Assembly: GCA_000092065.1 (NCBI GenBank)
Contig: CP000593.1
Length of the DNA stretch: 64,000 nt
Source: Ostreococcus lucimarinus
Taxonomy: Eukaryota
Direction: 5' to 3' (one strand)
Shown here: positions 1 through 64,000 of the stretch, in pieces
How positions within the stretch are numbered: position 1 is the stretch's first letter
How the letters are laid out: each line of letters starts with the position of its first letter
Translations under genes and position numbers: made by a program
Notes under the pieces: generated by a model
Told to the model about the DNA's origin: nothing
The model's input: the letters and a program-made list of their open reading frames with translations, nothing else
The model's database searches: none

Positions 1-491
1 CGCGTCCGTTGATAAATAGACGTTCGAGCATGCGGTTTCAAACGCGCGCCATCGCAGCAAATATCCGAGGCGATGGATTCGTGGCCGCGAGCGTCGAGGG
101 ACGCGTAGCGGTGGAGTTCATACGCGATGAAGAGAACGACAAGCGAAAATATGCGTTCAAGTGTCATCGCAAAACCGATGACGCGAGCGTGGGTGAGATT
201 GTTTATCCCGTCCACGCGGTGGCGTTTCATCCCGTCCACGGCACATTCGCCACGGGCGGCGGCGACGGTTACGTCAATTTTTGGGATGGCGACGCTAAAA
301 AGCGACTTTTTCAGTCGCCCCGCTACCCCACCTCCATCTCAGCGCTCGCTTTCAGTCCTTGTGGGTCCTTGCTCGCCATCGCGTCTTCGTACGCGCACGA
401 AGAGCGAGAGAACAACAAGCCCGAAGACCGCGTCTTCCTTCGCGAGACGCGCGCCGAGGAAGTCACCCCGAAATCGGCCAAGACATCCTAG
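1..491 (+). CDS. BUB3: Mitotic checkpoint protein BUB3, C-terminal part (5' end outside window; frame continues to base 3, listed TTG start is not real)
   Basis: KYAFKCHR, FATGGGDGYVNFWD..KKRL, RYPTSISALAFS, LAIASSY and PEDRVFLR are colinear with animal/plant BUB3 C-termini; RAE1 fits less well. Confidence 0.85.
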   Translation, partial: RPLINRRSSMRFQTRAIAANIRGDGFVAASVEGRVAVEFIRDEENDKRKYAFKCHRKTDDASVGEIVYPVHAVAFHPVHGTFATGGGDGYVNFWDGDAKKRLFQSPRYPTSISALAFSPCGSLLAIASSYAHEERENNKPEDRVFLRETRAEEVTPKSAKTS

Positions 492-668
492 ACAAACGAC
501 CGACCGAACGAACGCGCGCGCGTGTCAACGCTCATCGCCAGATATTCATTCGCGCGCCGAACCTTTCGCCGAGACGCTTCGCGTCCCGCTCGCGCCGCGT
601 CCTCACTTTCCCTCGCGCGCGTCCGCCCGCGGCGCGCCCGCGGCCCGCCCGCGCCCGCGCTCGGCGTC

Positions 669-2702
669 ATGTACCGCGCGTCACGCATCCCCGCGCGCGC
701 GCGTTGGCGCATCGCGTCGCTCGCGTCGCCGCGGCGCGCGCCGTCGCCGCGTCACCGCCGCTCGCTCGTCGTCGTTCGCGCCGCGCGCGCGACGCCCGCG
801 ACGTTCGATTACACCGCCCTCGTCGCGAGCGTGCGGGAGATAAACGCGCTGTCGACGCCGGTGAAGATCGACGCGTGCGCGCAGGTGGACGCGCACTCGA
901 TGACGCTGGACGCGCGCGCGGCGGATGGACGGCGGAGCGTGCGAGTGAGTTGGCACCCGGTGACCGCGCACGTCGCGATGAGCGCGCGCGGGGCCAAGGT
1001 GGAGAAGGGGATGAATCTTAGTTTTGGCGAGAGCGCGAACGCGCTGCTCAAGGGGAAGGTGCTGCTGGATGCGCGCGTGGGGACGGCGTGGGAACGCGCG
1101 TGTCGGTTGCGATTCGGCGATAGGCCGGGAGGTGAGGCAGAGTACGAGCTGTTGTGTGAGGTCATGGGGCGGTACAGCAACGCGTTCTTGCTTGATAGTA
1201 AAAATAATGATGAAGTTTTAGCGTGTGGGTATCAGGTTGGGGAGAAACAGACGAGTGTGCGGCGATTGGCGATCGGGTACGCGTACGAGCCGCCGCCCTC
1301 GGCGCCCGGGATCGATCCCACGACCGGGGTTGAAGGGGGCGTGGACGGATGGACCGCGGTGTTGCGCGACGTCGCACGCGGTCGCAGTGGTGATATGGGC
1401 GAAGCGCGTTTGGATGAGTGCATGGTGCGCGCGTTTCGAGGGGTGTCACCGGCTTTGGCCAAGGCGTTGATTCGCGGCGCGGGCGTCGCCGATGGCGAGC
1501 GCGTCGAAACCGCGAGTGCGAGCGATTGGGTCGCCGTGTACGATGAGTTCATGCGATGGATTGCGAGCGTTTCAAGTGATGCCGACAGTGCGGGTACGCT
1601 CGCAAACGCCACGTGGTGCGAAGAGTTCGGGCAGTTGTTATTGCACCCGTCGTCCGCGGGCGTCGTCTTGCCGCCCGCCGCCGACGATTTGAGCGTTGCC
1701 GGCGGGCCGATCGGCGCTCTTTTCGGCGCTGTGTACGGCGAAGCGGGCGAAACCGACGTGTTCGAGCGCGAACGCTCGCGCATTTTACAAGCCGTGCGCG
1801 CGCGTCTGAAAAAGTTGGCGAGCAAAGACGTTGGGTTCCGCAAGCAATTAGAGGCGGCGAGCGGGCACGAAGAAATTCAACTGCTCGCCGACGCGTTGAT
1901 GGCGTACAGTTACAACTATAAGCCTGGTTCGAGCGAGCTTGAGGGTCAAGACTTCACCACGGGCGAGACAGTGATGTTTAAAGTAGATCCCGAGAAAGGT
2001 CCTGTGGGCACCGCCGAGGCGCTGTACAAAAAGACGAGAAAGCTGCGTCGCACCGCCGACGCCGTCGAGCCGCTCATCGAACAAAATGCGAGCGAGATTG
2101 AGTATTTAGAGGGCGTCGAATTTAGTATTCTCGAAGTCAGCGAGTTCAAATCGCGCGACGATTTATTGTTCATCGAGGAAATTGGCGCCGAACTCGTGGA
2201 CGGTGGATTCTTAAAGCCCACGGGCAAGGGCGCCGACGCGAAGACGCGCGCGATGGCGGCGGCGAAGAAGGGCGGCGGCGCGAAGCCGAAAACCGGTAAG
2301 CAAGCGCGTAAGCAAGAGATGATGAACGCCATTCGCATCTATACCGCGCCGAGTGGAAAGGAGGTGTACTGCGGAAGAAATAGCCGCGGAAACGAAGCGG
2401 TTTCGCTTTTCTTCGGACAAGACCAAGACGTGTGGTTTCACGTTCGCGGCGCCCCGGGCGCGCACGTCATCCTTCGCCAACAACCAGGCGAAACCGCCTC
2501 AGACGACGACATCCAATTCGCCGCCAACGTCGCGAGCTTTCATTCGAAAGTGAGAACGGGCGGCAAAGTCAACGTTTCGTACACGTCTCCTAAGTACGTG
2601 AAAAAGCCCAAGGGCGCCAGGCTCGGCATGGTCACCATCGACCGCGAAGACGTCATCGTCGGACGACCGGACGACGTCGCGGACGTCTGCGACGGGCGAT
2701 GA
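669..2702 (+). CDS. NFACT/FbpA-family protein (RqcH/Tae2-like) with N-terminal organelle-type presequence
   Basis: ORF 522..2702 opens with GTG; first ATG is 669. NFACT-R/DUF814 motif VWFHVRGAPGAHVIL; FbpA-like N-terminal region; Arg/Ala/Ser-rich leader. Confidence 0.75.
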   Translation: MYRASRIPARARWRIASLASPRRAPSPRHRRSLVVVRAARATPATFDYTALVASVREINALSTPVKIDACAQVDAHSMTLDARAADGRRSVRVSWHPVTAHVAMSARGAKVEKGMNLSFGESANALLKGKVLLDARVGTAWERACRLRFGDRPGGEAEYELLCEVMGRYSNAFLLDSKNNDEVLACGYQVGEKQTSVRRLAIGYAYEPPPSAPGIDPTTGVEGGVDGWTAVLRDVARGRSGDMGEARLDECMVRAFRGVSPALAKALIRGAGVADGERVETASASDWVAVYDEFMRWIASVSSDADSAGTLANATWCEEFGQLLLHPSSAGVVLPPAADDLSVAGGPIGALFGAVYGEAGETDVFERERSRILQAVRARLKKLASKDVGFRKQLEAASGHEEIQLLADALMAYSYNYKPGSSELEGQDFTTGETVMFKVDPEKGPVGTAEALYKKTRKLRRTADAVEPLIEQNASEIEYLEGVEFSILEVSEFKSRDDLLFIEEIGAELVDGGFLKPTGKGADAKTRAMAAAKKGGGAKPKTGKQARKQEMMNAIRIYTAPSGKEVYCGRNSRGNEAVSLFFGQDQDVWFHVRGAPGAHVILRQQPGETASDDDIQFAANVASFHSKVRTGGKVNVSYTSPKYVKKPKGARLGMVTIDREDVIVGRPDDVADVCDGR

Positions 2703-3085
2703 ATCGCGCGCATCGCTCAAACTTGTAACATTCGCCCCCTCGTCCCGAGGACCCATAAAGTCATAAAGCGTCCATCGCGTCGTCGCGCGCACCGTCGCGT
2801 CTCGCCGCGCCCTTCGCCGCGCGCCCCGCGGGCTTCGCGCGTCGCGCGCGACGCCGACGCCGACGCCTCGCCTCCGACCGCGCGCGCGTCGACCGCGTCG
2901 ACCGCGGCGACCGCGCGTTTCGTCGCGCGGTCGCGTGACGTCACGCGCGAACCGTCGACGTCGACGATTCGTGTCGCGCGACCGACCGCTCGTATGCGTA
3001 AACAGTGACGCGCGAAAATGACAAAATTCGACGTCACCGTCGACGGCGCGCCGCATCGCGTCACTCTCGCACACGCACGCACGAC

Positions 3086-3742
3086 ATGTTCGCCGTCACG
3101 ACTCGCCCCCAACTCGCCGCCCGCGCCGTCGTCAAGACGCAGCGCGCGCACCGCCGCGCCTCCGTCGCGGTCCGCGCCGAAAACGACGTCTCCAAGGCGG
3201 TCGAAGAGGCGAACTCCGAGTGGAAGGATGCCGACGCGGCGTCCAAGCAGCCGACGATGCGCGTCGACGCGATCGACCCGGCCGACGGCTCCATCGCCGA
3301 AGCGGCGCCGCTCGGGAACGATAACTCCATGCTCGACTCCGTCATGCTCGCGTTCAAGGACTCGCGCGCGGTGGAGACGATCAACGGTCGCGCGGCGATG
3401 ATTGGGTGGACGGCGGCGCTCTACGTGGAGCTGACGTCGAACACGAGCTTCATGCACCAATTGTTCAACGAACGCACGTTCACGCTCGCGGACGGCATCA
3501 CGCGCACGTCCACGTACCCGGCGGCCGGGTTCTTCCTCGTGCCGGCCTGCGTGATCTTGACCTTGGCGTCCTCTTTGGCGCCGGCGCTCAAGAAGTCGTC
3601 GCCGAACGGCTTGGACGAGGCGCCCGAGGCGTTCGGGCCGTTCCGCGCGGAGGCGGAGATGACGAACGGTCGCGGTGCGATGATCGGTCTCGTCGCGTTG
3701 CCGATCGTCGAAAAGATCATGGGCGGCTCCGCGCTGTTCTAA
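3086..3742 (+). CDS. Early light-induced protein (three-helix ELIP/LIL family)
   Basis: Two LHC motifs (ETINGRAAMIGW and EMTNGRGAMIGL) flank a middle hydrophobic helix; transit-peptide-like N-terminus; first plausible ATG at 3086. Confidence 0.75.
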   Translation: MFAVTTRPQLAARAVVKTQRAHRRASVAVRAENDVSKAVEEANSEWKDADAASKQPTMRVDAIDPADGSIAEAAPLGNDNSMLDSVMLAFKDSRAVETINGRAAMIGWTAALYVELTSNTSFMHQLFNERTFTLADGITRTSTYPAAGFFLVPACVILTLASSLAPALKKSSPNGLDEAPEAFGPFRAEAEMTNGRGAMIGLVALPIVEKIMGGSALF

Positions 3743-3963
3743 TCGAACGATATCGGACAAAGATAAACAAACAACATTTTTTCAAGCAAGGATGGGCAGC
3801 GCTAACGATGTGCGCTCCGCCGCGCCAATTTTCACGACGATGATCGAAGACTTCTTACTTAGTCAGTTAGTGTAACAACACGAAAACATTTGCGCATCAA
3901 TCATTAAAACAATTGCGTCTAACTATGGCTTCGCGAAAGCCCGCGTCCGCCACGTCGAACGCT

Positions 3964-4608
3964 TCACGCGAACTCGTACGCGCGGCGCGCGAGTCGGGCG
4001 ATTTCCGCGTCGTCCGCGCCGCGAGCCACCGCCGCGTACATCGCATCCTCGCGTTCAGACCACACCATTTTCTTTGCAGAGATGTGAATCGGCGGTAAAA
4101 TCACTTTTTCGTCCGTCACGGCTAAGATGTCCTCCACGGACCAAAATTTTTGATCTAAATATTCGTCGGCGCACATCGTCTTGCGCGCGATTTCCTCCTC
4201 CGTCAGCGTCGCCGCGAGGACCACGTTAATATCGCACGTCCCGTTCCCCGCCGGCTCCTGCACTCGAAATTCCCAATTCATCGTGCTCGTGGTCACGAAT
4301 CGAAACCGCTCCGTGTCGATCTCGATCCCGATGTCTCGCTTCGCGTGCCGTCTCGCCGTCTCCTCCACCGTCTCCCCCGTGCGCATCCGTCCACCGATGT
4401 ACCACCACGTCCCTTTCGCCGGTTCGTGCTTGCGCAGCCCGAGCAAAACCTCTCCCTTTTCGTTCGTCAGCAAGCAATCGACGCAGCCCTTCACCAGCGC
4501 GTCCAAAGCGCGTCCGTACTCGTCGTCCGGCAGGAACAGCCCGCTCGGTTTGTACGTCCCAGTCTCGAAGTGGTGGTGTCGCGTCGGCGGTCGCGTCGGC
4601 GCCGGCAT
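3964..4608 (-). CDS. Nudix hydrolase
   Basis: Nudix box GGRMRTGETVEETARRHAKRDIGIE; ATG confirmed at 4608. Confidence 0.75.
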   Translation of the reverse strand: MPAPTRPPTRHHHFETGTYKPSGLFLPDDEYGRALDALVKGCVDCLLTNEKGEVLLGLRKHEPAKGTWWYIGGRMRTGETVEETARRHAKRDIGIEIDTERFRFVTTSTMNWEFRVQEPAGNGTCDINVVLAATLTEEEIARKTMCADEYLDQKFWSVEDILAVTDEKVILPPIHISAKKMVWSEREDAMYAAVARGADDAEIARLARRAYEFA

Positions 4609-4817
4609 CGTCTCGACGATCGCCCGCGTCTATCGTCGCTCGTCCGCGCGCGCGCGACCGGTCGAAGCGCGTCGGCGCGTCGCGACGTGCGCGTCGCGCC
4701 TCGGAGTCGCGCCGAAAAGTGTCCCGAGCGAAGTGGATAAAGTCGTCACTCCGCCGCGACGTCGCGTCGCGCGCGCGATCGCGCCCGACCGTCGTCGACG
4801 TCGTCCAACGAAGCGCC

Positions 4818-5810
4818 ATGGGCATTCGCGCCGCGTGCGCGGTGGACATGCGCGGTAAGATCGCCGTGGTCACCGGCGCGAACACCGGGATCGGGTTGCA
4901 GACGGCCAGGTTGCTCGCGGACGCCGGCGCGCGCGTCGTCATGGCGTGTCGCTCGATCGACAGAGCGAGGGCGGCGCTCGAGTACGCGTCAAACGGGGGC
5001 GCGAACGACGTGGCGGTGATGGCGCTCGATCTGAGCGACGCCGCGAGCGTCAGGGCGTTCGCGGAAAAGTTTGGGAAGGAGTATGAAAAATTGGACGTCT
5101 TGGTGAATAACGCGGGATTGAACGGGGCGAGCGGATACAGTGGACCGAAGACGACGAAACAAGGGTACGACATATGCATGGGGGTGAATTATCTCGGACA
5201 CTTCATGCTCACGTCGTTGTTGTTGCCGCAGTTGATGAAGAGCGACGGCGCGAGGGTGGTGGCGTTGAGTTCGGTGACGACGTGGTTCGGGTCAAACAAG
5301 TATCAGTACTACTACAAGGGTGCGAGTAAGACGAAGGGGAACTACGGGTCGAGCAAGTTGGCGTGTTTGGCGATGACGGTGGAGCTGCAGCGACGATTGG
5401 ATGCGGCGTATCCGGATAACAAGATCGTCTGCGCCGCCGCAGATCCGGGCTTCGTGGCGAGCAACATTTGGAGAGATTACAACCCGGTTTTGCGAAAGAT
5501 CATGAGCATCTTGGCCTTGACGCCCGCGCAAGGAGCGATGACGAGCGTGAACGCGGCGTCGCTGCCGTCCATAACAAAGGCGACGCTTTACATGCCGTTC
5601 AAGATTAAAATGTCCAAGCTGTTCAAGATGCACAAGAGCGCGACGTACATGTTCGGCATGCCTCTCTTATCCAAAGCGTTCGCCGGTTTCGGCGCCGATG
5701 CCATGGCGCCGCGCGCGAAAAACGCCGAGTCTAACGCGAAGCTTTGGGATTTGAGCATCGAGTTTTGCAAGGAGAACGGCGTCAAGAGCTGCGAGGCGTA
5801 CAATTTGTAA
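4818..5810 (+). CDS. Short-chain dehydrogenase/reductase (retinol dehydrogenase/WWOX-like)
   Basis: VVTGANTGIG cofactor motif, NNAG, YGSSK catalytic motif; ORF start 4719 is GTG, first ATG is 4818. Confidence 0.8.
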   Translation: MGIRAACAVDMRGKIAVVTGANTGIGLQTARLLADAGARVVMACRSIDRARAALEYASNGGANDVAVMALDLSDAASVRAFAEKFGKEYEKLDVLVNNAGLNGASGYSGPKTTKQGYDICMGVNYLGHFMLTSLLLPQLMKSDGARVVALSSVTTWFGSNKYQYYYKGASKTKGNYGSSKLACLAMTVELQRRLDAAYPDNKIVCAAADPGFVASNIWRDYNPVLRKIMSILALTPAQGAMTSVNAASLPSITKATLYMPFKIKMSKLFKMHKSATYMFGMPLLSKAFAGFGADAMAPRAKNAESNAKLWDLSIEFCKENGVKSCEAYNL

Positions 5811-5858
5811 TGGCTGATTATCTTCGCCGCGTCTCCTACAATTTGTTGTCGATTTTAA

Positions 5859-7007
5859 TTACACCACGCTCCACGGAATTTCCTCACCCGCGTAAAATGG
5901 CACCACCGTAGTGTCACCAAACTTGTACTCATCCGGCACTTTCCAAGCCTTCTTCTCCAACGTCACCGTCTCGGTGTTACGCGGGACGCGGTAAAAGTCG
6001 GCTCCGTTGTGCGACGCAAACGCCTCGAGCTTGTCGAGCGCGTCGACGGATTCGAAAGCCATGGCGTAGAGTGGCAACGCGGCATGCGCAGAGAAGATAC
6101 CCGCGCACCCGCACGCGGCCTCCTTTGCGCCTTTGGGGTGCGGCGCGCTGTCGGTGCCGAGGAAAAACTTGCCGCTCCCGCTCGTCGCCGCCGCGAGCAC
6201 GGCTTCGCGATGCTCCTCACGCTTTAAGATGGGCAAGCAATAGAAATGTGGTCTTAAACCACCCTTGAAAAGGGCGTTACGATTGAACAGCACGTGTTGC
6301 GGCGTCACTGACGCTGCGACGTTCGGCCCCGCCGCGGCGACAAACTCGGCGGCGTCGCGCGTCGTGATGTGTTCCATCACCACCCTCAAATCCGGAGATC
6401 TATCCAACAGCGGCATCAAAACGTCCTGAATGAATCTCGCCTCTCGATCGAACACGTCCACGCTCGCGTGCGTCACTTCTCCGTGCACTTGCAACGTCAG
6501 CCCCAGTTCCGCCATGCGTTTCGTCGCCTTCGCCACGTTCGCCACATCCGTCACCCCAAATTCACTGTTCGTCGTCGCCCCTGCCGGGTACAGCTTATAC
6601 CCTCGCACGAATCCACACGCGTGCGCTTCCTCGACTTGCTCTACCGTGGTGTTATCCGTGAGATACAGCGTCATGTGCGGTTCGAATCCGTCGCTCGCCG
6701 GCGCCGCCTTCGCGATGAGTTCCCGGTACTTTTCAGCCTCGCTCGCCGTGCGCACGGGCGGCGTCAGGTTCGGCATCACCAGCGCGCGCTTGAACGTCTT
6801 CGACGTGAACGGGACGACGTCGGCGAGCTTTGAGGCGTCGCGGACGTGCAGGTGCCAGTCGTCCGGTCGAGCGATGGTCAGCGAGGACGCCCGCGCGACG
6901 GCGACGCGCGCGCGCGGCGAGGCGCGCGCGCGACGACCCGGAAGCACCGTCGCTTCGAGGGAGAGTCGCGACGACGCGAGGGCGCGTGGAGAGAGGAGTC
7001 GCGGCAT
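5859..7007 (-). CDS. pyrC: Dihydroorotase (E. coli PyrC-type) with transit peptide
   Basis: RPDDWHLHVRD metal-binding motif and full-length colinearity with class II DHOase; ORF start 7127 is GTG, first ATG is 7007. Confidence 0.9.
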   Translation of the reverse strand: MPRLLSPRALASSRLSLEATVLPGRRARASPRARVAVARASSLTIARPDDWHLHVRDASKLADVVPFTSKTFKRALVMPNLTPPVRTASEAEKYRELIAKAAPASDGFEPHMTLYLTDNTTVEQVEEAHACGFVRGYKLYPAGATTNSEFGVTDVANVAKATKRMAELGLTLQVHGEVTHASVDVFDREARFIQDVLMPLLDRSPDLRVVMEHITTRDAAEFVAAAGPNVAASVTPQHVLFNRNALFKGGLRPHFYCLPILKREEHREAVLAAATSGSGKFFLGTDSAPHPKGAKEAACGCAGIFSAHAALPLYAMAFESVDALDKLEAFASHNGADFYRVPRNTETVTLEKKAWKVPDEYKFGDTTVVPFYAGEEIPWSVV

Positions 7008-7166
7008 GGCGGGCGGGCTCGAAGTGACGCGCGAGGGCGGCGGCGGCGCCGAGAGACGCTCGTCTCGATTCGAGCGCGCGCGTCGCGTCGAATCGCGTCG
7101 CGCTGCGCTGTTTAGTTTTACACGCACCCACCGTAGCTAGTGGTGGTTGTCATCTCGCGCGCGGCG

Positions 7167-8102
7167 TCACTTGCGCAGGGCGCAACAACCGCCGCACACG
7201 CTATTGAACATTCGCACAAGCGGACTGAGCTCGGCGCCGTCGCCGCCCCGACCGCCTTTGCCTTCGCCCATGAACTGCGAACTCGATCGACTGAGCGAGT
7301 TCACGCCTCTCGCGGCTAAATCGATGACGACCTGACCGGTCTTCGTGTTCCCGACCACGGGCATGTCGTCCTTGTACTGCTCGAAATCCATCTCGGCGCC
7401 GTTTTCAGTCAACCCGGCTTCGAGCTCCAAGCTCGCGATGCTCTCGTGCAATCGCGACTTGCTCGTCGTTAAACTATCGCTCACCGCGTTTATCCGCCCA
7501 CTCACGCTCCCGAGCTCGCTCTTTTTATCGTTCCTCGCCGTCGCACCCCCAGCCACGCGTTCGCTCGGCAGCGAAAAATCAACCGAAAACTCGCTCGCGA
7601 GCTCATCCGCGTCCGCCGCGCTCCCATCGTCGTCCACCGTGCTCCCGTACATCATCGAGTACCCGACCAACGAATTTTCATCGTTCATCGATCGTCCATC
7701 GCCGCTATCTCCGCTCTTCACGCTCCATTTATCCCCTCCTCGTTCCCGTTCTCGTTCCCGTTCGCCGCGCGTCGTCCCGCTCGTCCCGTTCGCCCCTCGC
7801 GGCGCCTGTCCCGTCCCCGTTCGTTTCTCCGCGAACGACTCCAGCTGCCGCACCAGCGCCGTGAGTTCGTTATCTCCGCCCTCCTCGTCCTCCTCGCCGT
7901 CGTACGGCGAGACGAGCGTCGATCGCGGTTTCGATGCGTCGCGCGCGTCCGCGTCTCTGAATTCCCTCAGCGCGCGCTCCGTGAGCTCCACCGCCTGCAC
8001 CGTGCGCGCGCGCGTGTCCGACAGGCGATGCGAGACGTCGTCCGCGCTCGCGCGCGCGCGCGCGAGGTCCACCGACGCGTCCGCGCGAGGGCGCGGCGGC
8101 AT
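7167..8102 (-). CDS. Hypothetical protein (acidic/Ser-rich, Cys-rich C-terminus ...VCGGCCALRK)
   Basis: ATG-initiated 311-aa ORF with non-repetitive composition; the opposite-strand ORF 7345..8370 is low-complexity. No family recognised. Confidence 0.4.
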   Translation of the reverse strand: MPPRPRADASVDLARARASADDVSHRLSDTRARTVQAVELTERALREFRDADARDASKPRSTLVSPYDGEEDEEGGDNELTALVRQLESFAEKRTGTGQAPRGANGTSGTTRGERERERERGGDKWSVKSGDSGDGRSMNDENSLVGYSMMYGSTVDDDGSAADADELASEFSVDFSLPSERVAGGATARNDKKSELGSVSGRINAVSDSLTTSKSRLHESIASLELEAGLTENGAEMDFEQYKDDMPVVGNTKTGQVVIDLAARGVNSLSRSSSQFMGEGKGGRGGDGAELSPLVRMFNSVCGGCCALRK

Positions 8103-8128
8103 TCGCGTCGAGAATACGATCGCGCGCG

Positions 8129-9088
8129 ATGTGGCGCGTCACAATCGCGCGACGCGCGCGCGACGCGAGTTCGCGGCGCTCGGGCGAACGGGACGCGATC
8201 GCGACGATGCGCGTCGCCGTCGCGCGCGCGGACGCGACGCGCGCGCGCGCGCGCGCGGCGGCGTCGCCGCGAAGGACGACGTCGACGGGGGTCGGTTCGA
8301 GGTTCGAGCGGGCGCGCGCGACGACGACGCGCGCGATCGACGACGCGCGCGCGCGAGGAAAGGGTGGTGACGTCGACGCGGAGGCGCGCGCGGACGAGGC
8401 GCGCGCGCGCGCGAGGGCGCGGCTGCGGGAGGCGTGCGCGGGGACGTATCGCGGGGCGCTGGCGACGCGCGACGACGCGGCGGAGATCATGGCGGCGGCG
8501 GGCGCGCTCGAGCGGCTGACGACGAGCGAGACGATCGAGTGGGATGCGCTGGATGGGAAGTGGCGGTTGGCGTACACGAACGCGGCGGACGTGCTGGGGC
8601 TGTTGATGGCGTCGCAGAGGTTGGGGGTGCCCGAGGTGGGGGATATTTTTCAGAGCTTCGGGTGCGCGAACGGGACGAATACGGGGATCACGAACGAGAT
8701 ACGCCTGAGCGTGCCGTTTTTGTTGAGCGAGGCGAAGGTTGGCGCGCCGGGAGGCGTCGGATTGCGCGTGCAGGCGAGTTTTAAGGATGTCGGGCGGCGG
8801 CGCATCGCGTTGACGTTTCAAGAGGCGCAGGTGAGCGAGATTAGTATTTCGCCGCTCGCCGAGACGTTGTTGGCGCCGGCGATTTTGCCTCGGTCGTCGC
8901 TGAATCATCAAGTGCTGATGTTTATCAAAGAGCTCGAGCTGAAGTTTCCGCTTCGGGGCGCTCTGACGTCCATGGGCGGCGGAGAAGCTGGCGCCGCCGT
9001 GGGCACGTATCATCTCACGTTTTGCGACGAGGACATGTTGATCGGACGCGCCGCCGCGGGCGGAATATACATTTTCACGCGCGCTTAA
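8129..9088 (+). CDS. Plastid lipid-associated protein / fibrillin (PAP_fibrillin)
   Basis: LDGKWRLAYTNA..., transit-like N-terminus, typical fibrillin length; alternative ATG at 8207. Confidence 0.7.
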   Translation: MWRVTIARRARDASSRRSGERDAIATMRVAVARADATRARARAAASPRRTTSTGVGSRFERARATTTRAIDDARARGKGGDVDAEARADEARARARARLREACAGTYRGALATRDDAAEIMAAAGALERLTTSETIEWDALDGKWRLAYTNAADVLGLLMASQRLGVPEVGDIFQSFGCANGTNTGITNEIRLSVPFLLSEAKVGAPGGVGLRVQASFKDVGRRRIALTFQEAQVSEISISPLAETLLAPAILPRSSLNHQVLMFIKELELKFPLRGALTSMGGGEAGAAVGTYHLTFCDEDMLIGRAAAGGIYIFTRA

Positions 9089-9182
9089 TTAGCAATTCTT
9101 TCCTTGTAGATTCACACACGCTGCTACTACGTACGTGCGTACGCACCACCACTAAATTCTATAAGTTTCTGACTCGCGTCGA

Positions 9183-10950
9183 TCATCGCTTGCGCATGTT
9201 CACGCCCGCTCTGAGAACCTCATCCGTGCAGAGTAACTGCGTGGCGATGATGGGCGCAGAGTGCAGAATTTGCTGTTTGACGAGAAAGTTGTCGTAGATA
9301 CCACTCATGGTGGGGTCGAAGGGCTCGCCGATGCTGATATCGAAACCGACGACGTTGCCTCTGTCGTGCTCCTCTTGCATGTCGATGATGGCGTCTTGCG
9401 GATCGTAACCGCTGTTCTCCGCGAGTGTCTTCGGGACCACGAGCATGGCTTCCGCAAACGCCTCGACGCCGCGTTTCGCGCGACCTTCGACCATCTTGGT
9501 GACGTTCTCCTTCAAGTGCTTGTTCAAGGCCATCTCAAACGCACCCGCGCCCGGAACCACGGCCTTGTCGGTCAACACATTCTTCACCGCCCGCAAGCCA
9601 TCTCGCACCGCATCCTTGAGCTGTGCGATGGTGTGATCGTTCGAGCCTTTTAAAAGTACCGTGCACGACGTCGGGTTGACGACTTTTTCCACAAAAGTGT
9701 ACTTTTCCTCGCCCAAGACGTACTCGTACACTTCGCCGGCGTGGCCCAAAATTTCCGGCGAGAGTTCCTCAACAGAGTTGATGCATTGACCACCACATGC
9801 GAGGACGAGACGCTCCATGTTTCGGCGCTTGGCGCGACGAAGTCCCATAATGCCTTCCTTACAGAGCATGTCCAGAGAGATTGGGTCGATCCCCTTTTGT
9901 GTGATGACGACGAAACCCTTGTCGTTGCCGTCGCACACCTGCTTCTTGAGCGCGATCACCTTGCGCACGGTTTCATCGGTGTACGCGCGCTCGGCGGCGA
10001 CCATCTTCTCGCGCTGTTCCGCATCGGTGTACATGAACGTCGAGTTCACCTCCGATCGTTCGTATTCCAGGCTGATGTTACACGTCAACACGAACGCGTC
10101 CTCCACGTATCTCTTCATATCCGGATGTCTCGCCCCGTGGTCGAGGACCAAACCCTGAATCAATTTGGTTTCGTCATCCGTCTGATGCTTCATGGTCATG
10201 ATCTCCACCATGTGCAAATCGATCGACTCTTCCGGTTTGGCGATGCACAACACAGCGTCGACGACGATCGTCGTCAACTTATCAGCCAACTCTTCCCGCA
10301 ACTTTGTTCGCAACGCCGTGCGCGCCACGCACAACAACATTTCTCGATCCGGCGCTTCCACACCCGGCGCCGCGCGCTTGAACGTTTCCAAAAACTTCAG
10401 CGACTCGCGTTTCGCCACATCGAATCCCTCCACGATCACTCTCGGATGCAAACCCTCATTCAAATACCGCTCCGCTTGCTTCAACAACTCTCCGATGACG
10501 AGCACCGTCGTCGTCGTCCCGTCCCCGGTGATATCATCCTGCGCCACCGCCGTCCTCGCGATCATGATCGCCGTCGGGTTTTGAATCTGCATCTCTCTCA
10601 GCAGCACGTTCCCATCCTTCGTGAGCTTCAAACCTACGCACATCGATTTCAACATCGCCGTCAGTCGTTCGGTCAACAGAGTCAACGCCGCGCCGCGTTC
10701 GCGCGAAATCCAACAGATCACCGTCACCGCGCATCTCTCACGCGCCGCCGTGACGCGCGAAACCGCGATGTATCGACGAAACGATCGTACACGCACCTCC
10801 AGCACCGTCGACGAGCATCTTGATCGTCCCTTTCGGGCCTAAATTCGTCTTCATCACGTCTTGGAGACCCTTGGCGGCGTTGATGTTCATGAACAGCGCG
10901 GCATCGGCGTTCATGAGCTCGGCGTTGGGGTTGATGGACTTGAGCGACAT
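9183..10950 (-). CDS. CCT6: T-complex protein 1 subunit zeta, 2 exons: 10950..10797 and 10633..9183
   Basis: Exon 1 ([11 protein letters not shown]...[15 protein letters not shown]) and exon 2 ([21 protein letters not shown]...) join in frame (154+1451 nt = 535 codons) and match CCT-zeta N-termini without a gap. Confidence 0.9.
10634..10796 (-). other. Spliceosomal intron (163 nt) of CCT6
   Basis: GTGCGT donor at 10796, ACTGACG branch motif, TAG acceptor at 10634. Confidence 0.85.
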
Positions 10951-11208
10951 CGCGACGGCGTGGGATCACGTTCACGCGCGCGTGTGCGCGTCCAAAGGGA
11001 GATCGATGCGCGCGTGCGTCGTGGACGCGTCGCGATCTGATGCCGACCAAAGTCATCCATCCAAAGTCGCCATTCGCGAGTCCAGCGGCGGTTCGCGATT
11101 TTGACCGTGGCCCCGACGCCGGCGCGGTCGGTCGATTCGGCGCGCGGTGGCTAAAATTAAAAGGGCTACTTTTAGGTTTGGATAGTGCGTGGAACGAGGC
11201 GCGAGCGG

Positions 11209-12465
11209 TCACTTGATGTCGCAAAAATCGACGTCGCCGGCTTCGCCAGAGTACGATACGTGGAGCTCGAGCTCGGGATTCGCGATGTGGAGCATCATTT
11301 TGACCACGGCGCACTCGCTGGTCATGACCGGGCCAGATTTGGCCCCTACGGCTAACGCGCCGAGACCGGCGGCGTAGAGCTCCGGTCGTAATTCGCCGCT
11401 TTGACACTGCGTCGATAGGTAGATTTGCAATCCGCGCGACGCTTGGCTGGTGAGCCAAGGGACGAGGCTCTGCGGGAAGTTTCCCACGCCGAACGCTTCC
11501 AAGATGATGCCTCGCACGCCTCGACCGTACAAATCGCCGTACGCCTTTTCGATGTCTAAGCCAGGAATCACCGGGACGCGTATGACGTTCGAATTCAACT
11601 CAAATTGCGGCGCGTACTCTGGCGCCGGCCGTAACAAACGCGCGTGGTTCCAATCGACCCCCACTCCTAATCTCGCGAGCGCTGGATACGAAGGTGAACT
11701 AAACGCCGCGTACACCGTCGCGCTCGTCTTTGACGCGCGATTCCCGCGTAAAAGCTTACCGCCGAAACAAATCGCCACCTCCGCGAAATCCACGGTACCT
11801 CCGCAGCTTCGACTCGCGCAACAGCACGTCAGGGCGTCAATCAAATTTTGGCGCGCGTCCGATCGCGCGAACGACAGAGGCAACTGCGAGCCCGTCAACA
11901 CGATCGGCTTTCCGAACCCAACCAGCATCAACGACAGCGCGCTCGCCGCGTACGCCATCGTATCCGTTCCGTGCGCCACGACGAACGCCGAGTACTCCTC
12001 CCTCCTCTCGTGCAGCGCCCGCGCGAGCGTCACCCAATCCTTTCCGTCCATCTCGCTCGAGTCTTTATTCATCAACACCTCCACGTCCAGCCGCGCGAAA
12101 TCTCGCAGCTCGGGTATCACCTCCTGCACGTCCAACAGATATTTCGACGCCCCCAGCGGTCTGTACTTGCCACCCGCGCGCGGGACGACGTCCGCCTCTC
12201 GCAGCTCGAACGACTCCACCCCCATCCCGAGCGTGCCGCCGCAGTGGAGCAGCATCACGCGCGGTCGCTCGTCGTCGCCCGTCGTCGCGCTCGCGGAGGC
12301 ATCGCGCGCGCGCGCGAGCGATTTCACCGGCGACGCGCGCGAGTCGGGCACCGACGCGACGAACGCGTCGTAGCTCTCGCTTCGCGGGATCGCGCCGGGC
12401 GCGAACGGCATGGACACGCGCGACGCGTCGCGTCGCTCGCTCGCGACGTCGGGCGCGCGCGACAT
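11209..12465 (-). CDS. L-asparaginase (type I/AnsA-like)
   Basis: LHCGGTLGM and AHGTDTMAYAASAL signature motifs; ATG at 12465. Confidence 0.85.
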   Translation of the reverse strand: MSRAPDVASERRDASRVSMPFAPGAIPRSESYDAFVASVPDSRASPVKSLARARDASASATTGDDERPRVMLLHCGGTLGMGVESFELREADVVPRAGGKYRPLGASKYLLDVQEVIPELRDFARLDVEVLMNKDSSEMDGKDWVTLARALHERREEYSAFVVAHGTDTMAYAASALSLMLVGFGKPIVLTGSQLPLSFARSDARQNLIDALTCCCASRSCGGTVDFAEVAICFGGKLLRGNRASKTSATVYAAFSSPSYPALARLGVGVDWNHARLLRPAPEYAPQFELNSNVIRVPVIPGLDIEKAYGDLYGRGVRGIILEAFGVGNFPQSLVPWLTSQASRGLQIYLSTQCQSGELRPELYAAGLGALAVGAKSGPVMTSECAVVKMMLHIANPELELHVSYSGEAGDVDFCDIK

Positions 12466-12550
12466 CGCGTCGCGAAGTGCGCGAGGCGTCGGTCGGCGAA
12501 GCCAATCGTCGTTTCGAGGCGCCCTCGCGCGAGGACGCGTTGCAAACGGC

Positions 12551-12580
12551 TACGCTACGCTACGCTACGCTACGCTACGC
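12551..12580. repeat. Pentanucleotide microsatellite (TACGC)x6
   Basis: Six perfect tandem units; the carrier gene stop codon (12575..12577, TAG on minus) is one of the units. Confidence 0.95.
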
Positions 12581-13567
12581 GACGGGATCGTCGTTTAATA
12601 CGCCTAAAACGCCCTCGTACGCGGCGAACGTGATGGCCGAACTCGGTAACACGCGAACGACGTTGGGGGCGAAGCCCTTGTAGAAGCCGCGAACGCCCTC
12701 GCGAGCGAAGGTGCGCGAGACGGCTTCGCCGAAGCGCGCGTACGTCGGGGCGTCCGCGGGTCTACCGACGTCCGAGCGCTGTTGAATGCGCGCGCGCACG
12801 ACTTGAATTGGATAAGTCGCGGTCACGGCGATGAATTTCGACGCCAAGCCCAGGGCGCCAGCCTCGACCGGGGCGACGTCCGCCGCGCCCCCTCGCGCGC
12901 GTCTCGCTCTGCCGCTCGCCGCGATTTCCTTCAACCACTCGTACGCCGTCAACTGTATCGAACCGTGCGAGACGAGCCATATCGACGGCACGAGTCCCTT
13001 GTATAACCCTCTCAACCCTTCCTTTCGCGCGATCGTCGCCAACGCGTCGACGAATCCCGCGTATCGCTTTTCGCCGCTCTTCGCCGCTTCGCTCGCCGCG
13101 TCCCCTAATCCTCCTCCTCTCTGCAACTGCAACCGCGTCTTCACCACCCAAATCGGGTTCGTCAGCACCGTCGTCACCACCCCCGCCTCCGTGGCCGCCA
13201 TCATGTTCGCGCCCGCCGGCAGCGCCCCGTTTCGCTCTCGTCCGAGCGCGTCCGCGTACCGCGCCCGCGCGCCGTCGTACCACGCGAAATACGCCCCCCA
13301 GCTCACCGCGCTCCCGACGATCGCCGGCGCGGCGCCCGCGTAGATCCCGCGCGCGCCTTCCTCGGCGACGATCCGTCGCGCGCCTCGCCACGCGCCCGCG
13401 TACCGCGCGCGTCGCGCGTCCGGGTCGTCCTGCACCTGCAGCCGCGTCTTCACGACGTCGAGCGGGTGCAGCGCGAGCGTGCTCGACGCGCCGCCCGCGA
13501 CGCCGGCGACGAACGCGCGCCAATCGCTCGCGCGCGCGTCGCGCGCGTCGGCGCGCGCGCGCGCCAT
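12575..13567 (-). CDS. Mitochondrial carrier, folate/FAD-transporter-like (SLC25A32-like)
   Basis: Three carrier repeats: HPLDVVKTRLQ, NPIWVVKTRLQ, YPIQVVRARIQ; ORF start 13624 is GTG, first ATG is 13567. Confidence 0.8.
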   Translation of the reverse strand: MARARADARDARASDWRAFVAGVAGGASSTLALHPLDVVKTRLQVQDDPDARRARYAGAWRGARRIVAEEGARGIYAGAAPAIVGSAVSWGAYFAWYDGARARYADALGRERNGALPAGANMMAATEAGVVTTVLTNPIWVVKTRLQLQRGGGLGDAASEAAKSGEKRYAGFVDALATIARKEGLRGLYKGLVPSIWLVSHGSIQLTAYEWLKEIAASGRARRARGGAADVAPVEAGALGLASKFIAVTATYPIQVVRARIQQRSDVGRPADAPTYARFGEAVSRTFAREGVRGFYKGFAPNVVRVLPSSAITFAAYEGVLGVLNDDPVA

Positions 13568-14181
13568 GCTGCGGCGTCCGCCGCGCGGGCCGTCGAGGCT
13601 GGGCGGCGTTCTGCTGATACTCACACTGTTTACCCATACGAAGACACATACTCTTGAGTCATGAACCGTCGACGAAACGCACGCGTCGACGCATCCTCGC
13701 GAAGACCCCAGGACGGCGGCGGCGCCATTCTTCGACGGTCAAAGGTGCGCCCGCGCGCGGCGAACGACGCGCGCGCGACGGCGATCGACGGACGCGGCGG
13801 TGGGAAATATTCGCGCGCGTCGCGGCGCGCGCGCGAGGGCGCGCGACGACGCGAGGGCGAGGCGATGCGGGCGCCGCGCGATCGATCGCGGACGACGATC
13901 GATCGCGGACGGCGCGCGGACGACGATCGGACGCGGTGACGCCGCGATGCGACGCGCGAGGCGTCGGTCGCGGATGGAAACGATCGGGAGGAATACGCGC
14001 GCGATGGATCGGGCGGCGCGGGACGCGCGCGAGGGTCGCGAGCGAGGGGGGGGGGCGAGGTTGACGATCGCGATCCGATGGCGGCGCGATGGCGGGAGGT
14101 TTGGACGCGGGACGAGGCGAGACGAGAGGAAGGGGGACTGACGATGCGCGCGTGGCTCGAAACAGTTGAAATAAACGCACA

Positions 14182-15585
14182 ATGTCTGAAGGCAAGGAAC
14201 ATCTTTCCATCGTGATCTGCGGTCACGTCGATTCCGGTAAGTCGACGACGACCGGTCGCTTGTTATTCGAGCTCGGGGGTATCCCGGAGCGCGAACTCGA
14301 AAAGCTTCGCGCCGAAGCCGATGCGCTCGGTAAGTCTTCTTTCGCGTTCGCGTTCTACATGGATCGCCAAAAGGAAGAGCGTGAGCGTGGTGTGACGATT
14401 TCTTGCACGACCAAGGAATTCTTCACGGACAAGTGGCACTACACCATCATCGACGCCCCGGGTCACCGCGATTTCATCAAGAACATGATTTCCGGCGCGG
14501 CGCAAGCCGATGTGGCGCTTCTCATGGTGCCGGCGGACGGTAACTTCACGGTCGCCATCCAAAAGGGTAACCACAAGGCTGGTGAAGTCCAAGGCCAAAC
14601 GCGCCAGCACGCGCGTCTTCTCAACTTGCTCGGCGTCAAGCAGCTCATTTGCGGCATCAACAAGATGGATTGCGACATGGCTGGCTACAAGCAAGAGCGT
14701 TACGAAGAAATTCGCAACGAAATGAAGAACATGTTGATCAAGGTCGGCTGGAAGAAGGATTACGTCGAGAAGAGCGTCCCGGTCCTCCCGATCTCTGGCT
14801 GGAACGGCGACAACTTGTTGTCCAAGTCCGCGAAGATGCCGTGGTGGAACGGCGTCGACGTCGAAGACTACATGGGCGGCGGCAAGAAGTTCCACATCGA
14901 CTGCCTCCTCAACGTCCTCAACGACATGGTCGACAAGCCGGACCGCAACACGGAAGCCGCCATGCGCCTTCCGATTTCCGGTGTCTACAAGATCAAGGGT
15001 GTCGGTGATGTCCTCGCCGGTCGCGTCGAGCAAGGTCTCGTCAAGCCGGGTGAAGACGTCGTCTTCCTCCCGACCCACACCTCCTCCAACCCGTGCGGTG
15101 GTAAGGTGTTCACCGTCGAAATGCACCACAAGCGCGTCGAAGCCGCCGCGCCGGGTGACAACGTCGGTATGAACATCAAGGGTCTCGACAAGCTCAACAT
15201 GCCGCGCACCGGTGACGTGATGATCTACAAGAAGGACACCTCCCTCGCCCCGTGCAAGGAGTTCACCGCGCAAATCCAAACCTTGGACATTCCGGGTGAA
15301 CTCAAGGCGGGCTACAGCCCCATCGGTTTCGTCCGATGCGGCCGCTCCGCGTGCAAGTTGACCGCGCTCAACTTCAAGGTTGGCAAGGAAACCGGCGGTA
15401 AGAAGCTCGAGTCCCCGATGTCGTTGAAGTCCAACGAAGTCGCCGAGTGCGTCTTCGAGCCGGTCCACCCGCTCGTCGTCGACTCCTTCAAGAAGTGCGA
15501 AGGTCTTTCCCGCATCGCTTTCTTGGACGGTAACACCGCCGTCATGTTGGGTAAGATCACCAAGGTTGAGTACAAGGCCATCTAA
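14182..15585 (+). CDS. EFL: Elongation factor-like GTPase EFL (EF-1alpha-like)
   Basis: HLSIVICGHVDSGKSTTTGRL, DAPGHRDF, NKMD; EFL-type sequence throughout; lower GC and strong codon bias typical of a highly expressed gene. Confidence 0.95.
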   Translation: MSEGKEHLSIVICGHVDSGKSTTTGRLLFELGGIPERELEKLRAEADALGKSSFAFAFYMDRQKEERERGVTISCTTKEFFTDKWHYTIIDAPGHRDFIKNMISGAAQADVALLMVPADGNFTVAIQKGNHKAGEVQGQTRQHARLLNLLGVKQLICGINKMDCDMAGYKQERYEEIRNEMKNMLIKVGWKKDYVEKSVPVLPISGWNGDNLLSKSAKMPWWNGVDVEDYMGGGKKFHIDCLLNVLNDMVDKPDRNTEAAMRLPISGVYKIKGVGDVLAGRVEQGLVKPGEDVVFLPTHTSSNPCGGKVFTVEMHHKRVEAAAPGDNVGMNIKGLDKLNMPRTGDVMIYKKDTSLAPCKEFTAQIQTLDIPGELKAGYSPIGFVRCGRSACKLTALNFKVGKETGGKKLESPMSLKSNEVAECVFEPVHPLVVDSFKKCEGLSRIAFLDGNTAVMLGKITKVEYKAI

Positions 15586-15766
15586 AGCCTTTGCTTCTTG
15601 ATCTTAGCGGTATAGAGTCCCAGTGAGAAAATACGTCGTACCATACTTTTGTGTTCAACGAACGAATGTGATCCTAAAATAAAGTTGTAACGAGAGACGC
15701 ATTCAAATTTTCGCCGAAAACAACCTCGAATTCAACATCAAATTAAAACACGTAAATCTACGCCGC

Positions 15767-17880
15767 CTACTTGGAAATCTTTGCACACGCGCGTTCGAGC
15801 CACGTTTTAGTCTCCCCCGACACTCGCGGGGAAATTTGTTGCCAAACTTTTTCGTGATACGCGTTCACCCACGCGATTTCTTTTTCACTCATAATGCTCA
15901 AGTCCATGAGTTTCGTTTGAATCGGGATCAACGTCAAGACGTCAAAGCATAAAAATCCAGTGTCTCCGAAGTTGTGCGCAGTCTTCGCCTCCTTCACTTG
16001 CAGAAGCGTCTCGATGCGGATACCGAACGCACCGTCTTCGTAATACCCCGGCTCGTTGCTCAAGATCATTCCTGGCATAAGGGGCGTCATGTTTCCAAAA
16101 CGCGGAGAGATTCCTTGCGGACCTTCGTGCACGTTGAGCGCCGCGCCGACGCCGTGGCCGGTGCCGTGACGGTAATCCAAGCCGTTGGCCCACAGGTGCG
16201 ATCGCGCAAAGGCGTCGAGAACGAAACCTTTCGTGCCGACAGGGAAAACCATTTGGTCGAGTGCGATGTGACCTTGGAGCACGCGCGTGTAGCACTCCTT
16301 TTGATGAGCGGTGGGCGTTCCGAAGTGCACCGTTCGAGTGACATCCGTCGTGCCACACGCGTACTGGCCGCCGCTGTCGCAGAGTAATAAGCTGTCCTTA
16401 CCGATAGCCCTCGCGCTCTTTTTCGAAGCACGGTAGTGCACCACGGCGCCATGAGGACCTTCACCCGCGATCGTCGGGAACGATTCTTCGAAGAAACCGT
16501 TTTGCTTGGCTCGGCACGCCAAGACCCTCTCGCCAGCTTCGTACTCGTCAATGGCGCGCCCCTCGGCGACGTCTCGCTCGATCGCGCACCAGAATTCAGC
16601 CATCGCAGCGCCATCCATGAGGTGGGCTTCGACCATACCGGCCATCTCGGCCTCATTCTTCACCGCCTTTGCGATCGGGACCGGACACGTGCCCTCCTTG
16701 ATGGCGGACGGCGCGCTCTCCGTCTTCACCTTTTTCGCATCCTTGGGCGCTTCGGCGGCTCCGGCTTCAGCCTGTTCGAGCATGGCGATGGAGACCTTAT
16801 CGACGTCCATCCAGAGTCGCTCACCGCGCTGTGCCGCGGCATACACGTCTTTGGCCATGTCTTCGTACGGCTTGATCGTCACGTTTGCCTCGGCGAGATG
16901 CGCCACGACTTCAGGCGTCGCCTTGTCCGTGTCGACGTAAAACGAAGCGTCGTTTTCACCCACCAAGACGTAAGACAACGTCACCGGATTACACGGTGCA
17001 TCACCGCCTCGAACATTGCATAGCCACATGACGTCATCCAACGAGCTCACGACGAGCTTCTGCGCGTCGTTTTCCTTCATTTTTTCTCGAAGGTTTTCCA
17101 ATTTTTCCGCCACGCTCTTCCCCGCGTACTCCATCGGGTGCACTCTGAGCGGCGTCTTCGGGAACGGTGGACGATCGCTCCAAACCAAATCTACCAAGTT
17201 CTCTTCGACGCTCATCAACTCGATCCCGCACGCGCTCAACGCTTCTCTCAAACCTCGCGCCTCGCTCACCGAGTGCACGTTTGGATCGATGCCCACCTTG
17301 GCTCCGGTAAACGCCAGTCCCGCCTCCTCCGCGCACAACCACTTCTTCACGTCCGGCACATCCTTCACCCCACTTCGCATCAGAGTCCAGTCCTCGCTCA
17401 GCTCGTCTTCAGCCTGCACGAAATACCGTCCATCCGTCCACAACAACGCCGCCGCGTCCGTCACCACCACCGTCCCCGCCGACCCCGTAAAATCGCTCAA
17501 CCATCGTCGTCGCTCGAAGCACGCCGCCACGTACTCACTGCGTTCCCCACAAAAACACGCCCTCGCCCGTTCGTCAGTCTTTCCCGTCGCGCGCGTCGTC
17601 GTTCCTCGTTTCGTTCGTTCGCCTTCGCTTCGCCGACGCGCCTAAAGTGCGGATCCTGCGACGGCACGACGACCGCTCGCACCCCTCGCTTCGCCATCGC
17701 CTCTCGCACCGCCGCGAGCTTCGACGCGTTCGAGCGTTCGCCCGTCGTCATGCTCGCTCGCTCGGCGATCGCGGCGTCGCGCGCGCGGGTCGTCGTTTTG
17801 AGTTTTCGAGCGGCGAGGCGACGCGATGACGTCGGCGTTCTCGCGGCGACGCGCGCGGCGACGAGACGCGCGGCGCGCAT
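15767..17880 (-). CDS. Xaa-Pro aminopeptidase (M24B, APP1/XPNPEP1-like), 2 exons: 17880..17642 and 17537..15767
   Basis: HGTGHGVG and SNEPGYYEDGAFGIRIE motifs. Exon 1 (...LAAVREAMAKRGVRAVVVPSQDPHF) joins exon 2 to give PSQDPHFSEYVAACFERRRWLSDFTGSAG, colinear with homologues. Alternative cytosolic start ATG at 17751. Confidence 0.85.
17538..17641 (-). other. Probable GC-AG intron (104 nt) of Xaa-Pro aminopeptidase
   Basis: AG|GCGCGT donor, AGACTGACGA branch motif, CGCAG acceptor; only this splice restores the conserved SEY tripeptide. Confidence 0.65.
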
Positions 17881-18103
17881 GCACGATTCGAACGCGCGCG
17901 TCGGTCGCGTCGGTCGCGTCGGTCCGTCCGTCGAGCCGGTGGCGCGCGCGGGAGTGACGACCGAGGCGCGCGCGGTCGACGCGCGTCGGTTGAATCGAAC
18001 GGCTGGTTGGTTCACGATTTCAAGCTTTACGACCGGGCGACGCGCCGCGAGACGATTCGGAACGCCGACGCCGTTCGAGGGCGACGACGACGACGCGGAC
18101 CGA

Positions 18104-20402
18104 CTAACAGCGCTCGAAAATTTTGTACAACTGCTCGAGGCACGCGATCTGAATGACGGTGCCGTCGTCGGCGAAACGACGAGGCGGGGCGAGACGGCGC
18201 TTCATCGCGGGAAAGACGCAGAGGCGAGCGACGCGACGAGCGTCGGACTCGGCGTCGCCTTCTTCGGCTTTCGGATCGTGGAAAGAGCAGTCCATGGCGA
18301 AAAATGCGCCGATGACTCGAGCGCAGGTTTCGAAGCACTCTTTTTCACTCGTCCAATCGACGTCTTCGGCGAGGGCGAGGACGAACTCGGGAAGTTTGCC
18401 GATTTCCGGCGCGTACCCGGGAAGCATCGACGGCACTCCGGTGATCTGACGCCGTTCCTTGTCGATGACGACGCCGAGATACTCCTTGAGCATGTCCGCC
18501 TTTTCGACGAGCATCTCTGCGATTTTCTCTGCGACTTCCTCCTTGGAGCCATCGCTCGCGTCCCACTCTTCGTCGTCGACGAATTTATCCTCCAGCGCGC
18601 ACAGCGCGAGTTCGGCCAAAGACGCGGGATCTTGCAGCGATTGGTACCCAAAGTTGGCGAAGTTCTTCAAAGCCATTTGATGGAACATTTCCTCGGTGAG
18701 CTTTACGGCGTCCACCATGAAGAGCTTGGTTTGGTGCTGAAGTAACCACACGCCTTTGCGCGCGTCCACGGCGCCGACGAGTGTGTGATTTTTAATCACG
18801 TCGCCGAGCTCCTTGTGCGCGCGATTGGCGATTTCGGTGTTAAGCTGGCGAATAGACGTCAACTCGCACACGTACGTGTCTTCGGGTTCCGTGCGCTGTC
18901 CTCGACGCTCTCTCACCGCGCGTCGAACCTCTTCTATTTTCTCGTGTTCGCGTCCCTCGGAATTCATCGCTCGCTGCAAGTACGCGTCCAAACTCCCCGC
19001 TGCTAAATTCGCATCCGTGCGAACGAGCTTGTGATCACCACCCGCGCGTTCGCGCTGTGTCCGCATCGTCTTCGCCTGCGACGCCGGCGGTTCGTCCGCT
19101 TTTTCGCTATTTTCCTTGTCGCCGCTTCGCTCGGCGTCGTTTTCGTCATCCTTCTTTGCCAGTTTCTCCGCGCCAGGAAGCAGTGTTTGCACGGTGAATG
19201 TTCGCGACGAATTCGTCGCGAGAAGAATCTTCTCTAGTTTGGACTGAATCAACTCCACAATGGCTTCTTGGTGCAGAAAGTGCACCTCCTGTTTCGTGGG
19301 ATGCACGTTGACGTCGACGTCTTCAAACGGCAGGCGGAGGTGCATGAATACAAACGGCTTCTCAGCCTTGGGGAGTATCGCCGCGTACACCGACTCACAC
19401 GCGCGCTTGAGCGGCGCGCACTCCACTAAACGCGAATTGATGAACAAAATGAACGTCGTCTTCTTTGAATGATAATTCCCACCGCTCACTAAACCGTCCA
19501 CTTGCAGCTTGAAATCAAACTTTTTCTTGGACAGCTCGCTGTCGAAGTCGAGCTTCTTCAAATCTCTCGCCACCGTGGGACCGTAAATCGCCTGCAACCG
19601 CTCGACGCGCGATTGCGCCACGGGAGTGTGCAACGTCGCTCGCGACTCACCGTGCTTCCGACACGTGAACGCCACATCCGTTCGCAACGCCGCGTACCTC
19701 TGCAACACCTCGAGCACTTTCGAGTACTCCTCTGACGCGCTCTTCAACGCCTTCCTTCGAGTCACGACGTTATAAAACAAGTTCTCCACGCTAATCGTAG
19801 TTCCTAACACCCCCGCGATCGGTTTCGCCCCCTCCGCATCCATCTTCCCATCCGTATACGTCGCTCGAGTCGCGTGCGTCGCCCCCGCCGCCATCGTCGT
19901 CGCCGACACGTGCGCCACGTAGCTCATGCTCGCCAGCGCCTCTCCTCGAAACCCAAAGCTCTCGCATCGCGCTAAATCCTCAAACTTTTCAATCTTACTC
20001 GTCGCGTGTCGCTCGCACAGCAGCGGCAAGTCCTCTATTCGCACTCCGTGTCCGTCGTCTTGCACTCGCAACAGTTTATTCCCGCCCTCCCTCGTCGTCA
20101 CCGCGATCGACTTCGCGCCCGCGTCCAACGAGTTCTCCACCAGCTCTTTCAGCGCGTTCGACGGTCGATGGATCACCTGCGCGCGCGTTCGGTCGTCGCG
20201 TCGTCTCGCGTCGTCAGTCGCGCGTTCGCGTCGTCCGTCGTCGAGCTGACGTTCAAACATTCAATCTCTCATCGCGCGCGCCGTCGCGCGCCGGCCCTCG
20301 ACGCACCTCTCCCGCGGCGACGCGATTGACGACGTCGCTCGGCAGGCGCCCGATGGCGCGCGGCGTCGACGCGCCGTCGCGCGCGCCGTCACCGCGCGTC
20401 AT
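18104..20402 (-). CDS. MLH1: DNA mismatch repair protein MLH1, 2 exons: 20402..20307 and 20176..18104
   Basis: Exon 1 encodes MTRGDGARDGASTPRAIGRLPSDVVNRVAAGE. It joins to VIHRPSNALKELVENSLDAG (GHKL ATPase motif I). DDGHGV present; C-terminus ends FERC as in MLH1. Confidence 0.9.
20177..20306 (-). other. Spliceosomal intron (130 nt) of MLH1
   Basis: GTGCGT donor, CGACTGACGA branch motif, GCGCAG acceptor; both exons stay in frame (96 + 2073 nt). Confidence 0.85.
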
Positions 20403-20476
20403 GACGAATCCTTTCGCCGCACACCGCGTCGCGCTCTGCCGCGCGCGCGCCGTCGGGCGCGCCCGCGCGTCGACGC

Positions 20477-21454
20477 ATGCGCGCCGCCGCCCGCGCGCGC
20501 TCGCCCGCGCGCTCGAGCGCGCCCGCGCGCGCCGTCGCGCGCCGTCGACCGGCGCCGATTCGCCGCCGCCGCGCCGCGCGCGCCGACGCGACCGCGACGC
20601 GCTCGAGCGCCGACGACCGCGACGCGCTCGACGCGTTCGCGCGCGCGACGCCGCGCGCGACGCGCGCGTTCGAGCTCCTGCGCGAAAGCCGACGCGCGAT
20701 CGACGCGGAGGCGATGACGGCGATGTGCTACGTCGGCGCGATTCGGCGTCGGCGCGCGACGCGCGGCGAGACGGCGTGCGTCGCGAAGATTTGTGAACGG
20801 TGGAGCGCGCGCGTCGGCGGGCGACTGGGACGCGTGCGAGCGTCGCTGGAGGCGGAGGATGGGTCGGCGGCGGCGCGAGCGGTGGCGAGGGAGGTGGGAA
20901 AGTGCGAGGCGGAGGCGACGGCGCTCGCGCGGCGATTCGCGCACGAGGCGATCGAGGCGACGGAGGCGTTCGAGACGCGCGAGGCGGCGGACGACGCGAC
21001 GACGTCCGAGGCGCGCGGTGACGGTGACGGTGACGGTGACGGTGACGGCGTGAATGGGATACCGGAGAAGTGGCGCATGGCGTGCGGGAACGTGAACGGA
21101 TACTTGGAGTACGCGGGGGCGACGTTGACGTTTGAGGAGTGGGCGCGGGTGCGCGAGGCGTTCGACGCCGTCGTGACGGAGGTGGACGGGGACGACGCGA
21201 GCGCGCGGTACGTGCGCGACGATGGGAATTGGAACGCGATGAAGGCGATGATGGATGATTCCGTCGTGCGACCGAGAAGGCTGTCGCAGGTGGAGAATAA
21301 CGCGCGGTACGCGAACGCCAAAGCCGAGCTCGACGAGGCGAAAAAGGCGTGGAAGGAGGCGAACGAAATTTACAAGGACGCGCGAAGGAGAATTAAGCAG
21401 GCCAGGCACGAGGTGCACAAAACGCGCAAGGCGGTGAGAATAGAGTACAGATGA
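20477..21454 (+). CDS. Hypothetical protein (Arg/Ala-rich N-terminus, (GD)5 tract, coiled-coil-like C-terminus)
   Basis: ATG ORF divergent from MLH1; the C-terminal 150 aa have normal composition (WRMACGNVNGYLEYAGATLTFEEW...). No family recognised. Confidence 0.45.
   Translation: MRAAARARSPARSSAPARAVARRRPAPIRRRRAARADATATRSSADDRDALDAFARATPRATRAFELLRESRRAIDAEAMTAMCYVGAIRRRRATRGETACVAKICERWSARVGGRLGRVRASLEAEDGSAAARAVAREVGKCEAEATALARRFAHEAIEATEAFETREAADDATTSEARGDGDGDGDGDGVNGIPEKWRMACGNVNGYLEYAGATLTFEEWARVREAFDAVVTEVDGDDASARYVRDDGNWNAMKAMMDDSVVRPRRLSQVENNARYANAKAELDEAKKAWKEANEIYKDARRRIKQARHEVHKTRKAVRIEYR
21017..21046 (+). repeat. Hexanucleotide repeat (GGTGAC)x5 encoding (GD)5
   Basis: Five perfect tandem units inside ORF 20477..21454. 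Confidence 0.95.
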
Positions 21455-21510
21455 TGACGATGACAATCCGCGGTACGAGTAGTAGTTTTGTAAGGTGACG
21501 CGTACGACAT

Positions 21511-23319
21511 CTAAGGACGAGACGTCTTCAAAACCTCGACGCACCAGTTGCCGTGATCGTAATACGCCGCCGTGACCTCGCACCAAGGAAGGTTTTCAAA
21601 CAGCTTTGGAAGCTCACCCTCGGTGTACACGTGACAATATCGCTGATACACAACCGATCGTTTCTCGCGATCGGCCTCACCGTGCGTGGGCGCGCCGCTC
21701 ACGCGCGATTGGCGCTCTCGCTCGTCCTCGGGCGCGACGCCCTTGACTTTGATCTTGTTATGAAACGGCACCAAGACGTCTTGGCCTTCAAATTGGTGAC
21801 CAGAAACCCCCCCTTGCTCTTGCTCGAGCGCCCAGGCGTAGAATAATGCGACACCACCAACCTTGACGATGCGCATCGTTTCCTTTACGAGCTCCACGCG
21901 ACGTTCGGGAGACGATATGTGATGCAACACGGCGATGTTGAGCGCGTAGTCGAACACGTCGGATCGATACGGCAAAATAACGGCGTCGGCCACCATTACC
22001 TCGTATCCGCTATCGCGACAGATTTCAATCAAGCCTCTGCTAAAGTCGCTTCCGAGCGCGAAACCACCGCCCTTGACGATTTCGGGAATGTTCTTACCGT
22101 TGCCGCATCCGACGTCCGCGGCGAGCAAACCGGGCGGCTGTTTCCTAACGAAAGCCTCCACCCCGGTCCACGCGCGATACCTCGTGCCGTGCCATTGCTG
22201 CGCGACGATATCGTACACCTTCTGCACGTGCTCGCGCTCGACTTCGGGCATCGCTGTCACCTTTTCCGCGGCGTCTATGAAATTTTCTGGCACCACGGCG
22301 CACGCTCGCTTGGGCGGCTTCTTCACCAACTCTGTCGCCGTCGTCCCTGCGTTCGACACGCTCGTTTTTACGGACGGCGACGGATTCTTCCTCGTCGCCT
22401 CTTCCATTTCGAGCGCATCCGACCGCTTACCTTCCTTGCGCAACTGTTTCGCCTTCTTACGCTCCTCTCGCGCCGCCTTGATCGCCGCCCTCTCGGCGGC
22501 GATGCTCTCGCGTCGTCTCTGCTCCTCGGAAACTTCCTTGGGTTCCTTCAACGAATCGTCTCGACCGACCGCGCGCTTTTCCCTATACATCGCTCGAAAC
22601 TGCTCCGTCATCGCCATCTGCGCCGCGATCGCGTCGCCTTCGGTATTCGCCGCCATTCGTCGTCTAAACGTGAGCGAAATCCTATCCTCGCTCACGGGCG
22701 GAATCGCGTGCTCGTACTCGTCCGCCGCCCTTCCCTCCATGCGCACCGCCGATTTCGCCGGAAGCACCACCCTGAACTCCTCCCCCTCATAAACGACCCC
22801 CGGATCCGGTTTTTCGTCCCCACTCGGCCACAGCATCCCTCGCCCCATCGTCATCGTCTGCGCGCTCGCCAACGAAACCGTCACAAACGGCCGCGCGAAC
22901 GTCGGATTATCGATGTGCGGCGGTATCCACTGTCCCTTCCCGTACACGTTCACCGTGCACGAATCCATCTTTTCATCCTTCCCGATCACCCCTCTCGCCA
23001 CCAGCGCGTCCAGCACGTCTTCAAACATCGCCGGCATCGCCGCTACGCGCGTCTCCGCGTCCACTCGGTTACTGTGCGTGTACGTCCCGTACTGCAGCAT
23101 CTCCCTCGACTGATCCCTTCGCGCCCACTTCGGCGGCACCGGCGCGTGCGTCTTACCCTCAAGCTCCCCTCGCCGTCCTCGCTCGAGCTCTTCCGCGACC
23201 CACGCGCACACCGCGTCGTGCAAACCGTCGTCGACGGCGTCTCGAAAGACCTCGGCGCCGATCGTTTCGACGTCCGCGCGCGTCGCGCGCGCCGCGGCCG
23301 ACGCGCCGGACGCCGTCAT
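21511..23319 (-). CDS. ALKBH8-like bifunctional protein: AlkB-type 2OG-Fe(II) oxygenase + Trm9-like SAM methyltransferase
   Basis: N-terminal half has WIPPHIDNP (HxD) and the oxygenase core. C-terminal half has VGCGNGKN SAM motif I, ALNIAVLHHISS and a Trm9-like tail. Confidence 0.8.
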   Translation of the reverse strand: MTASGASAAARATRADVETIGAEVFRDAVDDGLHDAVCAWVAEELERGRRGELEGKTHAPVPPKWARRDQSREMLQYGTYTHSNRVDAETRVAAMPAMFEDVLDALVARGVIGKDEKMDSCTVNVYGKGQWIPPHIDNPTFARPFVTVSLASAQTMTMGRGMLWPSGDEKPDPGVVYEGEEFRVVLPAKSAVRMEGRAADEYEHAIPPVSEDRISLTFRRRMAANTEGDAIAAQMAMTEQFRAMYREKRAVGRDDSLKEPKEVSEEQRRRESIAAERAAIKAAREERKKAKQLRKEGKRSDALEMEEATRKNPSPSVKTSVSNAGTTATELVKKPPKRACAVVPENFIDAAEKVTAMPEVEREHVQKVYDIVAQQWHGTRYRAWTGVEAFVRKQPPGLLAADVGCGNGKNIPEIVKGGGFALGSDFSRGLIEICRDSGYEVMVADAVILPYRSDVFDYALNIAVLHHISSPERRVELVKETMRIVKVGGVALFYAWALEQEQGGVSGHQFEGQDVLVPFHNKIKVKGVAPEDERERQSRVSGAPTHGEADREKRSVVYQRYCHVYTEGELPKLFENLPWCEVTAAYYDHGNWCVEVLKTSRP

Positions 23320-23696
23320 CGCGTCGACCGCGCGCGTCGTCGTCCGGTTCCTTCGCTCGCGCGCGCGCCGAGGCGTCGAGCGTCGCGCGACGCCGCGCGA
23401 AGCGACGCGGTGTGCGCGCCGCGCGCCGTCCGTCGCGCGACCTAAACCGTTTTTTTTTGCCGATTCGGCGCCGGCACGCGCGCGTCGCGACGCGACGCGC
23501 GCGACGACGGGCGACGCGACGCGCCGAAAACGATGGATCGCTTCGTTTTCGACGCCCCCGCGCGCGCGACGCGACGCGCGCGCGACGCGACGCGCGTCGA
23601 AGGCCGACGGCGGCGCGCGCGACGGACCGTTTTTATTTTACTCGAGCGCGAAACGCACGTCGACGGAAAACGCGTCACACGGCGACGCGCGCGACG

Positions 23697-24329
23697 ATGG
23701 GCGCCGGCGACGCCGACGATGGGTACGACAGCGACGGATGCGTCGCGCGCGCCGACGGCGACGCCGACTCGGCGCGCGCGCGTCGCGCGTGGTCGTCCGC
23801 GTGTCGCGGTTCTTCGAGGTGCTGGACGGAGATTGCGTTGTGGAATCAAACGACGTCGACGGTGGAGATCACCGTCGAACTGCCCGCGAACACGCGCGGG
23901 CGGGACGTGCGCGTGACGGTCGACGACGGCGCGCTGACGGTGTGGACGTCGTGGCACGGCGTCGTCGAGGGATTATCCGGCGCGCTCGCGCGGCGAGTCA
24001 AGGCGGACGAGACGGCGTGGAGCGTCGCGTCGGACGCGCTCGAAATCGTCCTCGCGAAGGACGCCGACCGCGACGGCGATCCGTGGGGATGCGTGTTCGC
24101 GGACGCTCGCCTCGGGTGCGCCAAGTCGCCGCGGGAGGTTTTGAAGGACATGGTGTTCGCAGACGAACCCTTCGATTCCGCGGACGATTTCTCGCTCGAG
24201 AGTCGAGCGCTCCTGGGCGAGATGCGTCAACGCCACGCCGCGCTCGTCCGCGGCGCGCTCGTCGATCCGGGAGACGATTTAGATTTTAAGCTCGGGTTGG
24301 CGTTGAACGCCAACGCGCGCTTCGCGTGA
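23697..24329 (+). CDS. CS-domain (p23/NudC/HSP20-like) protein
   Basis: WNQTTSTVEITVELPANTRGRDVRVTVDDGALTV... matches the CS-domain beta-sandwich pattern; the upstream part of ORF 23412 is Arg-rich, first convincing ATG is 23697. Confidence 0.6.
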   Translation: MGAGDADDGYDSDGCVARADGDADSARARRAWSSACRGSSRCWTEIALWNQTTSTVEITVELPANTRGRDVRVTVDDGALTVWTSWHGVVEGLSGALARRVKADETAWSVASDALEIVLAKDADRDGDPWGCVFADARLGCAKSPREVLKDMVFADEPFDSADDFSLESRALLGEMRQRHAALVRGALVDPGDDLDFKLGLALNANARFA

Positions 24330-24429
24330 GAACTCGCGTGAGAATTCCGCGCGCTTCGCGCGTCGCCTTCGCGTTCGCCGCGCCGCCGGCGCCGCACTCG
24401 TCGTCGCGCGTGTCGCGCGCCGTCCCGTC

Positions 24430-25380
24430 ATGTCGCTCCCCGAGGACGGGCTCGATCTGTTACCCGCGGCGTCCTTCGACGTCTCGGGCGTCGCGCACGT
24501 CGTGCCGACGCGCCACGGCCCCGTCACCGTCACCGCGCAGGGCGCCGATCGCTCGAGACCCGCGCTCGTCACCTACCACGACGTCGGTTTAAACCACCGC
24601 ACGTGCTTCCAGCCGCTGTTCGTGTGCGCGGGACCGCGGAGCGACCTCGTCAGCAGGTTCTGCGCGTATCACATCGACGCCCCGGGGTGCCAGGACGGCG
24701 CGCGGGGGCGAGATCGAGGCGGGGACGGGGACGCGGCGACGACGGCGACGACGCTGGACGCGCACGCGGAGATCGTCGAGGACGTCGTGAAACACTTTGG
24801 ATTGCGCGATGTGACGTGCTTGGGGGTCGGCGCGGGAGCGACGGTGATGGCGCTGTACGCGGGACGACACTCGAGCGCGTGTCGGGCGGGAATATTCGTG
24901 TCGCCGAGTTGCGGACGAGCGAGGACGATGGAGCACGCGTTGGGGGCGGTTTGCAAGTTTAATTTGAAGCGTCACGGATGGACGCCGTGGACGTTGAAAC
25001 ACTTGCTGAAGCGAATGTTTAGTTATCGCGGACTTGGTGGGTCGAATGGGATGTACGAGAGCGATCTGGCGCAGACGGCGCGAAGGGAGATGCGAGAGAT
25101 GAACCCGGAGGCGACGTTGGCGTATTACGACGCGGCGTTGCATCGATTGGATAACGAGCACGTGTACGCGTCGTTAGACATAGACGCGATGATTTTGGCG
25201 GGAACGAGCAGCCCTTGGTACAAGGACACGATCGTGATGAATTCGTTGATGAAGGCGAGCAAGACGAGCTGGATCGAGATCGAGGGCTGCGGCACCGTGG
25301 CGACGATGGAGGATCCGCAGCAGCTCCTGTCGCCGATTAATTTGTTCATCCAGCGTTTGAAGAGCCAAGGGTTGGCGTGA
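24430..25380 (+). CDS. NDRG-family alpha/beta-hydrolase-fold protein
   Basis: LVTYHDVGLNHRTCFQPLF and overall Ndr-family colinearity. Confidence 0.85.
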   Translation: MSLPEDGLDLLPAASFDVSGVAHVVPTRHGPVTVTAQGADRSRPALVTYHDVGLNHRTCFQPLFVCAGPRSDLVSRFCAYHIDAPGCQDGARGRDRGGDGDAATTATTLDAHAEIVEDVVKHFGLRDVTCLGVGAGATVMALYAGRHSSACRAGIFVSPSCGRARTMEHALGAVCKFNLKRHGWTPWTLKHLLKRMFSYRGLGGSNGMYESDLAQTARREMREMNPEATLAYYDAALHRLDNEHVYASLDIDAMILAGTSSPWYKDTIVMNSLMKASKTSWIEIEGCGTVATMEDPQQLLSPINLFIQRLKSQGLA

Positions 25381-25444
25381 GATTTCGACACGTCGGCGCT
25401 GCGATAGCCTAGTACTTCTACATCGACTACATCGACTACTGTAG

Positions 25445-27664
25445 CTAATTTCTAATAATTCTACGCACGATGTCATGCTCGGAGACGATGACGTCGCGCG
25501 CCGCGGCGTCTTCGACGAGCGAACGCAACGCGTCGACGCCGCATCGAGACAACGTATCGCGCGACCCGAGGACAATTGAGGAATATTTTGCGCGCGTCAG
25601 CGCGACGTTGAGACGACGTTTATCGGATAAAAATCCCACGTTCGCCTTTGCGTTGCTTCGCACGGCGGAACACACGACGACGTCCGCCTCGCTTCCTTGA
25701 AACGAATCGACGCTGTGCACCGCCACATCGCGAACGCCTGCTCGTTGCAAAGCTCGAGCGATGGCACGAACTTGCGCGCTGTAAAACGTAATGCACACGA
25801 CGAAAAGCGTCGGAGACTTGGTTTTCAACGCTCGAATCAGCGCACACGCGACGTCGGCCTCGCGCTGGTTCCACTTCGATTTTCCCACTCCGCCACTCTC
25901 GACGCTCGCCACGTCCACGAAGGCGTACGACGGCACGCTGGATGAAAGACCTTGCGGGAGATTTCGCGTCAACACGTGATCGGCGTTCGCGAGGCGTCCA
26001 CCGTAAAATTGCGCTGCAGGCCAACTCGCGATCGACGGATGCATTCGGTATTGCGTGTCGAGCAAACTCGCGCGCTCGGCGTTCGCGGACATCAATCGTT
26101 CCATGAGCGAAGTCGCGTGGCCGTGACGTCGAGCGATTTCCGAGATCAACGTGGCTGGCAACTGCGCAGGATCGCCCACGAGCAGTGCTTTTCTTGGATA
26201 CCGCAAAAATGGAATCGCAATCTCCGGCTCGAGCGCCTGCGCGGCTTCGTCCACGACGAGGGCGTCGGGCTGCTCGAGCGAAGACATGATCGACTGGCCT
26301 GCGCTCGCGAGCGTGCAGAACACCAAGCTCGCGCGATTCAAAGCTTCGCGCGCGAATTCATCCGAACGCTCACCGCGCCCCGAGCCCTTTTCGATTTCTC
26401 GCGCGATCTCCTCACCTCGAGCGCGCATGGACGCTTCGTCGTCCATCGCGGCGACGGCGGAGAGACCTTCGGCGACGACGCCCTTGCAAAACGAAGGCGC
26501 TATGGATTCCAGAGCTCGCCGCGCGGCTTTCGCGCTCTCGCGAATGCCGTCGCCTCCCGAAACGAAAGATCGTCGAAAAGACGACGCGATGACGTTGCAA
26601 CGTTCGAAAATGAAATAATCCATCGCCCCGCCGTCGACCGACGACGCCTCTCGCAACGTATCCTCGGCGCCCGTGAGCACGCACGGCGCGGCGTCTTCGC
26701 CGCACGTTCGCAGGTAAAGTTCCATCACGACGCACACAGCCTTGTTGCTCGGCGCGCACACGAGTACGCGCTGTTTCTTCGCCGCGAGCACCGCGAGGAG
26801 CGATACGATGAAGTGCGTCTTCCCACATCCCGGCGGTCCTTGAACCATTTGTAACTGATCGAAATGCCCGTCGCGCGCGAAGAATCGACGCAACGCCCGT
26901 CGCTGCGACGCATTCAGCGGTAAAACGTACTCGCCCTCGCGCTCGTCGCACGAGGATTCATCATCACCCTCGACACCACTTTTCCCGTCGACTCGCTCGT
27001 CGTCGTCTTCGTCGGAATCGCTAAATTTTATGTGCGTCGCGCGTTTGGCGCCGACGATTTGGTGCGCAAACGCCACGCGCGGTCGCACGAAGCACGCGTG
27101 CGCCATGCGCTGATACGAGACGAGCGACGCCAGCGCGACGGCTTTAAACTCGACGCCCTCGACGTCGTCGAAAATGCGCGAACGTTTCGCCAACAGCGGC
27201 ACGACGTCCGCGCCCCGCGCGTCGCCGCGTCCCCGCACGAGCGCGAGCGCCGAGCGCGTCTCGTCGTCGGCGCGACGCAACAGCACCACCGTCGCCGGTC
27301 GACGCCAATCCGCGTCGTCGCCTCCGCGCCTCGCCGTCTTCTCGCCACCGACGCGTCGCGCGCTCAGCTCCACGAATCCATCGCTCGCGCGCGTCTCCAC
27401 CACCTCCGCGTCGAACGCTTCGCCTCGTCCTCGCGACGTCGCCGCCGCCGTCGTCGCCCGCGCCTCCTCGTACGCCAACGCCTCGCACGTCGCGTACCAC
27501 GCGTCCGCGCTCGCGTACGTCGCGCGCGCCGCCACCATCCGCCCGCCCTCGCCCTCCCGCGCGTTCGCCGTCAGGTCTTTCGCCGTCCACGCCGCGACGG
27601 TTCGCTCGAACGCCGTCGCCGCCGTCGTCGCCCGTCGTCCCGTCGCGCGTCGTCGCCGTCGCCG

Positions 27665-27695
<31 letters not shown>

Positions 27696-27823
27696 AACGC
27701 GTCGCGCGACCTCGCGAGCGCGGACGATTCTTCTTCTTCTTCTTCGTCGTCGTCGCCGTCGTCGATCGCGCGCGCGTCGTCTCGGTCGTCGACCGCGCCG
27801 TCCCAGCCGAAATCGCTCTCCAT
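25445..27823 (-). CDS. Superfamily-1 UPF1/SEN1/DNA2-like helicase (AAA_11/AAA_12)
   Basis: QGPPGCGKTH, VVDEAAQ, LVGDPAQLPAT, LDTQYRMHPSI, VDSFQGSEADVVV and NVALTRAK motifs; acidic N-terminal tract. Confidence 0.85.
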
Positions 27824-27981
27824 CGCGCGCGTCGCGTCGCTCGCGCCTACGCCGTCGCCGACGCGCGTCGCGCGCGACGCGCGTCGCGCTCGAGCATCCC
27901 GCGCGCGCGCGCGCGCTCGCGGGGCCGCGCGACGACGCGCGGCGTCAGATTGTGACGCGGCATCGCGTCGGCGCTTCGCGA

Positions 27982-29910
27982 ATGTCGCGCGCGACCGACG
28001 CGGCGACCGGCGCCGCGTTCGTCGCGATCGACGACGACGACGGGACTCCGACGGTGGTGTTCGCGACGCTCGCGGGCGACGACGGCGCGCTCGCCGCGGA
28101 GCTGCGCGCGATGTGCGCGAACGTCGTCGACGGGAGATTCGCGTTTCCCGAGCGTCGCGCCGCGGCGCGCGCGCGGACGACGGACGGCGCGACGACGACG
28201 ACGCGATTCACGTTTTGCCTGACGCGCGCGGACGGCGCGCGGACGATCGGGGCGGTGCGACGCGTCGGCGCGAGGCGGGCGGCGGCGGCGCTGACGCGGA
28301 CGGCGCGGTTCGAGTACCACGACGACGTCCTGCGACACGCGATGACGCGCGCGATGGAGGCGCTGGACGCGACGGCGCGCGGGACGACGCGGGAACTCGC
28401 GCGGGGGGACGCGCTGTGGGAGTACCTGGATCGAACGATCGGGACGCGGGCGCCGACGGCGGGGACGACGGCGGACGTCGGGCTGCCGTGGACCGAGTTC
28501 GCGGGCGTCGCGACGCAGAGCGTGCGGCTGCGAGCGCCGGATCTGAGGAAGGAGTTTAACGGGGGGATAAAATTTACGGCGCTGTTGGACTGCGGGCACG
28601 TGGAGGCGGTGCTGGCGCTGTTCGCGGCGTTGGTGACGGAGCGACGGGTGGTGCTGACGAGCGGGCGGTTGGAGGCGGTGAGCGCGGCGGTGCACGCGGC
28701 GAACGCGGCGCTGTATCCGCTGAGTTGGCAGCACATATTTTTACCCGTCGTTCCGGAGGCGTTTTTGGATTATTTGACGGCGCCGATGCCGTTTTTGGTC
28801 GGTTTGCATTCGAGTCTGTCGGAGGACGCGAAGCGACTTCCGTGCGACGACGTCTTTACGTTGAATCTCGACGACGGATCGTTCACGTACTTTGAGGAAG
28901 ATTTCGAGGCGATTCCGTCCGGTCCGTTCACGCTCCTTCGCGTCGGGTTGCTCAGGGAGATCGAGCGCACGCGAGGTGAAGACTCGCAAGCGGTGGCGCG
29001 CGTGTTTCGAACGTTTTTCTCGAGCGTGCTCGGGCCGTACAAGCAGCACATCAAGGGCGTCGTCGCGCATCCGCCGCCTCGAGACGCCATCATCGCCGAT
29101 AGTTTATGGCTCGACCAACGAGGACTCGAGCTCGGAAACTTGAAGCACGCCGGCATTCTCGCCGCGATGCGAGGGACGCAAATGTACGAAGTCTTCGTGC
29201 GACAGCGATTGCGCATGTGCGCCCAGGTGGCGAGGAAAACCGGCTTCGTGCCCATGGGGGACGAAATCGTCGATTTCGATCTCGAAGAGGGCGAGTTGAC
29301 GCTTTCTGATTTAATGATGCGAGGTCAAGCGTTGTCCGAGCAGTTCGCCTCCGCTTCGTCGCACGCGTTCTCCGTGGGAAGCTCCGCGCTTCGCGAGACG
29401 ATGCGAAAGGCGAAGAAGGCGTACTCGACGTCAAAGACGATTCAGGGCATGCGCGAGGCGTTCGCATCGAAACGTTCGCAGCTCGCACACTCAATAGGAA
29501 AACTCAGAGAAAAGAGTTCGGAGGATTTGCAGGCGAAATGGGCGGAGTGGACGGACGAGGGAACGGCGAAGAATTTGAGTTTCGCCGAGGCGTCGACCGC
29601 AGAGGCGCCGGTTCCCGCGCCGCCGCAGACGCAATCACCGGTGGTCGAGCGCGAAGCCGTCGAAGTGAACGAACCAGTGGCGATGAGCGAGCCCATCGTC
29701 GACTCGCTCGCATCGGCACCGACGCCGGCTCCGACGCTCGCGTCGGCACCGCCGCCACGCGTCGAATCAGTCTCGGGCGCGGCAAACATGATGGCGAACT
29801 TGATGTCTTTCGACGACGCCGGAGACACGCTCGCCCCCGTGACGCCGTCTAAGCGCACGGGCGCGACGATGGCAGACGTTGACGAGCTCCCAAACTTAAT
29901 CGACATGTAG
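27982..29910 (+). CDS. DENN-domain protein (Rab GEF-like)
   Basis: uDENN/cDENN pattern ...FTFCLTRADG..., RRVVLTSGRLEAVSAAVHAANAALYPLSWQHIFLPVVPEAFLDYLTAPMPFLVG; ORF start 27952 is GTG, first ATG is 27982. Confidence 0.8.
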   Translation: MSRATDAATGAAFVAIDDDDGTPTVVFATLAGDDGALAAELRAMCANVVDGRFAFPERRAAARARTTDGATTTTRFTFCLTRADGARTIGAVRRVGARRAAAALTRTARFEYHDDVLRHAMTRAMEALDATARGTTRELARGDALWEYLDRTIGTRAPTAGTTADVGLPWTEFAGVATQSVRLRAPDLRKEFNGGIKFTALLDCGHVEAVLALFAALVTERRVVLTSGRLEAVSAAVHAANAALYPLSWQHIFLPVVPEAFLDYLTAPMPFLVGLHSSLSEDAKRLPCDDVFTLNLDDGSFTYFEEDFEAIPSGPFTLLRVGLLREIERTRGEDSQAVARVFRTFFSSVLGPYKQHIKGVVAHPPPRDAIIADSLWLDQRGLELGNLKHAGILAAMRGTQMYEVFVRQRLRMCAQVARKTGFVPMGDEIVDFDLEEGELTLSDLMMRGQALSEQFASASSHAFSVGSSALRETMRKAKKAYSTSKTIQGMREAFASKRSQLAHSIGKLREKSSEDLQAKWAEWTDEGTAKNLSFAEASTAEAPVPAPPQTQSPVVEREAVEVNEPVAMSEPIVDSLASAPTPAPTLASAPPPRVESVSGAANMMANLMSFDDAGDTLAPVTPSKRTGATMADVDELPNLIDM

Positions 29911-30013
29911 AAACGTAGGAATAGCGCGCGCACTGTAAATAGCTTCAGCTTAGACGCTCGACGAAACGCGACGACTACTGTACGATTATCAAATCTCTAA
30001 ACTCTTGATCGAA

Positions 30014-30631
30014 TCAAGGCATCCCCGGCGTCCGCGGCGCCGCCCTCGCGCGTTGTCCGTCTCCACCTACATTCAAATATTCGACCGGAAACGTCGCATT
30101 CGACGTCGACGTTTCGCCTCGCCAAATCCGTCCCGCGCGCGGCGTCACCGCCCACCGTAATTTCACCTCCATCCCTCGTCCGGACAACCGCTCGTCCACG
30201 CTCCGTAGCTTATACTTCGCCCGTATCACGCCCTGTTTCCTCAATTTCTTCGCCTTACTCTCCGCGCTTTCCCATCTATCAAACTTTACCGCGTCGTCCC
30301 AAATCGTCGCCTCGTTGACGCCGCGCGTCTCCGTCTCCCACGACACCGTCACGTGCGCGAACACCATCTTCGTGTTCCAGCTCGCGCACGACGACAGATC
30401 GTAGTCTACTTCCAGCCTCACCACTGCCTCGTCTCGGCTGTCGGCGACGCGCGCGAAGCGTTCGTAGTCGACGACTCGAACGATCGGGCTTCGGGACATG
30501 AACGGCATCGAAGACGTCGGCGCGCAGGCGTGAAAGACATCGGTGACGGACGCGCACGCGACGAGGACGGCGAAAATGGCGACGGCGAGCGTGAGCGTGG
30601 CGTTGAGGCGGTGCCACGGGGAGTGGGACAT
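30014..30631 (-). CDS. SPCS3: Signal peptidase complex subunit 3 (SPC22/23)
   Basis: N-terminal signal anchor, WNTKMVFAHVTVSWETE...NEATIWD pattern; ATG at 30631 removes the overlap with the upstream gene. Confidence 0.7.
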   Translation of the reverse strand: MSHSPWHRLNATLTLAVAIFAVLVACASVTDVFHACAPTSSMPFMSRSPIVRVVDYERFARVADSRDEAVVRLEVDYDLSSCASWNTKMVFAHVTVSWETETRGVNEATIWDDAVKFDRWESAESKAKKLRKQGVIRAKYKLRSVDERLSGRGMEVKLRWAVTPRAGRIWRGETSTSNATFPVEYLNVGGDGQRARAAPRTPGMP

Positions 30632-30690
30632 GGCGGCGAGGCGCGCTCTGCGGCTGACCCGGGACGCGCGCGGACGGTTACAATACGAGG

Positions 30691-31548
30691 TCAAGCGGAC
30701 GCGTCGCCGCGCTCGCGCCTATTTTGGGCTTCTAAATCTTTCAACGCGGTCTCCACGCGACGCATGATCTGCGCGTGCAGATGGTCGCGCGCCTTGGCGT
30801 TCTTCTCGCAGCGCGCGCACTTGGCCGTCAAGTCGGTCAAATCGAGCGGTTCGCCGACGGTAACGTGCACGCGCTTACCCACGCCAATCTCCCATCGCCC
30901 GTACGGTTTTACGTCGGACATGCCGGAGTGCCAAAACGGTAGCACCATCGGCGGCGTTCCGCCCGCGATCTCGACGTCGCACAGCAATTTCGCCACGCCT
31001 CTTCGCATCGTTCCCAACTCTCCGTCGCGACTGACGCGACCCTCGGGAAACAAGTGCACCCAATCCCCTCTCAGTAACAGATTCGCCGCCGTTCGCATCG
31101 CCGGCTGCTCCACCCCACCGCCTCGCTTGATCGCCAGCGCCTTACCGCACAAGAAAAAGCTCTCTCGCAGCTTGGTTTTCGCGCAAATCTCATCCGTGCA
31201 CAGCGTCCACCGCACGCCCCCGCGCCGCGGCTCGCCGACGAAGACCGACCACGGGATCAGCGCGCTCAGCATTCCCGGGTCGTCGAACGTGCTCACGTGA
31301 TTGCACACCGTGAGTAATCCCTGCGCGTTCGCTCGATCGCGATTCGCGATGGCGCGCTCGAACGTCGCGAGATTCGTCGTCGTCGTGACGTTGGCGACGT
31401 CCAGGACGCACTTGCTGAACGCCGCCACCGCGGCGAGCACCGCCTGACGCCCGACGACGCCCCAGGGCGAGGCCGTGGGCAGGACGTCGTCGTAGACCGC
31501 GCGTCCGCTCGTCGAGGGCGCGGCGTCGCCGGACGACGGCGCGGACAT
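30691..31548 (-). CDS. TAZ: Tafazzin-like phospholipid acyltransferase
   Basis: NHVSTFDDPG (HX4D) motif, FPEGRVS block, tafazzin-like length. Confidence 0.8.
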   Translation of the reverse strand: MSAPSSGDAAPSTSGRAVYDDVLPTASPWGVVGRQAVLAAVAAFSKCVLDVANVTTTTNLATFERAIANRDRANAQGLLTVCNHVSTFDDPGMLSALIPWSVFVGEPRRGGVRWTLCTDEICAKTKLRESFFLCGKALAIKRGGGVEQPAMRTAANLLLRGDWVHLFPEGRVSRDGELGTMRRGVAKLLCDVEIAGGTPPMVLPFWHSGMSDVKPYGRWEIGVGKRVHVTVGEPLDLTDLTAKCARCEKNAKARDHLHAQIMRRVETALKDLEAQNRRERGDASA

Positions 31549-31837
31549 CGGAGGCGAGGCGAGGCGCGCGCGCGCGGCGGCTTCGGGACGCCGCGCGGCG
31601 GCTTCGGGACGCGCGGACGCGCGCGCGGACGGCGAGGCGAGGGCGACGCGCGCGGGATGGGCGGCGAACGGTGCGCCGACGCGCGCGCTGGTGGACGGTC
31701 GACGCGGCGCGGAAGGGCGGCGCGGTGTGCGGGCGACGGGACGAACGCGTCGAGTGGTACGAGTTACAACGGCGACGAATGAATGAAAAAAGTTTGCGGT
31801 ACAGACGGATTCGTATCGAAAGAAAGAATGCGGTGAA

Positions 31838-33571
31838 TCACCGAATGCTCGTGCGCGCGAGCGTGCTGACGGTGTTGTCGCCGGCGCCCGAGACGGGGGA
31901 CTTCATGCCGGGGAAGACGTTCCAAAAGCGCAACGTCTCGTCGCCGGCGCCGGTGACGATGGTTTGGCCGTCGGGAGAAATGGCGAGAAAGAGCACGCGG
32001 AGGGTGTGGCCCGTGAGCGTGGTGAGCTTGGACATACTCGGATAACGCCAGACGACGATTTGATTTTGGCTGTAGCCGTGCGTGCTGACGATCTCGTTCA
32101 CGTTCTTGCTCCAAACCAAGTTGCACACCTGCGAACCGGTGTCGACGCACTGCAACGGCGTGTTGGTGACGGTGTTCCAAAACCGAATGCATCGGTCGGC
32201 GGTACCGCCGCCGCTGGCGAGTAAGCCGTGTTGATGTGGAGACCACGCGATGGCCTTGACCGCGGCGGTGTGCTCGCTGCATCGCAAGATTGGTGACGTC
32301 GAGTGCGAATTCCACACGAAGAGTTGATTGTCGTTGCCGCCGCTCGCGAGCTGTTGGTCGTCGTAAGACCACTTCAATCCGCACACCTCGCTCTTATGCC
32401 CGAGAAGCTTGCTAGAGTAATCGCTCGGTGATCGAATGTCGCGATTCAAGATGGCGCGATCGCGACTCCCGCTCGAGAGCGTGTGCGAGTTCCACGCCAA
32501 CGTCCCGGCGCGACTGCGGTGCCCGAGCATCGCTCGCGTCTTTTTGCACTTGGCCACGTCCCATATCTGCACCTCGCCGCTGTTCGTGCCGACGCCCAAA
32601 TACGTCCCACGCTGCGTCCACGCCACAGAGGCGACGGAATCGTTAGGAGCGAGCTCACACAGCTTGGTCACCTTGCTAGTGCACGCGCTCCACAGGTAGA
32701 CGCACGTTCCCAAACCGACGGCTAACACGTTGCTCGAACTCCAATCGACGAGGTTGAGGTAGAAATCGTCCTGCAACGCCGGCGCGTCGAGTACTTTGAA
32801 CGGACTACGCGCGATCTTTCGCGGCGCGCGGCGGCGCGGCGATAAAAGCGTCATGCCGAGCGGTCCGTCGCCGTCGCCGACTGGATTCAACGCGTACGGC
32901 GATTCGCCTCGAGCGATCGTCCCGAACGAGCCATCGTCGCGAAATTTGAACAAGTTCCTTCCGGGAGTGGAGTACGAGTACGACGATCCATCGATCGGCG
33001 TCGCCGGCGTCCGCGGTCGGTACCTCGCCGCGCTCGGCGTCGCCGGCGGCGTCACGCCGTACGCCTCGGGCGGACACACGTCTCCGAGCAACTCGCTTCG
33101 CAACAACGCCCCGTACGCCGCGCTCGTATCCTCGCGCTCGTGCGCTCGCGCCGAACCACCATCACCCCTGTGCGCGCCCGCGCTATCAGCATCGCGATTC
33201 GCGTCCCCCTCCCGTCCCCGATCGGCGTCGCCGCGTCCGTCCCGACCGATTCGTCCGCCGCCGCCGCCGCTCGCGCCGCCGATCTCTTCACCCCTACCCC
33301 CTCCCGTCGCCCCGACCCCGACGCTCGCGCACGCCTCCAGCATACTAAAATCACCCCGAAATCCCGCGCTCGCGCTCCTCGACGGCACGTACCGATCGCT
33401 GTATCCCGCGTTCGCCCGTCCCGCGCTCGCGCCGCGTCCCGCGCTCGCCCGCCCCTCCCTCTCCGGCGTCCCCGGCGCGCTCCCATCGCGCGCGCCCGTC
33501 CCGCGTCGCGTCGAGTCCTCGAAAATCAATCGCCGCGCCACGTCCACGCCGCGATGCCCCCCGTTCGCCAT
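31838..33571 (-). CDS. CDC20: APC/C activator CDC20/Fizzy
   Basis: C-box DRYVPSR, seven WD40 repeats, C-terminal IR tail (...TSIR*); ORF start 33628 is TTG, first ATG is 33571. Confidence 0.9.
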   Translation of the reverse strand: MANGGHRGVDVARRLIFEDSTRRGTGARDGSAPGTPEREGRASAGRGASAGRANAGYSDRYVPSRSASAGFRGDFSMLEACASVGVGATGGGRGEEIGGASGGGGGRIGRDGRGDADRGREGDANRDADSAGAHRGDGGSARAHEREDTSAAYGALLRSELLGDVCPPEAYGVTPPATPSAARYRPRTPATPIDGSSYSYSTPGRNLFKFRDDGSFGTIARGESPYALNPVGDGDGPLGMTLLSPRRRAPRKIARSPFKVLDAPALQDDFYLNLVDWSSSNVLAVGLGTCVYLWSACTSKVTKLCELAPNDSVASVAWTQRGTYLGVGTNSGEVQIWDVAKCKKTRAMLGHRSRAGTLAWNSHTLSSGSRDRAILNRDIRSPSDYSSKLLGHKSEVCGLKWSYDDQQLASGGNDNQLFVWNSHSTSPILRCSEHTAAVKAIAWSPHQHGLLASGGGTADRCIRFWNTVTNTPLQCVDTGSQVCNLVWSKNVNEIVSTHGYSQNQIVVWRYPSMSKLTTLTGHTLRVLFLAISPDGQTIVTGAGDETLRFWNVFPGMKSPVSGAGDNTVSTLARTSIR

Positions 33572-33857
33572 CCCGCGCGCGCCGTCGCCGCGAATCAGCG
33601 TCGTCGTCCCGGCGCTCCCGAGACGCAATTCCCGTCCGTTTTCTCGCGCGTGGGACGTCGGCGCGCGCGTTTTCGGTTCGCGTCTCGGCGTCTCGGCGTT
33701 AAAGCGCGCGTCCGCTCGCGATCGGCGCGGTCGAGCGGTCGTCGTCGCGCGCGACGCGCGTCGCGGTGCGTCGGTCGTCGCGCGGTCGCGTCGCGCGGTC
33801 GTCGTAATCCGTGTGTGACGCCTTCCGACGACAGTGATACTAAGTCACGACACGCAG

Positions 33858-33971
33858 ACGACGCGCGCAAAGTCGTATTCACCGGGGCGAAACCGCGATC
33901 GCGACGCGTGCCGAATGTATACATAAACGCGAACGACGCGCGCAAAGTCGTATTCACCGGGGCGAAACCGC
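33858..33971. repeat. Two perfect 39-bp direct repeats (33858..33896, 33933..33971) in the CDC20/RRM-gene divergent intergenic region
   Basis: ACGACGCGCGCAAAGTCGTATTCACCGGGGCGAAACCGC occurs twice, separated by 36 bp. Confidence 0.95.
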
Positions 33972-34535
33972 CATGAACTTTCGACGCGCGACGTGACCTT
34001 TGGGCGCCACGCGCGCCCGGAGACGGCGCGCGCGCGTCGGCACGACGCGACGCTCGAGGACGCGGGAGACGCGCGATGTCGCCGCCGACGCCGCGCGACG
34101 TCGATCGCCCGTCCCCGCGCGCGCCCGCGCCGAGACGCGCGACGCGAGGCGACGACGACGCGGGAGACGACGGCGTCGCCGTCACGCGCGCGAATGCGAA
34201 AAATGAAAATGAAGCGAATGCGAATCGAACGGCGCGCGCGTCGACGACGCGCGAGGACGCGCGCGAGGCGAACGGGAACGATGGGAAAACCGCTCGAGAG
34301 CCGACGAGGGTGCGCGCGACGCGCGAACGGGCGATGCGATGGCGACGGGAGGGAAACATTCGGGAGATGGGCGATCTTTCAAACGGCTGGTGATTTTGAA
34401 AGATTTTTTAAACGCGAGGACGCGAAGACGCGAGGGCGATCGGGGCGCGGTGAAGGCGCGCGAGAGACTGACGAAGGCGCGAAACGTGGATTTTTAACGT
34501 CGCAGAGCGCGTCGTACGAGTCGAGCGAACGACCG

Positions 34536-36545
34536 ATGATGACGCCGTCGTACATGGAGTGGTATCGAGCGGCGATGGCGAACGGCGGCGTGGTGCCGGC
34601 GGCGGGGACGCCGTTGCAGGTGGTGTCTCAGCACGAGTTCGCGGTGCCGGTGGTGGTGCCGGTGAACTTAATGCCGGGTGGGGAGGGTATGTCACCGCCT
34701 GGGGTGGCGGATATGGGGTACGGGGGGTACGATCCGCACGCGATGGCGGCCGGTTCGTACGCGCCGGCGGGCGCGTACGGGGTGCCGCCGCCGATGATGA
34801 TGATGGGCGCGCCGGCGCCGCCGGGGGCGTACGGTGAGTACGCATACGCGGCGATGACGGCGGCGCAGCACGAGTATTACGCAGCCATGCATAACGCGCA
34901 TCATTACGACCACTACGGGTACGTGATGCCGCCTTACATGGGCGCGGGCTTTGTCCCTGGCGGTCGCGGATACGGCAGGCGATCGCCGGGAGGTCGCGGC
35001 GGTCGAGTGGGAGGTCGTGGCGGCCGAGGTCGCGGCGAGCAGTGGCGTAATGGTGTGCACGTGAACGGTGGTATCGTCGGTGGCCGCTTCTACGGCGCCA
35101 GTGGACGATATTTCGGCGATGGACGTGCGAACGAAAAGGCGGTGCCGTACACCGTCTTCGTCAAGGATGTGCCGGCGAGCGTGAGCGAACGCGAATTAGC
35201 GGATGTTTTCGCCTCGTGCGGCCGCATCATAGACTGTCGCATGTGCGGTGATGCGAACACACACAAGTTTAGCTACGCCTTTGTGGCGTTTGAGTGCGCC
35301 GAGGCGGTGGATCGGGCGTTATTGTTGGACAAGACGCCGCTCCACGGGAAAAACATCATGGTGAAGAAGAGCGACACCGCGGTGATCCCAGTGAACCCGT
35401 TACTGCTACCGCAGAATGAACGAGAGGTTGAATCGTGCGCGAGGACAATTTACGTCGCAAACGTCGACAAGACCGTGGACTCGCACGCGTTGAAGTTACT
35501 TTTCGAGGACCGCGCCGGCCCCGTCAACCGCTTGCATTTGCAAGTGAAGAACAACGCCGTGGCGAATGTAGCCTTCGTAGAGTTCGTCGACCTCGAAAGC
35601 GTGGGAACCGCGCTGCATTTGACGGGTGAACAGCTTGGAAACCGCATGATTCGCGTGAGTGCGTCAAAGACGCCGCTCCGTTTGCATCGACGAACGAATC
35701 ACGGATCCGCGGCTTCGACTTCGGGCGACTCGTCTGCCGAATCGCAGCGCGCAACCATGCCACCGTTCCCTTACCCGTACTCGACGTCCACCCGGACCAT
35801 CGGTGATGAACCGACGACGCCGGAGTCGCCGCCGTGCAAAGTTTACGTGAGGAACATTCCGAAAACTTTATCTCCAGGGAGTCTCAGGGCGATGTTTTCC
35901 GAATGTGGACAAGTGAGACACGTCGAGTTGCTCACCAACCCAAAGAGTAAGTTTCCGTACGCTTTCATAGACTTTGAGGACAACGAAGCGGTAAAGCGCG
36001 CGTTGGATTTAGACGGCAAAGAAGTGGATGATTGCCAGCTCAAAGTTGAGATCTCGCACAGCAAAAAGCGCGCCCTGACACGGCCATTGGATCCAGTAGC
36101 GCAAGAAAAGGCGGATCGCACGGTTTACGTGACGGATATCGACCCTGAGATCGAACCGACGCTCGTGCGCGACAAGTTTGAGGAGGAATGCGGTGAGGTG
36201 GCGTTATTCTGGTACAAGGCGTTCGAAAAGGGCGAGAAGCAAGCCATCGCCTTCATCGAGTTCGCTGAACTGAGCTCTGTGGGTAAGGCGTTGAAGCTGT
36301 GTCGGACGCACTTTTTGTGTGACTCGCGCTTGGTCAAGGTTCGACACTCCGTCACAGCGTTGACACCCAAAGAAGGTCATCCCGGGACGTGCCACACTCC
36401 TGAATTAGACAGCCCCGCGAGCTCGAGCGGTGATGAAGGTCCGGATGATCGCGAGAGCGTCGTGCGTAATTTATCGTCTCCGCTCGACGCCGAAATCGTC
36501 GCGGCGAAGGTTGAGAAGTTAGGCATGAAGAACGCCGCGGCGTAG
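34536..36545 (+). CDS. RNA-binding protein with four RRM domains and a Pro/Gly/Met/Tyr-rich N-terminal region
   Basis: Four RNP-type modules (e.g. YAFVAFE, VAFVEFV, YAFIDFE, IAFIEFA as RNP1-like). ORF 33993 opens with GTG and an Arg-rich stretch; ATG at 34536 is my preferred start, earlier ATGs not excluded. Confidence 0.7.
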   Translation: MMTPSYMEWYRAAMANGGVVPAAGTPLQVVSQHEFAVPVVVPVNLMPGGEGMSPPGVADMGYGGYDPHAMAAGSYAPAGAYGVPPPMMMMGAPAPPGAYGEYAYAAMTAAQHEYYAAMHNAHHYDHYGYVMPPYMGAGFVPGGRGYGRRSPGGRGGRVGGRGGRGRGEQWRNGVHVNGGIVGGRFYGASGRYFGDGRANEKAVPYTVFVKDVPASVSERELADVFASCGRIIDCRMCGDANTHKFSYAFVAFECAEAVDRALLLDKTPLHGKNIMVKKSDTAVIPVNPLLLPQNEREVESCARTIYVANVDKTVDSHALKLLFEDRAGPVNRLHLQVKNNAVANVAFVEFVDLESVGTALHLTGEQLGNRMIRVSASKTPLRLHRRTNHGSAASTSGDSSAESQRATMPPFPYPYSTSTRTIGDEPTTPESPPCKVYVRNIPKTLSPGSLRAMFSECGQVRHVELLTNPKSKFPYAFIDFEDNEAVKRALDLDGKEVDDCQLKVEISHSKKRALTRPLDPVAQEKADRTVYVTDIDPEIEPTLVRDKFEEECGEVALFWYKAFEKGEKQAIAFIEFAELSSVGKALKLCRTHFLCDSRLVKVRHSVTALTPKEGHPGTCHTPELDSPASSSGDEGPDDRESVVRNLSSPLDAEIVAAKVEKLGMKNAAA

Positions 36546-36601
36546 GGCACGACACCAGAGAATGTACATATAAACTAAGTGTGATATACTACTACAATAT
36601 T

Positions 36602-38011
36602 CTACTGCGCCTCGGCTATGCCGCGAACGATGCCGTTCGCGTGCGCCAAGCCGGTGACGATGACGCACGTGACGACTTCGTCGTCGTCTTCATCAATCCG
36701 CGGCGCTTGCGACGCCTCGACGCTCGCGCTCGCGAGTAAATACCCAGCCGGATGTGTCTCTAACGCGTGCACGTCGCACTCGTCCATTCCTTCGATCCAA
36801 ACCTCCAATTTCCGAGCCTTTGTCGTCGGGCGCTCGCCCTCCACCACGCGCGTCACTCGTGCGCGGCGCATGGAATCCTCAACGGCCACGGTTCCAGTAC
36901 GTCGAGCCGCATCGCCTAGAATCTCAAAGCAAGAACTACTCACGTAATGTCTCGCGCGCCCGAGTAAACACCCGAGCTCGGCGCCCACGAGGGATCCGCC
37001 ATTCGCTTCCGCGAGCGAGTCCATGAGCGCTAGCCAACGCGGCTCCCACAAGTTCAGCCTTCTCGTTTCGCCCCGTTTCAGCGGACGTTTCAGCGTGAAG
37101 CACGGCACCGCGCCAGCATCACTCGGGGTGAATGTTTGCATGCTCTTCTTCGTCGCCGACGGATCGGTGGAAAACCCAAATCGCACGCGGCGTACCCGCC
37201 CTCGAGCGATGCCCGAGCACACGTCGACGGCGTTCAACGCGTTGGCGCACAACACCTCGTCTCTTTCCATCCACAGCGTCTCCACGAGCGGGCAAAATAA
37301 TAAAAGCGCAAGGAACACGCCGACTGCGTCCACGAGACCGTTCTCCGCTCCGTTCGGCATCGCCAAGCTCGCCAACGTCGCCGCGACGAACGCCGCCGCC
37401 GGTCCCGCGAGCGGCGTCAGATTTCTCGGCTCGTCCATGAGAGCTCTCGCCACGTCCGCCGCGGCGAGCGCGCCATCGCTCGAAACACCCACGGATCCAC
37501 CATCCCACGCGTTTTTCACGTACGCCAACACCGTTTTCCACCGTTCGATCGCGAAAGGGTTCGTCCCGAACGCGCGAGCCGCCAACGCCTCGCCTATACC
37601 TCTCGCCCGCACGTCCCCGTACACCGTCAGCGCGTCCTCGCGCTCTGATTCGATGATACCGGTCAACAAATCGCTCCCGTATTCGGAATCGTCGATCACG
37701 CGCGCGCGTTCGACGAAGCTCGCGACGAGGGCGTCGGCGCGCTCTTGGTCGAGCTCGAGCACCACAGCCTGCGGTTTCGCGCGTCGTATGACCCGTCGAA
37801 CGTCTGCCGCCGCCGCCGCGCTCGCGTGGGAGGTACCGACGACGTAGAATTCGCACTGCGTCGCGCGGGAGGGTCGAGAGACGTCGAGTTTGAGGCTTTT
37901 TGAGACGAATCCCGTGCCGGGAGGGAGCCAGGTCGGGACGGCGGCGCCCGACGACGACGACGACGACGACGGGACGTCCGGGACGACGACGCGCACGCAC
38001 GCGGCGCGCAT
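36602..38011 (-). CDS. TraB-family protein with C-terminal Lon-N (LON substrate-binding)-like domain
   Basis: FYVVGTSHAS...AVVLELDQERA is the TraB signature. The C-terminal 150 aa carry RRLNLWEPRWLALMDSL, resembling the Lon N-terminal/PUA-like fold. Confidence 0.65.
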   Translation of the reverse strand: MRAACVRVVVPDVPSSSSSSSGAAVPTWLPPGTGFVSKSLKLDVSRPSRATQCEFYVVGTSHASAAAAADVRRVIRRAKPQAVVLELDQERADALVASFVERARVIDDSEYGSDLLTGIIESEREDALTVYGDVRARGIGEALAARAFGTNPFAIERWKTVLAYVKNAWDGGSVGVSSDGALAAADVARALMDEPRNLTPLAGPAAAFVAATLASLAMPNGAENGLVDAVGVFLALLLFCPLVETLWMERDEVLCANALNAVDVCSGIARGRVRRVRFGFSTDPSATKKSMQTFTPSDAGAVPCFTLKRPLKRGETRRLNLWEPRWLALMDSLAEANGGSLVGAELGCLLGRARHYVSSSCFEILGDAARRTGTVAVEDSMRRARVTRVVEGERPTTKARKLEVWIEGMDECDVHALETHPAGYLLASASVEASQAPRIDEDDDEVVTCVIVTGLAHANGIVRGIAEAQ

Positions 38012-38176
38012 GGCGATCGACGCCGACGTCGGGCGCCTCGCGCGCGTCGCGACGTGAAGTTTGGGTCGGTTCTCTGTGTGTGACGTAGCAATTTGTCTAT
38101 TCTACCCGACGGGAGGGACGACGACGACGACGCGGGCGGCCTACCTCGCTTCACCGCGGCCGCGATCGCGCGGCTT

Positions 38177-41100
38177 TCACTTTTCCATCCTTGCCGCTCG
38201 TTTCTTTTTAGCCTTCTCTTCCTCTCGAGCGAGTTTCAACGACCTGGACGCGACGAAGCCTTCAAACGTCAAATCGCCCGTCTTCGCGATCGCCTCCTCG
38301 TCCGAATCGATGTCGTCGTCGGTGTCGTCTTGCGCGAGGATTTGCCTGCCATCGCGCCACTTTAACGTGGACTTTCGGTTGTCGATGCCGATGATCTTGG
38401 CCGTGACGTCGCGGCGAGTCTCGTCTTCTTCTTCTGACGAATATTCGGCCGTTTGCAAACGGTCGCCGGTGTCGGTGTCAAACAGCTCTCGACTTTGATC
38501 GTGGACGTTGCGAGCGACGAAAACATCGCTCCAAAATTGACGCCACACCGCATCGCCGGAGAGCGTACACGTGCGCTTATTGATGATGATCATCGCTTGC
38601 AAGATGAAACCGTATCGCTCGTCGATGGTGACGTTAATCTTCGGGGGCGTTCCTTTCCACTTTTTGACGTCGATGGGCTCGGTCCAGCCGTATTTCACCA
38701 CGCGACGGTTGTTCTCCTCCTTAAAAGCCGTCGACTCCACGTTGCGCGTCGCGATGAATCGCCGCCATCGCGACAAATGAATGGGTTTATTGAGTGTGAG
38801 CTTTTTCGTCTCCACGCTGCAATGCATGTAGGCCAAGTAGCGCATCAAATAAACAATTCCACCGCCCAACGCCGACCACGCGAGCATGTTCAAGATGAAC
38901 CAAACCGCGGGAACATTCACTATGTACGGCTGCACCGCTTCGACGGCCCATCGAATCTCGGTGAACGAAAGGTATTGCCCCGTGAATCGATCGAGAATGT
39001 CAAACGCGAGCGTCCCCGACAAAATCACTTGCGTCACCTCGAGCGTGGTGCTGTTGCGCGCCTGCGCTCGGAAAGCATCCTCTAAGTTTTTCGTCGTCCC
39101 TTCTATCGCCTCGTTGATGCGGAGCTTTCTTCGTGAGCCGATGACGGCGTTCATTTCTCGCAGAGACTCGAGATCGTTGACGCACGCCGCGATGACTTTT
39201 TCCAAGTCAACGGCGCGTCTTTGCAAGCGTTTCCACGACGGTTCCAACTGAAACAAGTCGTACAACACTTGCGACGCGCCGTCGCTCATATCCGCGCTCA
39301 ACTTTTCACGAGACGTGTCGACGTTTTCGAGCGACTCGAGCACGAACTGCTGAGTGGCGCTCAAGATCGTCACCGTCGTCGTGTGATCGGCGAGGCGCGA
39401 ACGAATGCGCGTTACGTTCGTCGGATCGATCTGATAGGTTTCAATCAACGCTCGCGTCTTCTTCAACTCGTCGTTCAGCGCGAAACAACTGCTGAAGACA
39501 CTTTTGATGAACAACGAGCGAGCTTGGAACGCTGAATATGTCGCGAGAAGCTTGTGATGACGTTCGGTGCGCGGACCAAAGACGACGACACCGCGTGAAC
39601 CAAAGACGATGACTTCTTGTTCGTTCAGGTCGTACGCGTAAAACGTCGCGCCGATGACTTGCTTGAGCTCGTTTTCGTTATCTTCACCATCCATGTACGC
39701 CGCGGCTTTCAGTTTTGGCGTCGCGCGCTCGGCGATGATGCACGTAAACTTGTCGCGATTGTCCGGCTCGCCCTTGTATGTGATGTTCAACATGGAGCGC
39801 TGACGCTCGGAAAATAAATTTCCCACCAGCGAGCTCGTGTCTTCGTGGACGTCGGAAAGTAAGCGCGCGAGTAAATCGACGCTGATATCGTTTCGAATTC
39901 GATCGGCGATGCCGTTGACGACGATGCCGTAAGTGATGGCGCCGTTTTCCCGAAAGTTGATGCCGAAAACCTCGATTTGCTGCTGCACCAAGTTACTCTT
40001 GGGCGCCCCGGTGGCGAGCAAGTCTGCCTCGACGTTTACGAATCGCGTTTCGTCGACGTCGAGGACTTTTAGCTCGGTTTTATTGTCGGCGTTGATCCCG
40101 ACCACCATGTTGAATTCGTCCTGCGTCGCGCTCGCTTCCGCGGTGAACATACCGCCCGCGACGCGGTCTCCCGTGCCGAGTTTTCTACAGAAAGAAACCA
40201 TTTCGTTCGATCCCATCGGCACGTATTCGGTGACGATGATTTTCACCGAGTCGAGCAAGATACTTTCACTCAGGCGCGGGTCGCGAATATCGCGACTACT
40301 TTGAACGGCGCCGCCGAGCACGCGTTTTGCCTTTTTGTGCCCGTTCAACGCGTTCGGTGTGAACGCATCGGAGCTCAGCATGTGCGGAGGGATGTACGGA
40401 GACGAGACGTACGGCACGTCTTCGACGTCCGTGATGGTGGAGCGGATGCGGACCCCGATCGAGGGGACGGTGAGGAAAAAATCCGAGGACTCGCGGTCGT
40501 ACCGCACCTCGAGGAGGTGACCAGCTTCGTGCACCAACGAATCTACCGACTGGCGCATCGCGCTCGTGAACCGTCCCGAGGCCGTCATCCTCTGCAAGAA
40601 TTCGCTCCCCTTCTTGGAAATCTTCAACAACGTCGAGTGATCGTACGTCTCGCTCGTCACCTTGAGCGCCGTGATGAAACCAAGCTCACGCAAATCGTCT
40701 AAATCGTCTCGTCCCTCTTCCGAGACGTTCAAATACCTCGGACACGCTCCAAATATCTTTTCTGATTTTGGCGCGTAATCGTAATCGAACACCGCGTTTC
40801 GCACGATGCCCTCGTACACGAGCACCAGGAGCGGCAGCTCGCGAATCCAGGGAGAACGTTTGTTGTTGTTGTTGTTGGAAACCGCAGACTTCGACTTCGA
40901 CTGTTTCTGAGACGCGTCGGTGTACAAACTCAGCATGTACAACAATTTCAACGCCTCGGGCGATTCCTCCATCTCCCGCTCGCGCGACTCGACTTCCCGC
41001 CGACGCCGAGTCGTGGACGAGGCGGAAGTGCTCGAGTCGGCGTCTGAAGCGCTCGAGTCCCGGGCGTCCCGGGCGTAGTGCGAAGAATCATCGTCATCAT

Positions 41101-41227
41101 CGTCATCGTCGACGCGAATCGTTGCGTCCGAATCCGAATCGTAGCCCTGCGGCGCCCCGCATTCCGCGCACGTCGCCGCGCCGCCGCGCACGACGGCCCG
41201 GCACGTCGCGCACCGCGTCGAATCCAT
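38177..41227 (-). CDS. Large conserved-looking hypothetical protein (1016 aa): N-terminal zinc-ribbon, acidic tract, two predicted TM helices near the C-terminal third
   Basis: Uninterrupted ORF with normal composition. CATCRAVV...CAECGAP is a C-x2-C...C-x2-C pattern; hydrophobic stretch VPAVWFILNMLAWSALGGGIVYLMRYLAYM. GTG at 41236, first ATG is 41227. Confidence 0.7.
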   Translation of the reverse strand: MDSTRCATCRAVVRGGAATCAECGAPQGYDSDSDATIRVDDDDDDDDSSHYARDARDSSASDADSSTSASSTTRRRREVESREREMEESPEALKLLYMLSLYTDASQKQSKSKSAVSNNNNNKRSPWIRELPLLVLVYEGIVRNAVFDYDYAPKSEKIFGACPRYLNVSEEGRDDLDDLRELGFITALKVTSETYDHSTLLKISKKGSEFLQRMTASGRFTSAMRQSVDSLVHEAGHLLEVRYDRESSDFFLTVPSIGVRIRSTITDVEDVPYVSSPYIPPHMLSSDAFTPNALNGHKKAKRVLGGAVQSSRDIRDPRLSESILLDSVKIIVTEYVPMGSNEMVSFCRKLGTGDRVAGGMFTAEASATQDEFNMVVGINADNKTELKVLDVDETRFVNVEADLLATGAPKSNLVQQQIEVFGINFRENGAITYGIVVNGIADRIRNDISVDLLARLLSDVHEDTSSLVGNLFSERQRSMLNITYKGEPDNRDKFTCIIAERATPKLKAAAYMDGEDNENELKQVIGATFYAYDLNEQEVIVFGSRGVVVFGPRTERHHKLLATYSAFQARSLFIKSVFSSCFALNDELKKTRALIETYQIDPTNVTRIRSRLADHTTTVTILSATQQFVLESLENVDTSREKLSADMSDGASQVLYDLFQLEPSWKRLQRRAVDLEKVIAACVNDLESLREMNAVIGSRRKLRINEAIEGTTKNLEDAFRAQARNSTTLEVTQVILSGTLAFDILDRFTGQYLSFTEIRWAVEAVQPYIVNVPAVWFILNMLAWSALGGGIVYLMRYLAYMHCSVETKKLTLNKPIHLSRWRRFIATRNVESTAFKEENNRRVVKYGWTEPIDVKKWKGTPPKINVTIDERYGFILQAMIIINKRTCTLSGDAVWRQFWSDVFVARNVHDQSRELFDTDTGDRLQTAEYSSEEEDETRRDVTAKIIGIDNRKSTLKWRDGRQILAQDDTDDDIDSDEEAIAKTGDLTFEGFVASRSLKLAREEEKAKKKRAARMEK

Positions 41228-41483
41228 CGTATCCACCGATGGATTCGACCGCGGAGTGACGACGAACGAACGAACGCGCGAAAACCACCGACGTCCTCGC
41301 CCGAGCCCTCAACCTGTAACATTCGCGATCGCGGATCGACGGCGTCAAGCCGCGAAGATCTGTCGCAAACCCACCATCGAGCGACGTATAATACCAATTA
41401 TTCGTCCACCTCGCCGAGTTAAGCCTCGAAATAAAGAGCATGGGCAGTCGAATGTCCGCGATGTTGTGCGTATGCATAAACAG

Positions 41484-41597
41484 TCTTCCTTAACTCAGCT
41501 GGTAGAGTGTCAGACTGTTAGGAAAAAGTCTCCGTCGAATATGACGGCTGCTCCGATAGAGATCTGGAAGCCGCGGGATCGAAACCCGCAGGAAGAG
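41484..41597 (+). tRNA. trnN(GUU): tRNA-Asn (anticodon GUU, 41517..41519) with 41-nt intron (41521..41561)
   Basis: Hand-folded cloverleaf. Acceptor TCTTCCT/AGGAAGA (7 bp), D-stem ACTC/GAGT with AGCTGGTA loop. Anticodon stem TCAGA/TCTGG, loop CTGTTA|intron|A. T-stem GCGGG/CCCGC with loop ATCGAAA, discriminator G. Intron at the canonical 37/38 position and pairs with the anticodon region (AGTCT:AGACT). Confidence 0.8.
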
Positions 41598-41599
41598 AT

Positions 41600-41609
41600 G
41601 TGTCGACAT
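41600..41609. promoter_or_regulatory. ZDRE-type palindrome GTGTCGACAT directly 3' of the tRNA
   Basis: Perfect match to RTGTCGACAY, 2 nt after the discriminator base; lies inside the 223-bp repeat. Confidence 0.4.
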
Positions 41610-41619
41610 CAAACCTTAC

Positions 41620-41624
41620 TTTTT
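41620..41624 (+). terminator. Probable RNA polymerase III terminator (T5 run)
   Basis: TTTTT located 23 nt downstream of the tRNA 3' end. Confidence 0.5.
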
Positions 41625-41840
41625 CCCATACCCGATTGTCCGTGATGGAAAAGCGACACGACAACACTGTGACTTTCGTCGTTTCGGGGTGACGGATAGT
41701 ACTTTAAAAAATTTATCGCTATGAGTAATAAAAATAAACTTTTTTTTTGAGTTGGGGCACCCCAACATGATAAAACCGCACATCGACGTTGATGTACCGC
41801 ATGTAAGATTTCTCCAGAACCAATCGTGTGAGTGAAGTGG

Positions 41841-42338
41841 TCAAGCCAAGCCGCGTAACTCATCTACCGTAAATTGATACTTGTCGAGACTGCGCTTCGA
41901 AGGCAGCGTGCCGCGCGCTCGGGCATTCTTGAGGCACGTCTTGCGCAGTATTCCTTTTGCGTGCTGCTTGTAATAATTGAGTTGTCTGTAGTTACCATCG
42001 CCGCCGTCCCGCTTCGGCGTATATTGAGCTCTGCTGTAGGCTGGACTCTCGTCCACGTTCTCGCGGCACGCGTGTTTCTGGCTGCGTCCAGCAGCTCGGG
42101 AGTTGAATAAGCCGTCACGCTTCTCTCTCATGTAGGCACCTTTACGTTGATGGAGCTCTCCAGCTGGAATGTCCTTTTCGAGAACTCTCACGTCCGCGTC
42201 GCCAAACGTGAAGATTGGATGTCGTGCGTATTTATGCGAGGCAAGGCGCGCTCTGAGCGAACCCGTCGTCGATCCGATGTACGTTTTGTTACATTTCGCA
42301 TTATCGCTAAACATTTCGTACACGCATCCCGACGGCAT
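41841..42338 (-). CDS. GIY-YIG nuclease-domain protein (homing-endonuclease-like)
   Basis: N-terminus GCVYEMFS...KTYIGSTTGSLRARLASH fits the GIY-(10-11 aa)-YIG...R...H module, followed by VLE. Basic C-terminal half; ATG confirmed at 42338. Confidence 0.6.
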   Translation of the reverse strand: MPSGCVYEMFSDNAKCNKTYIGSTTGSLRARLASHKYARHPIFTFGDADVRVLEKDIPAGELHQRKGAYMREKRDGLFNSRAAGRSQKHACRENVDESPAYSRAQYTPKRDGGDGNYRQLNYYKQHAKGILRKTCLKNARARGTLPSKRSLDKYQFTVDELRGLA

Positions 42339-42516
42339 TTGTCCTGGTTACCTATCTATCCCTAAGAAAATATTGTTGCCAAAAGTGCCTCCTCCTGCGG
42401 TTTGCAGTCACATCCGAGAGACCATAGGTACGCGTATCGCTGCGTGGGCTGCAAGGTCCGGAATGTAGATACCGAACCGCCTGATTTCACACCTGGACGT
42501 TCGTGATCCGTCGAGA

Positions 42517-42707
42517 CCTGACGAAATGACGAACTTGTTTTGTCGTCCACAAATTCGTCAACCCGTCGTTCGGTGACACTTTGTGTGTACCAATGATGAA
42601 AATGACGAAATGTTAAAATATTTTAATGTTTATTTTTATTTTAGATCTATGACAAGCAACAGTGTGGACCTTTATGAAAACAGTTCGTCATTCGTCATTT
42701 CGTCAGG
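42517..42707. repeat. 17-bp perfect inverted repeat (42517..42533 / 42691..42707) around an AT-rich core, with reiterated AATGACGAA/TTCGTCATT motifs
   Basis: CCTGACGAAATGACGAA versus its exact reverse complement TTCGTCATTTCGTCAGG. Further copies of the TGACG-containing motif near 42601 and 42684. Confidence 0.85.
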
Positions 42708-42772
42708 ATCCAAACCATGGTCTTTTTGGTGTCTCGTTGAGTCTTCATATTGCAAATGTACGAATTACAAAA

Positions 42773-43069
42773 TTAGTATGAGCACCAGACGACCGCCGGC
42801 GCGAGCTCCGTCTCCCCTGTGTACCCATTGTCCTTCAGCCACTCGAAGCACCCGTCGCGGTGAATTTCCCAATAGACGCCCTTCTCGTCTCTACCTTGCC
42901 TCAGGTGGTCCTCTTCCATTGGGACCCTGTGGCCCTTTTCCTTCTTGAAGAAGTCCTTGAGCTTATTGCCGACCTTCGTCGCGCTATCTTGACCGCGCGC
43001 AGCCGCTGGCAACCACGTCTGGTATTCGATGAAGATGTCACTGTGTGCATAAAAATGACTTGCGCTCAC
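42773..43069 (-). CDS. Orphan ORF without ATG start (possible terminal exon or gene fragment)
   Basis: 98-codon frame opening with GTG directly after an in-frame TGA; composition looks coding (GVYWEIHRDGCFEWLKDNGYTGE). A 63-nt GTAAGC...CAG intron (43041..43103) could link it to upstream sequence, but no initiator ATG was found. Confidence 0.25.
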   Translation of the reverse strand: MSASHFYAHSDIFIEYQTWLPAAARGQDSATKVGNKLKDFFKKEKGHRVPMEEDHLRQGRDEKGVYWEIHRDGCFEWLKDNGYTGETELAPAVVWCSY

Positions 43070-43169
43070 ATCGGTGTGGGCTCACTATAAAGGACAAGCT
43101 TACATGTCGGAAGAGTTGCCCGAGTCCACATCTCCACCCTGTTCCGCTTCAGTGTCACCTAGAAAGACA

Positions 43170-44810
43170 TCAGACTAAGCCGTCGTTTTGAGAGGGCGCC
43201 GACTTTGCCTTTGGTTTTGCCTTCGACTTTGAAGTGGGTTGCGGCCTGATCTCCTCTTCGATCTCCTCGTCGTCGACCAAATCTTCGTCGATTTCTTCGT
43301 CGTCTTCGTCATCGACTTCGTCGTCTTCGTCTTCGTCGTCTTCGTCTAGAAAGACATCACCCATGACTGCTCTCCAGCCATCAGAACCCATTTCGAATTC
43401 TTCGTCGGTCAAGAGGCAAGAGTCCAACGTTGATTGAATTTCATCGTATTTAAGATCCTTGCCAATGAACACCAGTTCTTGTCGGCGATCACCATAAGGC
43501 CCCTCCCAGTCTTTACGAAGTTCTTGCTTTATCCCCTGTGAGCCGACCCAAGCATTTTTATTCAGCGCGGTCCATCGGCTTGATCCTTCGAGAGAGTAAA
43601 TATTACCAGCCTGACTGAAAACAATTATCAAGTCGTGGGCATCACTGAGCCACGTTACACCCTTCGAACGTAGCAGCACACCAATTTCACCTTCCCTTTT
43701 ACGGCGCTTGAGTTTCATCGCTTCTTGTCGCGCTCGAATATCTTTCACTGCACTCCAGTCTACACTTGGTGTCTCTTCATCTTTTTCTTCATCACGGTCA
43801 TCGGCCTCGAGGGAGCTGAAGAAGCGCTCGACAAATGAGCCTAAAAACCGTTTGGGATGAAAAGGTCTTCTGGCTCGGTAAATGAAAGACGTAATACCGA
43901 ACCGACTATCGTGACGTGTTTGGGAAGAACTTGGTGCAAGCGTGACCTCGCTTAAGGCTGTTTCTCTCATGCGAGCTCGCTTACAGCATGGAGACTCACC
44001 TTTGTCCCTAGCGCCGGCGCAGCATGACTTCACAGATGTTGCTTCTATCTCTTGTTCCCATGTTATGAAACCAGCAAAGTCATTCTCTTTGTAAAGTTTT
44101 GTATTGACGATTCGCGTAACGTCGATCGCGCCGTTCACAGCTTCAAGAATATCAGCACGTGAATTGAGAAGTTGTATCTGCGCTTTAATCTCGGCGAGTT
44201 GTTCGTCATCGACAGTGTCGACCTTGTTCAATACGACGACATTCGCGTACTCTATCTGTTCAGCCAACAATTGAGAGTAAGACTGCCTGTTCACAGCTGA
44301 CGCCCTGAAAGAATCAATCATGTCGAGAAAGTCACCTGCAGCGATGACCGTCACGCACGTATCCAGCCGCGCCAGTGTGCTCAAATGTTCATGCTCATCA
44401 ACGTGCGCAGCTTCATGATCGTGATCGTCCTCACAATTTGCGAAGAGTTTCGCAATTTCCGCCGGTTCCGACACTCCTGATGCCTCTACGATCATGTAGT
44501 CAAAATTGCCACTCTTGGCCATGTCCCCGATTTGTTTTACAAAGTCTCCGCTCAACGAACAGCACACGCATCCGTTCTGCATGGCAACCACCTCGTCGCT
44601 CTGCAGCAAAGCGGAATCATCGATTAATTTTTTGTCGATGTTCAACTCCGCGACGTCGTTCACGACGACGGCACACCGAAACTTTCCGTTCGCGTCTCGC
44701 TTAGCTTCGAGCACGCGTTTCAGAGTTGTCGTCTTCCCAGCGCCGAGGAACCCGCACAGCGTTGTCACCGGCAATCGATTATGATTGGCGATTGCGGCGG
44801 GTGTGGACAT
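43170..44810 (-). CDS. COG0523/CobW-family metallochaperone GTPase (ZNG1/ZCP-like zinc chaperone)
   Basis: P-loop GFLGAGKTT, canonical CxCC metal motif (NGCVCCS), His-rich stretch DDHDHEAAHVDEHEH, CobW_C region and a long Asp/Glu tail. ORF start 44915 is GTG, first ATG is 44810. Confidence 0.9.
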   Translation of the reverse strand: MSTPAAIANHNRLPVTTLCGFLGAGKTTTLKRVLEAKRDANGKFRCAVVVNDVAELNIDKKLIDDSALLQSDEVVAMQNGCVCCSLSGDFVKQIGDMAKSGNFDYMIVEASGVSEPAEIAKLFANCEDDHDHEAAHVDEHEHLSTLARLDTCVTVIAAGDFLDMIDSFRASAVNRQSYSQLLAEQIEYANVVVLNKVDTVDDEQLAEIKAQIQLLNSRADILEAVNGAIDVTRIVNTKLYKENDFAGFITWEQEIEATSVKSCCAGARDKGESPCCKRARMRETALSEVTLAPSSSQTRHDSRFGITSFIYRARRPFHPKRFLGSFVERFFSSLEADDRDEEKDEETPSVDWSAVKDIRARQEAMKLKRRKREGEIGVLLRSKGVTWLSDAHDLIIVFSQAGNIYSLEGSSRWTALNKNAWVGSQGIKQELRKDWEGPYGDRRQELVFIGKDLKYDEIQSTLDSCLLTDEEFEMGSDGWRAVMGDVFLDEDDEDEDDEVDDEDDEEIDEDLVDDEEIEEEIRPQPTSKSKAKPKAKSAPSQNDGLV

Positions 44811-44986
44811 GATGTACGGCGATCGACGTCTCCGCGCGCGAACGAGCCGAAGAGGCGTCGCGAAGTGCGGCGATGCGCGCGCGTCGTGCACGTGTCGACG
44901 ATTCGCGTCGTGCACGTGTCGAGGATCGTCGTACGCGACGCCCCGCGAAGCCCATCACGGATCGCGTCGCGACGCGCGTCGTAAAC

Positions 44987-45143
44987 ATGTCGACACGCAT
45001 GTCGACATATTTACCCACGCGCGTGTACGCATTGAACCCCGTGATGCATCTATATACGAAAAACGTCTCGACGCACATGTCGACATATTTCGACATATCC
45101 AAGTACCACCGAGATGTGTCGACACTGCGGCGGATGTCGACAT
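44987..45143. promoter_or_regulatory. Cluster of five perfect ZDRE decamers (RTGTCGACAY) in the COG0523/ZIP divergent promoter
   Basis: ATGTCGACAC 44987..44996; ATGTCGACAT 44999..45008; ATGTCGACAT 45077..45086; GTGTCGACAC 45116..45125; ATGTCGACAT 45134..45143. A one-mismatch copy GTGTCGACGA lies at 44892..44901. TATAAA at 45167..45172. Confidence 0.6.
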
Positions 45144-45368
45144 TTTGTCGTTCGCGAGTCGTGACTTATAAACGACCGCCCTCCATCGCGCCGGTTCGGT
45201 TCGTATGCCGCTTTAGTTTGTGCGCAGCCGCACTTACCGACGCCGGCGAAGACGACGACGACGACGGAAACGATGACGAACGAAAACACGAAGAACACGA
45301 AGACGACGATGCCGCCGCGCGAACGCGCACGCGGTGCGAGGACGGTCGAGCGACGACGAGGGCGAACG

Positions 45369-46802
45369 ATGCGCTGCGCGAGCGCGCTCGGTGGTGGCAT
45401 CGCGATCGTCGCGAGCGCGCTCGCGCAGCGCGGCGCGCACGCGTCCGGCGCGCACGCATTCGAATGGGCTGGAATCTTTGAGACGCCAGAGAATGAATAC
45501 GTGTGGCAGGCGCAAAAGGTGGCCGATAAGTACGCCGCCGATACCATGAAAATGGTCATCTACGACGAAATCGCCGCCGGACACGACGAGCTCGAAGCCC
45601 GCGAGGATAGCGGTGATACCGCAATCGGGGGAGCTTGTACGACGGCTAAGATACGAGATAGTGTTTTGACACCTGATAGTGGGTGTGTCAACCTTGAATT
45701 TGACAACACCTGGCACACGACGCCGTTTAAGATTAATACGACTGGCATCGACGCGATCTCAATCTTCGCTGAGCACGTTCCCACCGAGTTCGAGCGCGAC
45801 GCGCACTATCTCAAGGACCTCCACGGAGATGACGTGGTGCCAAAAGCTTCACTTCCCGAAGCATCCACCGTGAGCGAATCGAAATCAAAACCGTGGGCCA
45901 ACGCCATTGGGGCGGCAATTATCGTCAATATCGTCACACTTTCTGGTGTGGTCTTTCTCATCCCGAGTATCGCTAAGAAGCAGAAAGCGTACCCTGAAAC
46001 TGTGAGTTGCACAATTAACTCGTTTGCCGCCGGCGCACTTCTTTCGGCTGCGTTTTATCTGATGTTCTACGAAGCCACGCATTTAATCAAACCTGCTGGC
46101 TCGGATGAGGCAGAGCAGACCGCATGGTGGGCTTCCGCTTCTATCTTCGGCTTTCTCATGGCCTACTTCATCGACTTTGGTATCTCTGTCGTGTTCCCAA
46201 CTCTTGGAAATACAGCGAAGACAACCGATGCGGAACTTGCAGTCAAAGGCGCTCAAGATGACTGTGATACTTGTACTTGTAACTCACACAAGTATCGCGT
46301 TCGAAGTGGTATCATTCTTGGAGATTTCATGCACAACCTAGTGGATGGTATTTTCATTGGCTTCGGCTTTCTGAACTGCGACAGTACCATGGGATGGTCG
46401 ATCACCGCCGCGACCGTCTATCACGAAATCGCTCAAGAGCTTGCTGACTACTTGGTGCTCGTAGACCCCTTCCAGGGCGATCTCGCGCCGTTGCCGACGC
46501 TGACTTTAAACTTCGTTTCCGGCTTGAGTGTCATTCTTGGCGTCCTCATTAGTGTTGGATCGGGAAATAACAACGACTTCTGGCATGGACTGCTGCTCGC
46601 CTTCGGTGCTGGAGTCTATCTGCAAATCGCCGCCGCAGAGTGCATGCCCCGAGTATCAGTGAGCGCCACTTCACCTCGTCTTCGCGCGACGAGCATTCTC
46701 ACCTTCATCGTCGGCGTTGTTGCCATCAGTCTCGTGCTCCTCAACCACAAGCATTGCACAGGCGGTGGCGGTGGCGGAGACTCACACGCACACGCGCACT
46801 AA
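45369..46802 (+). CDS. ZIP-family (ZRT/IRT-like) divalent metal transporter with N-terminal extracytoplasmic domain
   Basis: ZIP signatures GDFMHNLVDGIFIG and YHEIAQELADY, multiple TM helices, Cys/His-rich loop (DDCDTCTCNSH), C-terminal GGGGGGDSHAHAH. ATG at 45369 gives a signal-peptide-like start (MRCASALGGGIAIVASALA); the upstream in-frame ATG at 45273 is also possible. Confidence 0.85.
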   Translation: MRCASALGGGIAIVASALAQRGAHASGAHAFEWAGIFETPENEYVWQAQKVADKYAADTMKMVIYDEIAAGHDELEAREDSGDTAIGGACTTAKIRDSVLTPDSGCVNLEFDNTWHTTPFKINTTGIDAISIFAEHVPTEFERDAHYLKDLHGDDVVPKASLPEASTVSESKSKPWANAIGAAIIVNIVTLSGVVFLIPSIAKKQKAYPETVSCTINSFAAGALLSAAFYLMFYEATHLIKPAGSDEAEQTAWWASASIFGFLMAYFIDFGISVVFPTLGNTAKTTDAELAVKGAQDDCDTCTCNSHKYRVRSGIILGDFMHNLVDGIFIGFGFLNCDSTMGWSITAATVYHEIAQELADYLVLVDPFQGDLAPLPTLTLNFVSGLSVILGVLISVGSGNNNDFWHGLLLAFGAGVYLQIAAAECMPRVSVSATSPRLRATSILTFIVGVVAISLVLLNHKHCTGGGGGGDSHAHAH

Positions 46803-47025
46803 TGAGAGCGGTAAAAAAATGTCAATTACTATCAAATCAAGTTGTGGCAAACACACCCACGGCCACTGACGGAGATCTATTTTTCAAGCTAGAGGATCAT
46901 ATAAATTGTAAATCGAAACGCTCTTCGTAATTTACGGCACCTGTTCCTCGATCTCCTGGCGAACATCGATGAATTATTTCGATAAGATGTCCCAGATGTT
47001 ACCCACACCACGGTACTTGTGAAGC

Positions 47026-47369
47026 TTAATCCAGATACGCGCGCACGCCTTTCTGAAGCATGGTCGGTACCTCGGCTTTCAACTTGTCTGGGAGCGTCGC
47101 GTCGGCGTCCTTGACCTCGCGCAGAAAATCGAGCACCCTATTGGTGGAGAACTGTCAGGGAAGGATCCAAGGTGGCGGCATTTGATACACAGGTTGCGCC
47201 AGGCTTTGTTAGACAGCAACGGACTCGATTTTACATCATCCGCCAGTATTGCAATTCCTACACGCTTCCCATTTAGCCAGTGCTTGGGCTCCTCGAATTG
47301 GTCTGTTTCGGGATTATACAGACTGAGCATCTCTGGGGTCAAATACTCGTCCCACACGGAGGCGTTCAT
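47026..47369 (-). CDS. Small orphan gene, 2 exons (47369..47235, 47151..47026); may be 5'-truncated at the repeat junction
   Basis: Two coding-looking frames join exactly by an 83-nt intron (47152..47234) with GTAAAA donor, CTAAC branch and pyrimidine tract + CAG. The open frame continues upstream to a TTTACAG acceptor-like site at 47419..47425, abutting the right repeat. Confidence 0.3.
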
Positions 47370-47432
47370 CAGGTGCCCATCGAGTTCCTTGTATTGCTTC
47401 AATCTCGTCGCGGTATCTCTGTAAACAATTTT

Positions 47433-47532
47433 GCTGGTAGAGTGTCAGACTGTTAGGAAAAAGTCTCCGTCGAATATGACGGCTGCTCCGATAGAGATCT
47501 GGAAGCCGCGGGATCGAAACCCGCAGGAAGAG
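47433..47532 (+). pseudogene. 5'-truncated copy of tRNA-Asn (D-loop to 3' end, intron included)
   Basis: Identical to 41498..41597 but lacks the acceptor 5' strand and D-stem 5' strand, so it cannot fold. Confidence 0.85.
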
Positions 47533-47534
47533 AT

Positions 47535-47544
47535 GTGTCGACAT
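47535..47544. promoter_or_regulatory. ZDRE-type palindrome GTGTCGACAT in right repeat copy
   Basis: Perfect RTGTCGACAY match, the counterpart of 41600..41609. Confidence 0.35.
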
Positions 47545-47770
47545 CACACCTTACTTTTTCCCACACCCGATTGTCCGTGATGGAAAAGCGACACGACAAC
47601 ACTGTGACTTTCGTCGTTTCGGGGTGACGGATAGTACTTTAAAAAATTTATCGCTGTGAGATTCACCCCCATGGGGGGAGCTCGGCTTCCCTGATTTTTT
47701 TGTCACTTTTTCACGACGCCGCGAACCCCTCGTCCCGAACTCCGAGACGCGACGCGAGACATCCATCCCA

Positions 47771-48943
47771 TCACACGAGTCGCCCCCCCGCGAGATAATC
47801 GGCGACTCGCACGACGCGCGCGTTCGCGTCGAACGCGCCCGCGTGGACGTCGTCGTCGCCCGCCGCGAGCGCGGCGCCTTCGTCGTCGAAATCCACCTCG
47901 TCGAGCGCTCGGTAGCTCTCCATCAACGCGGGATCTTTGGCGGCCATGAGCTTTAAATCTTCCAACACGCGGTCCAGATTGACGTCGTCGACGAAGTTTC
48001 CCGCGAACGCCACCGTGCAATCGAGGTTTCGAACGGCGTGCGGCGAGCCGCCCGGCACGAAAAGCACCTCGCCCGGGCCAAGATCGACGTCCCATCGGCG
48101 CGCGCCGAATTCACGCGGGAGCGGTAACATTCCCATCTCTTCTTGTTCCTCCAACGGTGGCATCGCGGGATCGAGCGTGCCGCGCGACCAGCTCGGCCGT
48201 AAAAACGCGAGCGATTCGCGCGAGAAGACGGTCCATCGCTTCGTGCCGCGCACCACGGCCATGAAAAAGTGCCCCTGCCACTGATCGACGTGCAGGGACG
48301 ATCGCGTGTTCTTCGCGGCGACAAACAAGCTCGGCCACGACCGTGAAAATGCCGTCAATCGCATCGTGCGCTGCATGTAATCGTGTGCCACGTACGCCGG
48401 TACGCGCACGCTCTCCGACAACGACGGCAGCTTGAGCGGAATCGACGTGTCGTACAAGTAACTCCCCGCCCCTCGATCGTCCACGACTTCCGCGAAAAAG
48501 TCCTTTAAATCCAAAACGTCCGTCACCTCGCACGACAGCGTCGCGCGTCGGTGACCATCCTTCCTCGTGACGGCGACTTTTTTATTCCCGGCGCGCCGCG
48601 TCAACCACGCGCACGTCTCGCCGTCCGCGCCGTCCTCCGTCAGCGCGCTCCCGAGCCCCTCGATCACGACCGGGGTATCCGTGGCGACGTATTCGAGTCG
48701 AAAACGTCGCGGCGTGAGATCGCGCGCGTGCACGCGCGCGACGTCGCGTCCCGTCGTCGTCGGTTTTTCGACACCCGAATCTGCGGCGGCGGCGGCGGCG
48801 AGCGTCGCGCGCGCGCGCTCGACGCGCGCGACGATCGCGTCGACGTACGCGCGACGACCGTCGTCGGTCTCTCGGGCAGCGCGCGCGGCGAGATCGGCGC
48901 GCTCGACGTCGAGGCGCGCGATCTCTTCGTCGAAAAGCGTCAT
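47771..48943 (-). CDS. JmjC-domain (cupin) protein
   Basis: SSLHVDQ...H Fe-binding pattern, FVPGGSPHAVRNL, JmjC-like length. Confidence 0.8.
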   Translation of the reverse strand: MTLFDEEIARLDVERADLAARAARETDDGRRAYVDAIVARVERARATLAAAAAADSGVEKPTTTGRDVARVHARDLTPRRFRLEYVATDTPVVIEGLGSALTEDGADGETCAWLTRRAGNKKVAVTRKDGHRRATLSCEVTDVLDLKDFFAEVVDDRGAGSYLYDTSIPLKLPSLSESVRVPAYVAHDYMQRTMRLTAFSRSWPSLFVAAKNTRSSLHVDQWQGHFFMAVVRGTKRWTVFSRESLAFLRPSWSRGTLDPAMPPLEEQEEMGMLPLPREFGARRWDVDLGPGEVLFVPGGSPHAVRNLDCTVAFAGNFVDDVNLDRVLEDLKLMAAKDPALMESYRALDEVDFDDEGAALAAGDDDVHAGAFDANARVVRVADYLAGGRLV

Positions 48944-49055
48944 CTTGTGCGGGACGGCGTCGGCTCGACCGCGCTCGACTCACTGCGACTGGCTCTGACT
49001 CTTCTACATCTTCGGGACGCGGCGTCCCGATCCCTAACGCGTTCGCCGTCGCGAC

Positions 49056-50285
49056 CTATCGTCGCGGCGCCTCGTCGTCGTCGTCCGCGGCGCGCTCTAA
49101 CAACCGTCGCGCGGCTTCGAAGACGCTAAAAGTAATCGCGCTCGCGGGGGCGGACTTGATCAGACTCGGCATCAAGCCCTTGTAAAACCCACCCACGCCC
49201 TCGCTGCGCGCGATCGTTCGCACGGCGGCGAAGAAACTTTTGTACGCGCCCGCGTCGACGCGTTGGCCGTAGGCTAAACTTCGAGAGAATCCGGCGACTT
49301 GGAATCGTTTCTTGACGACGTCGAGCGGGTGAATGACGAGCCGCGCGATGGTGCCCGCGGCGAACCCGCACGCGAAATCGTTCTCCCCGAACACTTCGGG
49401 GAGGTTTGATTTCAACGCAGCGTACGAGCCGAACTGCACCGCGCTCGCGGGAACGATCTCGGCGAGCGTCACGGAGACGCCCGCGTACAAACCTTTGGCG
49501 ACGCCGCGTTCGCGAACGACGCCGAGCGCGGCGTCGAACACGTTATTATACACCTTCGGGTGACCCTGACTCGCCAGTAACGTTCGAATGACATCGAACG
49601 GGTACGTCGCCACCGTCGCCACCGATCCCGCGGCGGCGCCACCGATGAAACTCACCGGCAGTCCCGCCGTCGATCCCGGTTTCGCGCGCTCCCGCTCCCT
49701 CGCCGCCTCCTTAAACTTATTCAACACCGTGAACTGTATCGCCGTGTACGGCACCCACAGCAGCAGCGCCGGCACCGTCCCCGCCCACATCGCGCGCCCC
49801 CCCTCCTCGCGCAGTATCGTCCGCGTCGCGTCCGCCAGCCCTCGATACTTCCCGCTCGCGCCTCGCTCGACTTGCACCTGCAACCGAATCTTAATCACGT
49901 CCAACGGCGCCACGCACACGCGCGCCGTCGCGCCCGCCAGCGCGCCCGCCGTCGTCGTCACCCACACCGCCGTCGTTCGCGCGTCCTCGCTCGCGTCCCT
50001 CGCGATTCGCGTCCTCCCTCTCGTCGCGTCTCGCGTCGTCGTCGCCGTCGTCCCGCTCGCGGCTCGCGCGCGCGCCTCCTCTCGCGTCCCTTCGCGTCGT
50101 TTCGCCGACGTCGACGCCTCCGCGCCGCGCGCGCTCGCGCGCGACATCGTCGCCGTCGTCACCGTCGCCGCGAGCGTCGCCGCGGCGAGCGCGCGCGTCG
50201 CGCGCGTCGTCGTCTCGCGTCGCTTTCCGCGCGCGTGGAATTGGAATTTGAATCCCGGCGCGCCGTCGCCGAACGCCGCGCGCAT
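49056..50285 (-). CDS. Mitochondrial carrier, thiamine-pyrophosphate-carrier-like
   Basis: APLDVIKIRLQVQ, YPFDVIRTLL and HPLDVVKKRFQ repeats; long N-terminal extension. Confidence 0.8.
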   Translation of the reverse strand: MRAAFGDGAPGFKFQFHARGKRRETTTRATRALAAATLAATVTTATMSRASARGAEASTSAKRREGTREEARARAASGTTATTTRDATRGRTRIARDASEDARTTAVWVTTTAGALAGATARVCVAPLDVIKIRLQVQVERGASGKYRGLADATRTILREEGGRAMWAGTVPALLLWVPYTAIQFTVLNKFKEAARERERAKPGSTAGLPVSFIGGAAAGSVATVATYPFDVIRTLLASQGHPKVYNNVFDAALGVVRERGVAKGLYAGVSVTLAEIVPASAVQFGSYAALKSNLPEVFGENDFACGFAAGTIARLVIHPLDVVKKRFQVAGFSRSLAYGQRVDAGAYKSFFAAVRTIARSEGVGGFYKGLMPSLIKSAPASAITFSVFEAARRLLERAADDDDEAPRR

Positions 50286-50668
50286 TCGCGCGCCGCGCCG
50301 GCGCGTTCGAACGCCGACGTTCGAGCGCGCGTCGCGTCGTCGCGTCGGCGCCGCGCCGCGCCGACGTCTCGCGCGATTCGACGGCGCGCGCGCGATCGAG
50401 CGCGCGACGATGCTTACACTAAACTATCACGTACACTAAATACACACACCCGTATGTCCGAATACGTACGACCAGTATTGTGATTCATATTTACCCCATC
50501 ACGTATATTTTCTCGAAACGCTATCCACGACGGCGCCACGCGCCACACCGCGACGCGACGCGACCGCGCGACGCGCCGGCGCGCGCTCGACCGCGCGCGC
50601 GCGACTCGAGCGTCGACTCGACCGCGCTCGACCGCGCGCGAGCGCCGACGGACGCCGCGGTGGCGACG

Positions 50669-50688
50669 ATGCCGACGACGACGATGCG

Positions 50689-50719
<31 letters not shown>

Positions 50720-52681
50720 CGCGGCGGGCGACGCGCGCGCGAGGGACGCGCGCGCGACGACGGGCGACGACGCGCGATGCCTCGATGCGGCGCGACGGCG
50801 CGGGACGAGCGCGCGATGGGACGCGCGCGATGGGCGGGACGAGGGCCGGGACGCGCGCGAGCCGGGACGCGCGCGGCGGCGTCGGGCGACGATAAAAAGG
50901 CGCTGACGCTCGAGGAGCGCATCGCGAGCGGAGAGTTCACGAAGGCGTCGTCCACGGGACCGTTTCGAAAGGTGGCGGACGGGCTGCGGGGACTGGTGCC
51001 CGAAGACGCGGGACCGGTGGGGCGAGGGGTGTCGCTGGCGCTCGCGAGGTTATCGAGGCGGTGGCGCGCCGAGGCGATGTCGAAGATGCCGGTGGCGAGC
51101 GGGGACATTCGCGAGATCGCGGGACAACCGGTTTTTGTGCCGCTGTATAAGCTGTTCTTGGCGTACGGGGAGATGTTCGTCCTGGCGATCGGGCCGAAGA
51201 AATTCGTCGTCGTGAGCGACAACGCGGTGGCCAAGGAGATGTTGCTCACGCAGGCGAAGAGCTTCTCCAAGGGATTGCTGTCGGAGATTTTGGACTTTGT
51301 CATGGGTCAGGGGTTAATCCCGGCGAACGGTGAGGTGTGGAAGATTCGACGCAAGGTGATCGTGCCGAGCTTGCACAAAAAGTACGTCACGTCCATGGTG
51401 GACATGTTCGGCGACTGCGGGTTGAAGGGGATGTCGCAGCTCGCGCGCGCGGAGAAGGCGAACGAGTCGGTGGAGATGGAGAACTTTTACTCGCGATTCG
51501 CCTTGGATATCATAGGCAAGGCGGTGTTCAATTACGATTTCGACTCCTTGTCCACGGACGACCCCGTGATCAAAGCCGTGTACACGGTTTTGCGCGAAGC
51601 CGAGTACCGGAGCGTGACGTTTATTCCCTATTGGAAGGTTCCCCCGCTTCGCTGGCTCGTGCCGAGGCAGCGTCAGTGCCAGGAGGCGCTGCAAGTGGTG
51701 AACGACACCTTGGATGACCTCATCAACCGATGCAAAGCCGTGGTGGAGGAAGAGGATGAGGAATTCGTCGAGGAGTACATGAACACGGACGATCCGAGCA
51801 TTTTGCACTTTCTCATCGCGAGCGGCGACGACGTGACGTCCAAGCAACTTCGCGATGATTTAATGACGCTCCTGATCGCCGGCCACGAAACCACCGCCGC
51901 GGTGCTGACGTGGACGACATTTTTGCTCGCCAAGCACCCCGAAGTGAAGGCCAAGGTATTCGAGGAGGTTGACCGCGTCGTCGGCGACCGCAACCCGACG
52001 GTGGCGGATATGCGCGCGCTCGTGTACACGACGCGCGTCATCAACGAGTCCATGCGACTTTACCCGCAACCTCCGGTGTTAATCAGGCGCGCGTTAGAGC
52101 CCGTCACCCTCGGAGGGTACAACATCGACGCCGGAACCGACTTCTTCATTTCGGTTTGGAACTTGCACAGAAACCCGCGGATTTGGGACGAACCCGACGC
52201 GTTCAAGCCCGAACGCTTCCCGATCGACGCCCCGATGCCGAACGAGTACACCGAAGAGTACGCGTACTTGCCCTTCGGCGGTGGCCAGCGCAAATGCGTG
52301 GGCGATCAGTTTGCTATTTTTGAGTCAATCGTGTCGCTCGCCATGCTCATGCGACGATTCGACTTTGAACTCGACGAGTCCAAGCACCCCGACGGCGAAT
52401 GCGGCATGACGACGGGCGCGACGATTCACACCACGAACGGCTTGCACGTCAAGCTCAAGCGCCGCGATGGGCGAGGTGGGCGAGAGATGGACGGCACGTA
52501 CGTCACCGGTATGGCGTTGAGCAACCTGGAAGACGTCGACGTCGTTCGAGGGTCCATCGACGCCCCGACGGCGAGCGCGGACGAGTTCGACGCCGCCGTC
52601 GACGACGTTGACGGGGACACGTCGGAGAAACTCGAGCGCGCGAAAGAGATCATCGAGGAAGAGACAGCGAAGGCGCGCTAG
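50669..52681 (+). CDS. CYP97: Cytochrome P450, CYP97 family (carotenoid hydroxylase-like), plastid-targeted
   Basis: LLIAGHETTAAVLTW, ESMRLYPQPP, FGGGQRKCVGDQFA heme-Cys loop typical of CYP97; Thr/Arg-rich transit peptide; first credible ATG at 50669. Confidence 0.9.
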
Positions 52682-52845
52682 TCGTAGGCAACGAAAATCG
52701 CATCGATCGTTCATCATCAGTAGCTCAAACGAATTTTAATTCTATTCATCGGAACGTCGAACGCCGAAGCGCGGTGGTGTCTCGCTTAGCGATAACGCTT
52801 ATAATATCGGTATTAAGAAAGAATCGCGCGCGCACGCAGTCTAGT

Positions 52846-54237
52846 CTACAACAAGAGTTTATTAAGCGCATCGTCCATGTCGTTCACCACCACCGTCGCC
52901 GTGGACGTGTCGGAGTCGAGCGGATAAATAAACGTCACCACGGCGGTGATGTCGTCGGCTCGCTCGTCGTGCTCTTGCCAACGCGAGAACGCGGCGCGCA
53001 CGATGGCGTGCGCGGCGCGTTCGGCGGCACCGGGCATGTTCTCCTCGTAAAATTTCTCCGCGATCGCCATCGTTTCCGCGCTGGACATGAACTCGAACAC
53101 GCCGTCGGAGGCGACGACGACGCACCGCGTCGACGGCTCGGCGTTCAAGTCAAACTCGCTCATCTCGGGCGTCGCGCTCACGCCGAGCGACTTCCCCACG
53201 GTGTCACCGATCGAGCGAGTGAACGCGCATCCGGGAAAACGATAACCAGCCATGAAAACGCGCGGCGGGTCGTCGCAATATTCCTCGTCCGAACCCGGTT
53301 CGCCGTCGCCAAAGTCCTCGTGCGCCTCGGTTTCGCCCAAAACCATGCCGATGGTGGCGAACGTCATCGGCGACGTCGCCTCCGCTTTCATCCGCGCGCG
53401 CTCGTCCGCGCGAAAGCACGTCTGATCATGCGTCAAATCTCTCACCTCCCATCGCCTCGTGTGTCGATTCCCGACCGCGACGCCCGCCGCGCGCTCGACG
53501 CCGACGACGCATCGCGAATCCCCGACGTTTCCCACGCGCACCACGCCTTCGTCATCAAACAGCGCCGTGATCGCCGTCGACCCCGAAAACGACGCGTTCT
53601 CCCCCATCTCTTTGCACACCACCGCGTTCACCGCCTCGAACGTCCGCGCGTACCCATCCCTCAGCGCCGCGCCTCCCCGCGTCTCCCTCGCCAGCGTCTC
53701 CGCGAACGTCGCCCGCGCGATTTGCGCGCACTCCTCCCCGTGCTTCCCGTGCCCATCGAACACCCCCACCAGCACCCGTCCCGTCTCTCGCCGCGCCACC
53801 GCATCGTTTCCCTCCCCATCGATCACCGCCTCCTCGTGCGCCATCTCCCTTCCCTCCCACGTCGCGCACGCGTCCTGATTCACGTGATGATCCTTGTGCG
53901 GATAACATCCCTCCTGGCAGCACCACGCCACGCGCGCCGCGAACCGCGCGCTGAGCGCATACGCCCGTTCGCTCGCCACCTCCCGTCGCGTCGCGTCCAT
54001 CTCGAACCTCAGCGGTCGCGCGCGCGGCGGCTTCGCGCGCGGTCGCCACGCCGTCGCCGCGCGTCCCGCGCGCGCGTTATCCGCTTTCGCGTCGGTCGCT
54101 GTCGGCGCGTTTGCGTCGATCGCGGGCGTCGCCGCGCGACGCGCCGGATCGAACGCGACCGTCGCGCGCGCCGCGTCGTGGCCATCGCGCGCGGGCGCGC
54201 GCTCGCGCGCGCGGTACGCGCCGGGCGCGAGCGCCAT
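52846..54237 (-). CDS. Protein phosphatase 2C
   Basis: GVFDGHGKHG, GSTAI...VGNVGDSRCVV, FTRSIGD, VVASDGVFEFM motifs. Confidence 0.85.
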   Translation of the reverse strand: MALAPGAYRARERAPARDGHDAARATVAFDPARRAATPAIDANAPTATDAKADNARAGRAATAWRPRAKPPRARPLRFEMDATRREVASERAYALSARFAARVAWCCQEGCYPHKDHHVNQDACATWEGREMAHEEAVIDGEGNDAVARRETGRVLVGVFDGHGKHGEECAQIARATFAETLARETRGGAALRDGYARTFEAVNAVVCKEMGENASFSGSTAITALFDDEGVVRVGNVGDSRCVVGVERAAGVAVGNRHTRRWEVRDLTHDQTCFRADERARMKAEATSPMTFATIGMVLGETEAHEDFGDGEPGSDEEYCDDPPRVFMAGYRFPGCAFTRSIGDTVGKSLGVSATPEMSEFDLNAEPSTRCVVVASDGVFEFMSSAETMAIAEKFYEENMPGAAERAAHAIVRAAFSRWQEHDERADDITAVVTFIYPLDSDTSTATVVVNDMDDALNKLLL

Positions 54238-54480
54238 GTGACGCGTTACCGGGACGCGGCGGCGCGTGGCGGCGGGGCGACCGACCGTATGTGCGTAAAC
54301 AGTACAGACGACATTTTCGACGCCCGCGCGTCGACGTCTCGAACGAATTCGTTCTCGAATACGACGTATGGAGGCGCAGTCAGCGCGCTGTTTGCGCGGT
54401 GCTTCAATACGGGCGGTGTGATTTAATTAGCGCCGACGGATCGCGCGATCGACGGCGCGCGCGCGACACGGCGACGCGCG

Positions 54481-56018
54481 ATGCGCGACCTGACGTCGAC
54501 GGTGCGACGCGACGCGACGCGAGCGCGACGCGACGCGCGACGGGAGACGACGGGAGACGACGGGCGGCGACGCGACGAGCGGACGGCGAACGCGAACGCG
54601 GCGACGCGGCGGCGGCAGGGTTTGCGCGATCGCGACGGCGACGCGGCGCGCGCGACGGCGGCGGACGCGCGAGGACGCGGGCGAAGAGTAACGCATCGCG
54701 AACGCGTCGCGGACGCGAAGGGCCGACGCGCCGCGGTCGAGCGCGAGGACTGACGGAGCGCGGGACGACGACGCAGATCGCGGCGCGGCTGGACGCGCAC
54801 CTGACGCTGCCGCTGCTGGAGTTCGCGCTCGCGGAGGGCACGCACGATGCGAAGTCGCTGCGAGAGGCGAAGCTGGCGACGCTGGTGAAGACGAAGATGT
54901 GCGATTGGGCGGAGGAGGCGCGCGCGGAGGCGAGCGGGTCGGGATCGGCGGCGGAGGCGAAGGCGAGGCGGGACGCGACGGTGGAGGCGCACGCGGCGCT
55001 GGGGAAGGCGGCGGCGCGGGCGGTGAAGTTCGCGAGCGATGGGGCGCTGATCAAGAACTTGCGACGGGATAAGGCGGCGAACGCGAAGTTCGCGGAGGAT
55101 AATCACGGGGTGACGAGCGCGGACGTGGACGCGCTGTACAAGTTTGCCAAGTTTGAGTACGAGTGCGGCGATTACGAAAACGCCTCGGAGCACTTGGGCG
55201 CGGTGCAGTTGTTGAGCGCGGACAACGAGCGGTGCGAGAGCGCGCTGTGGGGGAAGTTCGCGGCGGACATTTTGTTGCGGAACTGGGGCGGGGCTCTGGA
55301 CGACATGAATAGGTTGCGAGACGCGTTGGAGAGCAACGCGAGCACGAGCAACCTCGTCAAGATGAAGCAGCGCGCGTGGTTGTTGCATTACGCCCTGTTC
55401 GTCTTCTTCAACCACCCGAACGGTCGCAACTTGATCATCGACGTGTTGTTCCAGGAGCGATACATGCAAGCGGTGCAACAAGAGGCGCCGCATTTGTTGC
55501 GTTACCTCGCCGTCGCCATCGTCGCCAACAAGAAGCGCCGCAACATGCTCAAAGACTTAGTGAAGATTATCCAGAGCGACGTGTACGACGATCCCGCGCT
55601 CGACTTCGTCGTCGCGGCCTTCGTCGACTACGACTTCTCCAAGACGCAAGAGATGCTGAAGAAGTGCGACGCGATGATTGAAAAGGATTTCTTTTTAATC
55701 GGCTGCAAGGACGCGTTTGACGAAAACGCTCGACAGTACGTCATCGAAAACTACTGCAAGGTGAACAAGCGCATCGACATCGCCAACTTGGCGCAAATGC
55801 TCGGTATGCCCGCCGCCGACGTCGAGGCCACCATCGCGACTCTCATCCGCGGCAGTAAGCTCAACGCGCGAATCGATTCCGAAGCCGGCTTCGTGCACGT
55901 GCACGTCGAGAAGAAATCCGTCAACGAGCAAATCATCGAAAAGACCAAAGCCTTGCTGTCCAAGACCACCGCCCTCACGCAAGCCGTGTTGGCCAACACC
56001 CAGGCGCAGGCGTATTAA
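54481..56018 (+). CDS. EIF3E: Translation initiation factor eIF3 subunit E (INT6), 2 exons: 54481..54501 and 54777..56018
   Basis: PCI-domain protein. The 21-nt exon 1 (MRDLTST) spliced to IAARLDAHLTLPLLEFA aligns without a gap to the animal eIF3e N-terminus (..[21 protein letters not shown]). The long ORF from 54111 has no usable ATG. Confidence 0.85.
54502..54776 (+). other. Spliceosomal intron (275 nt) of eIF3e
   Basis: GTGCGA donor, GGACTGACGG branch motif 24 nt before the ACGCAG acceptor; exon 2 is in frame with ORF 54111..56018. Confidence 0.8.
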
Positions 56019-56097
56019 CGACAATTTGTCATCGTCAACGCACCGGTATAGTTCGCGCCGCGCCGCGTCCCTCGCGTCACTTCGCCTCGCGCGCGCG

Positions 56098-56475
56098 ATG
56101 TCCCCGCCCCTCCGTCGCCTCGCGCGCCTCGTCCCGCGCGTCGCCGACGCGCGCGCGTTCGCGTCCGGCGCGGGCAAAGACGTCGTCCGCCGCGACTCGA
56201 GCGACGTCGCGTCGTCGTCGTCGTCGTCGGACGCCAATCCTTGGCGACCGGTGGTGGACCGCGAGACGCGGCGCGTGTACTTTTGGAATCCTCGCACCGG
56301 CGAAACCTCCGCGGTCGGCGCGCCGCGCCCCGCGACGGAATTTTTAGCGGACGATCCAGGCGCGTCCGCGCGCGAGGGAATCGGGACGCAGATCGGGTCG
56401 GCGTTCGCGATGGGCGCGGGCGCGTCCCTCGGTTTCGCGGCGGTCGCCGTCGCGGCGAGAATCGCGTTCGGTTGA
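56098..56475 (+). CDS. Small hypothetical protein: presequence, degenerate WW-like motif, Gly/Ala-rich C-terminal TM segment
   Basis: MSPPLRRLARLVPRV..., NPWRPVVDRETRRVYFWNPRTGETS, GSAFAMGAGASLGFAAVAVAARIAF; ORF start 56026 is TTG, first ATG is 56098. Confidence 0.4.
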   Translation: MSPPLRRLARLVPRVADARAFASGAGKDVVRRDSSDVASSSSSSDANPWRPVVDRETRRVYFWNPRTGETSAVGAPRPATEFLADDPGASAREGIGTQIGSAFAMGAGASLGFAAVAVAARIAFG

Positions 56476-56700
56476 TCGCGAGCGGTTCTTTAAAGACGCG
56501 ATCGATCGCGCGGATGGCGCGAACGCGCGTGGATCTCGTAGCGCGCTGTTGTTACAAAAGAATGGTTTCGTGGGTGCATCGCGGGATGGTTTCGTGAGCG
56601 CGTCGCGAGTTCGCGACGGGACGCCGACCTCGACGGCGTCCTCGCCGTTCCGACCAAATTTCACTCAAAAAATGTTTCGCCGACGCGCGACCGGTCCGCA

Positions 56701-57237
56701 TCACAGCGCGTCTCGCGAGGATAGACGACGAGAATAATCATCGCTCGACGGCGTCGTCGTCGCCGCCGCGCGCTCGAATTCTCGATCGGAATCTCGAAAT
56801 AAAATCCCGAGCGCCTCGAGCGCGGAGCCCCCGCGGGTCTGTAGAATTTCCTTCATCGGCGCCACCGAGGCGTAACCCACGCGAGGCTTCGCGCGTCGTT
56901 CGCCCTCGTCCGCGCGCGACGATTCCGACGAATCGTCGCGCCGTTCGATCCCGAGCGCGTCGAAATCTTGGAAAAGCGTCCCCGCGCGTTCTCGTTCTCG
57001 TTCTCGTTCTCGTCTCGGGACGTCCCGCGCGCGCGCCTCTTCGCTCTTCGCGCGCCGGTGCTTTCGCGCGTCGCGCGAGACCGCGCGCGGACGAAACTCG
57101 ACGCGCGCGTTCGCGTCCTCGCGCTTCGGCGCGCGTCGCGCGCGGCGCGGCGACGCCGGCGCGCTCGCGACGTCCCGTCGCGCCGCCGCGTCTCGCCGCG
57201 GCGAGGGCACCTTCACCCGGCTCGACGACGTTCCCAT
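56701..57237 (-). CDS. Hypothetical protein (possible N-myristoylated MG... start)
   Basis: The C-terminal part of ORF 56701..57684 has non-repetitive composition (TLFQDFDALGIERRDD...MKEILQTRGGSALEALGILF). ATG at 57237; contains an (RE)4 repeat. Confidence 0.25.
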   Translation of the reverse strand: MGTSSSRVKVPSPRRDAAARRDVASAPASPRRARRAPKREDANARVEFRPRAVSRDARKHRRAKSEEARARDVPRRERERERERAGTLFQDFDALGIERRDDSSESSRADEGERRAKPRVGYASVAPMKEILQTRGGSALEALGILFRDSDREFERAAATTTPSSDDYSRRLSSRDAL

Positions 57238-57542
57238 CGCCGGCGACCGCGCGAGCGCCGGAAGCGCGTTCCCGTGTTCGTCCGTGATCAGGCACATGCG
57301 CCCGCGCGCGTCTCGGACGTCGCGCGCGAGGTGGCCGCGCCGACTGTCCGGAGACGCCCACCCCGAGCGCACGTCGCGAACTGCGGCGCGGCGTCGACCG
57401 CGACCGCTCGCGCGGCGACGCGCCGCGTCGATTTTCGTCGATTCGATCCTCGGCGGTATCGGAACGCGCCGATTCTCGGCGGTCTCGGAACGCGCGACGA
57501 GTCGGGAACCGATGGGCGCGGATTTTCGTTTGGTCGTTGCCA

Positions 57543-57603
57543 ACGCTACGACGCGAACGCGCGCGACGCCTGACGACGCTACGACGCGAACGCGCGCGAC
57601 GCC
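57543..57603. repeat. 28-bp direct repeat x2 (57543..57570, 57576..57603), 5-bp spacer
   Basis: ACGCTACGACGCGAACGCGCGCGACGCC occurs twice; on the minus strand each copy encodes ASRAFAS-stop. Confidence 0.9.
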
Positions 57604-58016
57604 ACGCGCGCGACGAAAGAATACAAGGAATACGCGCCGCCGACGACGGCGAAGAACGCGACGACGGCGAAGGCGGCGAACCACTCGCGCGAGACGCGCG
57701 CGCCGTCGGCCGCGGCGGCGACGCCGTCGGCCGCGGCGGTCGGTTTCTTTTTCTTTTCGTTTTCGCGTCGTCGAGCCGCGCCGTTCGACGCGTCGCCGTC
57801 CGCGTCATCCCGCGACGCGTCTTCGCGCGCCGCGGCGACTTCGCGCGCTCGCAAGAACGCGTCGATCTCGGCCATTCGCCGCGCCTTCTTCTCGGCTTTG
57901 TCCAGCTCGCGGCGCCGCGTCGCCGTCGAGGGCGGTTTCGCCGCGTCGATCGAGGTCGTCGCCGTCGTCGCGGCGTCTTCGCTCGTCGTCGCGACGTCCG
58001 CGCGCGCGACGCGCAT
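57579..58016 (-). CDS. Hypothetical tail-anchored coiled-coil protein (145 aa)
   Basis: ATG at 58016. RRRELDKAEKKARRMAEIDAFLRAREVAAARE, a KKKK tract, and a C-terminal hydrophobic segment WFAAFAVVAFFAVVGGAYSLYSFV. Divergent from the Era gene, with starts 70 bp apart. Confidence 0.3.
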   Translation of the reverse strand: MRVARADVATTSEDAATTATTSIDAAKPPSTATRRRELDKAEKKARRMAEIDAFLRAREVAAAREDASRDDADGDASNGAARRRENEKKKKPTAAADGVAAAADGARVSREWFAAFAVVAFFAVVGGAYSLYSFVARVASRAFAS

Positions 58017-58085
58017 CGCGGCGCGGTCGACGCGCGCGGCACAGTGCCGCGCGAGGATCGAATCGATTCGCGTTCGTGCGTCGCG

Positions 58086-59405
58086 ATGTCGGCGTCGCGC
58101 GCGCTTCGTCGCGTCGTCGCGGGCGCGTCGAACGCGTCGCGACCCGCGCGCGGCGCGTCGGCGGTCGCGGACGCCGCGCCGCGCGTCGGCGGCGGCGAAG
58201 GGCGCGAATCGACGTCGTCGTCGATGCCGGCGTCGCGGTGGCGTCGCGGCGCGCGCGCGCGCGGCGCGTGCGACGGGACGACGTCGTCGCGGTGCGCGCC
58301 GTCGTCGTCGTACCTGGAGTCGAAGCGTCGACGCGCGGCGGTGGCGGCGGCGATCGCGCGGTCGACGCGCGCGGCGGCGGCGGCGGCGGCGCGGCGAGCG
58401 CGCGCGTGGGACGCGACGGCGCGCGCGGACGCGCGCGACGGCGCGTACCGCGACGACGGCGCGCGTCGCGTCGAAAAGTTGTCGCGGGTCGGCGTGCTGG
58501 GCGCGCCGAACGCGGGGAAGAGCGCGCTGGCGTGCGCGCTCGTCGGCGACGCGGTGAGCGCGGTGAGTCGAAAGACGAACACGACGCGGACGCGCGCGCT
58601 GGGGGTGCGCACGGTCGGGGACGCGCAGGTGGTGTTCGTGGACGCGCCGGGGATCGTGGGGCGCGAGCACTACAGGAACGCGGCGCACGCGAGAAAGGTG
58701 GAGGACGCGACGGCGCTGGCGAGCGAGTGCGACGCGTTGGTCTTCGTCGTGGACGCGGCGAGACAGTTGGAGCGACGGGATTTGCGCGTGCTGGAGGCGG
58801 TGCGAAAGACGCGAGCGGCGCTGGGGGAGATGCGCGCGCCGCCGGAGGCGGTGCTGGTGCTGAATAAGGTTGATAAGATTCCGAAGGAGCGACGCGCGGG
58901 GTTGACGAAGATGGTGGACGATTTCCGCGCCGCGGGGGATTTTGAATTCGCGCGCGTGTTTCCCGTCAGCGCGCTCACGGGGGCGGGAACGAGAGCGCTG
59001 ATGGATCACATCGTCGCCGGCGCTCGGGAGGCGCCGTGGGAGTTCGACGCGACGTCGACGAGCGATATGACGCCGGCGCAGAGGGCGCTGGAAATCGTGC
59101 GCGAGAGCGTGTACGACGGCGTGCACGAAGATTTACCGTACGGCATCGACATCGCGCACGTCTCGTGGGAAGACTTTAGAAACGGTGACGCGCGCATAGA
59201 GCAAAATATTTTAGTCGACACCGCGTCGCAGAGGAAAATAGTCGTCGGAAAGTCGGGCGAAGTCGTCGGGCGAATCGGCATCAACGCCAGAGCGATGCTC
59301 GAGCGCGCGCTCAATCGCAAAGTGCACTTGATCCTGAACGTGAGACTGAAGAAGAAGAAGAAGAACTATCGCAGCGATGACGTCGTGTTCGCGGAGCAGT
59401 ACTGA
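58086..59405 (+). CDS. ERA: Era-like GTPase (organellar) with C-terminal KH domain
   Basis: VGVLGAPNAGKSAL (G1), SRKTNTTR, VDAPG (G3), NKVD (G4), KH-type QRKIVVGKSGEVVGRIGINAR; ATG at 58086 follows an Arg-rich non-coding-looking stretch. Confidence 0.8.
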   Translation: MSASRALRRVVAGASNASRPARGASAVADAAPRVGGGEGRESTSSSMPASRWRRGARARGACDGTTSSRCAPSSSYLESKRRRAAVAAAIARSTRAAAAAAARRARAWDATARADARDGAYRDDGARRVEKLSRVGVLGAPNAGKSALACALVGDAVSAVSRKTNTTRTRALGVRTVGDAQVVFVDAPGIVGREHYRNAAHARKVEDATALASECDALVFVVDAARQLERRDLRVLEAVRKTRAALGEMRAPPEAVLVLNKVDKIPKERRAGLTKMVDDFRAAGDFEFARVFPVSALTGAGTRALMDHIVAGAREAPWEFDATSTSDMTPAQRALEIVRESVYDGVHEDLPYGIDIAHVSWEDFRNGDARIEQNILVDTASQRKIVVGKSGEVVGRIGINARAMLERALNRKVHLILNVRLKKKKKNYRSDDVVFAEQY

Positions 59406-59542
59406 TTAGTCGTAGGCGTAGTCGTAGATGGACGCGGCGCGGACAACCTTCGGGGCGTCTCGTAGCGGTAAACAACAACAAATCAATCACAACTGCACAA
59501 TAACGTTAAACACGACGCGCCTCGCTTCGAAGCGCGACGCGA

Positions 59543-60484
59543 CTACACGGTTTTCAAAACCTTCGCGTCTTTCGTCTCTCTGGACGACGACTCAAAGTAC
59601 CTCCTCGTGGTTTCGATGACGGTGAAGTAAATCACCCCGCCCAAACCGATTTCCAGCGCGCGCGGCGCCGCGCCGCGAAAGAAAAACGACATCCCGAACC
59701 TCTCCTTCAGTCGTTTCAACCCCGCCAATCCCTTTGGATGCGTCTTGAGATCGATTCCCATCGAAGACGCGCACACGTGCGCCGTGCGCGAGACGTCAAA
59801 CGGCGTCGTCACCAATCCCGTGAGACCGCCCGCGACGCCGCCGATGATCGCCGTCTGTCGCTTCCCCAGCGCTCTCTTCTTCTTCGTCTTCTTCCCGCTC
59901 TCGTCCGCCGCCGCGCCCTCGATCGCCAGCGTCGCTCGTTTCATCGCCTCGAACGCGCTCATCTGGATCGTGTCGAACGGCAGTTCCCTCGCCAGAAAGC
60001 TTCCGAATCCCGCGAACAGCTCTCCTCGTCTCGCCGACAGCCTCGCCGCCGTCGCCAGGCTCAACCGCGACACTTGCATTCGCCGCGCGATCAGCTCCAT
60101 CGGCGCCAGCACCGCGCTCGACGCCAGCGCGCCGAGCATCGCCGCGATCGACGGGTCCAACCCGAGCGTGCTCTTCGCGCACTCGTACGCCGACATGAAC
60201 AACGCGGTGCCCGGCGCCGCGCCGAGCAGCTCCGCCGCGACGCCGCCGTACAGCCGGTCCGCGGTCAATCGCCCGCCCGCCTGCGCGCGCGTCTTGAGCG
60301 TGTTCAGCGGGAACAGCACGAGCTGGCACGCGATGCCGGCGCACGCGCCGCTCGCGATGCCGACGCGGAGGGAACGCGCGAACGACGGCGGTCGGTCGGT
60401 CGCCGACGACGAAGCGTCGCGGCGCGTTTCGCGGCGCGCGCGCGCGCGATCGGCGTCGGCAGGGACGCGGGAGGGAGGCGGCAT
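59543..60484 (-). CDS. Mitochondrial carrier family protein
   Basis: Three carrier repeats (FPLNTLKTRAQ, APMELIARRMQ, TPFDVSRT...); six hydrophobic helices. Confidence 0.8.
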   Translation of the reverse strand: MPPPSRVPADADRARARRETRRDASSSATDRPPSFARSLRVGIASGACAGIACQLVLFPLNTLKTRAQAGGRLTADRLYGGVAAELLGAAPGTALFMSAYECAKSTLGLDPSIAAMLGALASSAVLAPMELIARRMQVSRLSLATAARLSARRGELFAGFGSFLARELPFDTIQMSAFEAMKRATLAIEGAAADESGKKTKKKRALGKRQTAIIGGVAGGLTGLVTTPFDVSRTAHVCASSMGIDLKTHPKGLAGLKRLKERFGMSFFFRGAAPRALEIGLGGVIYFTVIETTRRYFESSSRETKDAKVLKTV

Positions 60485-60661
60485 GCGCGCTCGACCCGGG
60501 CGTCGCCGTGCGCGCCGCGCGCGCGCGGCAGGGGCGCGGAGTGGCGCGCGATGGCGCGGCGATGGACGACGGGCGACGCCGCGAGCGAACGCGCGAGAGG
60601 GACGGAGACGCGAAGGAACGAATGCGCGGTCTTAGCGTTGAAACCGAGGCGCGTCGCGCGA

Positions 60662-63425
60662 TCACTCGAGCGACTTGGAGACGATCTCGAAGACGTTTTC
60701 GCTCAGACCCGTCTTGGCGGCGATGCGCTCGAGCTGCGCCTTCATCGCCGACGCGCGCGTCGGCTCGAATTTGCGCCAACGCGTAAACGCGGACACCATG
60801 CGAGAGGCGACTTGGCCGTTGAGATCGTCGAGCTCGAGGACGATGTCGGCGAGGAATTCGTAACCGGAGCCGTCGATGGCGTGAAAGTTGGTGGGAGAGG
60901 CGCAGAAACCACCGATGAGGGAGTACACTTTGTTGGGGTTCTTGATGTCGAAGGCGGAGCCGGCGGCGAGCGCGCGAACGTTGGCGAGGTTGTTCGGGAG
61001 CGACGACGCGGCTTGGATGCTGAGCCATTTGTTCATGACGAGCGGGTCGTGCGACCACTCGGCGTAAAACGCATCGATGGCTTTGATGCGTTCGTCGCAG
61101 TCTTTGCCGCTGAGCGCGCTCAGGGCGGCAATCTTATCCGTCATGTTGTCCGCGGCGACGTAGCGCTCGTACGTCATCGCGGCGATTTCCGGCGCGTCCA
61201 AATACGACAAATATCCGATGCACGCGTTTTTCAGCGATCGCGCGGCGCGATCGGCGGGTTCGTTCGAATACACCGCGGCGCTGTTCGCTTGCGCCGTGGC
61301 TTCCAACTCAGCGCGAAGCTCCGTGGCGAGCGTCTTCATGACAAAGTCGCGAGCGGCGTGCACGGCGGCGGGATCCACCGTGCCCTCTTCGAGCATGTCG
61401 CTCAGCTCGCCCTCGGAAGGCACCATCATGGCGCGCGCGATGAACGCCTTGTCCGCGTCGGCAGCCTTGGCGCCCGAAAGAATCGTGCGCATCGCCGCCG
61501 TGATGGCGTCGTTCATCTTGAATGACTGCTCGCCGCCCTTGATCAGATCCAGGCAGAGGTTTCTGAGCAGCGTCTGCCCAGCCTCCCATCGGTTGAACGC
61601 GTCCGAGTCGTTCGCCATGAGGAACAACAAGTCGTCTTGCGTCAAGTTGGTCGTCAAACGCACGGGCGCGCTGAAGTTGCGCAAGATGCTCGGCACGGGC
61701 TTGGCGTCGACGCCGGTGAAAGTGTACGTCGCCGAGGCTTGATCGAAACGAAGCACCGCCGTCGTGCCGTGGGATTTGCCGTCGATCGTGAGGTTCATGT
61801 CTGCACCGTCGGGACCAACGAGACCAACGGCGATCGGGCACAAGACCGGAACCTTGGAGTCTTGACCGGGCGTTTTCGGAACCACTTGCGAGCATTCGAG
61901 GGTGAACGTCTTCGCGGCGGCGTCGTAAGACCCGTTCGCGGTGACGCGCGGCGTACCCGCTTGGGAGTACCAGGGCTTGAACGTGGACAAGTCCGCACCG
62001 TTGGCGTCGCACATGGCGGCGAAGAAATCCTCCGTCGTCACCGCTTGACCGTCGTGACGTTCAAAGTACAAATCCATCCCCTTGCGGAACCCATCCTTGC
62101 CGAGGAGCGTCTCGTACATGCGCACGACTTCCGCTCCCTTTTCGTAAACTGTCACGGTGTAAAAGTTATCCATCTTAATGTACGATTCCCGGGCGAATCC
62201 GGTGCGCCATCGGACCCGCGTCTTGGGCGAATTGCGCCATGCGAAGGCGCGAGACGTCGCCGATGCGCTTGACGCCTCGCGAGTTCATATCCGCGCTGAA
62301 CTCTTGGTCTCTGTACACAGTCAGCCCTTCCTTGAGGGACAGTTGGAACCAATCACGACACGTCACACGGTTTCCAGTGTAGTTGTGAAAGTATTCGTGC
62401 GCCACGACACCTTCAATGGCGGCGTAATCGGCATCCGTGGCGCTCTGCGGCGTCGCCAACACGAGACGCGAGTTGAAAATGTTCAGCGACTTGTTCTCCA
62501 TGGCGCCCATGTTGAAATCGTCCACGGCGACGATGTTGAAAAGCTCCAAGTCGTACTCCAAACCATACGTGTCTTCGTCCCATTTCATGGATTTGATCAA
62601 GCTCGTCATCGCGTGCGCGCACTTGTCCAAGTTGTGCGTCTCGGTGAAGATGCGAAGCGTCACTTCTTTGCCCGTCATCGTCTTGAATTTATCCTCCACC
62701 ATCCCGAGATCACCCGCGACGAGCGCGAAAAGGTAACACGGTTTTGCCCACGGATCTTCCCACACGGTGAAGTGCTTACCACCCTCCAAATCTCCAGAAT
62801 CCACCAAGTTTCCGTTGCCGAGCAGCACCGGATACTTCGTCTTATCCGCCGTGATGCGCGTCGTGAATATCGACATCACATCCGGTCTATCTTGATAAAA
62901 CGTGATTCGTCGGAAACCTTCCGCCTCGCATTGCGTGCAAAAGTTCCCAGACGACTTATAAAGTCCCTCGAGCGCGGTGTTCTCTTGCGGCTTAATCGTC
63001 GTCGTCACTCGCAAATCAAACGCCTCCGTCGGCAGCGCGCGCAGCGTGATCCCCTTCCCCGTCCGTTCGTACGTCGTGAATTTCGCGCCGTCCACCTCGA
63101 TCGCCGCCAACTCCACCGATTCATCGCCGTTCAGGAACAACGATTTCCCATTCGCATCGTTCGCCGGTCGAACTCGAATCGTCGACGTCACCGTCGTCGT
63201 CGCCTCCCCGAGCTCAAAGTCCAAATTCACCCTTTCGAACGCGTACGCCGGTCGCTCGTAATCCTTCAGATATATCGTCTTCGGCGCCTCCGTCGGCGTC
63301 TCCGTCGCCGTCGTCATCGCGCGCGGCTTCACCGCGCTCGTTCGCGACGTCGCGTTCGATGGTTTCGGTCGTGACGTCAGCGCTCGAAACGCCGCGCTCG
63401 CGACGCCTCGCGCGCTCGATCGCAT
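60662..63425 (-). CDS. pepN: Aminopeptidase N (M1 family, PepN-like), reading frame broken by a 1-nt insertion at 62188..62193
   Basis: GAMEN exopeptidase motif and [25 protein letters not shown] zinc motif in ORF 62175..63545. [15 protein letters not shown] and the rest of the PepN C-terminal domains in ORF 60662..62173. First ATG is 63425 (63545 is GTG). Confidence 0.85.
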
Positions 63426-63698
63426 CGTCGGCGCCGACGCTCGCTCGGGCGTCGTCTCGGGGATTCGTCGCGGCGCGCGCGAGCGTCCGGGCGCGCGTCG
63501 TCGTCGCGCTGTGCGGCGCCGAGCGCGACTGCGAGCGAAAAGCACACTTTCCAGCGCTTCAAAACGCGGCGACGCGGCGCGCGTCGCGTCGAGCGCGACC
63601 GCGGCGCGCGCGCGCGTCGCGAAGGCTTTATAACGGGCGCGCGCGGCGTCGGCGCGCGGAATCGCCGCGCGACGCGCGCGAAAGACGGCGAAACGTCG

Positions 63699-64000
63699 AT
63701 GGTGGAAAACTCGTCCGCGACGGGGACGACTCGAGAAACGTACGAAAGCGCCAAGCGCGCGCGCGAAGACGCGCGAACGGAGATCGCCATGGATGCCGTG
63801 CGCCGCGCGGGCGACGCAGACGCGTCAACGAGCGCGACGGTGAGGGATGGGGAGGTGTTTTCGAAGAATTTGTACTTTGAGCACCCGTCGACGACGGCGC
63901 GAAGCGCGAGAGCGACGGAAGACGCGATGCGAGCGCGCGGCGTGCGCGTGGTGCGAGGGGCAGATGTGCCCAAAATCGTGACGACGTTCGAGGAGGCGTC
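63699..64000 (+). CDS. DEAD-box RNA helicase (DDX5/Dbp2-like), N-terminal part running off the window
   Basis: Open frame from ATG 63699 to the window end, so not in the ORF track. [47 protein letters not shown] matches the pre-Q-motif region of p68-type helicases (FEKNFY.EHP...ITV.G..(V)PKP...F.EA). Confidence 0.7.

Follow-up and report, generated by a model that had tools for sequence, protein, structure and literature searches.

The nuclear genome of Ostreococcus lucimarinus CCE9901 contains a 5.7-kb zinc-gene island within a tRNA-Asn gene, an arrangement like that of bacterial genomic islands. From the window (i.e., the whole stretch of DNA analysed, 64 kb) and related metagenome contigs it appears probable that composite foreign DNA, presumably circular, entered the nuclear tRNA-Asn(GUU) gene by host homologous recombination of the Campbell type; as regards the mechanism, Campbell-type homologous integration of a circular DNA is the most likely one. 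The first-pass annotation, made from the letters of the window, had proposed the integration of a circular DNA into a tRNA gene and is largely supported, the circle itself being presumed. It must be kept in mind that metagenome contigs mix strains and that the evidence consists of assembled contigs, not reads.

Table 1. Features of the island and of its flanks (positions in the window)
Feature	Position	Strand	Basis or remark
Left flank host gene, MJ1567/MJ1566_N-domain protein, 1016 aa	38177..41227	-	syntenic, conserved in sister lineages; GC3 0.73
tRNA-Asn(GTT), intact, nuclear (exons 41484-41520 and 41562-41597; canonical 37/38 intron 41521-41561, 41 nt)	41484..41597	+	Rfam RF00005; fold of spliced product
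Left repeat copy, attL-like	41498..41725	+	tRNA G15 to 3' end + 128 nt flank
Presence/absence unit, 1073 bp	41639..42711	.	last 87 nt of left repeat + T-run/hairpin spacer + GIY-YIG ORF
GIY-YIG nuclease-like ORF, 165 aa	41841..42338	-	Pfam weak match
195-nt repeat	42516..42709	.	two further copies in L025, flanking the primase-helicase gene
Truncated primase-helicase, 98-aa ORF	42773..43069	-	matches C-terminal 90 residues of a Prim-Pol/DUF5906 protein
COG0523 (CobW/ZNG1-type G3E GTPase), cargo, 546 aa	43170..44810	-	Pfam cobW 6e-41, CobW_C 1.5e-18
Divergent intergenic (promoter) region between COG0523 and ZIP	44843..45272	.	
ZIP-family metal transporter, cargo, 509 aa as read here	45273..46802	+	Pfam Zip 1.2e-21
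Right-end island segment, "B side"	46803..47432	.	includes 107-aa ORF
Right repeat copy, attR-like	47433..47660	+	partial tRNA 47433-47532 (G15 to 3' end) + 128 nt flank
Right flank host gene, JmjC/cupin hydroxylase, 390 aa, XP_001421140.1	47771..48943	-	adjoins the tRNA directly in empty-site genomes

The two copies of the direct repeat are 228 nt long, lie 5935 apart from start to start and differ by 3 mismatches (left/right: 41612 A/C, 41629 T/C and 41721 A/G); a repeat of such length and similarity in 64 kb is far beyond chance. It is the repeat reported at first pass, which is real although given 5 nt too short (223 nt, 221/223 identical). Likewise, the abrupt start of the right copy in the D-loop and its limitation to the 3' tRNA part stand, but the downstream flank is 128 nt and not 123: this copy opens at tRNA position G15 and contains the 3' 100 nt of the pre-tRNA gene. 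ARAGORN in bacterial mode detected no tRNA. Rfam RF00005 matches the tRNA gene with 49 bits (gathering score 29) and, once the intron after position 37 is removed, the remaining 73 nt form a perfect cloverleaf whose anticodon is GTT, which bears out the complete, foldable tRNA-Asn described before. The 36-nt core of the repeat, scanned over 241 million JGI metagenome records, matched 10 contigs only, every one at the tRNA-Asn locus; the unit is not the dispersed, SINE-like repeat that could have refuted the integration reading.

The island interior (5.7 kb) has a GC content of 0.518 vs. 0.635 for the rest of the window, in line with the AT-richness noted earlier, and nowhere in the 64 kb is GC lower over such a length (0.9% of stretches of this size are equally low). 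COG0523 has a GC3 of 0.53 and ZIP one of 0.62, vs. 0.70-0.87 in neighbouring genes. Since the left neighbour gene has a modest overall GC (0.56) and a host-like GC3, GC3 marks the compositional boundary more sharply than raw GC does. Pfam recognizes GIY-YIG (weak), cobW/CobW_C and Zip, in agreement with the GIY-YIG-like ORF and the COG0523/ZIP pair first annotated; the same domain search found no integrase or transposase domain in the island, which accords with the lack of a recognisable integrase or recombinase remarked on before. Nothing specific could be matched to the "different intron signals" also claimed. COG0523 is 97% identical to the species' own variants, after which identity falls to 53%, and no Mamiellales orthologue was found among its relatives. 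ZIP has one relative at 81%, with host-like GC3, the rest being at 49% or lower. The left flank protein has graded orthologues at 92, 66, 61, 59 and 55%.

The left part of the island is related to a mobile element. The 98-aa ORF, formerly taken as an orphan, is 93% identical to residues 644-733 of a protein of contig L025 (BLASTP, E=9e-60) in which Pfam recognizes Prim-Pol/DUF5906; it is the C-terminal end of the Prim-Pol primase-helicase of an abundant element that also bears GIY-YIG. At the DNA level, 41822-43044 is homologous to L024 and L025 (1226 nt at 93% to L024). The GIY-YIG ORF keeps the GIY/YIG/R/H/N motifs in the alignment, while a Lys replaces the Glu of R-E-G-E, the family consensus, in this copy; its relative in L025 (60% identical) clears the Pfam cut-off. 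It belongs to a multi-copy family (cluster of 898 members) with a paralogue on another chromosome. The virus check proposed at first pass gave no relative of the island among prasinoviruses or other viral contigs. It must be noted that the GIY-YIG block is polymorphic separately from the rest of the island: the 1073-bp unit is absent from L005, L006, L007, L009, L010, L012, L042 and L043, where the junction reads CGATTG-CCA-AAACCATGG, and the endpoint of this deletion lies directly after the 195-nt repeat.

Empty sites, which the first-pass annotation had suggested looking for, exist at two levels. In a sister lineage (flank protein 92%; L026-L028, L036, L037) a single tRNA-Asn lies between the JmjC and the MJ1567-like genes; in a more distant Ostreococcus (66%; L029) the two genes are neighbours 804 bp apart, and Rfam detects no tRNA between them. 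Overall, the gap in empty relatives is 574-804 bp and holds one tRNA-Asn or only a reverse-strand tRNA-like fragment. At 98.7-99.7% identity to the island flanks in the window, L033 and L038 (29 and 26 kb) and L039 are also empty; they bear private SNPs together with a 104-nt T-arm insert variant, likewise private, and are therefore not chimeras of filled genomes. An arrangement shared by all relatives, with host-like phylogeny of the island genes, is thus not what is observed. The island is not fixed: the wild site is (i) empty, (ii) filled, (iii) filled without the GIY-YIG unit or (iv) occupied by a second insert (island X), which stands either by itself or in a tandem arrangement with the zinc island.

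Wild left copies are of an "element type", i.e., they lack a T-arm insert and carry GACAACACTGTGAC. Wild right copies are of the host type (87-nt T-arm insert, GACAAAACTGTAAC), as are the empty-site alleles; the right copies of filled L007, L008, L011, L018, L034 and L035 have the T-arm insert, GTCAACATC and GACAAAACTGTAAC in common with these alleles. A host-type right copy and a distinct left copy form the pattern expected of attR and attL. L021 and L023 are mosaics, the pattern of L039 is partly mixed and both CCE9901 copies are of the element type; this varying position of the crossover along the repeat favours Campbell-type homologous exchange over a site-specific reaction with a fixed core. 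Nevertheless, the element-type repeat could simply represent one more host allele, and this would suit a non-episomal origin, since it is only 3-4 SNPs and the insert apart from host alleles and L039 shows part of its pattern. In L010, the order is island right end, element-type repeat, island left end (GIY-less), i.e., an attP-type junction, and L023 and L047 contain further ones. Such contigs mean a circle or a tandem array, and the same junction arises equally from tandem duplication; junction contigs were seen, a free circle was not. In GIY-less genomes the two repeat copies have only 91 identical nt in common, a stretch probably shorter than the largest assembler k-mers.

Under Campbell-type integration, a single reciprocal crossover, carried out most likely by host homologous recombination, would have taken place between the tRNA gene on the chromosome and a tRNA-derived segment (141-228 bp) of the incoming, presumably circular DNA. 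This DNA would have been composite: divergently transcribed genes for ZIP and a COG0523 zinc-chaperone GTPase, fused to part of a mobile element of the Prim-Pol primase-helicase/GIY-YIG kind. An intact tRNA would be rebuilt at the left junction from the host 5' end and the 3' part of the element, the right junction would receive the host's own displaced 3' part and flank, and the repeat copies would go on recombining (conversion, excision or unequal exchange). Efficient homologous recombination is reported for the transformation of Ostreococcus tauri. The selective value of the zinc genes and their source organism are presumptive. Against this reading, the island holds neither a recombinase nor a replication origin nor an intact replication gene that would explain the autonomous maintenance of a circle.

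Island X (3839 bp), seen on 51 contigs and in every case at the tRNA-Asn locus, is unrelated to the zinc island and ends at the junction with GCTGGTAGAG, the identical nucleotide. It brings its own diverged tRNA 3' part to the left junction: this part is only 90% identical to the right one, the intron and the downstream flank differ, and the identical stretch open to crossover is only about 22-24 nt. Two unrelated inserts with an identical left limit (G15) are not predicted by random homologous crossovers, which hints at a site-specific step. A recombinase acting in trans (e.g., the tyrosine recombinase of a resident polinton-like or Prim-Pol element) could have targeted the D-arm/anticodon region of tRNA-Asn, the islands being non-autonomous, satellite-like passengers. 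This explanation, possible but rather unlikely, also accounts for different islands in tandem at a single att site (L041-L043, L047), typical of integrase-driven systems; 22-24 nt is short for homologous recombination, the island does contain a primase-helicase remnant, and protist polinton-like endogenous viruses are reported to combine Pri-Hel with a tyrosine recombinase or rve integrase, with 1-2 capsid genes in Ostreococcus (PMC10120064). However, an integrase-like domain is absent from the zinc island, from X (domain search) and from L024/L025, these Prim-Pol contigs carry no tRNA-Asn fragment, the crossover points are scattered over 228 nt instead of being fixed, and the homology is far longer than a typical att core.

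It is still more doubtful that no mobile element was involved, i.e., that the repair of a double-strand break near the D-loop of a fragile tRNA gene captured foreign or ectopic DNA and duplicated 228 bp (by staggered-end fill-in or by template switching), all variants having arisen afterwards through unequal crossing-over and allelic recombination. The lack of mobility genes, the two near-identical copies of the CCE9901 haplotype and the ease with which any direct repeat yields tandem and mosaic forms would agree with it, as would the yeast tRNA genes that neighbour horizontally acquired genes without att-like structure in the part of the account available (PMC2715888). On the contrary, the diverged left tRNA part of X, with another intron and flank, is not a target-site duplication, two independent captures would have to break at one nucleotide, and wild left copies are consistently unlike every empty-site allele observed. 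It is highly improbable that Ostreococcus had the segment ancestrally and that recombination between the repeats removed it from the other lineages and from some O. lucimarinus strains. Direct repeats delete easily and the SNP pattern of L039 could be that of an excision product, but the island is absent from two successively more distant lineages, only one copy of the tRNA 3' part is present where the tRNA is readable (92% lineage), and a GC3 far from that of the host, a COG0523 without Mamiellales orthologue and mobile-element debris argue against it.

The island resembles bacterial and archaeal genomic islands, prophages and integrative elements in tRNA genes by (i) insertion in the tRNA 3' part with an intact tRNA regenerated; (ii) a bracketing direct repeat of this 3' portion, deviant composition and adaptive cargo (metal uptake); (iii) empty sites in close relatives, tandem stacking of different islands at one tRNA and internal mobile-element debris. 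It differs from them by its eukaryotic nuclear host, by the absence of a detected integrase gene, by a repeat (141-228 bp, tRNA intron included) far above the usual att core, and by variable crossovers and a duplication starting from the D-loop, i.e., two thirds of the tRNA. With Campbell-type single-crossover integration, as of yeast integrative plasmids, it shares a homologous segment duplicated on both sides, a variable crossover position, reversal through repeat recombination and a tendency to tandem multimers; here, however, the event is natural, not engineered, and the donor circle is presumed. In Saccharomycetaceae yeasts, which likewise have compact eukaryotic genomes, horizontally acquired genes also lie beside tRNA genes within blocks of conserved synteny (Rolland et al. 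2009, PMC2715888), but the portion of that study at hand reports proximity only and does not describe a duplicated tRNA part, an att-like repeat or population presence/absence. Endogenous polinton-like virus/virophage elements of protists, reported at 1-2 copies in Ostreococcus (Bellas et al. 2023, PMC10120064), have in common with the island a primase-helicase gene, a GIY-YIG-type nuclease and a GC content unlike the host; the island keeps only a 90-residue primase-helicase tail with mostly cellular-type cargo, and neither a capsid, an ATPase or an integrase nor a terminal inverted repeat was detected in it. Finally, the archaeal model in which integrating elements disrupt tRNA genes (Sugahara et al. 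2012, PMC3293823), as far as the available part of that article goes, also ties population heterogeneity of a tRNA gene to mobile DNA integration, in a different (archaeal) system, and is a lead rather than a test.

Some minor features must be noted. The 107-aa ORF (47079-47402, minus strand) is probably a remnant or non-coding since it has no ATG and its frame opens within the repeat. ZIP is called as 475-477 aa in metagenomes. The COG0523-ZIP intergenic region contains 78-nt tandem repeats (44983-45090) and 5 copies of the palindrome TGTCGACA, and its portion 44843-45094 is swapped for a different 326-nt sequence in many wild contigs.

A direct repeat bracketing a low-GC island and starting inside a tRNA-Asn gene had been proposed in the first-pass annotation; this repeat is borne out, as 228 nt (41498-41725 and 47433-47660) with three mismatches, at 41612, 41629 and 41721. 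The left copy belongs, as claimed, to a full tRNA-Asn gene and the right copy, starting at G15, to a partial one: it spans the last two thirds of the gene with the intron and then 128 nt of the downstream flank. The Rfam tRNA model covers 41484-41597 (49 bits). Once a 41-nt intron located after position 37 is removed, the remaining 73 nt fold into a perfect cloverleaf with anticodon GTT. ARAGORN calls no tRNA at the locus because of the 41-nt intron, i.e., a false negative, the gene being confirmed by Rfam and folding. Nuclear tRNA genes number only 44 in O. lucimarinus, and all prasinoviruses carry a tRNA-Asn(GUU) (PMC3673656). No link was found between this viral tRNA and the locus.

The repeat is present in two copies in the window. 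One scan of the JGI metagenomes with its 36-nt core gave 10 contigs, all of them from this locus, three being empty sites. A SINE or any dispersed tRNA-derived repeat, i.e., the alternative under which the two copies would flank the region by chance, is ruled out by these two results. The low GC content is also confirmed: the 5.7-kb interior has a GC of 0.518 vs. 0.635 elsewhere in the window, a minimum for stretches of this size in the 64 kb. The GC3 values of the two large island genes are 0.53 and 0.62, those of the neighbours 0.70-0.87.

Features of the zinc island, i.e., the insert located between the two repeat copies, and of its flanks
Feature	Position	Strand	Basis
MJ1567-like gene (left flank)	38177-41227	-	
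GIY-YIG-like ORF	41841-42338	-	Pfam
98-aa ORF, truncated primase-helicase	42773-43069	-	similarity to contigs L024/L025 and Pfam
COG0523 gene, cobW + CobW_C	43170-44810	-	Pfam
Divergent promoter with 78-nt tandem repeats	44843-45272		
ZIP transporter gene	45273-46802	+	Pfam Zip
630-nt tail; 107-aa ORF without ATG, starting inside the repeat	46803-47432		
JmjC gene (right flank)	47771-48943	-	

The longest unannotated stretch of the island is 630 nt. The 98-aa ORF, previously labelled as an orphan, is instead the C-terminal part (90 residues) of a Prim-Pol/DUF5906 primase-helicase, with 93% identity to residues 644-733 of the 733-aa protein of metagenome contig L025. Positions 41822-43044 match contig L024 with 93% identity over 1226 nt, and the same order (decayed primase-helicase, 195-nt repeat, GIY-YIG ORF) is found there. 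The primase-helicase cluster has 601 members at 90% identity and is absent from IMG/VR. The GIY-YIG ORF cluster has 898 members, with a paralogue on another CCE9901 chromosome; a look-up of the GIY paralogue P0049, aimed at a second genomic copy, gave no record. Judged by sequence, an abundant mobile element has left its debris in the left quarter of the island, because of the primase-helicase tail, the homology to L024 and the 601- and 898-member clusters.

L025 (1-13622) and L024 (1-16348) have a low GC content (0.49-0.52) and contain a Prim-Pol/DUF5906 primase-helicase, a GIY-YIG ORF, fragments of methylase and ubiquitin genes and numerous ORFs devoid of known domains. They have the appearance of an abundant element that resides in the genomes of Ostreococcus-like algae and is as yet uncharacterised; it may be located on the low-GC outlier chromosomes.

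A unit of 1073 bp with the GIY-YIG ORF (41639-42711) is missing in eight contigs, which have the junction CGATTG-CCA-AAACCATGG; the left repeat is therefore only 141 nt long in these contigs. The deletion stops immediately beyond the 195-nt repeat, i.e., the one bordering the primase-helicase gene in L025. With PF01541, the window ORF reaches 16.7 bits, under the cut-off of 22.6, and a 60%-identical relative is above it (26.4 bits). Y7, Y20, G22, R31, H35 and N79 are conserved in the window ORF according to the family alignment. The family consensus R-E-G-E is replaced by R-K-G-A in the window copy, which may thus be inactive.

The presence of a COG0523/ZIP zinc-uptake pair is supported by the domains (cobW GTPase, CobW_C and Zip in Pfam) and by the divergent arrangement of the two genes, 462 nt apart; a regulation of the pair by zinc is a predicted one. 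COG0523 matches the species' own variants (at least 97%), then a Cymbomonas protein (53%), then assorted protists, and no Mamiellales orthologue was found. An exhaustive search for ZIP gave one relative at 81% (P0350, on a 1.6-kb contig), the others being at 49% or less. This 81% relative belongs to a 268-member cluster with contigs up to 466 kb and a host-like GC3 of 0.74. The foreignness of ZIP appears less clear-cut. It must be noted that two unrelated versions of the COG0523-ZIP promoter exist in the wild: the window type (44843-45094, with the 78-nt tandem repeats) and an AT-rich one of 326 nt (L006, 106-430; L008, 5229-5562). Both are found together in contig L010.

Empty sites were looked for in relatives at increasing distance. 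The orthologues of the MJ1567-like flank gene are graded (92, 66, 61, 59 and 55%). The order P450, mitochondrial carrier, JmjC, MJ1567-like, TraB, RRM is common to the 92% lineage (L026-L028) and the 66% lineage (L029); the gap between JmjC and MJ1567-like is only 574-804 bp, without any island, and in the 92% lineage it contains a single tRNA-Asn, whose anticodon loop has the same intron. The site is empty in the sister lineages (L026-L028, L036 and L037), and the flank genes are adjacent in the distant L029. Much closer to the window, empty sites are found in L033 (29 kb, flanks 98.7-99.1% identical to the window), L038 (26 kb, 98.8-98.9%) and L039 (9 kb, 99.5-99.7%). Over these flanks, the filled contigs show 99.4-99.8% identity. 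The idea that all relatives share the arrangement is contradicted by these empty sites. The empty contigs carry private SNPs and a private 104-nt variant of the insert found in the T-arm of the tRNA gene, which rules out assembly chimeras; the empty alleles are therefore real haplotypes.

In L029, the JmjC/MJ1567-like gap (9197-10000) contains no tRNA detectable by Rfam; a D-arm-like tRNA fragment, GCTCAGTTGGTAGAGCG, is located on the opposite strand. It may represent a permuted or disrupted tRNA gene.

All the repeat copies of all contigs were tabulated by variant, and two types of alleles, host type and element type, are distinguished. The empty-site alleles and the right copies of L007, L008, L011, L018, L034 and L035 are of host type, i.e., they have an 87-nt T-arm insert, GTCAACATC and GACAAAACTGTAAC. 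The left copies of the wild filled contigs are of element type, i.e., without insert and with GTCGACATC or GTTGACATC, plus GACAACACTGTGAC. This pattern implies that the 3' part of the left tRNA arrived with the island and that the host 3' part was displaced to the far side; it is exactly the one predicted for a single reciprocal crossover. From these variants, the two copies appear to behave as attL and attR.

The point of exchange is not constant. The left copy of L021 is of host type up to GTCAAC and of element type beyond, L023 switches between two SNPs 6 nt apart, and the pattern of L039 is partly mixed. CCE9901 has the element type in both copies. Mosaics are thus observed at different positions (L018 type, L021, L023, L039) within a homology of 141-228 nt, and no short fixed crossover core was found at the locus. 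This variability favours homologous recombination, or frequent conversion, over a recombinase with a fixed core.

In three contigs (L010, L023 and L047), the right end of the island is joined to the left end via one repeat copy, as in an excised circle; a tandem array would give the same result. The order in L010 is COG0523, truncated primase-helicase, junction without GIY unit, element-type repeat, island right end, ZIP and start of COG0523; that in L023 is GIY-YIG, repeat, island right end, ZIP and COG0523. If correctly assembled, these junctions prove a circle or a tandem array, either one. A simple k-mer chimera is unlikely behind the L010 junction: the repeat copies of L007- and L018-like genomes have only 91 identical nt in common ahead of the T-arm insert, which is probably below the largest assembler k-mers, provided that the settings behind L010 are as assumed. 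The left 1.7 kb of L010 corresponds to a host LHC gene region (GC 0.66), joined through the 78-nt tandem repeats, i.e., either a second chromosomal context or a misjoin.

A second insert, unrelated to the zinc island and called X, occupies the same tRNA-Asn site in L030, L031 and L040-L047. It is 3839 bp long (GC 0.634), with tandem repeats of 60 nt and an ORF of 487 aa that recurs on 51 contigs. The X ORFs have no match in Pfam or NCBIfam, and the AlphaFold model of the 487-aa ORF is unusable (pLDDT 34.6). The right end of X meets the partial tRNA at the same point as the zinc island, |GCTGGTAGAG, and this common junction nucleotide points to something special about the position. At the left end, the 3' part of the tRNA-Asn is only 90% identical to the resident one; it differs in its anticodon-loop intron and has a downstream T-run of its own. 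X is alone between the flank genes in L040, where the right repeat is of host type; the zinc island comes after it in L041, L044 and L046 (GIY unit present) and in L042 and L043 (GIY unit absent); in L047 X lies between two parts of the zinc island, with a deletion. All four combinations of the two inserts are observed. X might have been the downstream region of a paralogous tRNA-Asn locus, which is not supported, since the eight places shown for the X ORF (24 contigs) are all at this locus.

In L030 (1-20; the same contig as L045, 11640-11679), the repeat of the X haplotype stops 4 nt early and is followed by CTAGTATGACAAGCA up to the contig end. CTAGTATGACAAGCA matches neither the zinc island nor the JmjC flank, which hints at a third kind of insert.

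The locus, at a nuclear tRNA gene of a eukaryote, is a hot spot of integration with several alleles that recombine. The finding of the first-pass annotation is real and its interpretation stands. Campbell-type integration is the best-supported reading: an incoming DNA circle would carry a 141-228-bp copy of the tRNA-Asn region, a single crossover with the host tRNA gene would integrate it, and recombination among the copies would then go on. Such a crossover duplicates the whole shared segment and may fall anywhere within it, as found in the host/element mosaics. The structural features given above are observed ones; we infer a circle, the enzymes at work, a donor and a selective value. A site-specific recombinase acting in trans would best explain the common G15 boundary and the short identity available to X. 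The statement that no integrase or recombinase is recognisable agrees with the Pfam and NCBIfam searches, in which neither a tyrosine nor a serine recombinase was found in the ORFs of the island, X and L025; sequence searches against PDB gave none either. X does not fit well with DNA capture during break repair at a fragile tRNA gene: its diverged left tRNA part cannot be a target-site duplication and thus argues against a simple break-and-fill origin. Ancestral presence followed by loss is contradicted by the two outgroup lineages, by the composition and by the phylogeny.

A polinton-like virus or virophage is rejected too: the island has only the 90-residue primase-helicase tail, without capsid, ATPase, integrase or terminal inverted repeat. 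No transposase, capsid or ATPase domain was detected in the island, no capsid or ATPase in L025, and no relevant inverted repeat at the island ends. The small island ORFs gave nothing against PHROGs, and tblastx among the island right end, X, L024 and L025 revealed no hidden common module. The viral origin left open by the first-pass annotation is not supported: IMG/VR searches with the att core (no viral contig matches the 36-nt core), GIY, COG0523, ZIP, Prim-Pol and the GIY family alignment are all negative, single-protein scans of this kind picking up only close relatives. Therefore neither a prasinovirus nor another viral vector is supported. Polinton-like endogenous viruses with primase-helicases are known in protists, with 1-2 capsid genes in Ostreococcus (PMC10120064), whereas the island holds only a fragment of the primase-helicase gene.

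For bacteria and archaea, genomic islands located at tRNA genes are a central means of adaptation. The present locus resembles them in every structural respect (repeat of the tRNA 3' part, empty sites in close relatives, deviant composition and phylogeny of the cargo) except for the integrase and the short fixed core; because these are missing, it is not placed in the prokaryotic family. In yeasts, horizontally acquired genes are located near tRNA genes, without att-like repeats being described (PMC2715888). In the literature searched, neither this island nor any tRNA-bracketed island of a green alga was found to be described, nor a genomic island at a tRNA gene in a eukaryotic nucleus.

The full signature of an island (regenerated tRNA, displaced 3' part, foreign composition, empty sites and different islands stacked in tandem) is found in a marine eukaryote that ranks among the smallest and most abundant ones. 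The cargo is plausibly useful in zinc-poor seawater and the island is still segregating in the ocean. Cells with about 99.5% identical flanks may thus differ by the presence of a metal-uptake module, which bears on the interpretation of ecotypes. This is a concrete, testable case of foreign genes entering and leaving a compact eukaryotic genome, the locus being traceable in existing metagenomes and Ostreococcus strains being culturable. A bolder reading, which we consider rather doubtful, is that the tRNA-Asn gene is the attachment site of an active bacterial-style system: non-autonomous islands (zinc, X) would excise as circles, re-integrate and possibly move between cells or strains, mobilised in trans by a Prim-Pol (polinton-like) element via a recombinase not recognisable by sequence. 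If so, a picoeukaryote would have a flexible, horizontally exchanged gene pool for trace-metal acquisition.

The window is nuclear DNA of strain CCE9901, for which the GIY-YIG protein has two pairs of RefSeq/GenBank accessions (XP_001421138.1 and XP_001422817.1), and so does the JmjC protein (XP_001421140.1 and XP_001422815.1). The region with its island would therefore occur twice in the reference assembly, a segmental duplication onto another chromosome being the probable cause.

Many natural tRNA-Asn alleles contain one or two additional inserts, which the window lacks: one of 100 nt (D-loop) and one of 87 nt (T-arm; 104 nt in L033 and L038). They are located at 41499|41500 (D-loop, 2 nt from the repeat boundary) and 41588|41589 (T-arm, i.e., 47523|47524 in the right copy); examples are L015 1807-1906, L018 2839-2925, L026 9533-9620 and L036 3465-3731. 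They start with GTAAGT, contain AACTGAC and end with a pyrimidine-rich tract and CAG, i.e., full spliceosomal intron signals within a tRNA gene. Their presence or absence is precisely polymorphic in O. lucimarinus and in the 92% sister lineage, and they are 98% conserved between lineages vs. 86% for the alignment of the tRNA and upstream intergenic DNA. Within the window and 48 loci they do not form an introner family, this tRNA being their single location.

The palindrome TGTCGACA occurs seven times in the 64-kb window (about one expected), always within the island: 41601, 47536, 44988, 45000, 45078, 45117 and 45135. Each repeat copy has one, directly 3' of the tRNA; the other five lie between COG0523 and ZIP, and three of these fall in the 78-nt tandem repeats. 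It could be a candidate regulator binding site or origin iteron. The G/A and C/T variants separating the repeat alleles fall in its central CpG.

What the first reader, a model, noticed from the sequence alone, without database searches (positions are those of the whole stretch)
41484..41597. tRNA-Asn(GUU) with a 41-nt intron and an initiator-like T-loop (A54, A60)
The cloverleaf is canonical and the intron sits at position 37/38. The intron can pair with the anticodon (AGTCT:AGACT) and has its own hairpin (CCGTC-GAATAT-GACGG). The T-loop reads ATCGAAA instead of the usual TTCGAAT-type. A54/A60 is characteristic of eukaryotic initiator tRNA and weakens the B-box consensus. Introns in tRNA-Asn are not the usual eukaryotic pattern. 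Prasinoviruses and chloroviruses are known to encode tRNAs, so this gene may itself be partly element-derived: everything from the D-loop onward lies inside the repeat.
Basis: partly seen in the sequence, partly recalled or inferred. Interest (0 to 1): 0.5.

Follow-up and report, generated by a model that had tools for sequence, protein, structure and literature searches.

The report
Asparagine tRNA gene hiding extra introns
This is the working asparagine tRNA gene of the tiny marine alga Ostreococcus lucimarinus; its odd loop and its intron are normal for its relatives, but a strain-specific gene island has inserted into it, and in wild relatives the same gene carries extra introns that look like messenger-RNA (spliceosomal) introns, which I found no report of in any tRNA gene.

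Summary
Window 41484-41597 (+) is a clean tRNA-Asn(GUU) gene with a 41-nt intron at 37/38 and the T-loop ATCGAAA. From G15 onward it lies in a 228-nt direct repeat (41498-41725 / 47433-47660).

The window is Ostreococcus lucimarinus CCE9901. The gene is a host gene, not a viral one. Relatives carry a tRNA-Asn gene in the same slot, next to the same conserved neighbour gene. Most keep A54/A60, one of them alongside five compensatory stem changes. The 37/38 intron keeps its endonuclease-type helix although its sequence differs between lineages.

The repeat marks a 5.7-kb strain-variable island (GIY-YIG-like ORF, CobW, ZIP) that recombined into the gene. Empty sites exist in the same species, and other islands occupy the same spot.

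The unexpected result came from metagenome alleles. Alleles of this gene and its closest relatives carry up to two of four further insertions of 87-113 nt. Two more lie in the tRNA genes of the same slot in more distant lineages. All six begin GT and end AG. All have the species-typical (A)CTGAC branch site 19-31 nt upstream of the AG. Removing them restores the tRNA exactly. By sequence they are spliceosomal-type introns. Whether they are spliced is inferred, not shown. The reference allele lacks them.

The parts
41484..41597 (+). tRNA-Asn(GUU) gene. Exon 1 is 41484-41520 (positions 1-37), the intron 41521-41561 (41 nt, at 37/38) and exon 2 41562-41597 (positions 38-73, discriminator G73).
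   Evidence: ARAGORN -i. Rfam RF00005 at 49 bits. The spliced form is an MFE cloverleaf.
41578..41584 (+). T-loop ATCGAAA (A54, A60). The B-box region GGATCGAAACC has 2 mismatches to the consensus RGTTCRANTCC. The A-box TAACTCAGCTG (41491-41501) has 1 mismatch (A10).
   Evidence: Read. Consensus sequences are from PMC7954030. The same loop occurs in the L013, L025, L155 and L016 lineages. It occurs in 0 of 116 viral tRNA-Asn sequences.
41521..41561 (+). Canonical 37/38 intron. It contains AGTCT (41527-41531, complementary to A29-U33) and the hairpin CCGTC-GAATAT-GACGG (41532-41547). ATAG (41556-41559) pairs with C32-U35 to give the central 4-bp helix of a bulge-helix-bulge motif.
   Evidence: Fold. 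BHB test: H helix 4/4 and h 3/3. The H helix is kept by different sequences in other lineages: ATAG, TCGG, TCAG, ACGG.
41620..41624 (+). A run of five T, 23 nt after the tRNA 3' end, which looks like a Pol III terminator.
   Evidence: Read. T-runs of 6-7 follow the gene in other lineages and islands.
41378..41438 (+). Conserved upstream block (CGAGCGACGTATAATACCAATTATTCGTCCACCTCGCCGAGTTAAGCCTCGAAATAAAGAG), 46-106 nt 5' of the tRNA. It is a candidate external promoter, either of the tRNA or of the divergent neighbour gene.
   Evidence: Alignment of four lineages, including one whose neighbour protein is only 59% identical. A partial core, GAGTTGAGTCTCGAAA, is present in L155. Its function is inferred.
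41498..41725 (+). Left copy of the 228-nt direct repeat (attL-like): tRNA positions 15-73 with the intron, plus 128 nt of 3' flank.
   Evidence: The flank haplotype GACAACACTGTGAC is linked to the island in all island-adjacent full copies.
41726..47432 (.). Island A, 5707 nt, absent from empty-site alleles and from all other lineages examined. It carries a GIY-YIG-like ORF (41841-42338, -), ORF98 (42773-43069, -), a CobW-family GTPase (43170-44915, -), a ZIP transporter (45273-46802, +) and ORF107 (47079-47402, -). GC is 0.50-0.55.
   Evidence: Pfam. Composition. Empty sites in L028, L020 and L027 of the same species and in L013-L016, L155 and L157. The GIY-YIG + ORF98 module is about 93% identical to parts of the low-GC contigs L152 and L153; L152 also encodes a Prim-Pol/DUF5906 protein.
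47433..47660 (+). Right copy of the repeat (attR-like): a tRNA fragment lacking positions 1-14, plus flank. It is probably an inert remnant.
   Evidence: In the wild contigs L006, L008, L021 and L022 this copy has the empty-site haplotype and carries insertion ins2.
41499..41500 (+). Site (tRNA 16/17) where 12 O. lucimarinus-type contigs and 2 sister-lineage contigs carry ins1, a 100-nt (sister: 90-nt) GT-AG insertion. It is empty in the window. Position 15/16 (41498/41499) carries an unrelated 113-nt insertion in L026/L031.
41588..41589 (+). Site (tRNA 64/65) where the 87/88/104-nt GT-AG insertion ins2 sits in L010, L020, L027 and all five sister-lineage contigs. It also sits at the matching place of the right copy (47523/47524) in L006, L008, L012, L021 and L022. 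It is empty in both window copies.
41513..41514 (+). Site (tRNA 30/31) carrying a 111-nt GT-AG insertion in L026/L031. One position to the left (29/30) a 96-nt insertion sits in L157. Both are empty in the window.

Best explanation
Window 41484-41597 is the functional nuclear tRNA-Asn(GUU) gene of Ostreococcus lucimarinus CCE9901, and probably its only one.

Inferred pathway: the gene is transcribed, most likely by RNA polymerase III. Its internal A and B boxes are weakened, so transcription probably relies on the conserved upstream block. It ends at the T5 run at 41620-41624. The 41-nt intron at 37/38 is removed by the tRNA splicing endonuclease through a bulge-helix-bulge-like motif (anticodon stem plus C32-U35 paired with ATAG). 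The spliced tRNA, with its lineage-typical A54/A60 T-loop, decodes AAC and AAU.

The gene is also a recombination target. A 5.7-kb strain-variable island entered by recombination within tRNA positions 15-37. This left an intact gene whose part from G15 onward is island-linked, and a displaced copy of positions 15-73 plus 128 nt of flank at 47433-47660.

The reference allele is the intron-poor form of a gene that, in wild O. lucimarinus and its closest relatives, also carries one or two of four spliceosomal-type (GT...ACTGAC...AG) introns, at 15/16, 16/17, 30/31 and 64/65. Two further such introns sit at 29/30 and 57/58 in the corresponding tRNA genes of more distant lineages. I propose that the spliceosome removes them from the tRNA precursor before the tRNA endonuclease acts.

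Shown: the gene anatomy, the repeat, synteny, empty sites, the insertions and their signals, and exact restoration of the tRNA when they are removed. Inferred: the polymerase, actual splicing, single-copy status and the recombination enzyme.
For: Identity: proteins in the window are exact matches to O. lucimarinus CCE9901 entries.

Gene quality.

Host origin and constraint: a tRNA-Asn gene sits next to the conserved MJ1567-like gene in the sister lineage (L013-15, L023-24), in L025/L154, L155 and L157. The L155 tRNA differs at 12 positions. Ten of these form 5 compensatory pairs, none is broken, and ATCGAAA is kept.

Canonical intron: the BHB H helix scores 3-4 of 4 in six sequence variants.

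Island: the repeat. Empty-site alleles within the species (L028, L020, L027) and in all other lineages. Left and right haplotypes differ. A different island, B, lies at the same boundary and brings a foreign 3' tRNA part. L012 has the junction expected of a circle or a tandem.

Extra introns: there are 9 distinct alleles in 27 contigs. The assemblies are independent for L003-L016, which were retrieved through proteins and not through the tRNA. Removing the insertions always gives the same 73-mer. Each insertion starts GT[A/T/G]AGT or GTACGT and ends AG. Each has ACTGAC (GCTGAC in one case) 19-31 nt before the AG. Lengths are 87-150 nt and none has a run of four T. These features match EST-confirmed O. 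lucimarinus introns: ACTGAC in 87%, branch point to AG 20-35 nt, a C-R-C-A-G 3' end, and a median length of 111 nt over all annotated introns (PMC2483917). None of 511,178 window segments of the same lengths fits the pattern. Five of the six lack a BHB helix. Between O. lucimarinus and the sister lineage the gene with its introns shows 289 matches and 2 mismatches, while the flanks are 77-92% identical.
Against: No expression data of any kind were available, so splicing of the GT-AG insertions and use of Pol III are inferences.

The 5' splice sites are GTAAGT, GTTAGT, GTGAGT or GTACGT. None is the GTGCGTG typical of non-chromosome-2 introns of this species.

Single-copy status is not proven. 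The metagenome scan required this T-arm, so a divergent second tRNA-Asn gene would have been missed. In addition, proteins of this region carry two NCBI accession series, so the block may be present twice in the reference assembly.

No recombinase was found in islands A, B or C.

The high conservation of the introns between two lineages could reflect recent exchange of the gene segment and not selection.

The 96-nt insertion in L157 scores 3 of 4 on the BHB H helix, so an endonuclease route is not excluded for that one.

The few sequence variants seen inside ins1 and ins2 avoid the splice signals, but there are too few of them for that to be significant.
Confidence: 0.72

Rival explanations
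1. The gene is a virus-derived or element-derived tRNA, or a pseudogene, and the odd T-loop reflects decay or a viral origin.
For: The part from G15 onward lies in a repeat next to a low-GC island with a GIY-YIG-like ORF. A54+A60 occurs in 0 of 116 viral or phage tRNA-Asn sequences and is rare in general. The internal promoter boxes are imperfect.
Against: A tRNA-Asn gene sits at the same syntenic position in lineages that lack the island. The T-loop is retained alongside five compensatory stem changes. Rfam scores the gene 49 bits and the fold is a perfect cloverleaf. No viral contig matches the tRNA or the GIY-YIG ORF; the best viral tRNA-Asn shares 56 of 73 positions.
Confidence: 0.05
2. 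The GT-AG insertions in wild alleles are inactivating insertions. Those alleles are dead, and another tRNA-Asn gene, or the uninterrupted allele in a mixed population, supplies the cell.
For: No transcript evidence exists. Intron-free alleles coexist in the population (window, L011, L028). Single-copy status is unproven (hints at a duplicated block). Spliceosomal splicing of a tRNA precursor has no precedent in the library searched.
Against: Exons are identical in all 9 alleles, although the introns and flanks differ or are unrelated. All five sister-lineage contigs carry ins2, and 12 of 17 O. lucimarinus-type full copies carry ins1. The insertions are exact to the base and carry the species-specific splice signals, which random insertions would not. 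O. tauri has only 45 tRNA genes, so redundancy in the genus is low (PMC13578239).
Confidence: 0.2
3. The extra insertions are tRNA-type introns at non-canonical positions. The tRNA splicing endonuclease removes them through bulge-helix-bulge motifs, as in Cyanidioschyzon merolae and archaea, and the GT...AG ends are coincidental.
For: Ostreococcus processes permuted tRNA genes, so its endonuclease accepts BHB motifs outside 37/38 (PMC3978253). The L157 insertion scores 3 of 4 on the H helix.
Against: Five of the six insertions score 0-2 of 4 on the H helix, while all canonical 37/38 introns score 3-4 of 4. All six carry a 5' GT, an (A)CTGAC 19-31 nt from the end and a terminal AG, none of which a BHB intron needs. 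The background rate is 0 in 511,178 segments.
Confidence: 0.06
4. The 228-nt repeat is not an integration scar. It is a long target duplication or a local duplication made during repair of a double-strand break into which unrelated DNA was captured.
For: No integrase or recombinase domain was found in the island. The two window copies are 98.7% identical and include 128 nt of host-like flank. The left/right haplotype difference could have arisen after a duplication.
Against: Island B sits at the same boundary (G15) but brings a different 37/38 intron and an unrelated 3' flank, which duplication of host DNA cannot produce. The partial copy in L017 is followed by yet other DNA, which suggests serial insertions. 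L012 has the reciprocal junction, island end - tRNA part - island start.
Confidence: 0.25

Closest known systems
Intron-containing nuclear tRNA genes with a canonical 37/38 intron cut by the tRNA splicing endonuclease
   Same: Cloverleaf, intron position 37/38, anticodon-stem h helix plus a 4-bp H helix, and a T-run terminator.
   Different: T-loop A54/A60 and A10:U25; weakened A and B boxes; a strongly conserved upstream block; no h' helix.
Permuted and multi-intron tRNA genes of Cyanidioschyzon merolae and prasinophytes (Soma 2014, PMC3978253; Maruyama 2010 as cited there)
   Same: The same genus has disrupted tRNA genes. O. tauri tRNA-Asn(GTT) is itself permuted at 37/38. L016 shows a permuted tRNA in this very slot.
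   Different: The window gene is colinear. The extra insertions in its wild alleles lack BHB motifs and instead carry spliceosomal signals.
mRNA-type (spliceosomal) intron in the Pol III-transcribed U6 snRNA gene of Schizosaccharomyces pombe. The detail is from my own knowledge; the review PMC5855946 surfaced but I did not read it.
   Same: A small structured non-coding RNA gene, of a class normally transcribed by Pol III, interrupted by GT-AG introns with a branch site.
   Different: The host here is a tRNA. There are six insertion sites in two tRNA species. The introns are presence/absence polymorphic in nature and sit alongside a tRNA-type intron in the same gene. Splicing has not been shown.
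Spliceosomal introns of O. lucimarinus outside chromosome 2 (Irimia & Roy 2008, PMC2483917)
   Same: ACTGAC branch site, branch point to AG of 19-31 nt, CGCAG or CACAG 3' ends, and lengths of about 100 nt.
   Different: The 5' site is GTAAGT, GTTAGT, GTGAGT or GTACGT and not GTGCGTG. The host is not a protein-coding gene.
Bacterial and archaeal genomic islands and integrative elements that target tRNA genes (own knowledge)
   Same: An intact tRNA at one end and a direct repeat of the tRNA 3' part at the other. Occupancy varies between strains, different islands use the same site, and there is a possible circular junction.
   Different: The host is a eukaryote. The repeat is 228 nt and includes an intron and 128 nt of flank. 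No integrase gene is recognisable.
Eukaryotic initiator tRNA T-loop (A54, A60). The hallmark list is from my own knowledge.
   Same: A54 and A60.
   Different: The anticodon is GUU. The 1:72 pair is U:A, not A:U. There are not three G:C pairs in the anticodon stem. Position 20 is U.

Membership tests
Nuclear tRNA gene (Rfam RF00005) | Covariance-model score above the gathering threshold, and a cloverleaf | tested here: met
   49 bits against 29. ARAGORN cloverleaf. MFE cloverleaf of the spliced form.
Nuclear tRNA gene (Rfam RF00005) | Internal A box TRGYNNARNNG and B box RGTTCRANTCC | tested here: inconclusive
   The A box TAACTCAGCTG has 1 mismatch. The B box GGATCGAAACC has 2 mismatches. Consensus from PMC7954030.
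Nuclear tRNA gene (Rfam RF00005) | Expressed, CCA-tailed and aminoacylated | not testable with these tools
   No RNA data. Supported indirectly by five compensatory pair changes in L155.
tRNA-endonuclease (BHB-type) intron | Position 37/38, with an h helix, a 3-nt bulge, a 4-bp H helix and a second 3-nt bulge | tested here: met
   H is CTGT/ATAG at 4/4 and h is 3/3 in the window. H scores 3-4 of 4 in five other sequence variants. The h' helix is absent, so the motif is a relaxed one.
Eukaryotic initiator tRNA | Anticodon CAU, an A1:U72 pair and three G:C pairs in the anticodon stem (hallmarks recalled from my own knowledge) | tested here: not met
   The anticodon is GTT, the 1:72 pair is T:A and the anticodon stem is TCAGA/TCTGG.
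Eukaryotic initiator tRNA | A54 and A60 in the T-loop | tested here: met
   ATCGAAA at 41578-41584.
Virus-encoded tRNA (prasinovirus or phage) | The same or a near-identical tRNA present on viral contigs | tested here: not met
   0 matches to the T-arm pattern in IMG/VR. The best of 120 viral tRNA-Asn sequences shares 56 of 73 positions.
Permuted tRNA gene | The 3' half lies upstream of the 5' half | tested here: not met
   The window gene is colinear. For contrast, O. tauri Asn(GTT) is permuted and so is the L016 tRNA.
Spliceosomal U2-type intron of O. lucimarinus (applies to the insertions in wild alleles, not to the window allele) | A 5' GT, an ACTGAC branch site 20-35 nt from the 3' end, and a terminal YAG | tested here: met
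   All six insertions fit: branch point to AG of 19-31 nt, and ACTGAC in five (GCTGAC in L016). Reference values from PMC2483917. Background is 0 in 511,178 segments.
Spliceosomal U2-type intron of O. lucimarinus (applies to the insertions in wild alleles, not to the window allele) | The species-typical 5' splice site GTGCGTG | tested here: not met
   The sites are GTAAGT (two), GTTAGT (two), GTGAGT and GTACGT. All are canonical GTRNGT-like or U1-complementary sites.
Spliceosomal U2-type intron of O. lucimarinus (applies to the insertions in wild alleles, not to the window allele) | Removed by the spliceosome through a lariat | not testable with these tools
   No RNA data.
BHB introns at non-canonical positions (C. 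merolae or archaeal type) | A bulge-helix-bulge motif at the exon-intron junctions | tested here: not met
   The H helix scores 0-2 of 4 for five insertions and 3 of 4 for the L157 insertion.
Introner elements (transposon-derived intron families) | Many near-identical copies, target-site duplication or terminal repeats | tested here: inconclusive
   The insertions are unrelated to each other, have no other copy in the DNA held and show no target duplication at their boundaries. Whole genomes could not be searched.
tRNA-targeting integrative island | An intact tRNA at one end, a direct repeat of its 3' part at the other, and an empty site in relatives | tested here: met
tRNA-targeting integrative island | An integrase or recombinase gene in the island | tested here: not met
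   Pfam finds only a weak GIY-YIG match, CobW and ZIP in island A, and nothing in islands B and C.
tRNA-targeting integrative island | An excised circular form or attP junction | tested here: inconclusive
   Contig L012 joins the island's right end, the tRNA part and the island's left end, with a recombinant haplotype. It could be a circle, a tandem or an assembly path.

The most novel reading that the evidence does not exclude
Nuclear tRNA genes of Ostreococcus carry true spliceosomal introns in the D-loop, anticodon stem, T-loop and T-stem. These sit alongside the classical tRNA-type intron in the same gene and are gained and lost as presence/absence polymorphisms in natural populations. If so, a tRNA precursor is a substrate of the spliceosome. 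In addition, the same tRNA gene serves as a landing site for strain-specific gene islands, as tRNA genes do in bacteria.
Probability: 0.6. Interest if true: 0.9.

Novelty: new variant of a known kind. Interest (0 to 1): 0.78.

Why it matters
Taken alone, the window's gene is an ordinary tRNA gene for its lineage.

Its population context matters for three reasons.

1. If the GT-AG insertions are spliced, they would be the first spliceosomal introns I can find in tRNA genes. That would link two RNA-splicing systems in one 300-nt precursor. It would also pose a directly testable question about how the spliceosome acts on a transcript that is probably made by Pol III.

2. The introns are polymorphic within a species and shared with a sister lineage. 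This gives a natural system for studying intron gain and precise intron loss on a 73-nt scaffold where every boundary is unambiguous.

3. Standard tRNA finders miss these alleles entirely. 'Missing' tRNA genes in compact algal genomes may therefore be hidden this way.

Separately, a eukaryotic tRNA gene that collects different islands, one of them carrying zinc-uptake genes, with att-like repeats, resembles the biology of prokaryotic genomic islands.

Tried and rejected
- Default ARAGORN found no tRNA in the window; the intron option was needed. The three other ARAGORN -i hits (56866-56963, 58146-58258, 63474-63618) are GC-rich false positives. Their arms are poor and Rfam does not support them.
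- Exact-protein look-ups for the ZIP and CobW ORFs and for the paralogue P0034 found nothing.
- Viral origin: there is no viral match to the T-arm or to the GIY-YIG ORF. A looser viral scan returned only unrelated phage-type tRNA-Asn genes.
- Integrase search: Pfam on all sizeable ORFs of islands A, B and C gave no recombinase.
- Introner idea: the insertions have no second copy in the window or in any locus held, and they are unrelated to each other.
- snoRNA-in-intron idea: Rfam found no family in the loci carrying ins1 or ins2.
- BHB idea for the extra insertions: rejected for five of six.
- Rfam on the L016 spacer found no tRNA. The permuted gene there was reconstructed by hand.
- A motif scan for introns in window genes, meant to derive a local consensus, was uninformative. 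The published consensus was used instead.
- Four of the six literature searches looked for spliceosomal introns in tRNA genes and found no report; the other two had other aims. The library is incomplete, and Maruyama et al. 2010 could not be read.
- An orphan T-arm fragment in island C (L026) could not be completed into a gene.
Full report
**1. The observation**

The stretch 41484-41597 on the + strand is a tRNA-Asn(GTT) gene with a 41-nt intron after position 37.
- ARAGORN finds it only with intron search switched on.
- Rfam's tRNA model scores it 49 bits against a threshold of 29.
- The T-loop reads ATCGAAA (A54, A60) in the sequence itself.
- The spliced 73-mer is a perfect cloverleaf at minimum free energy.
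- From G15 (41498) to 128 nt beyond the 3' end, the gene lies in a 228-nt direct repeat whose second copy is at 47433-47660. The copies differ at three positions, all 3' of the tRNA.

**2. Where the window comes from**

Several ORFs are exact matches to proteins of Ostreococcus lucimarinus CCE9901 on a 528,469-bp record. Marine metagenome contigs 99-100% identical to the window are common.

**3. A host gene, ordinary for its lineage**

The gene to the left (38177-41236, minus strand) encodes a conserved protein. It matches Pfam MJ1567/MJ1566_N and has homologues in many algae and stramenopiles. I used its orthologues to fetch the same intergenic slot from other lineages.

| Lineage (loci) | Neighbour protein identity | What the slot holds |
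|---|---|---|
| Sister (L013-L015) | 92% | JmjC gene, about 575 nt, neighbour gene; one tRNA-Asn with exons and 41-nt intron identical to the window |
| L025 / L154 | 59% | Same tRNA exons and T-loop; 39-nt intron sharing only a core |
| L155 | 55% | tRNA-Asn differing at 12 positions: ten form five fully compensatory pairs, none broken; T-loop still ATCGAAA |
| L157 | 58% | tRNA-Asn with an ordinary TTCAAGT loop |

A54/A60 is therefore widespread among the relatives but not universal.

No viral contig matches the tRNA or the neighbouring GIY-YIG-like ORF. None of 116 viral tRNA-Asn sequences has A54 together with A60. Apart from those two bases, none of the initiator tRNA hallmarks I recall from memory (anticodon, the 1:72 pair, G:C pairs in the anticodon stem) is present.

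The 37/38 intron keeps the central 4-bp helix of a bulge-helix-bulge motif (C32-U35 paired with ATAG) next to the anticodon stem. In other lineages the partner is TCGG, TCAG or ACGG, so the helix is maintained by different sequences. That is what a substrate of the tRNA splicing endonuclease should look like.

**4. What the repeat is**

Between the two copies lie 5707 nt (41726-47432) of lower GC. They hold a GIY-YIG-like ORF, two small ORFs, a CobW-family GTPase and a ZIP transporter.
- This island is absent from every other lineage.
- It is also absent from some O. lucimarinus contigs. In L028, L020 and L027 the tRNA and its 128-nt flank run straight into the JmjC side. The island is therefore a recent, polymorphic insertion.
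- All island-adjacent full copies carry one flank haplotype (GACAACACTGTGAC). Empty sites and the right-hand copies of wild contigs carry another (GACAAAACTGTAAC). This fits an intact gene whose 3' part came with the island and a displaced host 3' part on the far side. A duplication followed by divergence would fit as well.
- Contigs L017, L018 and L030 are more telling. A different 3.9-kb island sits at the same boundary. The intact gene there has a different 37/38 intron and an unrelated 3' flank. The partial copy again starts at GCTGGTAGAG. Local duplication cannot produce this.
- L012 joins the island's right end, the tRNA part and the island's left end, as a circle or a tandem would.
- I found no recombinase.
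- The GIY-YIG + ORF98 module is about 93% identical to parts of two other low-GC contigs (L152, L153), so it is repeated and mobile. One of them, L152, also encodes a primase-polymerase.

I conclude that the tRNA gene is a recombination target for variable islands. The enzyme is unknown.

**5. The unexpected part**

Most metagenome contigs of this very locus are not called as tRNA genes at all. The gene is interrupted.

| Insertion | Length (nt) | tRNA position | Found in |
|---|---|---|---|
| ins1 | 100 (90 in sister) | 16/17 | 12 of 17 O. lucimarinus-type full copies; 2 of 5 sister contigs |
| ins2 | 87, 88 or 104 | 64/65 | L010, L020, L027; all five sister contigs; several right-hand copies |
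| (unnamed) | 113 | 15/16 | L026 / L031 |
| (unnamed) | 111 | 30/31 | L026 / L031 |
| (unnamed) | 96 | 29/30 | L157 |
| (unnamed) | 150 | 57/58 | L016 |

L016 holds, in the same slot, a permuted tRNA with anticodon GUA. Its T-loop, again ATCGAAA, is the one split by the 150-nt insertion.

Across nine distinct alleles of the O. lucimarinus-type gene, deleting the insertions restores the identical 73-mer. Several of those contigs (L003-L016) were retrieved through neighbouring proteins, so this result does not come from the search pattern.

**6. What the insertions are**

All six begin with GT: GTAAGT twice, GTTAGT twice, GTGAGT and GTACGT. All end in AG. All contain ACTGAC (GCTGAC in one) 19-31 nt before that AG. 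They are otherwise unrelated in sequence and contain no run of four T.

Irimia and Roy (PMC2483917) characterised EST-confirmed O. lucimarinus introns outside chromosome 2:
- 87% contain ACTGAC.
- The branch point lies 20-35 nt from the AG.
- The 3' end prefers C at -5 and R at -4, as in CGCAG. ins1 ends CGCAG and ins2 ends CACAG.
- The median length over all annotated introns of the species is 111 nt.

Only the 5' site departs from their GTGCGTG consensus. None of 511,178 window segments of the same lengths fits the combined pattern. Five of the six insertions cannot form the BHB helix that all the 37/38 introns form. The L157 insertion scores 3 of 4.

By sequence, then, these are spliceosomal-type introns inside tRNA genes.

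**7. Are they spliced?**

This is inference. In favour:
- The exons are invariant, although the introns and flanks differ or are unrelated.
- Intron-bearing alleles are the majority in the wild, and ins2 is in all five sister-lineage contigs.
- The boundaries are exact to the base.
- The genus has a minimal tRNA gene set: 45 genes in O. tauri (PMC13578239).
- Intron-free alleles such as the window's are what precise, RNA-mediated intron loss would leave.

Against:
- There is no RNA evidence.
- Single-copy status is unproven. The metagenome pattern demanded this T-arm, and the proteins here carry two NCBI accession series.
- The near-identity of the introns between two lineages (289 matches and 2 mismatches, against 77-92% identity in the flanks) could reflect recent exchange and not selection.

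The weakened A and B boxes, the fact that ins1 splits the A box, the permutation of this tRNA in O. tauri and a 60-nt upstream block conserved even where the neighbour protein is 59% identical together suggest an external promoter. T-runs follow every copy, which fits Pol III. The polymerase is not established.

**8. Comparison with what is known**

- The window gene is a member of the ordinary class of nuclear tRNA genes with a 37/38 intron.
- It is not an initiator tRNA, not viral and not permuted.
- The extra introns resemble the mRNA-type intron of the S. pombe U6 gene (own knowledge; the review that surfaced was not read). They also resemble O. lucimarinus pre-mRNA introns.
- They fail the test for C. 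merolae-type BHB introns.
- No evidence places them in a repeated introner family.
- Four of my literature searches, plus a 2026 review of algal and plant tRNA genes that never mentions the spliceosome, turned up no report of spliceosomal introns in tRNA genes.
- The island arrangement works like a prokaryotic tRNA-targeting island but lacks the defining integrase.

**9. Verdict**

The finding as written is correct in its anatomy, but its interpretation needs correcting. The intron and the T-loop are lineage-typical features of a functional host gene, and I found no evidence of a viral origin. The 3' part of the reference gene probably did arrive with an inserted island.

The interest lies in what the reference allele lacks: spliceosomal-type introns in the same gene in nature. 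I rate this a new variant of known kinds, with high interest, pending a simple RNA experiment.

Noticed in passing
L016:9427-9705 (+), the same intergenic slot as window 41484-41597 but on the opposite strand: A permuted tRNA gene. The 3' half (with T-loop ATCGAAA split at 57/58 by a 150-nt GT...GCTGAC...AG insertion) lies 55 nt upstream of the 5' half. Rebuilt, it is a perfect 73-nt cloverleaf with anticodon GUA, yet it has an Asn-like body (U1:A72, G73, 54 of 73 positions identical to the window tRNA-Asn). Whether it is a Tyr tRNA or an anticodon-shifted Asn tRNA is unclear.
   Followed up: partly
window 43170-46802: The strain-variable island carries a CobW-family GTPase and a ZIP transporter side by side. 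This is a zinc-homeostasis pair that is present in some O. lucimarinus genomes and absent from others (empty sites L028, L020, L027). It is a possible adaptive accessory island.
   Followed up: partly
window 41822-43044; L152:3479-4006; L153:6322-7519: The GIY-YIG-like ORF plus ORF98 form a 1.2-kb module that recurs at about 93% DNA identity in two other low-GC contigs: L152, which also encodes a Prim-Pol/DUF5906 protein, and L153, which has GmrSD_C and methylase-like ORFs. It looks like a repeated mobile module. The protein family is confined to marine Ostreococcus-like sequences.
   Followed up: partly
L012:810-1160: This contig joins the island's right end (ZIP side), the partial tRNA with ins2 and the island's left end (GIY-YIG side), with a recombinant flank haplotype. 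That is the junction expected of an excised circle or a tandem duplication, but an assembly path through the repeat cannot be excluded.
   Followed up: partly
window 41496-41501 (CAGCTG, tRNA positions 13-18): Three independent boundaries fall within 3 nt of each other in this palindrome: the start of the island repeat (14/15), the 113-nt insertion of L026 (15/16) and ins1 (16/17). This suggests a recurrent break or recombination hot spot. It is unexplained.
   Followed up: no
window 41378-41438: A 60-nt non-coding block upstream of the tRNA is nearly invariant across lineages whose neighbouring protein is only 59% identical. A partial core is recognisable in a 55% lineage. It may be the promoter of the tRNA or of the divergent gene.
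   Followed up: partly
L157, about 120 nt downstream of its tRNA-Asn: A stray fragment, GTCGCAGGAAGAG followed by seven T, repeats the 3' acceptor end of tRNA-Asn. It may be the remnant of an older displaced 3' end.
   Followed up: no
L026:930-990 (minus strand): An orphan tRNA 3' fragment (CCAGGTTCGAATCCTGG + CGAACGCG + T6, with an ordinary T-loop) lies inside island C. It is preceded by three GTGAGT repeats. No matching 5' half was found.
   Followed up: partly
window 47771-48943 and 41841-42338 (proteins P0001, P0031): Each of these proteins has two GenBank and two RefSeq accessions in O. lucimarinus (ABO99433/ABP01174 and ABO99431/ABP01176, in opposite order). The block may therefore be present twice in the reference assembly, which would bear on the copy number of the tRNA-Asn gene.
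   Followed up: no
window 56866-56963, 58146-58258, 63474-63618: ARAGORN with intron search also calls Thr, Phe and Leu 'tRNAs' here. They are GC-rich with poor arms, lie in likely coding sequence and have no Rfam support, so they are false positives.
   Followed up: yes
window 38001-42000: The conserved host gene left of the tRNA has GC of about 0.55, as low as the island. Low GC alone therefore does not mark foreign DNA at this locus.
   Followed up: no

Follow-up and report, generated by a model that had tools for sequence, protein, structure and literature searches.

Polinton-like viruses and virophages often carry small stand-alone GIY-YIG genes, and pieces of polinton-like viruses are found in algal genomes (PMC4642659, PMC12220804, PMC3671162). 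In Mavirus (MV06), the Organic Lake virophage (OLV1/OLV24) and metagenomic 'GIY' genes, such a gene is combined with a primase/superfamily 3 (S3) helicase in a virus with a double-jelly-roll capsid (PMC3671162, PMC4642659, PMC12220804). Endogenous polinton-like virus fragments in algae place a single viral gene and a truncated viral gene in the algal chromosome (reported in general terms, PMC4642659), and Ostreococcus genomes are reported to contain one or two double-jelly-roll capsid genes of the polinton-like type (PMC10120064). When cryptophyte polinton-like viruses were surveyed, no tRNA gene lay within 1 kb of an insertion site (PMC12220804). A different kind of integration is known from bacterial tRNA-targeted islands and prophages, which use a tyrosine integrase and attL/attR sites. 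These elements are flanked by an intact tRNA gene and a 5′-truncated copy as direct repeats, have a foreign composition, carry cargo and are absent from close relatives.

Here we describe a GIY-YIG locus in a 64,000-nucleotide stretch of the Ostreococcus lucimarinus genome (the window) that shares features with each of these systems. The open reading frame (ORF) is a genuine GIY-YIG-family gene of a non-canonical clade, probably left from a polinton-like virus and carried as a passenger in a 5.7-kb island at a tRNA-Asn gene. As in polinton-like viruses and virophages, the gene is small, stands alone and is associated with a primase/S3 helicase, and the 165-aa GIY-YIG protein of mavirus is among the Foldseek matches of the ORF protein. 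Unlike those proteins, the window family has no C2H2 zinc ribbon, possesses its own basic helical C-terminal extension and carries Lys at the position of the catalytic Glu; sequence identity to the named viral GIY-YIG proteins is only 14–25%. As in other endogenous fragments, a single viral gene is accompanied by a truncated one, but here the relic lies inside a tRNA-flanked island with non-viral cargo (CobW and ZIP). The island shares all four listed traits of the bacterial elements, but it resides in a eukaryote, has no integrase gene, ends internally in truncated genes and is bounded by a 228-bp repeat that continues 128 nt past the tRNA. Compared with I-TevI, the intron-encoded homing endonuclease of phage T4, the window protein has Lys66 in place of E75 and no zinc finger or helix-turn-helix of the I-TevI type, and its gene is not intron-borne but keeps a conserved helicase-side position. 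In contrast to SLX1, UvrC, Eco29kI and T4 EndoII, it has neither a RING domain nor the C-terminal part of UvrC as a partner domain, it lacks the catalytic Glu, and the gene is not syntenic in relatives.

Results

The ORF and its protein family

The ORF runs from ATG to stop on the minus strand over exactly 41841–42338 (Table 1) and encodes 165 aa. A GIY-YIG core (residues 1–80) is followed by a variable, low-confidence linker (residues ~86–116) and a basic helical extension (residues 117–161). The surrounding window is gene-dense with 62% GC, and its GC content dips between ~38 and 48 kb. The protein matches O. lucimarinus CCE9901 entries from two loci at 100% (XP_001421138.1/ABO99431.1 and XP_001422817.1/ABP01176.1), and CCE9901 has a third paralogue, XP_001421474.1, which UniProt labels 'GIY-YIG domain-containing protein' and whose 90%-identity cluster has 898 members. 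Marine metagenomes yield 32 homologues at 49–96% identity, while a profile search of 1.84 billion representative proteins returns 1,203 relatives at E ≤ 1e-3, only 6 of them at E ≤ 1e-30. The protein belongs to a narrow family within a broad one.

Table 1 Coordinates of the GIY-YIG locus, the viral relic and the tRNA-Asn island in the window
Feature	Position	Strand	Details
Intact tRNA-Asn(GTT) gene	41484–41597	+	Rfam RF00005, 49 bits, model positions 1–71; cloverleaf read by hand
Direct repeat A	41498–41725	+	tRNA nucleotides 15–114 and 128 nt downstream
Segment absent from deletion allele	41639–42711		1,073 bp; GIY-YIG ORF, palindrome and distal tail of repeat A
Island between repeats	41726–47432		5,707 bp; 51.8% GC versus 62.3% for the whole window
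Polinton-like virus genome fragment (endogenous viral relic)	41726–43044	-	blastn; collinear with contigs L015, L016 and L008
GIY-YIG-family ORF	41841–42338	-	165 aa; Lys66 where the catalytic Glu is expected
Palindromic intergenic element, upstream of GIY-YIG gene	42517–42707		Arms 17–24 nt, AT-rich centre
Viral PrimPol/S3 helicase, 3′-terminal ~90 codons	42773–43044	-	Matches C terminus of the 733-aa helicases of L007 and L015; gene cut at 43044
CobW/COG0523 G3E GTPase, acidic tail	43170–44810	-	546 aa; Pfam cobW 5e-41, CobW_C 1e-18; GC3 0.525
ZIP-family metal transporter	45273–46802	+	Head-to-head with CobW; Pfam Zip 1.2e-21; GC3 0.618
N-terminally truncated, twice-frameshifted ORF	46977–47432	-	Three-frame translation; open to repeat B border; no Pfam match
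Direct repeat B	47433–47660	+	5′-truncated tRNA-Asn copy (47433–47532) and the same 128-nt tail; far island end

The assignment to the GIY-YIG family, made in an initial annotation from the sequence alone, is borne out by relatives, profile and fold. The protein contains the beta-beta-alpha-beta-alpha core of the superfamily, and its best fold match is I-TevI, not SLX1. Pfam, which the annotation had proposed as a check, gives a divided answer: the window protein alone reaches 16.7 bits against PF01541, below the cut-off of 22.6, and aligns over residues 4–37 only (the N-terminal third), whereas 13 of the 16 aligned close family members match (best E 6.5e-7) and relatives from the family-profile search exceed the cut-off with 26–38 bits over profile positions 2–74 of 78. 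At the sequence level, a 30-member family profile finds the catalytic domain of I-TevI among PDB entries (E 5.6e-4 and 7.5e-3), with the I-TevI crystal forms E75A (1mk0) and R27A (1ln0) among its matches; the profile of the 16 closest relatives found no match there, and only the wider one reached I-TevI. Searches of PHROGs and NCBIfam, and of the PDB with the single sequence, returned nothing useful for the ORF protein. Residues 86–165 have no Pfam, NCBIfam or PHROG match and contain only the family-specific basic helical region, and no NUMOD/IENR, zinc-finger or helix-turn-helix DNA-binding module was detected.

There is hardly any probability left for an SLX1-type conserved host gene or a chance ORF in GC-rich DNA. 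SLX1 is among the weak fold and sequence matches, and long chance ORFs are frequent in a window of 62% GC. However, I-TevI is the closest fold match, Pfam finds no RING or PHD domain in the protein, and the syntenic position in relatives (L011–13 and L014), where an SLX1-type orthologue would have spoken against the initial annotation, is without the gene. The 32 close homologues and the constraint on the family rule out a chance ORF, and both versions of this explanation are refuted by synteny and homology.

Tyr7, Tyr20, Arg31, His35 and Asn79 are invariant across the family alignments and align with I-TevI Y6, Y17, R27, H31 and N90. The motifs from which a catalytic module had been proposed, G4-C-V-Y7, K18-T-Y20-I-G22-S-T and R31-x3-H35, are thus present, but the Glu of that proposal lies outside its canonical position. 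At position 66, which both the direct alignment with I-TevI and the HMMER alignment of the family profile to 1ln0 pair with E75, at least 90% of 30 relatives have Glu, the family segment 'R-E-G-E-Y-I-R' being placed on I-TevI 'E-R-E75-N-F-W-I'. The corresponding segment is 'R-K66-[GS]-A-Y-M-R', with Ala at position 68, in the window protein and in every one of the 16 full-length members of its clade (identity of at least 87%), and Glu72 is invariant within this Lys66 clade. In I-TevI and UvrC, the residues E75 and E76, respectively, coordinate the catalytic metal, and substitution there abolishes cleavage. Since the canonical metal-binding Glu is Lys across the clade, canonical nuclease activity is unlikely. 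The protein is thus a member of the GIY-YIG family in its descent and its fold, though probably inactive as a canonical nuclease.

A Lys66 protein is also encoded beside an intact 733-aa helicase gene on the virus-like contig L015, so the substitution is a trait of the clade rather than decay specific to the host relic. Variable sites within the clade amount to 13 of 85 and 9 of 49 in the two folded domains and to 20 of 31 in the linker. The folded domains are far less variable than the linker, which indicates that the protein is constrained somewhere, probably in the virus.

A polinton-like virus as the source

Three homologues on other contigs, P0019 (L007, 60% identity), P0030 (L009, 51%) and P0003 (L015, 93%), are all encoded downstream of a PrimPol+DUF5906 (D5-like) primase-helicase gene, whose product has 733 aa in both L007 and L015. 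One gene of 421–528 aa separates helicase and GIY-YIG genes in L007 and L009, and none does so in L015. This helicase-adjacent position is kept across relatives that are only 50–60% identical, which argues for a role in a replication or recombination module rather than for a sporadic homing endonuclease.

L007 is a 13.6-kb contig, possibly incomplete, that also encodes a 446-aa protein from a family of 87 homologues found mostly on contigs shorter than 20 kb. A model built on P0300, which is 94% identical to this protein, has a double-jelly-roll fold (pLDDT 86.5) and Foldseek matches to PBCV-1 Vp54, SGIV MCP and Sputnik MCP (E 4e-17 to 1e-11, TM up to 0.66); on this model, the 446-aa protein is a predicted double-jelly-roll capsid protein. 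Pfam found no match for the capsid, penton-like and ATPase-like ORFs of L007, and PDB searches found none for the capsid protein (single sequence and profile) or the ATPase-like ORF. The L007 ORFs of 323 aa and at least 195 aa have no Pfam or PDB match, the ATPase motifs being a reading by eye only. Polinton-like viruses are further marked by a minor capsid (penton) protein, an A32-type packaging ATPase and a genome of ~14–40 kb. The combination of a predicted capsid protein and a primase-helicase on a small contig points to a small capsid-encoding virus, that is, a polinton-like virus, as the source of the window gene.

The initial annotation had looked to prasinoviruses and chloroviruses for relatives; GIY-YIG proteins of giant viruses and chloroviruses match the ORF protein at the fold level only, with 14–25% identity. 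IMG/VR was scanned with the alignment of GIY-YIG proteins and with the capsid protein and helicase of L007; no relatives emerged, and the virus lineage is thus absent from that collection. We conclude that GIY-YIG proteins of ~165–180 aa, consisting of the core and a conserved basic helical tail and encoded just 3′ of a PrimPol/S3 helicase gene, form a small family in polinton-like viruses of marine picoalgae, and that the ORF belongs to it.

A truncated viral fragment in the chromosome

The viral DNA in the window extends well beyond the GIY-YIG gene. Over 1.3 kb, the window contains the 3′ end of the helicase gene, a 190-bp palindromic intergenic element, the GIY-YIG gene and 115 nt beyond it, in the order found on viral contigs. 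By blastn, this relic is 94.7% identical to L016 (window 41720–43044), 94.8% to L015 and 93% to L008, and window positions 42516–43044 are 93.6% identical to L007. At the point where the relic ends, the helicase gene goes on in L008 and L007, and a 98-aa 'ORF' at 42773–43069 is the helicase end with a chance start codon. The palindrome (DNA fold -36.9 kcal/mol, z -4.75) is present in L008, L015 and L016 and twice in L007.

A small transposon carrying the GIY-YIG gene alone, bounded by a pair of palindromes or by a short inverted match to the tRNA 3′ end (41583–41597 and 42389–42403), was considered and rejected, since collinearity with the viral contigs extends over the entire 1.3 kb.

The relic shows window-specific divergence of 1.2% (ORF), 1.5% (helicase fragment) and 1.4% (non-coding part). 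The host branch has 3 non-synonymous and 3 synonymous substitutions in the ORF, too few for a test of selection, and the dN/dS of 0.30 between window and L015 comes from 21 differences, too few to judge selection on the host copy. The GIY-YIG copies in L008 and L016 are frameshifted.

A tRNA-Asn island bounded by direct repeats

The ORF had been described as adjoining the intact tRNA end of an island, and this description is correct: an intact tRNA-Asn gene lies at the near end and a 5′-truncated copy at the far end. The gene is found by Rfam, although ARAGORN reported no tRNA over the window, and it contains a 41-nt intron (41521–41561) at the canonical 37/38 position. Its 3′ end is 243 nt from the stop codon of the ORF. 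The two direct repeats are 228 bp long and 98.7% identical (3 mismatches), and the viral fragment starts within a few bases of the end of repeat A. For an attachment site, a repeat that runs on for 128 nt beyond the tRNA is unusual.

Besides the relic, the island contains CobW and ZIP genes and a truncated ORF beside repeat B, so that both inner ends are truncated genes. No integrase or recombinase gene is recognisable in the island, and the truncated ORF has no family match. Island genes have a GC3 of 0.53–0.62 (0.60 for the GIY-YIG gene), compared with 0.71–0.82 for ten flanking host genes and 0.57–0.68 for the viral genes of L007. A metagenome scan with CobW was swamped by low-complexity patterns and retrieved relatives of 30–50% identity on short contigs only.

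The island is absent from a sister lineage with ~92% nucleotide identity (L011–13) and from the more distant L014 (~70%). In these genomes, the JmjC gene, the tRNA and the MJ1567-like gene are adjacent, and the window has 5.7 kb more. This absence, and the location of the relatives beside PrimPol/helicase genes on small virus-like contigs, support the earlier view of the gene as mobile or selfish cargo, here of viral origin. An intact tRNA gene at one end and a 5′-truncated copy at the other are the classical result of a single crossover between a chromosomal tRNA gene and a circular DNA that contains a tRNA segment. The repeats have diverged by 1.3%, about as much as the window-specific part of the relic (1.2–1.5%), which fits their formation at one integration after the split from the 8%-diverged sister lineage.

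A natural deletion allele and permuted contigs

Exact look-up of the CobW protein retrieved contigs from independent assemblies in which the GIY-YIG gene is missing. The deletion allele is found at the same locus in at least five wild contigs, L024, L025, L026, L027 and L030, and the deletion also occurs in L028. All five contigs at the locus retain the helicase fragment and CobW, and L026 spans the entire island from the JmjC gene to the MJ1567-like gene. One breakpoint coincides with the right edge of the palindrome, a microhomology of 2 nt is found at the junction, and the gene has been lost together with 87 nt of the repeat tail. Since the full allele is collinear with the virus, the short allele is the product of a deletion. 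Gene-bearing contigs tend to break at or near 43044, a repeat boundary, where L020 ends exactly, so that contig counts are no measure of allele frequencies.

Alleles with and without the gene at the same locus could also be produced by an active free-standing homing endonuclease that cuts gene-less alleles and is copied in by repair, the polymorphism then being homing in progress. Homing endonuclease genes are indeed reported from polinton-like viruses (PMC12220804), and the fold is closest to that of I-TevI. Nevertheless, we regard homing as quite unlikely. The gene-less allele also lacks the palindrome and part of the repeat tail and is joined by microhomology, which describes a deletion of virus-collinear DNA and not an empty site. 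Furthermore, Lys occupies the residue aligned with the catalytic E75 of I-TevI, a NUMOD/IENR or zinc-finger motif for binding DNA was not detected, and the constant helicase-side position in viruses fits a stable module gene better than a sporadic invader.

The deletion bears equally on a possible use of the gene by the alga, for instance against infecting prasinoviruses or polinton-like viruses, or in DNA repair. Integrated polinton-like viruses have been proposed as antiviral defences (PMC12220804), and within the clade the two folded domains are both conserved. In the host, the ORF is intact, with an identical protein at two CCE9901 loci and a third paralogue, which could indicate retention for function. 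On the other hand, several wild genotypes have deleted the gene and the sister lineages do not have it, its substitution density equals that of the flanking non-coding relic (~1.2–1.5%), the copies in L008 and L016 carry frameshifts, and the catalytic Glu is missing. Domestication thus appears unlikely, and because part of the wild population has deleted the gene, the host can do without it. In the alga, the GIY-YIG gene is a passenger and is not required for maintenance of the island.

Two further contigs, L023 and L028, join both island ends via a single repeat. L023 has the GIY-YIG gene and L028 is of the deletion type, with the region of a light-harvesting-protein gene upstream of CobW and a second CobW start after ZIP. 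These contigs may represent a circular, tandem or second-locus form of the island, or they may be mis-assemblies through the 115–200 nt that are identical between the repeats. NCBI-sourced CobW variants of 507 and 510 aa share one 90%-identity cluster and, taken with the two identical GIY-YIG proteins, suggest that the island is duplicated at least in part.

The joined ends invite the proposal, made in the initial annotation, that the GIY-YIG protein is a candidate for the mobility or maintenance of the island. The protein would then make the break or nick with which the 5.7-kb unit begins to excise, integrate or replicate. Its gene is the sole nuclease-like one in the island and adjoins both a repeat and a strong palindrome, a candidate nicking or origin site, and the arrangement in L023 and L028 is that of a circle or tandem array. 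Several points nonetheless speak against the proposal, and we consider such a role very unlikely. The permuted contig L028 has no GIY-YIG gene, and L023 and L028 could both be mis-assembled through the repeat. The 228-bp direct repeats are a signature of Campbell-type recombination and not of GIY-YIG cleavage, and the protein has Lys66 for the catalytic Glu. Finally, the five wild contigs have lost the gene yet keep the locus, and the truncated viral fragment of 1.3 kb has the gene as only one of its parts.

We also give a small chance to a wider interpretation: the 5.7-kb unit may itself be a mobile element derived from a polinton-like virus that circularises, or did so recently, carries ZIP and COG0523/CobW cargo for zinc homeostasis from which the host benefits, integrates through its tRNA-Asn segment and exists in Ostreococcus populations at more than one locus or in tandem or circular forms. 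The Lys66 protein and the palindrome would then be what remains of its replication or mobilisation module.

Discussion

Our analysis favours a viral relic that reached the chromosome as part of a tRNA-Asn island. From the repeats, we infer that a circular DNA with a copy of a tRNA segment recombined with the chromosomal tRNA-Asn gene in a single Campbell-type crossover. This integration would have followed the split from the 8%-diverged sister lineage, and viral genes would have been lost afterwards. The GIY-YIG gene would have been brought in as a passenger of the viral replication module. The role of the protein in the virus is most likely in replication or recombination, where it would work together with the helicase, either by binding DNA or as a nuclease of weakened or altered activity. 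Judging from its residues, a protein of the Lys66 clade may bind DNA without canonical cleavage, or may cleave by means of a shifted acidic residue, for which Glu72 is a candidate.

The ORF itself is ordinary: UniProt already describes it as 'GIY-YIG domain-containing', and such genes are common accessories of polinton-like viruses and virophages. The locus is another instance of an endogenous polinton-like virus fragment with a GIY-YIG accessory gene. Its replacement of the catalytic Glu across a whole constrained clade poses a small question about non-canonical GIY-YIG proteins.

For the alga, the gene gives a date and an identity to an endogenous viral fragment in a genome of 13 Mb, and the relic links an uncultured virus lineage, abundant in Tara and other marine metagenomes, to an Ostreococcus host. 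The gene also marks the edge of a recently acquired, strain-variable island that encodes a ZIP transporter and a metal chaperone of the CobW type. Delivery of the island by the virus, if it took place, would provide a concrete example of viruses transferring genes for nutrient acquisition in marine picophytoplankton. If the unit is a circularising element, it would represent a vehicle of viral origin that carries adaptive genes for metal acquisition in a eukaryote that is among the smallest free-living ones.

Upstream of the GIY-YIG gene lies a palindromic element that folds strongly as DNA (z -4.75) and whose right edge coincides with the end of the natural 1,073-bp deletion, the allele that lacks the gene. 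On related viral contigs the main copies of the palindrome are 92–98% conserved, and one virus-like metagenomic contig (L007) carries it twice (326-519 and 3808-4006), with 87% conservation in the second copy. The element is a candidate for a promoter, an origin or a site of recombination. Two further virus-like contigs carry disrupted copies of the GIY-YIG gene, with two frameshifts in L008 (10001-10497) and a C-terminal frameshift in L016 (1696-2340). These copies could be true pseudogenes of degraded integrated elements or could reflect indel errors in long-read assembly. Downstream of the L016 copy, positions 2715-5045 code for a protein of 776 aa that is rich in cysteine and contains furin-like repeats (Pfam Furin-like_2, 3.6e-13), an unusual gene in a small virus.

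The island is circularly permuted in two independent metagenomic contigs, L023 (1-3941) and L028 (1769-6988), in which a single repeat copy joins the GIY-YIG or helicase-fragment side to the side bearing the truncated ORF and ZIP. L028 is flanked by a light-harvesting-protein gene region and also contains the start of a second CobW copy. The permutation could stem from an island excised as a circle, from units arrayed in tandem, from a second locus or from mis-assembly. The truncated ORF, a gene remnant abutting repeat B, occupies the place expected for the integrase in a classical island, and no family match to it was detectable.

Feature coordinates in the window and in metagenomic contigs of the island or its locus (L011, sister lineage lacking the island)
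Feature	Window	Contigs	Remarks
Palindromic element	42517-42707		Upstream of GIY-YIG gene
CobW/COG0523 GTPase and ZIP transporter pair	43170-46802		Head-to-head
CobW-ZIP intergenic region		L023 3473-3797; L025 111-423; L028 1690-1850 and 6630-6960	
Gene remnant	46977-47432		Minus strand; reading frame open to repeat-B border, then two frameshifts
tRNA-Asn insertions		L020 1546-1645; L021 3383-3469 and 3559-3658; L023 963-1049; L011 9533-9620; L026 1241-1327	

The tRNA-Asn gene (window 41484-41597) is subject to additional insertions that are polymorphic between strains and bear the hallmarks of spliceosomal introns (GTAAGT ... CTGAC ... CAG), and GT-AG-type introns are an odd feature of a tRNA gene. 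Most wild contigs have a 100-nt insertion in the D-arm, after window position 41499, a site that 2 nt separate from the direct repeat's 5′ border. An 87-nt insertion in the T-arm, after 41588, is carried by some contigs and by the sister lineage, and turns up again in the repeat-B tRNA copy, after 47523. Neither insertion is present in the window.

Two strongly differing alleles occupy the CobW-ZIP intergenic region, one of ~250 nt in the window (44843-45094) and one of ~325 nt and unrelated sequence in other contigs. The region includes a 79-nt unit, which is tandemly duplicated in L028. CobW/COG0523 and ZIP proteins together are linked to zinc homeostasis. The GC3 values of CobW (0.53) and ZIP (0.62) are well below those of ten neighbouring host genes (0.71–0.82) and near those of the viral genes. 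The pair may have come in as viral cargo or as foreign DNA of another kind, or it may be a host paralogue that has moved.

What the first reader, a model, noticed from the sequence alone, without database searches (positions are those of the whole stretch)
44892..45143. Five perfect plant-type zinc-deficiency response elements (RTGTCGACAY) between divergent COG0523 and ZIP genes
The ~560-bp region between the COG0523 start (44810, minus) and the ZIP start (45369, plus) holds ATGTCGACAC, ATGTCGACAT (three times) and GTGTCGACAC within 157 bp, plus a one-mismatch copy at 44892. Two copies share the longer 16-mer CATGTCGACATATTT. RTGTCGACAY is the ZDRE bound by Arabidopsis F-group bZIP19/bZIP23, which activate ZIP transporter genes under zinc deficiency. 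COG0523 proteins (ZNG1; Chlamydomonas ZCP1/ZCP2) are hallmark zinc-deficiency-induced genes. Both target classes being driven from one bidirectional, ZDRE-dense promoter suggests a compact zinc-starvation module. It also suggests the F-bZIP/ZDRE circuit known from land plants operates in a prasinophyte.
Basis: partly seen in the sequence, partly recalled or inferred. Interest (0 to 1): 0.85.

Follow-up and report, generated by a model that had tools for sequence, protein, structure and literature searches.

The report
Plant-type zinc-response elements in Ostreococcus
The promoter shared by a metal-chaperone gene and a metal-transporter gene in the tiny marine green alga Ostreococcus lucimarinus holds five exact copies of the DNA motif that land plants use to switch on zinc-uptake genes. 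The same motif sits in front of transporter genes across related algae, usually next to a matching regulator gene, so this plant circuit may be older than land plants.

Summary
Five exact RTGTCGACAY decamers lie at 44987-45143, between a divergent COG0523 gene and a ZIP gene of Ostreococcus lucimarinus. The whole 64-kb window holds 7, against 0.43 expected.

The motif is conserved. In seven other Mamiellales lineages fetched through proteins, 22 decamers occur in 90.6 kb (0.87 expected). Nineteen to twenty of them lie in the spacers next to ZIP, COG0523 or bZIP genes.

The cluster is composite:
- The ZIP-proximal pair, 18 bp apart, is ancestral to all Ostreococcus lineages examined.
- The three distal sites lie on a 266-bp segment that is 99.5-100% identical to the promoter of a second, IRT-like ZIP gene.

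In O. tauri, four other Ostreococcus lineages and two Micromonas-like lineages, a small bZIP gene is linked to these ZIP genes. Its five base-contacting residues (N, A, V, Y, R) match land-plant F-bZIPs. It lacks their N-terminal Cys/His zinc-sensor motif and carries a conserved C-terminal H-x-D-x-C-x-C motif instead. Sequence comparison cannot separate it from ATF4-like bZIPs.

No such gene is in this window. Zinc responsiveness is untested; the only expression data show co-induction of the O. tauri genes under long-term iron limitation. Published work reports no F-bZIPs in green algae, including this species.

The parts
44987..44996 (.). ZDRE-like decamer ATGTCGACAC (distal module)
   Evidence: Exact match. 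It lies on the 266-bp segment shared with the ZIP-B promoter in L025.
44999..45008 (.). ZDRE-like decamer ATGTCGACAT (distal module), 12 bp start-to-start from the previous site
   Evidence: The same 12-bp pitch is seen in O. tauri L009:7892/7904/7916.
45077..45086 (.). ZDRE-like decamer ATGTCGACAT (distal module)
45087..45096 (.). One-mismatch copy ATTTCGACAT abutting the previous site, at the right end of the transplanted segment
45116..45125 (.). ZDRE-like decamer GTGTCGACAC, first of the ancestral ZIP-proximal pair
   Evidence: Invariant block in the alignment of 8 Ostreococcus promoters. The 18-bp start-to-start spacing recurs in L001, L002, L003, L005, L006, L007 and L010.
45134..45143 (.). 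ZDRE-like decamer ATGTCGACAT, second of the ancestral ZIP-proximal pair
45156..45167 (.). Third conserved promoter block GAGTCGTGACTT, consensus GAGTC-R-Y-GA-Y-TC (near-palindrome), just before a TATAAA at 45167-45172
   Evidence: Core GAGTC-N2-GA is invariant in all 8 Ostreococcus ZIP promoters. The element also occurs elsewhere in the loci, so its role is unclear.
44833..45098 (-). Segment copied from, or shared with, the promoter of a second, IRT-like ZIP gene (ZIP-B). It now sits directly upstream of COG0523.
   Evidence: blastn against L025 gives 100% over 66 bp and 99.5% over 196 bp. The segment is absent from L006, whose COG0523 is 99.9% identical.
44892..44901 (.). GTGTCGACGA, a two-mismatch near-copy created by a 24-bp tandem duplication; probably not a site
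43170..44810 (-). COG0523 (G3E GTPase) gene with a CxCC motif and a His-rich stretch. It is a different paralogue from the one beside the ZIP in O. tauri.
   Evidence: Pfam cobW 5e-41 and CobW_C 1e-18. The translation shows GCVCC and DHDHEAAHVDEHEH. Only about 30% identity to the O. tauri and L001 neighbours.
45369..46802 (+). ZIP-family transporter (ZIP-A), identical to XP_001420991.1 / XP_001422904.1. The ORF could also start at 45273.
   Evidence: Pfam Zip 9e-22. Exact cluster look-up. 84% identity to O. tauri ostta06g02310. The upstream extension is conserved in L003.
41498..41725 (+). Left copy of a 228-nt direct repeat. It begins inside an intron-containing tRNA (41484-41597, probably Asn-GTT) and carries GTGTCGACAT at 41600.
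47433..47660 (+). Right copy of the 228-nt direct repeat (99% identical). It lacks the tRNA 5' end and carries GTGTCGACAT at 47535.

Best explanation
The RTGTCGACAY decamers are binding sites for a dimeric bZIP transcription factor that controls a small metal-starvation regulon in Mamiellales green algae. The regulon includes two kinds of ZIP transporter, two COG0523 metallochaperone paralogues and, in most lineages, the regulator gene itself.

In O. lucimarinus the spacer joins two such promoter modules back to back:
- an ancestral pair of sites 18 bp apart, followed by a conserved GAGTC-N2-GA block and a TATA-like box, driving the ZIP gene;
- a 266-bp copy of the promoter of the IRT-like ZIP-B gene, with three sites, placed 23 bp upstream of the COG0523 start codon.

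The likely regulator is the bZIP family typified by O. tauri ostta06g02300. Its base-contacting residues (N, A, V, Y, R) are those of land-plant F-bZIPs. It has a conserved C-terminal H-x-D-x-C-x-C motif that could sense the metal.

Shown: site positions, their conservation and enrichment, gene linkage, promoter mosaicism, and the shared contact residues.

Inferred: that this bZIP binds the sites, that metal binding controls it, and that the signal is zinc deficiency.
For: - Seven exact decamers in the window against 0.43 expected; five lie in 157 bp.
- All 36 TGTCGACA octamers in the window and related loci are flanked by R on the left and Y on the right.
- In seven lineages fetched through proteins, not through the motif, there are 22 decamers in 90.6 kb against 0.87 expected. 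Nineteen to twenty lie in the 6.4% of sequence that is spacer next to ZIP, bZIP or COG0523 genes.
- In the alignment of eight Ostreococcus ZIP promoters, the two decamers and one further block are invariant while the flanks diverge.
- In two Micromonas-like lineages the only TGTCGACA copies in 14.6-16.9 kb lie 270-424 bp upstream of the ZIP-B gene.
- The bZIP gene is adjacent to ZIP-A in O. tauri, L001, L002, L003/L007, L010 and L045, and adjacent to ZIP-B in L011 and L134.
- The bZIP domain exceeds the Pfam bZIP_2 threshold (30.5 bits against 22.3).
- The signature N-x2-A-V-x2-Y-R occurs in the Mamiellales proteins and in real F-bZIPs. Among the 37 hits of the exhaustive search it otherwise occurs only in P0305 and P0323; the ATF4-like hits that showed a basic-region match have A-A there.
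- The 10-bp palindrome has the form of a bZIP homodimer site with two abutting 5-bp half-sites (established knowledge).
- The COG0523, bZIP and ZIP genes of O. tauri are co-induced in one RNA-seq condition (PMC4855317 supplement 4).
- ZDRE-bearing promoter DNA has been copied between regulon genes.
Against: - No bZIP of this family lies in the 64-kb window, nor in the 536 bp beyond ZIP-B in the O. lucimarinus-like contig L025. None carrying an O. lucimarinus name appeared among the 29 homologues.
- Castro et al. 2017 report no F-bZIP in O. lucimarinus (PMC5476651).
- The algal bZIP lacks the F-bZIP Cys/His motif.
- Its profile similarity to ATF4-like bZIPs (score 86) exceeds that to F-bZIPs (score 66).
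- The neighbour-joining tree is unresolved, with bootstrap support of 16% for the joint cluster.
- No binding or zinc-response data exist. The only expression evidence is for iron limitation.
- O. tauri COG0523 has no perfect site upstream, only ATGACGACAY variants.
Confidence: 0.62

Rival explanations
1. The element and its bZIP control an iron-limitation, or general divalent-metal, response rather than a zinc-deficiency response. The resemblance to the plant ZDRE then reflects shared DNA-binding chemistry, not shared physiology.
For: - In O. tauri, COG0523 (ostta06g02290), ZIP-A (ostta06g02310) and, at the two daytime points, the bZIP (ostta06g02300) are higher after one week in 54 nM than in 1080 nM Fe-EDTA. 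Overall logFC values are 3.5, 2.0 and 0.4; the bZIP reaches 2.1 and 1.6 at the two daytime points.
- ZIP-B has three His-rich stretches, like the iron-regulated IRT1 homologue ostta16g02300 described in that paper.
- In L003 and L007, ZIP-A lies near a ferric-reductase gene.
Against: - COG0523 proteins with a CxCC motif and His-rich stretches are typical zinc-starvation genes (PMC2770081).
- The short-term iron-chelation experiment barely changed these genes (logFC 0.55 for COG0523).
- The authors themselves report strong zinc-iron cross-talk, and zinc was not tested transcriptomically.
- The equivalence of ZIP-B and ostta16g02300 is not verified.
Confidence: 0.25
2. The decamers are real cis-elements, but in O. 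lucimarinus a different DNA-binding protein recognises them, because this lineage lost the linked bZIP. That protein could be another bZIP or another family. The match to the plant ZDRE would then be convergent.
For: - No bZIP was found in the window or beside ZIP-B in L025.
- No F-bZIP is reported for this species.
- The sites are nevertheless intact in the window and in L005, whose 3.6-kb module is 95% identical overall.
Against: - The whole O. lucimarinus genome could not be searched here.
- Every other lineage examined keeps the bZIP beside a ZDRE-bearing ZIP.
- The bZIP cluster of the L001 type has far more metagenome members (186 + 94) than the matching ZIP-A type (7 in all). It may therefore also occur in genomes with another ZIP-A type. 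This is a weak hint.
Confidence: 0.1
3. The cluster is a by-product of local repeat expansion and segmental copying, such as a minisatellite or mobile-cassette scar, and has no regulatory role.
For: - The distal sites lie on a copied segment. In L025 that segment is a tandem array of units of about 89 bp.
- The two outlying copies lie in 228-nt direct repeats.
- The COG0523-ZIP module has different flanks in close relatives.
Against: - The proximal pair is conserved in position and spacing across lineages whose ZIP proteins are only 79-84% identical, while the neighbouring bases change.
- The motif recurs at orthologous ZIP-B promoters in another genus.
- It is essentially absent from the rest of about 150 kb examined.
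Confidence: 0.03

Closest known systems
Arabidopsis bZIP19/bZIP23 (F-group bZIP) and the ZDRE regulon (ZIP4, ZIP9, IRT3 and others)
   Same: - Identical 10-bp consensus RTGTCGACAY (PMC5476651).
- Multiple copies within a few hundred bp upstream of ZIP transporter genes.
- A bZIP with the same base-contacting residues, N-x2-A-V-x2-Y-R.
   Different: - The algal bZIP lacks the N-terminal motif C[ST]HTH[ST]CNP[PT]GPE..H[ST]HTC[FL]H[AV]HT.
- It has a C-terminal F-[TV]-H-[GD]-[DE]-x-C-x-C motif instead, and a zipper 3 residues shorter in the profile alignment.
- The regulator is physically linked to its targets and shares their promoter.
- COG0523 genes are in the regulon.
- Zinc dependence is untested, and orthology is unresolved.
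Chlamydomonas zinc-deficiency response (ZRT transporters; COG0523 genes ZCP1/ZCP2)
   Same: The same two gene classes, ZIP transporters and COG0523 proteins, form the core of the response in a green alga (PMC2770081).
   Different: In Chlamydomonas the regulator and cis-element are unknown, as stated in that paper. Here a candidate element and regulator are visible, but expression under zinc limitation is not known.
Metazoan ATF4 and C/EBP bZIPs (closest solved structures, e.g. 1ci6)
   Same: - Best matches among solved structures (ATF4 E = 0.002).
- Shared R-Y-R in the basic region.
- Profile similarity as high as to F-bZIPs.
- O. tauri annotators labelled the gene ATF4/5-like.
   Different: - The ATF4-like proteins that showed a basic-region match have A-A where the algal and F-bZIP proteins have A-V.
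- They bind CRE/CARE-type sites, not TGTCGACA (established knowledge).
- They have no link to metal genes.
Bacterial Zur regulons
   Same: One metal-sensing repressor box precedes both zinc importers and COG0523 genes, often in divergent or clustered arrangements (PMC2770081).
   Different: Different protein family (Fur-type), different operator, prokaryotic operon logic.

Membership tests
ZDRE (zinc-deficiency response element) | 10-bp imperfect palindrome RTGTCGACAY | tested here: met
   Five exact copies at 44987-45143. All 36 TGTCGACA octamers in related loci are flanked R...Y. Consensus taken from PMC5476651.
ZDRE (zinc-deficiency response element) | Located in promoters of ZIP transporter genes, often in several copies | tested here: met
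   Found upstream of ZIP-A in 8 Ostreococcus lineages and of ZIP-B in L025, L011 and L134.
ZDRE (zinc-deficiency response element) | Bound by an F-group bZIP | not testable with these tools
   Needs EMSA or DAP-seq. Only linkage and shared contact residues are shown.
ZDRE (zinc-deficiency response element) | Confers induction under zinc deficiency | not testable with these tools
   No zinc-limitation transcriptome was found for Ostreococcus or Micromonas. The O. tauri orthologues respond to long-term low iron.
F-group bZIP transcription factors | bZIP domain | tested here: met
   Pfam bZIP_2 at 27-31 bits against a cut-off of 22.3 for P0174, P0164 and the L003 protein. These proteins are from relatives, not from this window.
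F-group bZIP transcription factors | Basic-region signature NREAVRKYREKKK (contact residues N, A, V, Y, R) | tested here: met
   The Mamiellales proteins read N-R-[AVG]-A-V-[RQ]-R-Y-R; the F-bZIPs in alignment A4 read NREAVRKYR.
F-group bZIP transcription factors | N-terminal His/Cys-rich zinc-sensor motif C[ST]HTH[ST]CNP[PT]GPE..H[ST]HTC[FL]H[AV]HT | tested here: not met
   Absent from all Mamiellales homologues. A different C-terminal motif, FTHGDACPC or VHDDxCPCPGH, is conserved instead.
F-group bZIP transcription factors | Groups with the F clade to the exclusion of other bZIP classes | tested here: inconclusive
   hhalign against F-bZIPs gives E = 3e-9; against ATF4-like bZIPs, E = 4e-12.
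F-group bZIP transcription factors | Present in the organism of this window | tested here: inconclusive
   Not in the 64-kb window. The rest of the O. lucimarinus genome could not be searched. The literature reports none.
COG0523 zinc-linked G3E GTPases | cobW GTPase domain plus CobW_C domain, and a CxCC metal-binding motif | tested here: met
   Pfam hits. GCVCC and a His-rich stretch are visible in the translation.
ZIP (SLC39) transporters | Pfam Zip domain | tested here: met
   Window ZIP 78 bits; L025 ZIP-B 163 bits.

The most novel reading that the evidence does not exclude
The ZDRE-bZIP metal-deficiency circuit predates the split between chlorophyte and streptophyte green plants. Mamiellales keep it in a compact, self-linked form: the regulator sits beside its ZIP and COG0523 targets and shares their ZDRE promoter. 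The sensor would be a previously undescribed C-terminal H-x-D-x-C-x-C motif instead of the land-plant N-terminal motif. The ostta06g02300 family would then be the unidentified zinc, or zinc/iron, regulator of green algae. ZDRE promoter modules would be shuffled between regulon genes, as in this O. lucimarinus spacer.
Probability: 0.4. Interest if true: 0.9.

Novelty: new variant of a known kind. Interest (0 to 1): 0.8.

Why it matters
- Reviews of plant zinc homeostasis state that the F-bZIP/ZDRE system arose with land plants and is absent from green algae. They name O. lucimarinus specifically (PMC5476651, PMC9643250).
- The zinc regulators of green algae were still unknown when last reviewed in the papers read here (PMC2770081).
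- A conserved plant-type ZDRE in front of ZIP and COG0523 genes in marine picoalgae, linked to a bZIP with F-type DNA contacts, would move the origin of the circuit back by hundreds of millions of years, or reveal striking convergence.
- It gives a concrete candidate sensor to test in O. tauri.
- It offers sequence markers for metal limitation in ocean metatranscriptomes.

Tried and rejected
- The exact-sequence look-up of the window ZIP for its two genomic places returned nothing.
- Species assignment of loci L001-L011 through cluster names of flanking proteins failed: no named members were listed.
Only L025 and L045 of 120 loci were relevant.
- ARAGORN found no tRNA. Rfam did find one, with an intron.
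- Profile comparison and a neighbour-joining tree could not place the algal bZIP with F-bZIPs rather than ATF4-like proteins.
- Small ORFs downstream of the ZIP that also have a decamer about 115-135 bp upstream (window 47079-47402, L003:5514-5726, L010:156-626) share no homology and have no Pfam match. I did not count them as regulon members.
- A weak Rfam hit to a Burkholderia sRNA across the spacer (24 bits against a threshold of 74) was dismissed as chance, produced by the palindromes.
- A search for remnants of a bZIP gene in the window spacer found only the motif itself translated as M-S-T.

Full report
**1. What is in the window**

The window is from Ostreococcus lucimarinus CCE9901. 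The ZIP protein encoded at 45369-46802 (+) is identical to XP_001420991.1 / XP_001422904.1. The divergent gene at 43170-44810 (-) is a COG0523 G3E GTPase: Pfam cobW 5e-41 and CobW_C 1e-18, with the CxCC motif GCVCC and a His-rich stretch.

The 558-bp spacer holds exact RTGTCGACAY decamers at 44987, 44999, 45077, 45116 and 45134. The window has 7 exact copies against 0.43 expected, and no shuffle of 100 reached 7.

- The copy at 44892 has two mismatches and lies in a 24-bp tandem duplication.
- The true one-mismatch copy is ATTTCGACAT at 45087.
- The shared longer word is 15 nt.
- The two other exact copies (41600, 47535) are one sequence in two copies of a 228-nt direct repeat.

**2. The motif is conserved in front of the same genes elsewhere**

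I fetched loci through homologues of the ZIP and, later, of a neighbouring bZIP.
- Every TGTCGACA octamer in these loci and the window (36 of 36) is flanked by a purine on the left and a pyrimidine on the right, which is exactly the plant consensus.
- In seven lineages fetched through proteins there are 22 decamers in 90.6 kb against 0.87 expected (maximum 4 in 300 simulations). Nineteen to twenty lie in the 6.4% of sequence that is spacer next to ZIP, bZIP or COG0523 genes.
- An alignment of the ZIP-proximal promoter from eight Ostreococcus lineages (ZIP proteins 79-99% identical) shows three invariant blocks in otherwise divergent DNA. These are the two decamers, 18 bp apart start to start, and a GAGTC-N2-GA near-palindrome just before a TATA-like box.
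- O. tauri has three sites at a 12-bp pitch in the same spacer.
- In two Micromonas-like lineages the only TGTCGACA copies in 16.9 and 14.6 kb lie 270-424 bp upstream of a ZIP gene.

**3. The cluster in this window is a composite**

The metagenome scan for paired decamers was mostly noise. It did yield L025, an Ostreococcus contig with a second, IRT-like ZIP gene, here called ZIP-B. ZIP-B scores 163 bits against Pfam Zip, has three His-rich stretches and is 20% identical to the window ZIP. It is preceded by four perfect decamers and is divergent from an LHC-like gene. The locus is syntenic with the Micromonas-like loci.

L025:2133-2375 is 99.5-100% identical to window 44833-45098. The COG0523-proximal half of the spacer, carrying three of the five sites, is therefore a copy of the ZIP-B promoter. 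It ends 23 bp from the COG0523 start codon, in the same orientation relative to the gene.

A close relative, L006, has a COG0523 that is 99.9% identical. It has an unrelated AT-rich sequence there and only the proximal pair of sites.

The window COG0523 is only about 30% identical to the COG0523 that neighbours the ZIP in O. tauri and L001. Two different COG0523 paralogues have thus come under ZDRE-bearing promoters. The O. tauri-type paralogue has its own sites in L001, L010 and L045.

**4. A candidate regulator**

A 190-260-aa bZIP gene sits beside the ZDRE-bearing ZIP genes:
- In O. tauri chromosome 6 the order is ZIP (ostta06g02310), three decamers, bZIP (ostta06g02300, XP_022839227.1), COG0523 (ostta06g02290). 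Gene lengths match the published table.
- The bZIP also sits beside ZIP-A in L001, L002, L003/L004/L007, L010 and L045, usually sharing the ZDRE spacer.
- In the Micromonas-like loci it lies tail to tail with ZIP-B.

The domain passes the Pfam bZIP_2 threshold.

Real land-plant F-bZIPs, retrieved with a recalled AtbZIP19 sequence, have the basic region GNREAVRKYREKKKA. The algal proteins have NRAAVRRYRER(K/R)R. The five positions that contact bases in bZIP-DNA structures (N, A, V, Y, R; established knowledge from GCN4 and C/EBP complexes) are the same.

An exhaustive HMMER search of 1.84 billion representatives gave 37 hits. Only the Mamiellales proteins and two unassigned metagenome proteins (P0305, P0323) carry A-V...Y. 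The ATF4-like hits that showed a basic-region match have A-A...Y.

The decamer itself has the form of a bZIP homodimer site, with two abutting 5-bp half-sites RTGTC|GACAY. CRE (ATGAC|GTCAT) and C/EBP (ATTGC|GCAAT) sites have the same form (established knowledge).

**5. Limits of the F-bZIP reading**

- The algal proteins lack the defining N-terminal His/Cys motif (quoted). Instead they conserve a C-terminal motif: FLExYFTHGD(A/T)C(P/L)C in Ostreococcus and FLxTFLVHDDxCPCPGH..H in the Micromonas-like proteins.
- Profile-profile scores do not single out F-bZIPs. Mamiellales against F gives 66; Mamiellales against ATF4-like gives 86; F against ATF4-like gives 80.
- A neighbour-joining tree puts these three groups in one cluster with 16% bootstrap support.
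- No bZIP of this family lies in the window or in the 536 bp beyond ZIP-B in L025. None with an O. lucimarinus name was among the homologues.
- Castro et al. 2017 report no F-bZIP in O. lucimarinus or Chlamydomonas, and a 2022 review repeats this.
- I could not search the rest of the genome.

**6. Which metal?**

No zinc-limitation transcriptome for these algae was found. In the O. tauri iron study the three clustered genes rise together after a week in 54 nM against 1080 nM Fe-EDTA:
- COG0523: 110-235 against 10-16 normalised reads, logFC 3.5.
- ZIP: logFC 2.0.
- bZIP: 2.1 and 1.6 at the two daytime points.

Short-term chelation had little effect. This supports co-regulation but leaves zinc against iron open. 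The authors stress zinc-iron cross-talk. COG0523 induction by zinc limitation is documented in Chlamydomonas, where the regulator is stated to be unknown.

**7. Verdict**

The best explanation is a bZIP-operated metal-starvation regulon whose cis-element is indistinguishable from the plant ZDRE. This spacer is a fusion of two such promoter modules.

Membership of the regulator in the F group fails on the sensor motif and is unresolved phylogenetically. Its presence in O. lucimarinus is unknown. I found no paper describing the element or this bZIP's role in algae.

Noticed in passing
window 41484-41725 and 47433-47660: A 228-nt direct repeat (99% identical, 5935 bp apart) brackets a lower-GC cassette (0.46-0.53, against 0.6-0.7 outside). 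The cassette holds a GIY-YIG-like ORF, COG0523, ZIP and a 107-aa ORF. The left copy starts inside an intron-containing tRNA (Rfam 49 bits, probably Asn-GTT); the right copy lacks the tRNA 5' end. This resembles an island inserted at a tRNA, or a segmental duplication.
   Followed up: partly
window 43179-46802 compared with L005 and L006: Homology to close relatives (95% and 90-99.9%) stops at the COG0523 stop codon and at the ZIP stop codon. The flanks differ; L005 has an ANAPC11 gene there. The two-gene module therefore sits in different genomic contexts. The ZIP protein also has two RefSeq accessions in O. lucimarinus, which suggests two copies.
   Followed up: partly
window 45156-45172; L001:5786, L002:5641, L005:5229, L009:7873, L010:2706: A near-palindrome GAGTC-R-Y-GA-Y-TC is conserved 12-20 bp downstream of the proximal decamer in all Ostreococcus ZIP-A promoters. 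It contains TGACTCA, an AP-1/GCN4-type site, in several lineages. It also occurs at a few unrelated places, so it may be a general promoter element.
   Followed up: partly
window 41841-42338 (-): A 165-aa ORF with weak GIY-YIG nuclease similarity (Pfam E = 0.009, below threshold) lies inside the repeat-bracketed cassette.
   Followed up: no
L013:8001-10289 (protein P0305): A 762-aa protein from an unidentified GC-rich, intron-poor eukaryote. It has two F-type basic regions (GNRAAVRRYREKKKA, GNREAVRRYREKKKA) and Cys/His stretches that resemble the F-bZIP sensor motif (CVHAHHTC ... ECWHVHRI). Two GTGTCGGCAY variants lie upstream of the gene. It may be an algal F-bZIP relative.
   Followed up: partly
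L015:977-1081: A 1.2-kb Arctic marine metagenome contig (GC 0.53) with four ATGTCGACAT copies in 105 bp, each flanked by CATGT/ACATG-like extensions. Organism and neighbouring gene are unknown.
   Followed up: no
L008 (1.69-Mb contig, GC 0.46): A tandem array of at least four intact 458-aa ZIP genes plus a fragment, 42% identical to the window ZIP, in an unidentified organism. There is no TGTCGACA in 13.4 kb.
   Followed up: no
L014, L030, L031, L041, L048, L065, L087, L095, L103, L114 and others: Soil metagenome contigs (GC about 0.6, bacterial-looking genes) share a recurring element of about 33 nt, GCGTGCCGTGTCGACACTC[AG]TGTCGACAC, in intergenic DNA. It is probably an unrelated bacterial repeat or operator.
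   Followed up: no
window 45273-45368: The ZIP reading frame is open from an ATG at 45273. The 32 extra residues (MTNENTKNTKTT...) are about 80% conserved in L003, so the annotated start at 45369 may be too far downstream.
   Followed up: no
L003:5840, L007:8730, L010:741, L002:4853: Single perfect decamers lie about 115-135 bp upstream of small, unrelated ORFs or just past the bZIP stop codon. These are possible further targets or chance placements. The ORFs have no Pfam match.
   Followed up: partly
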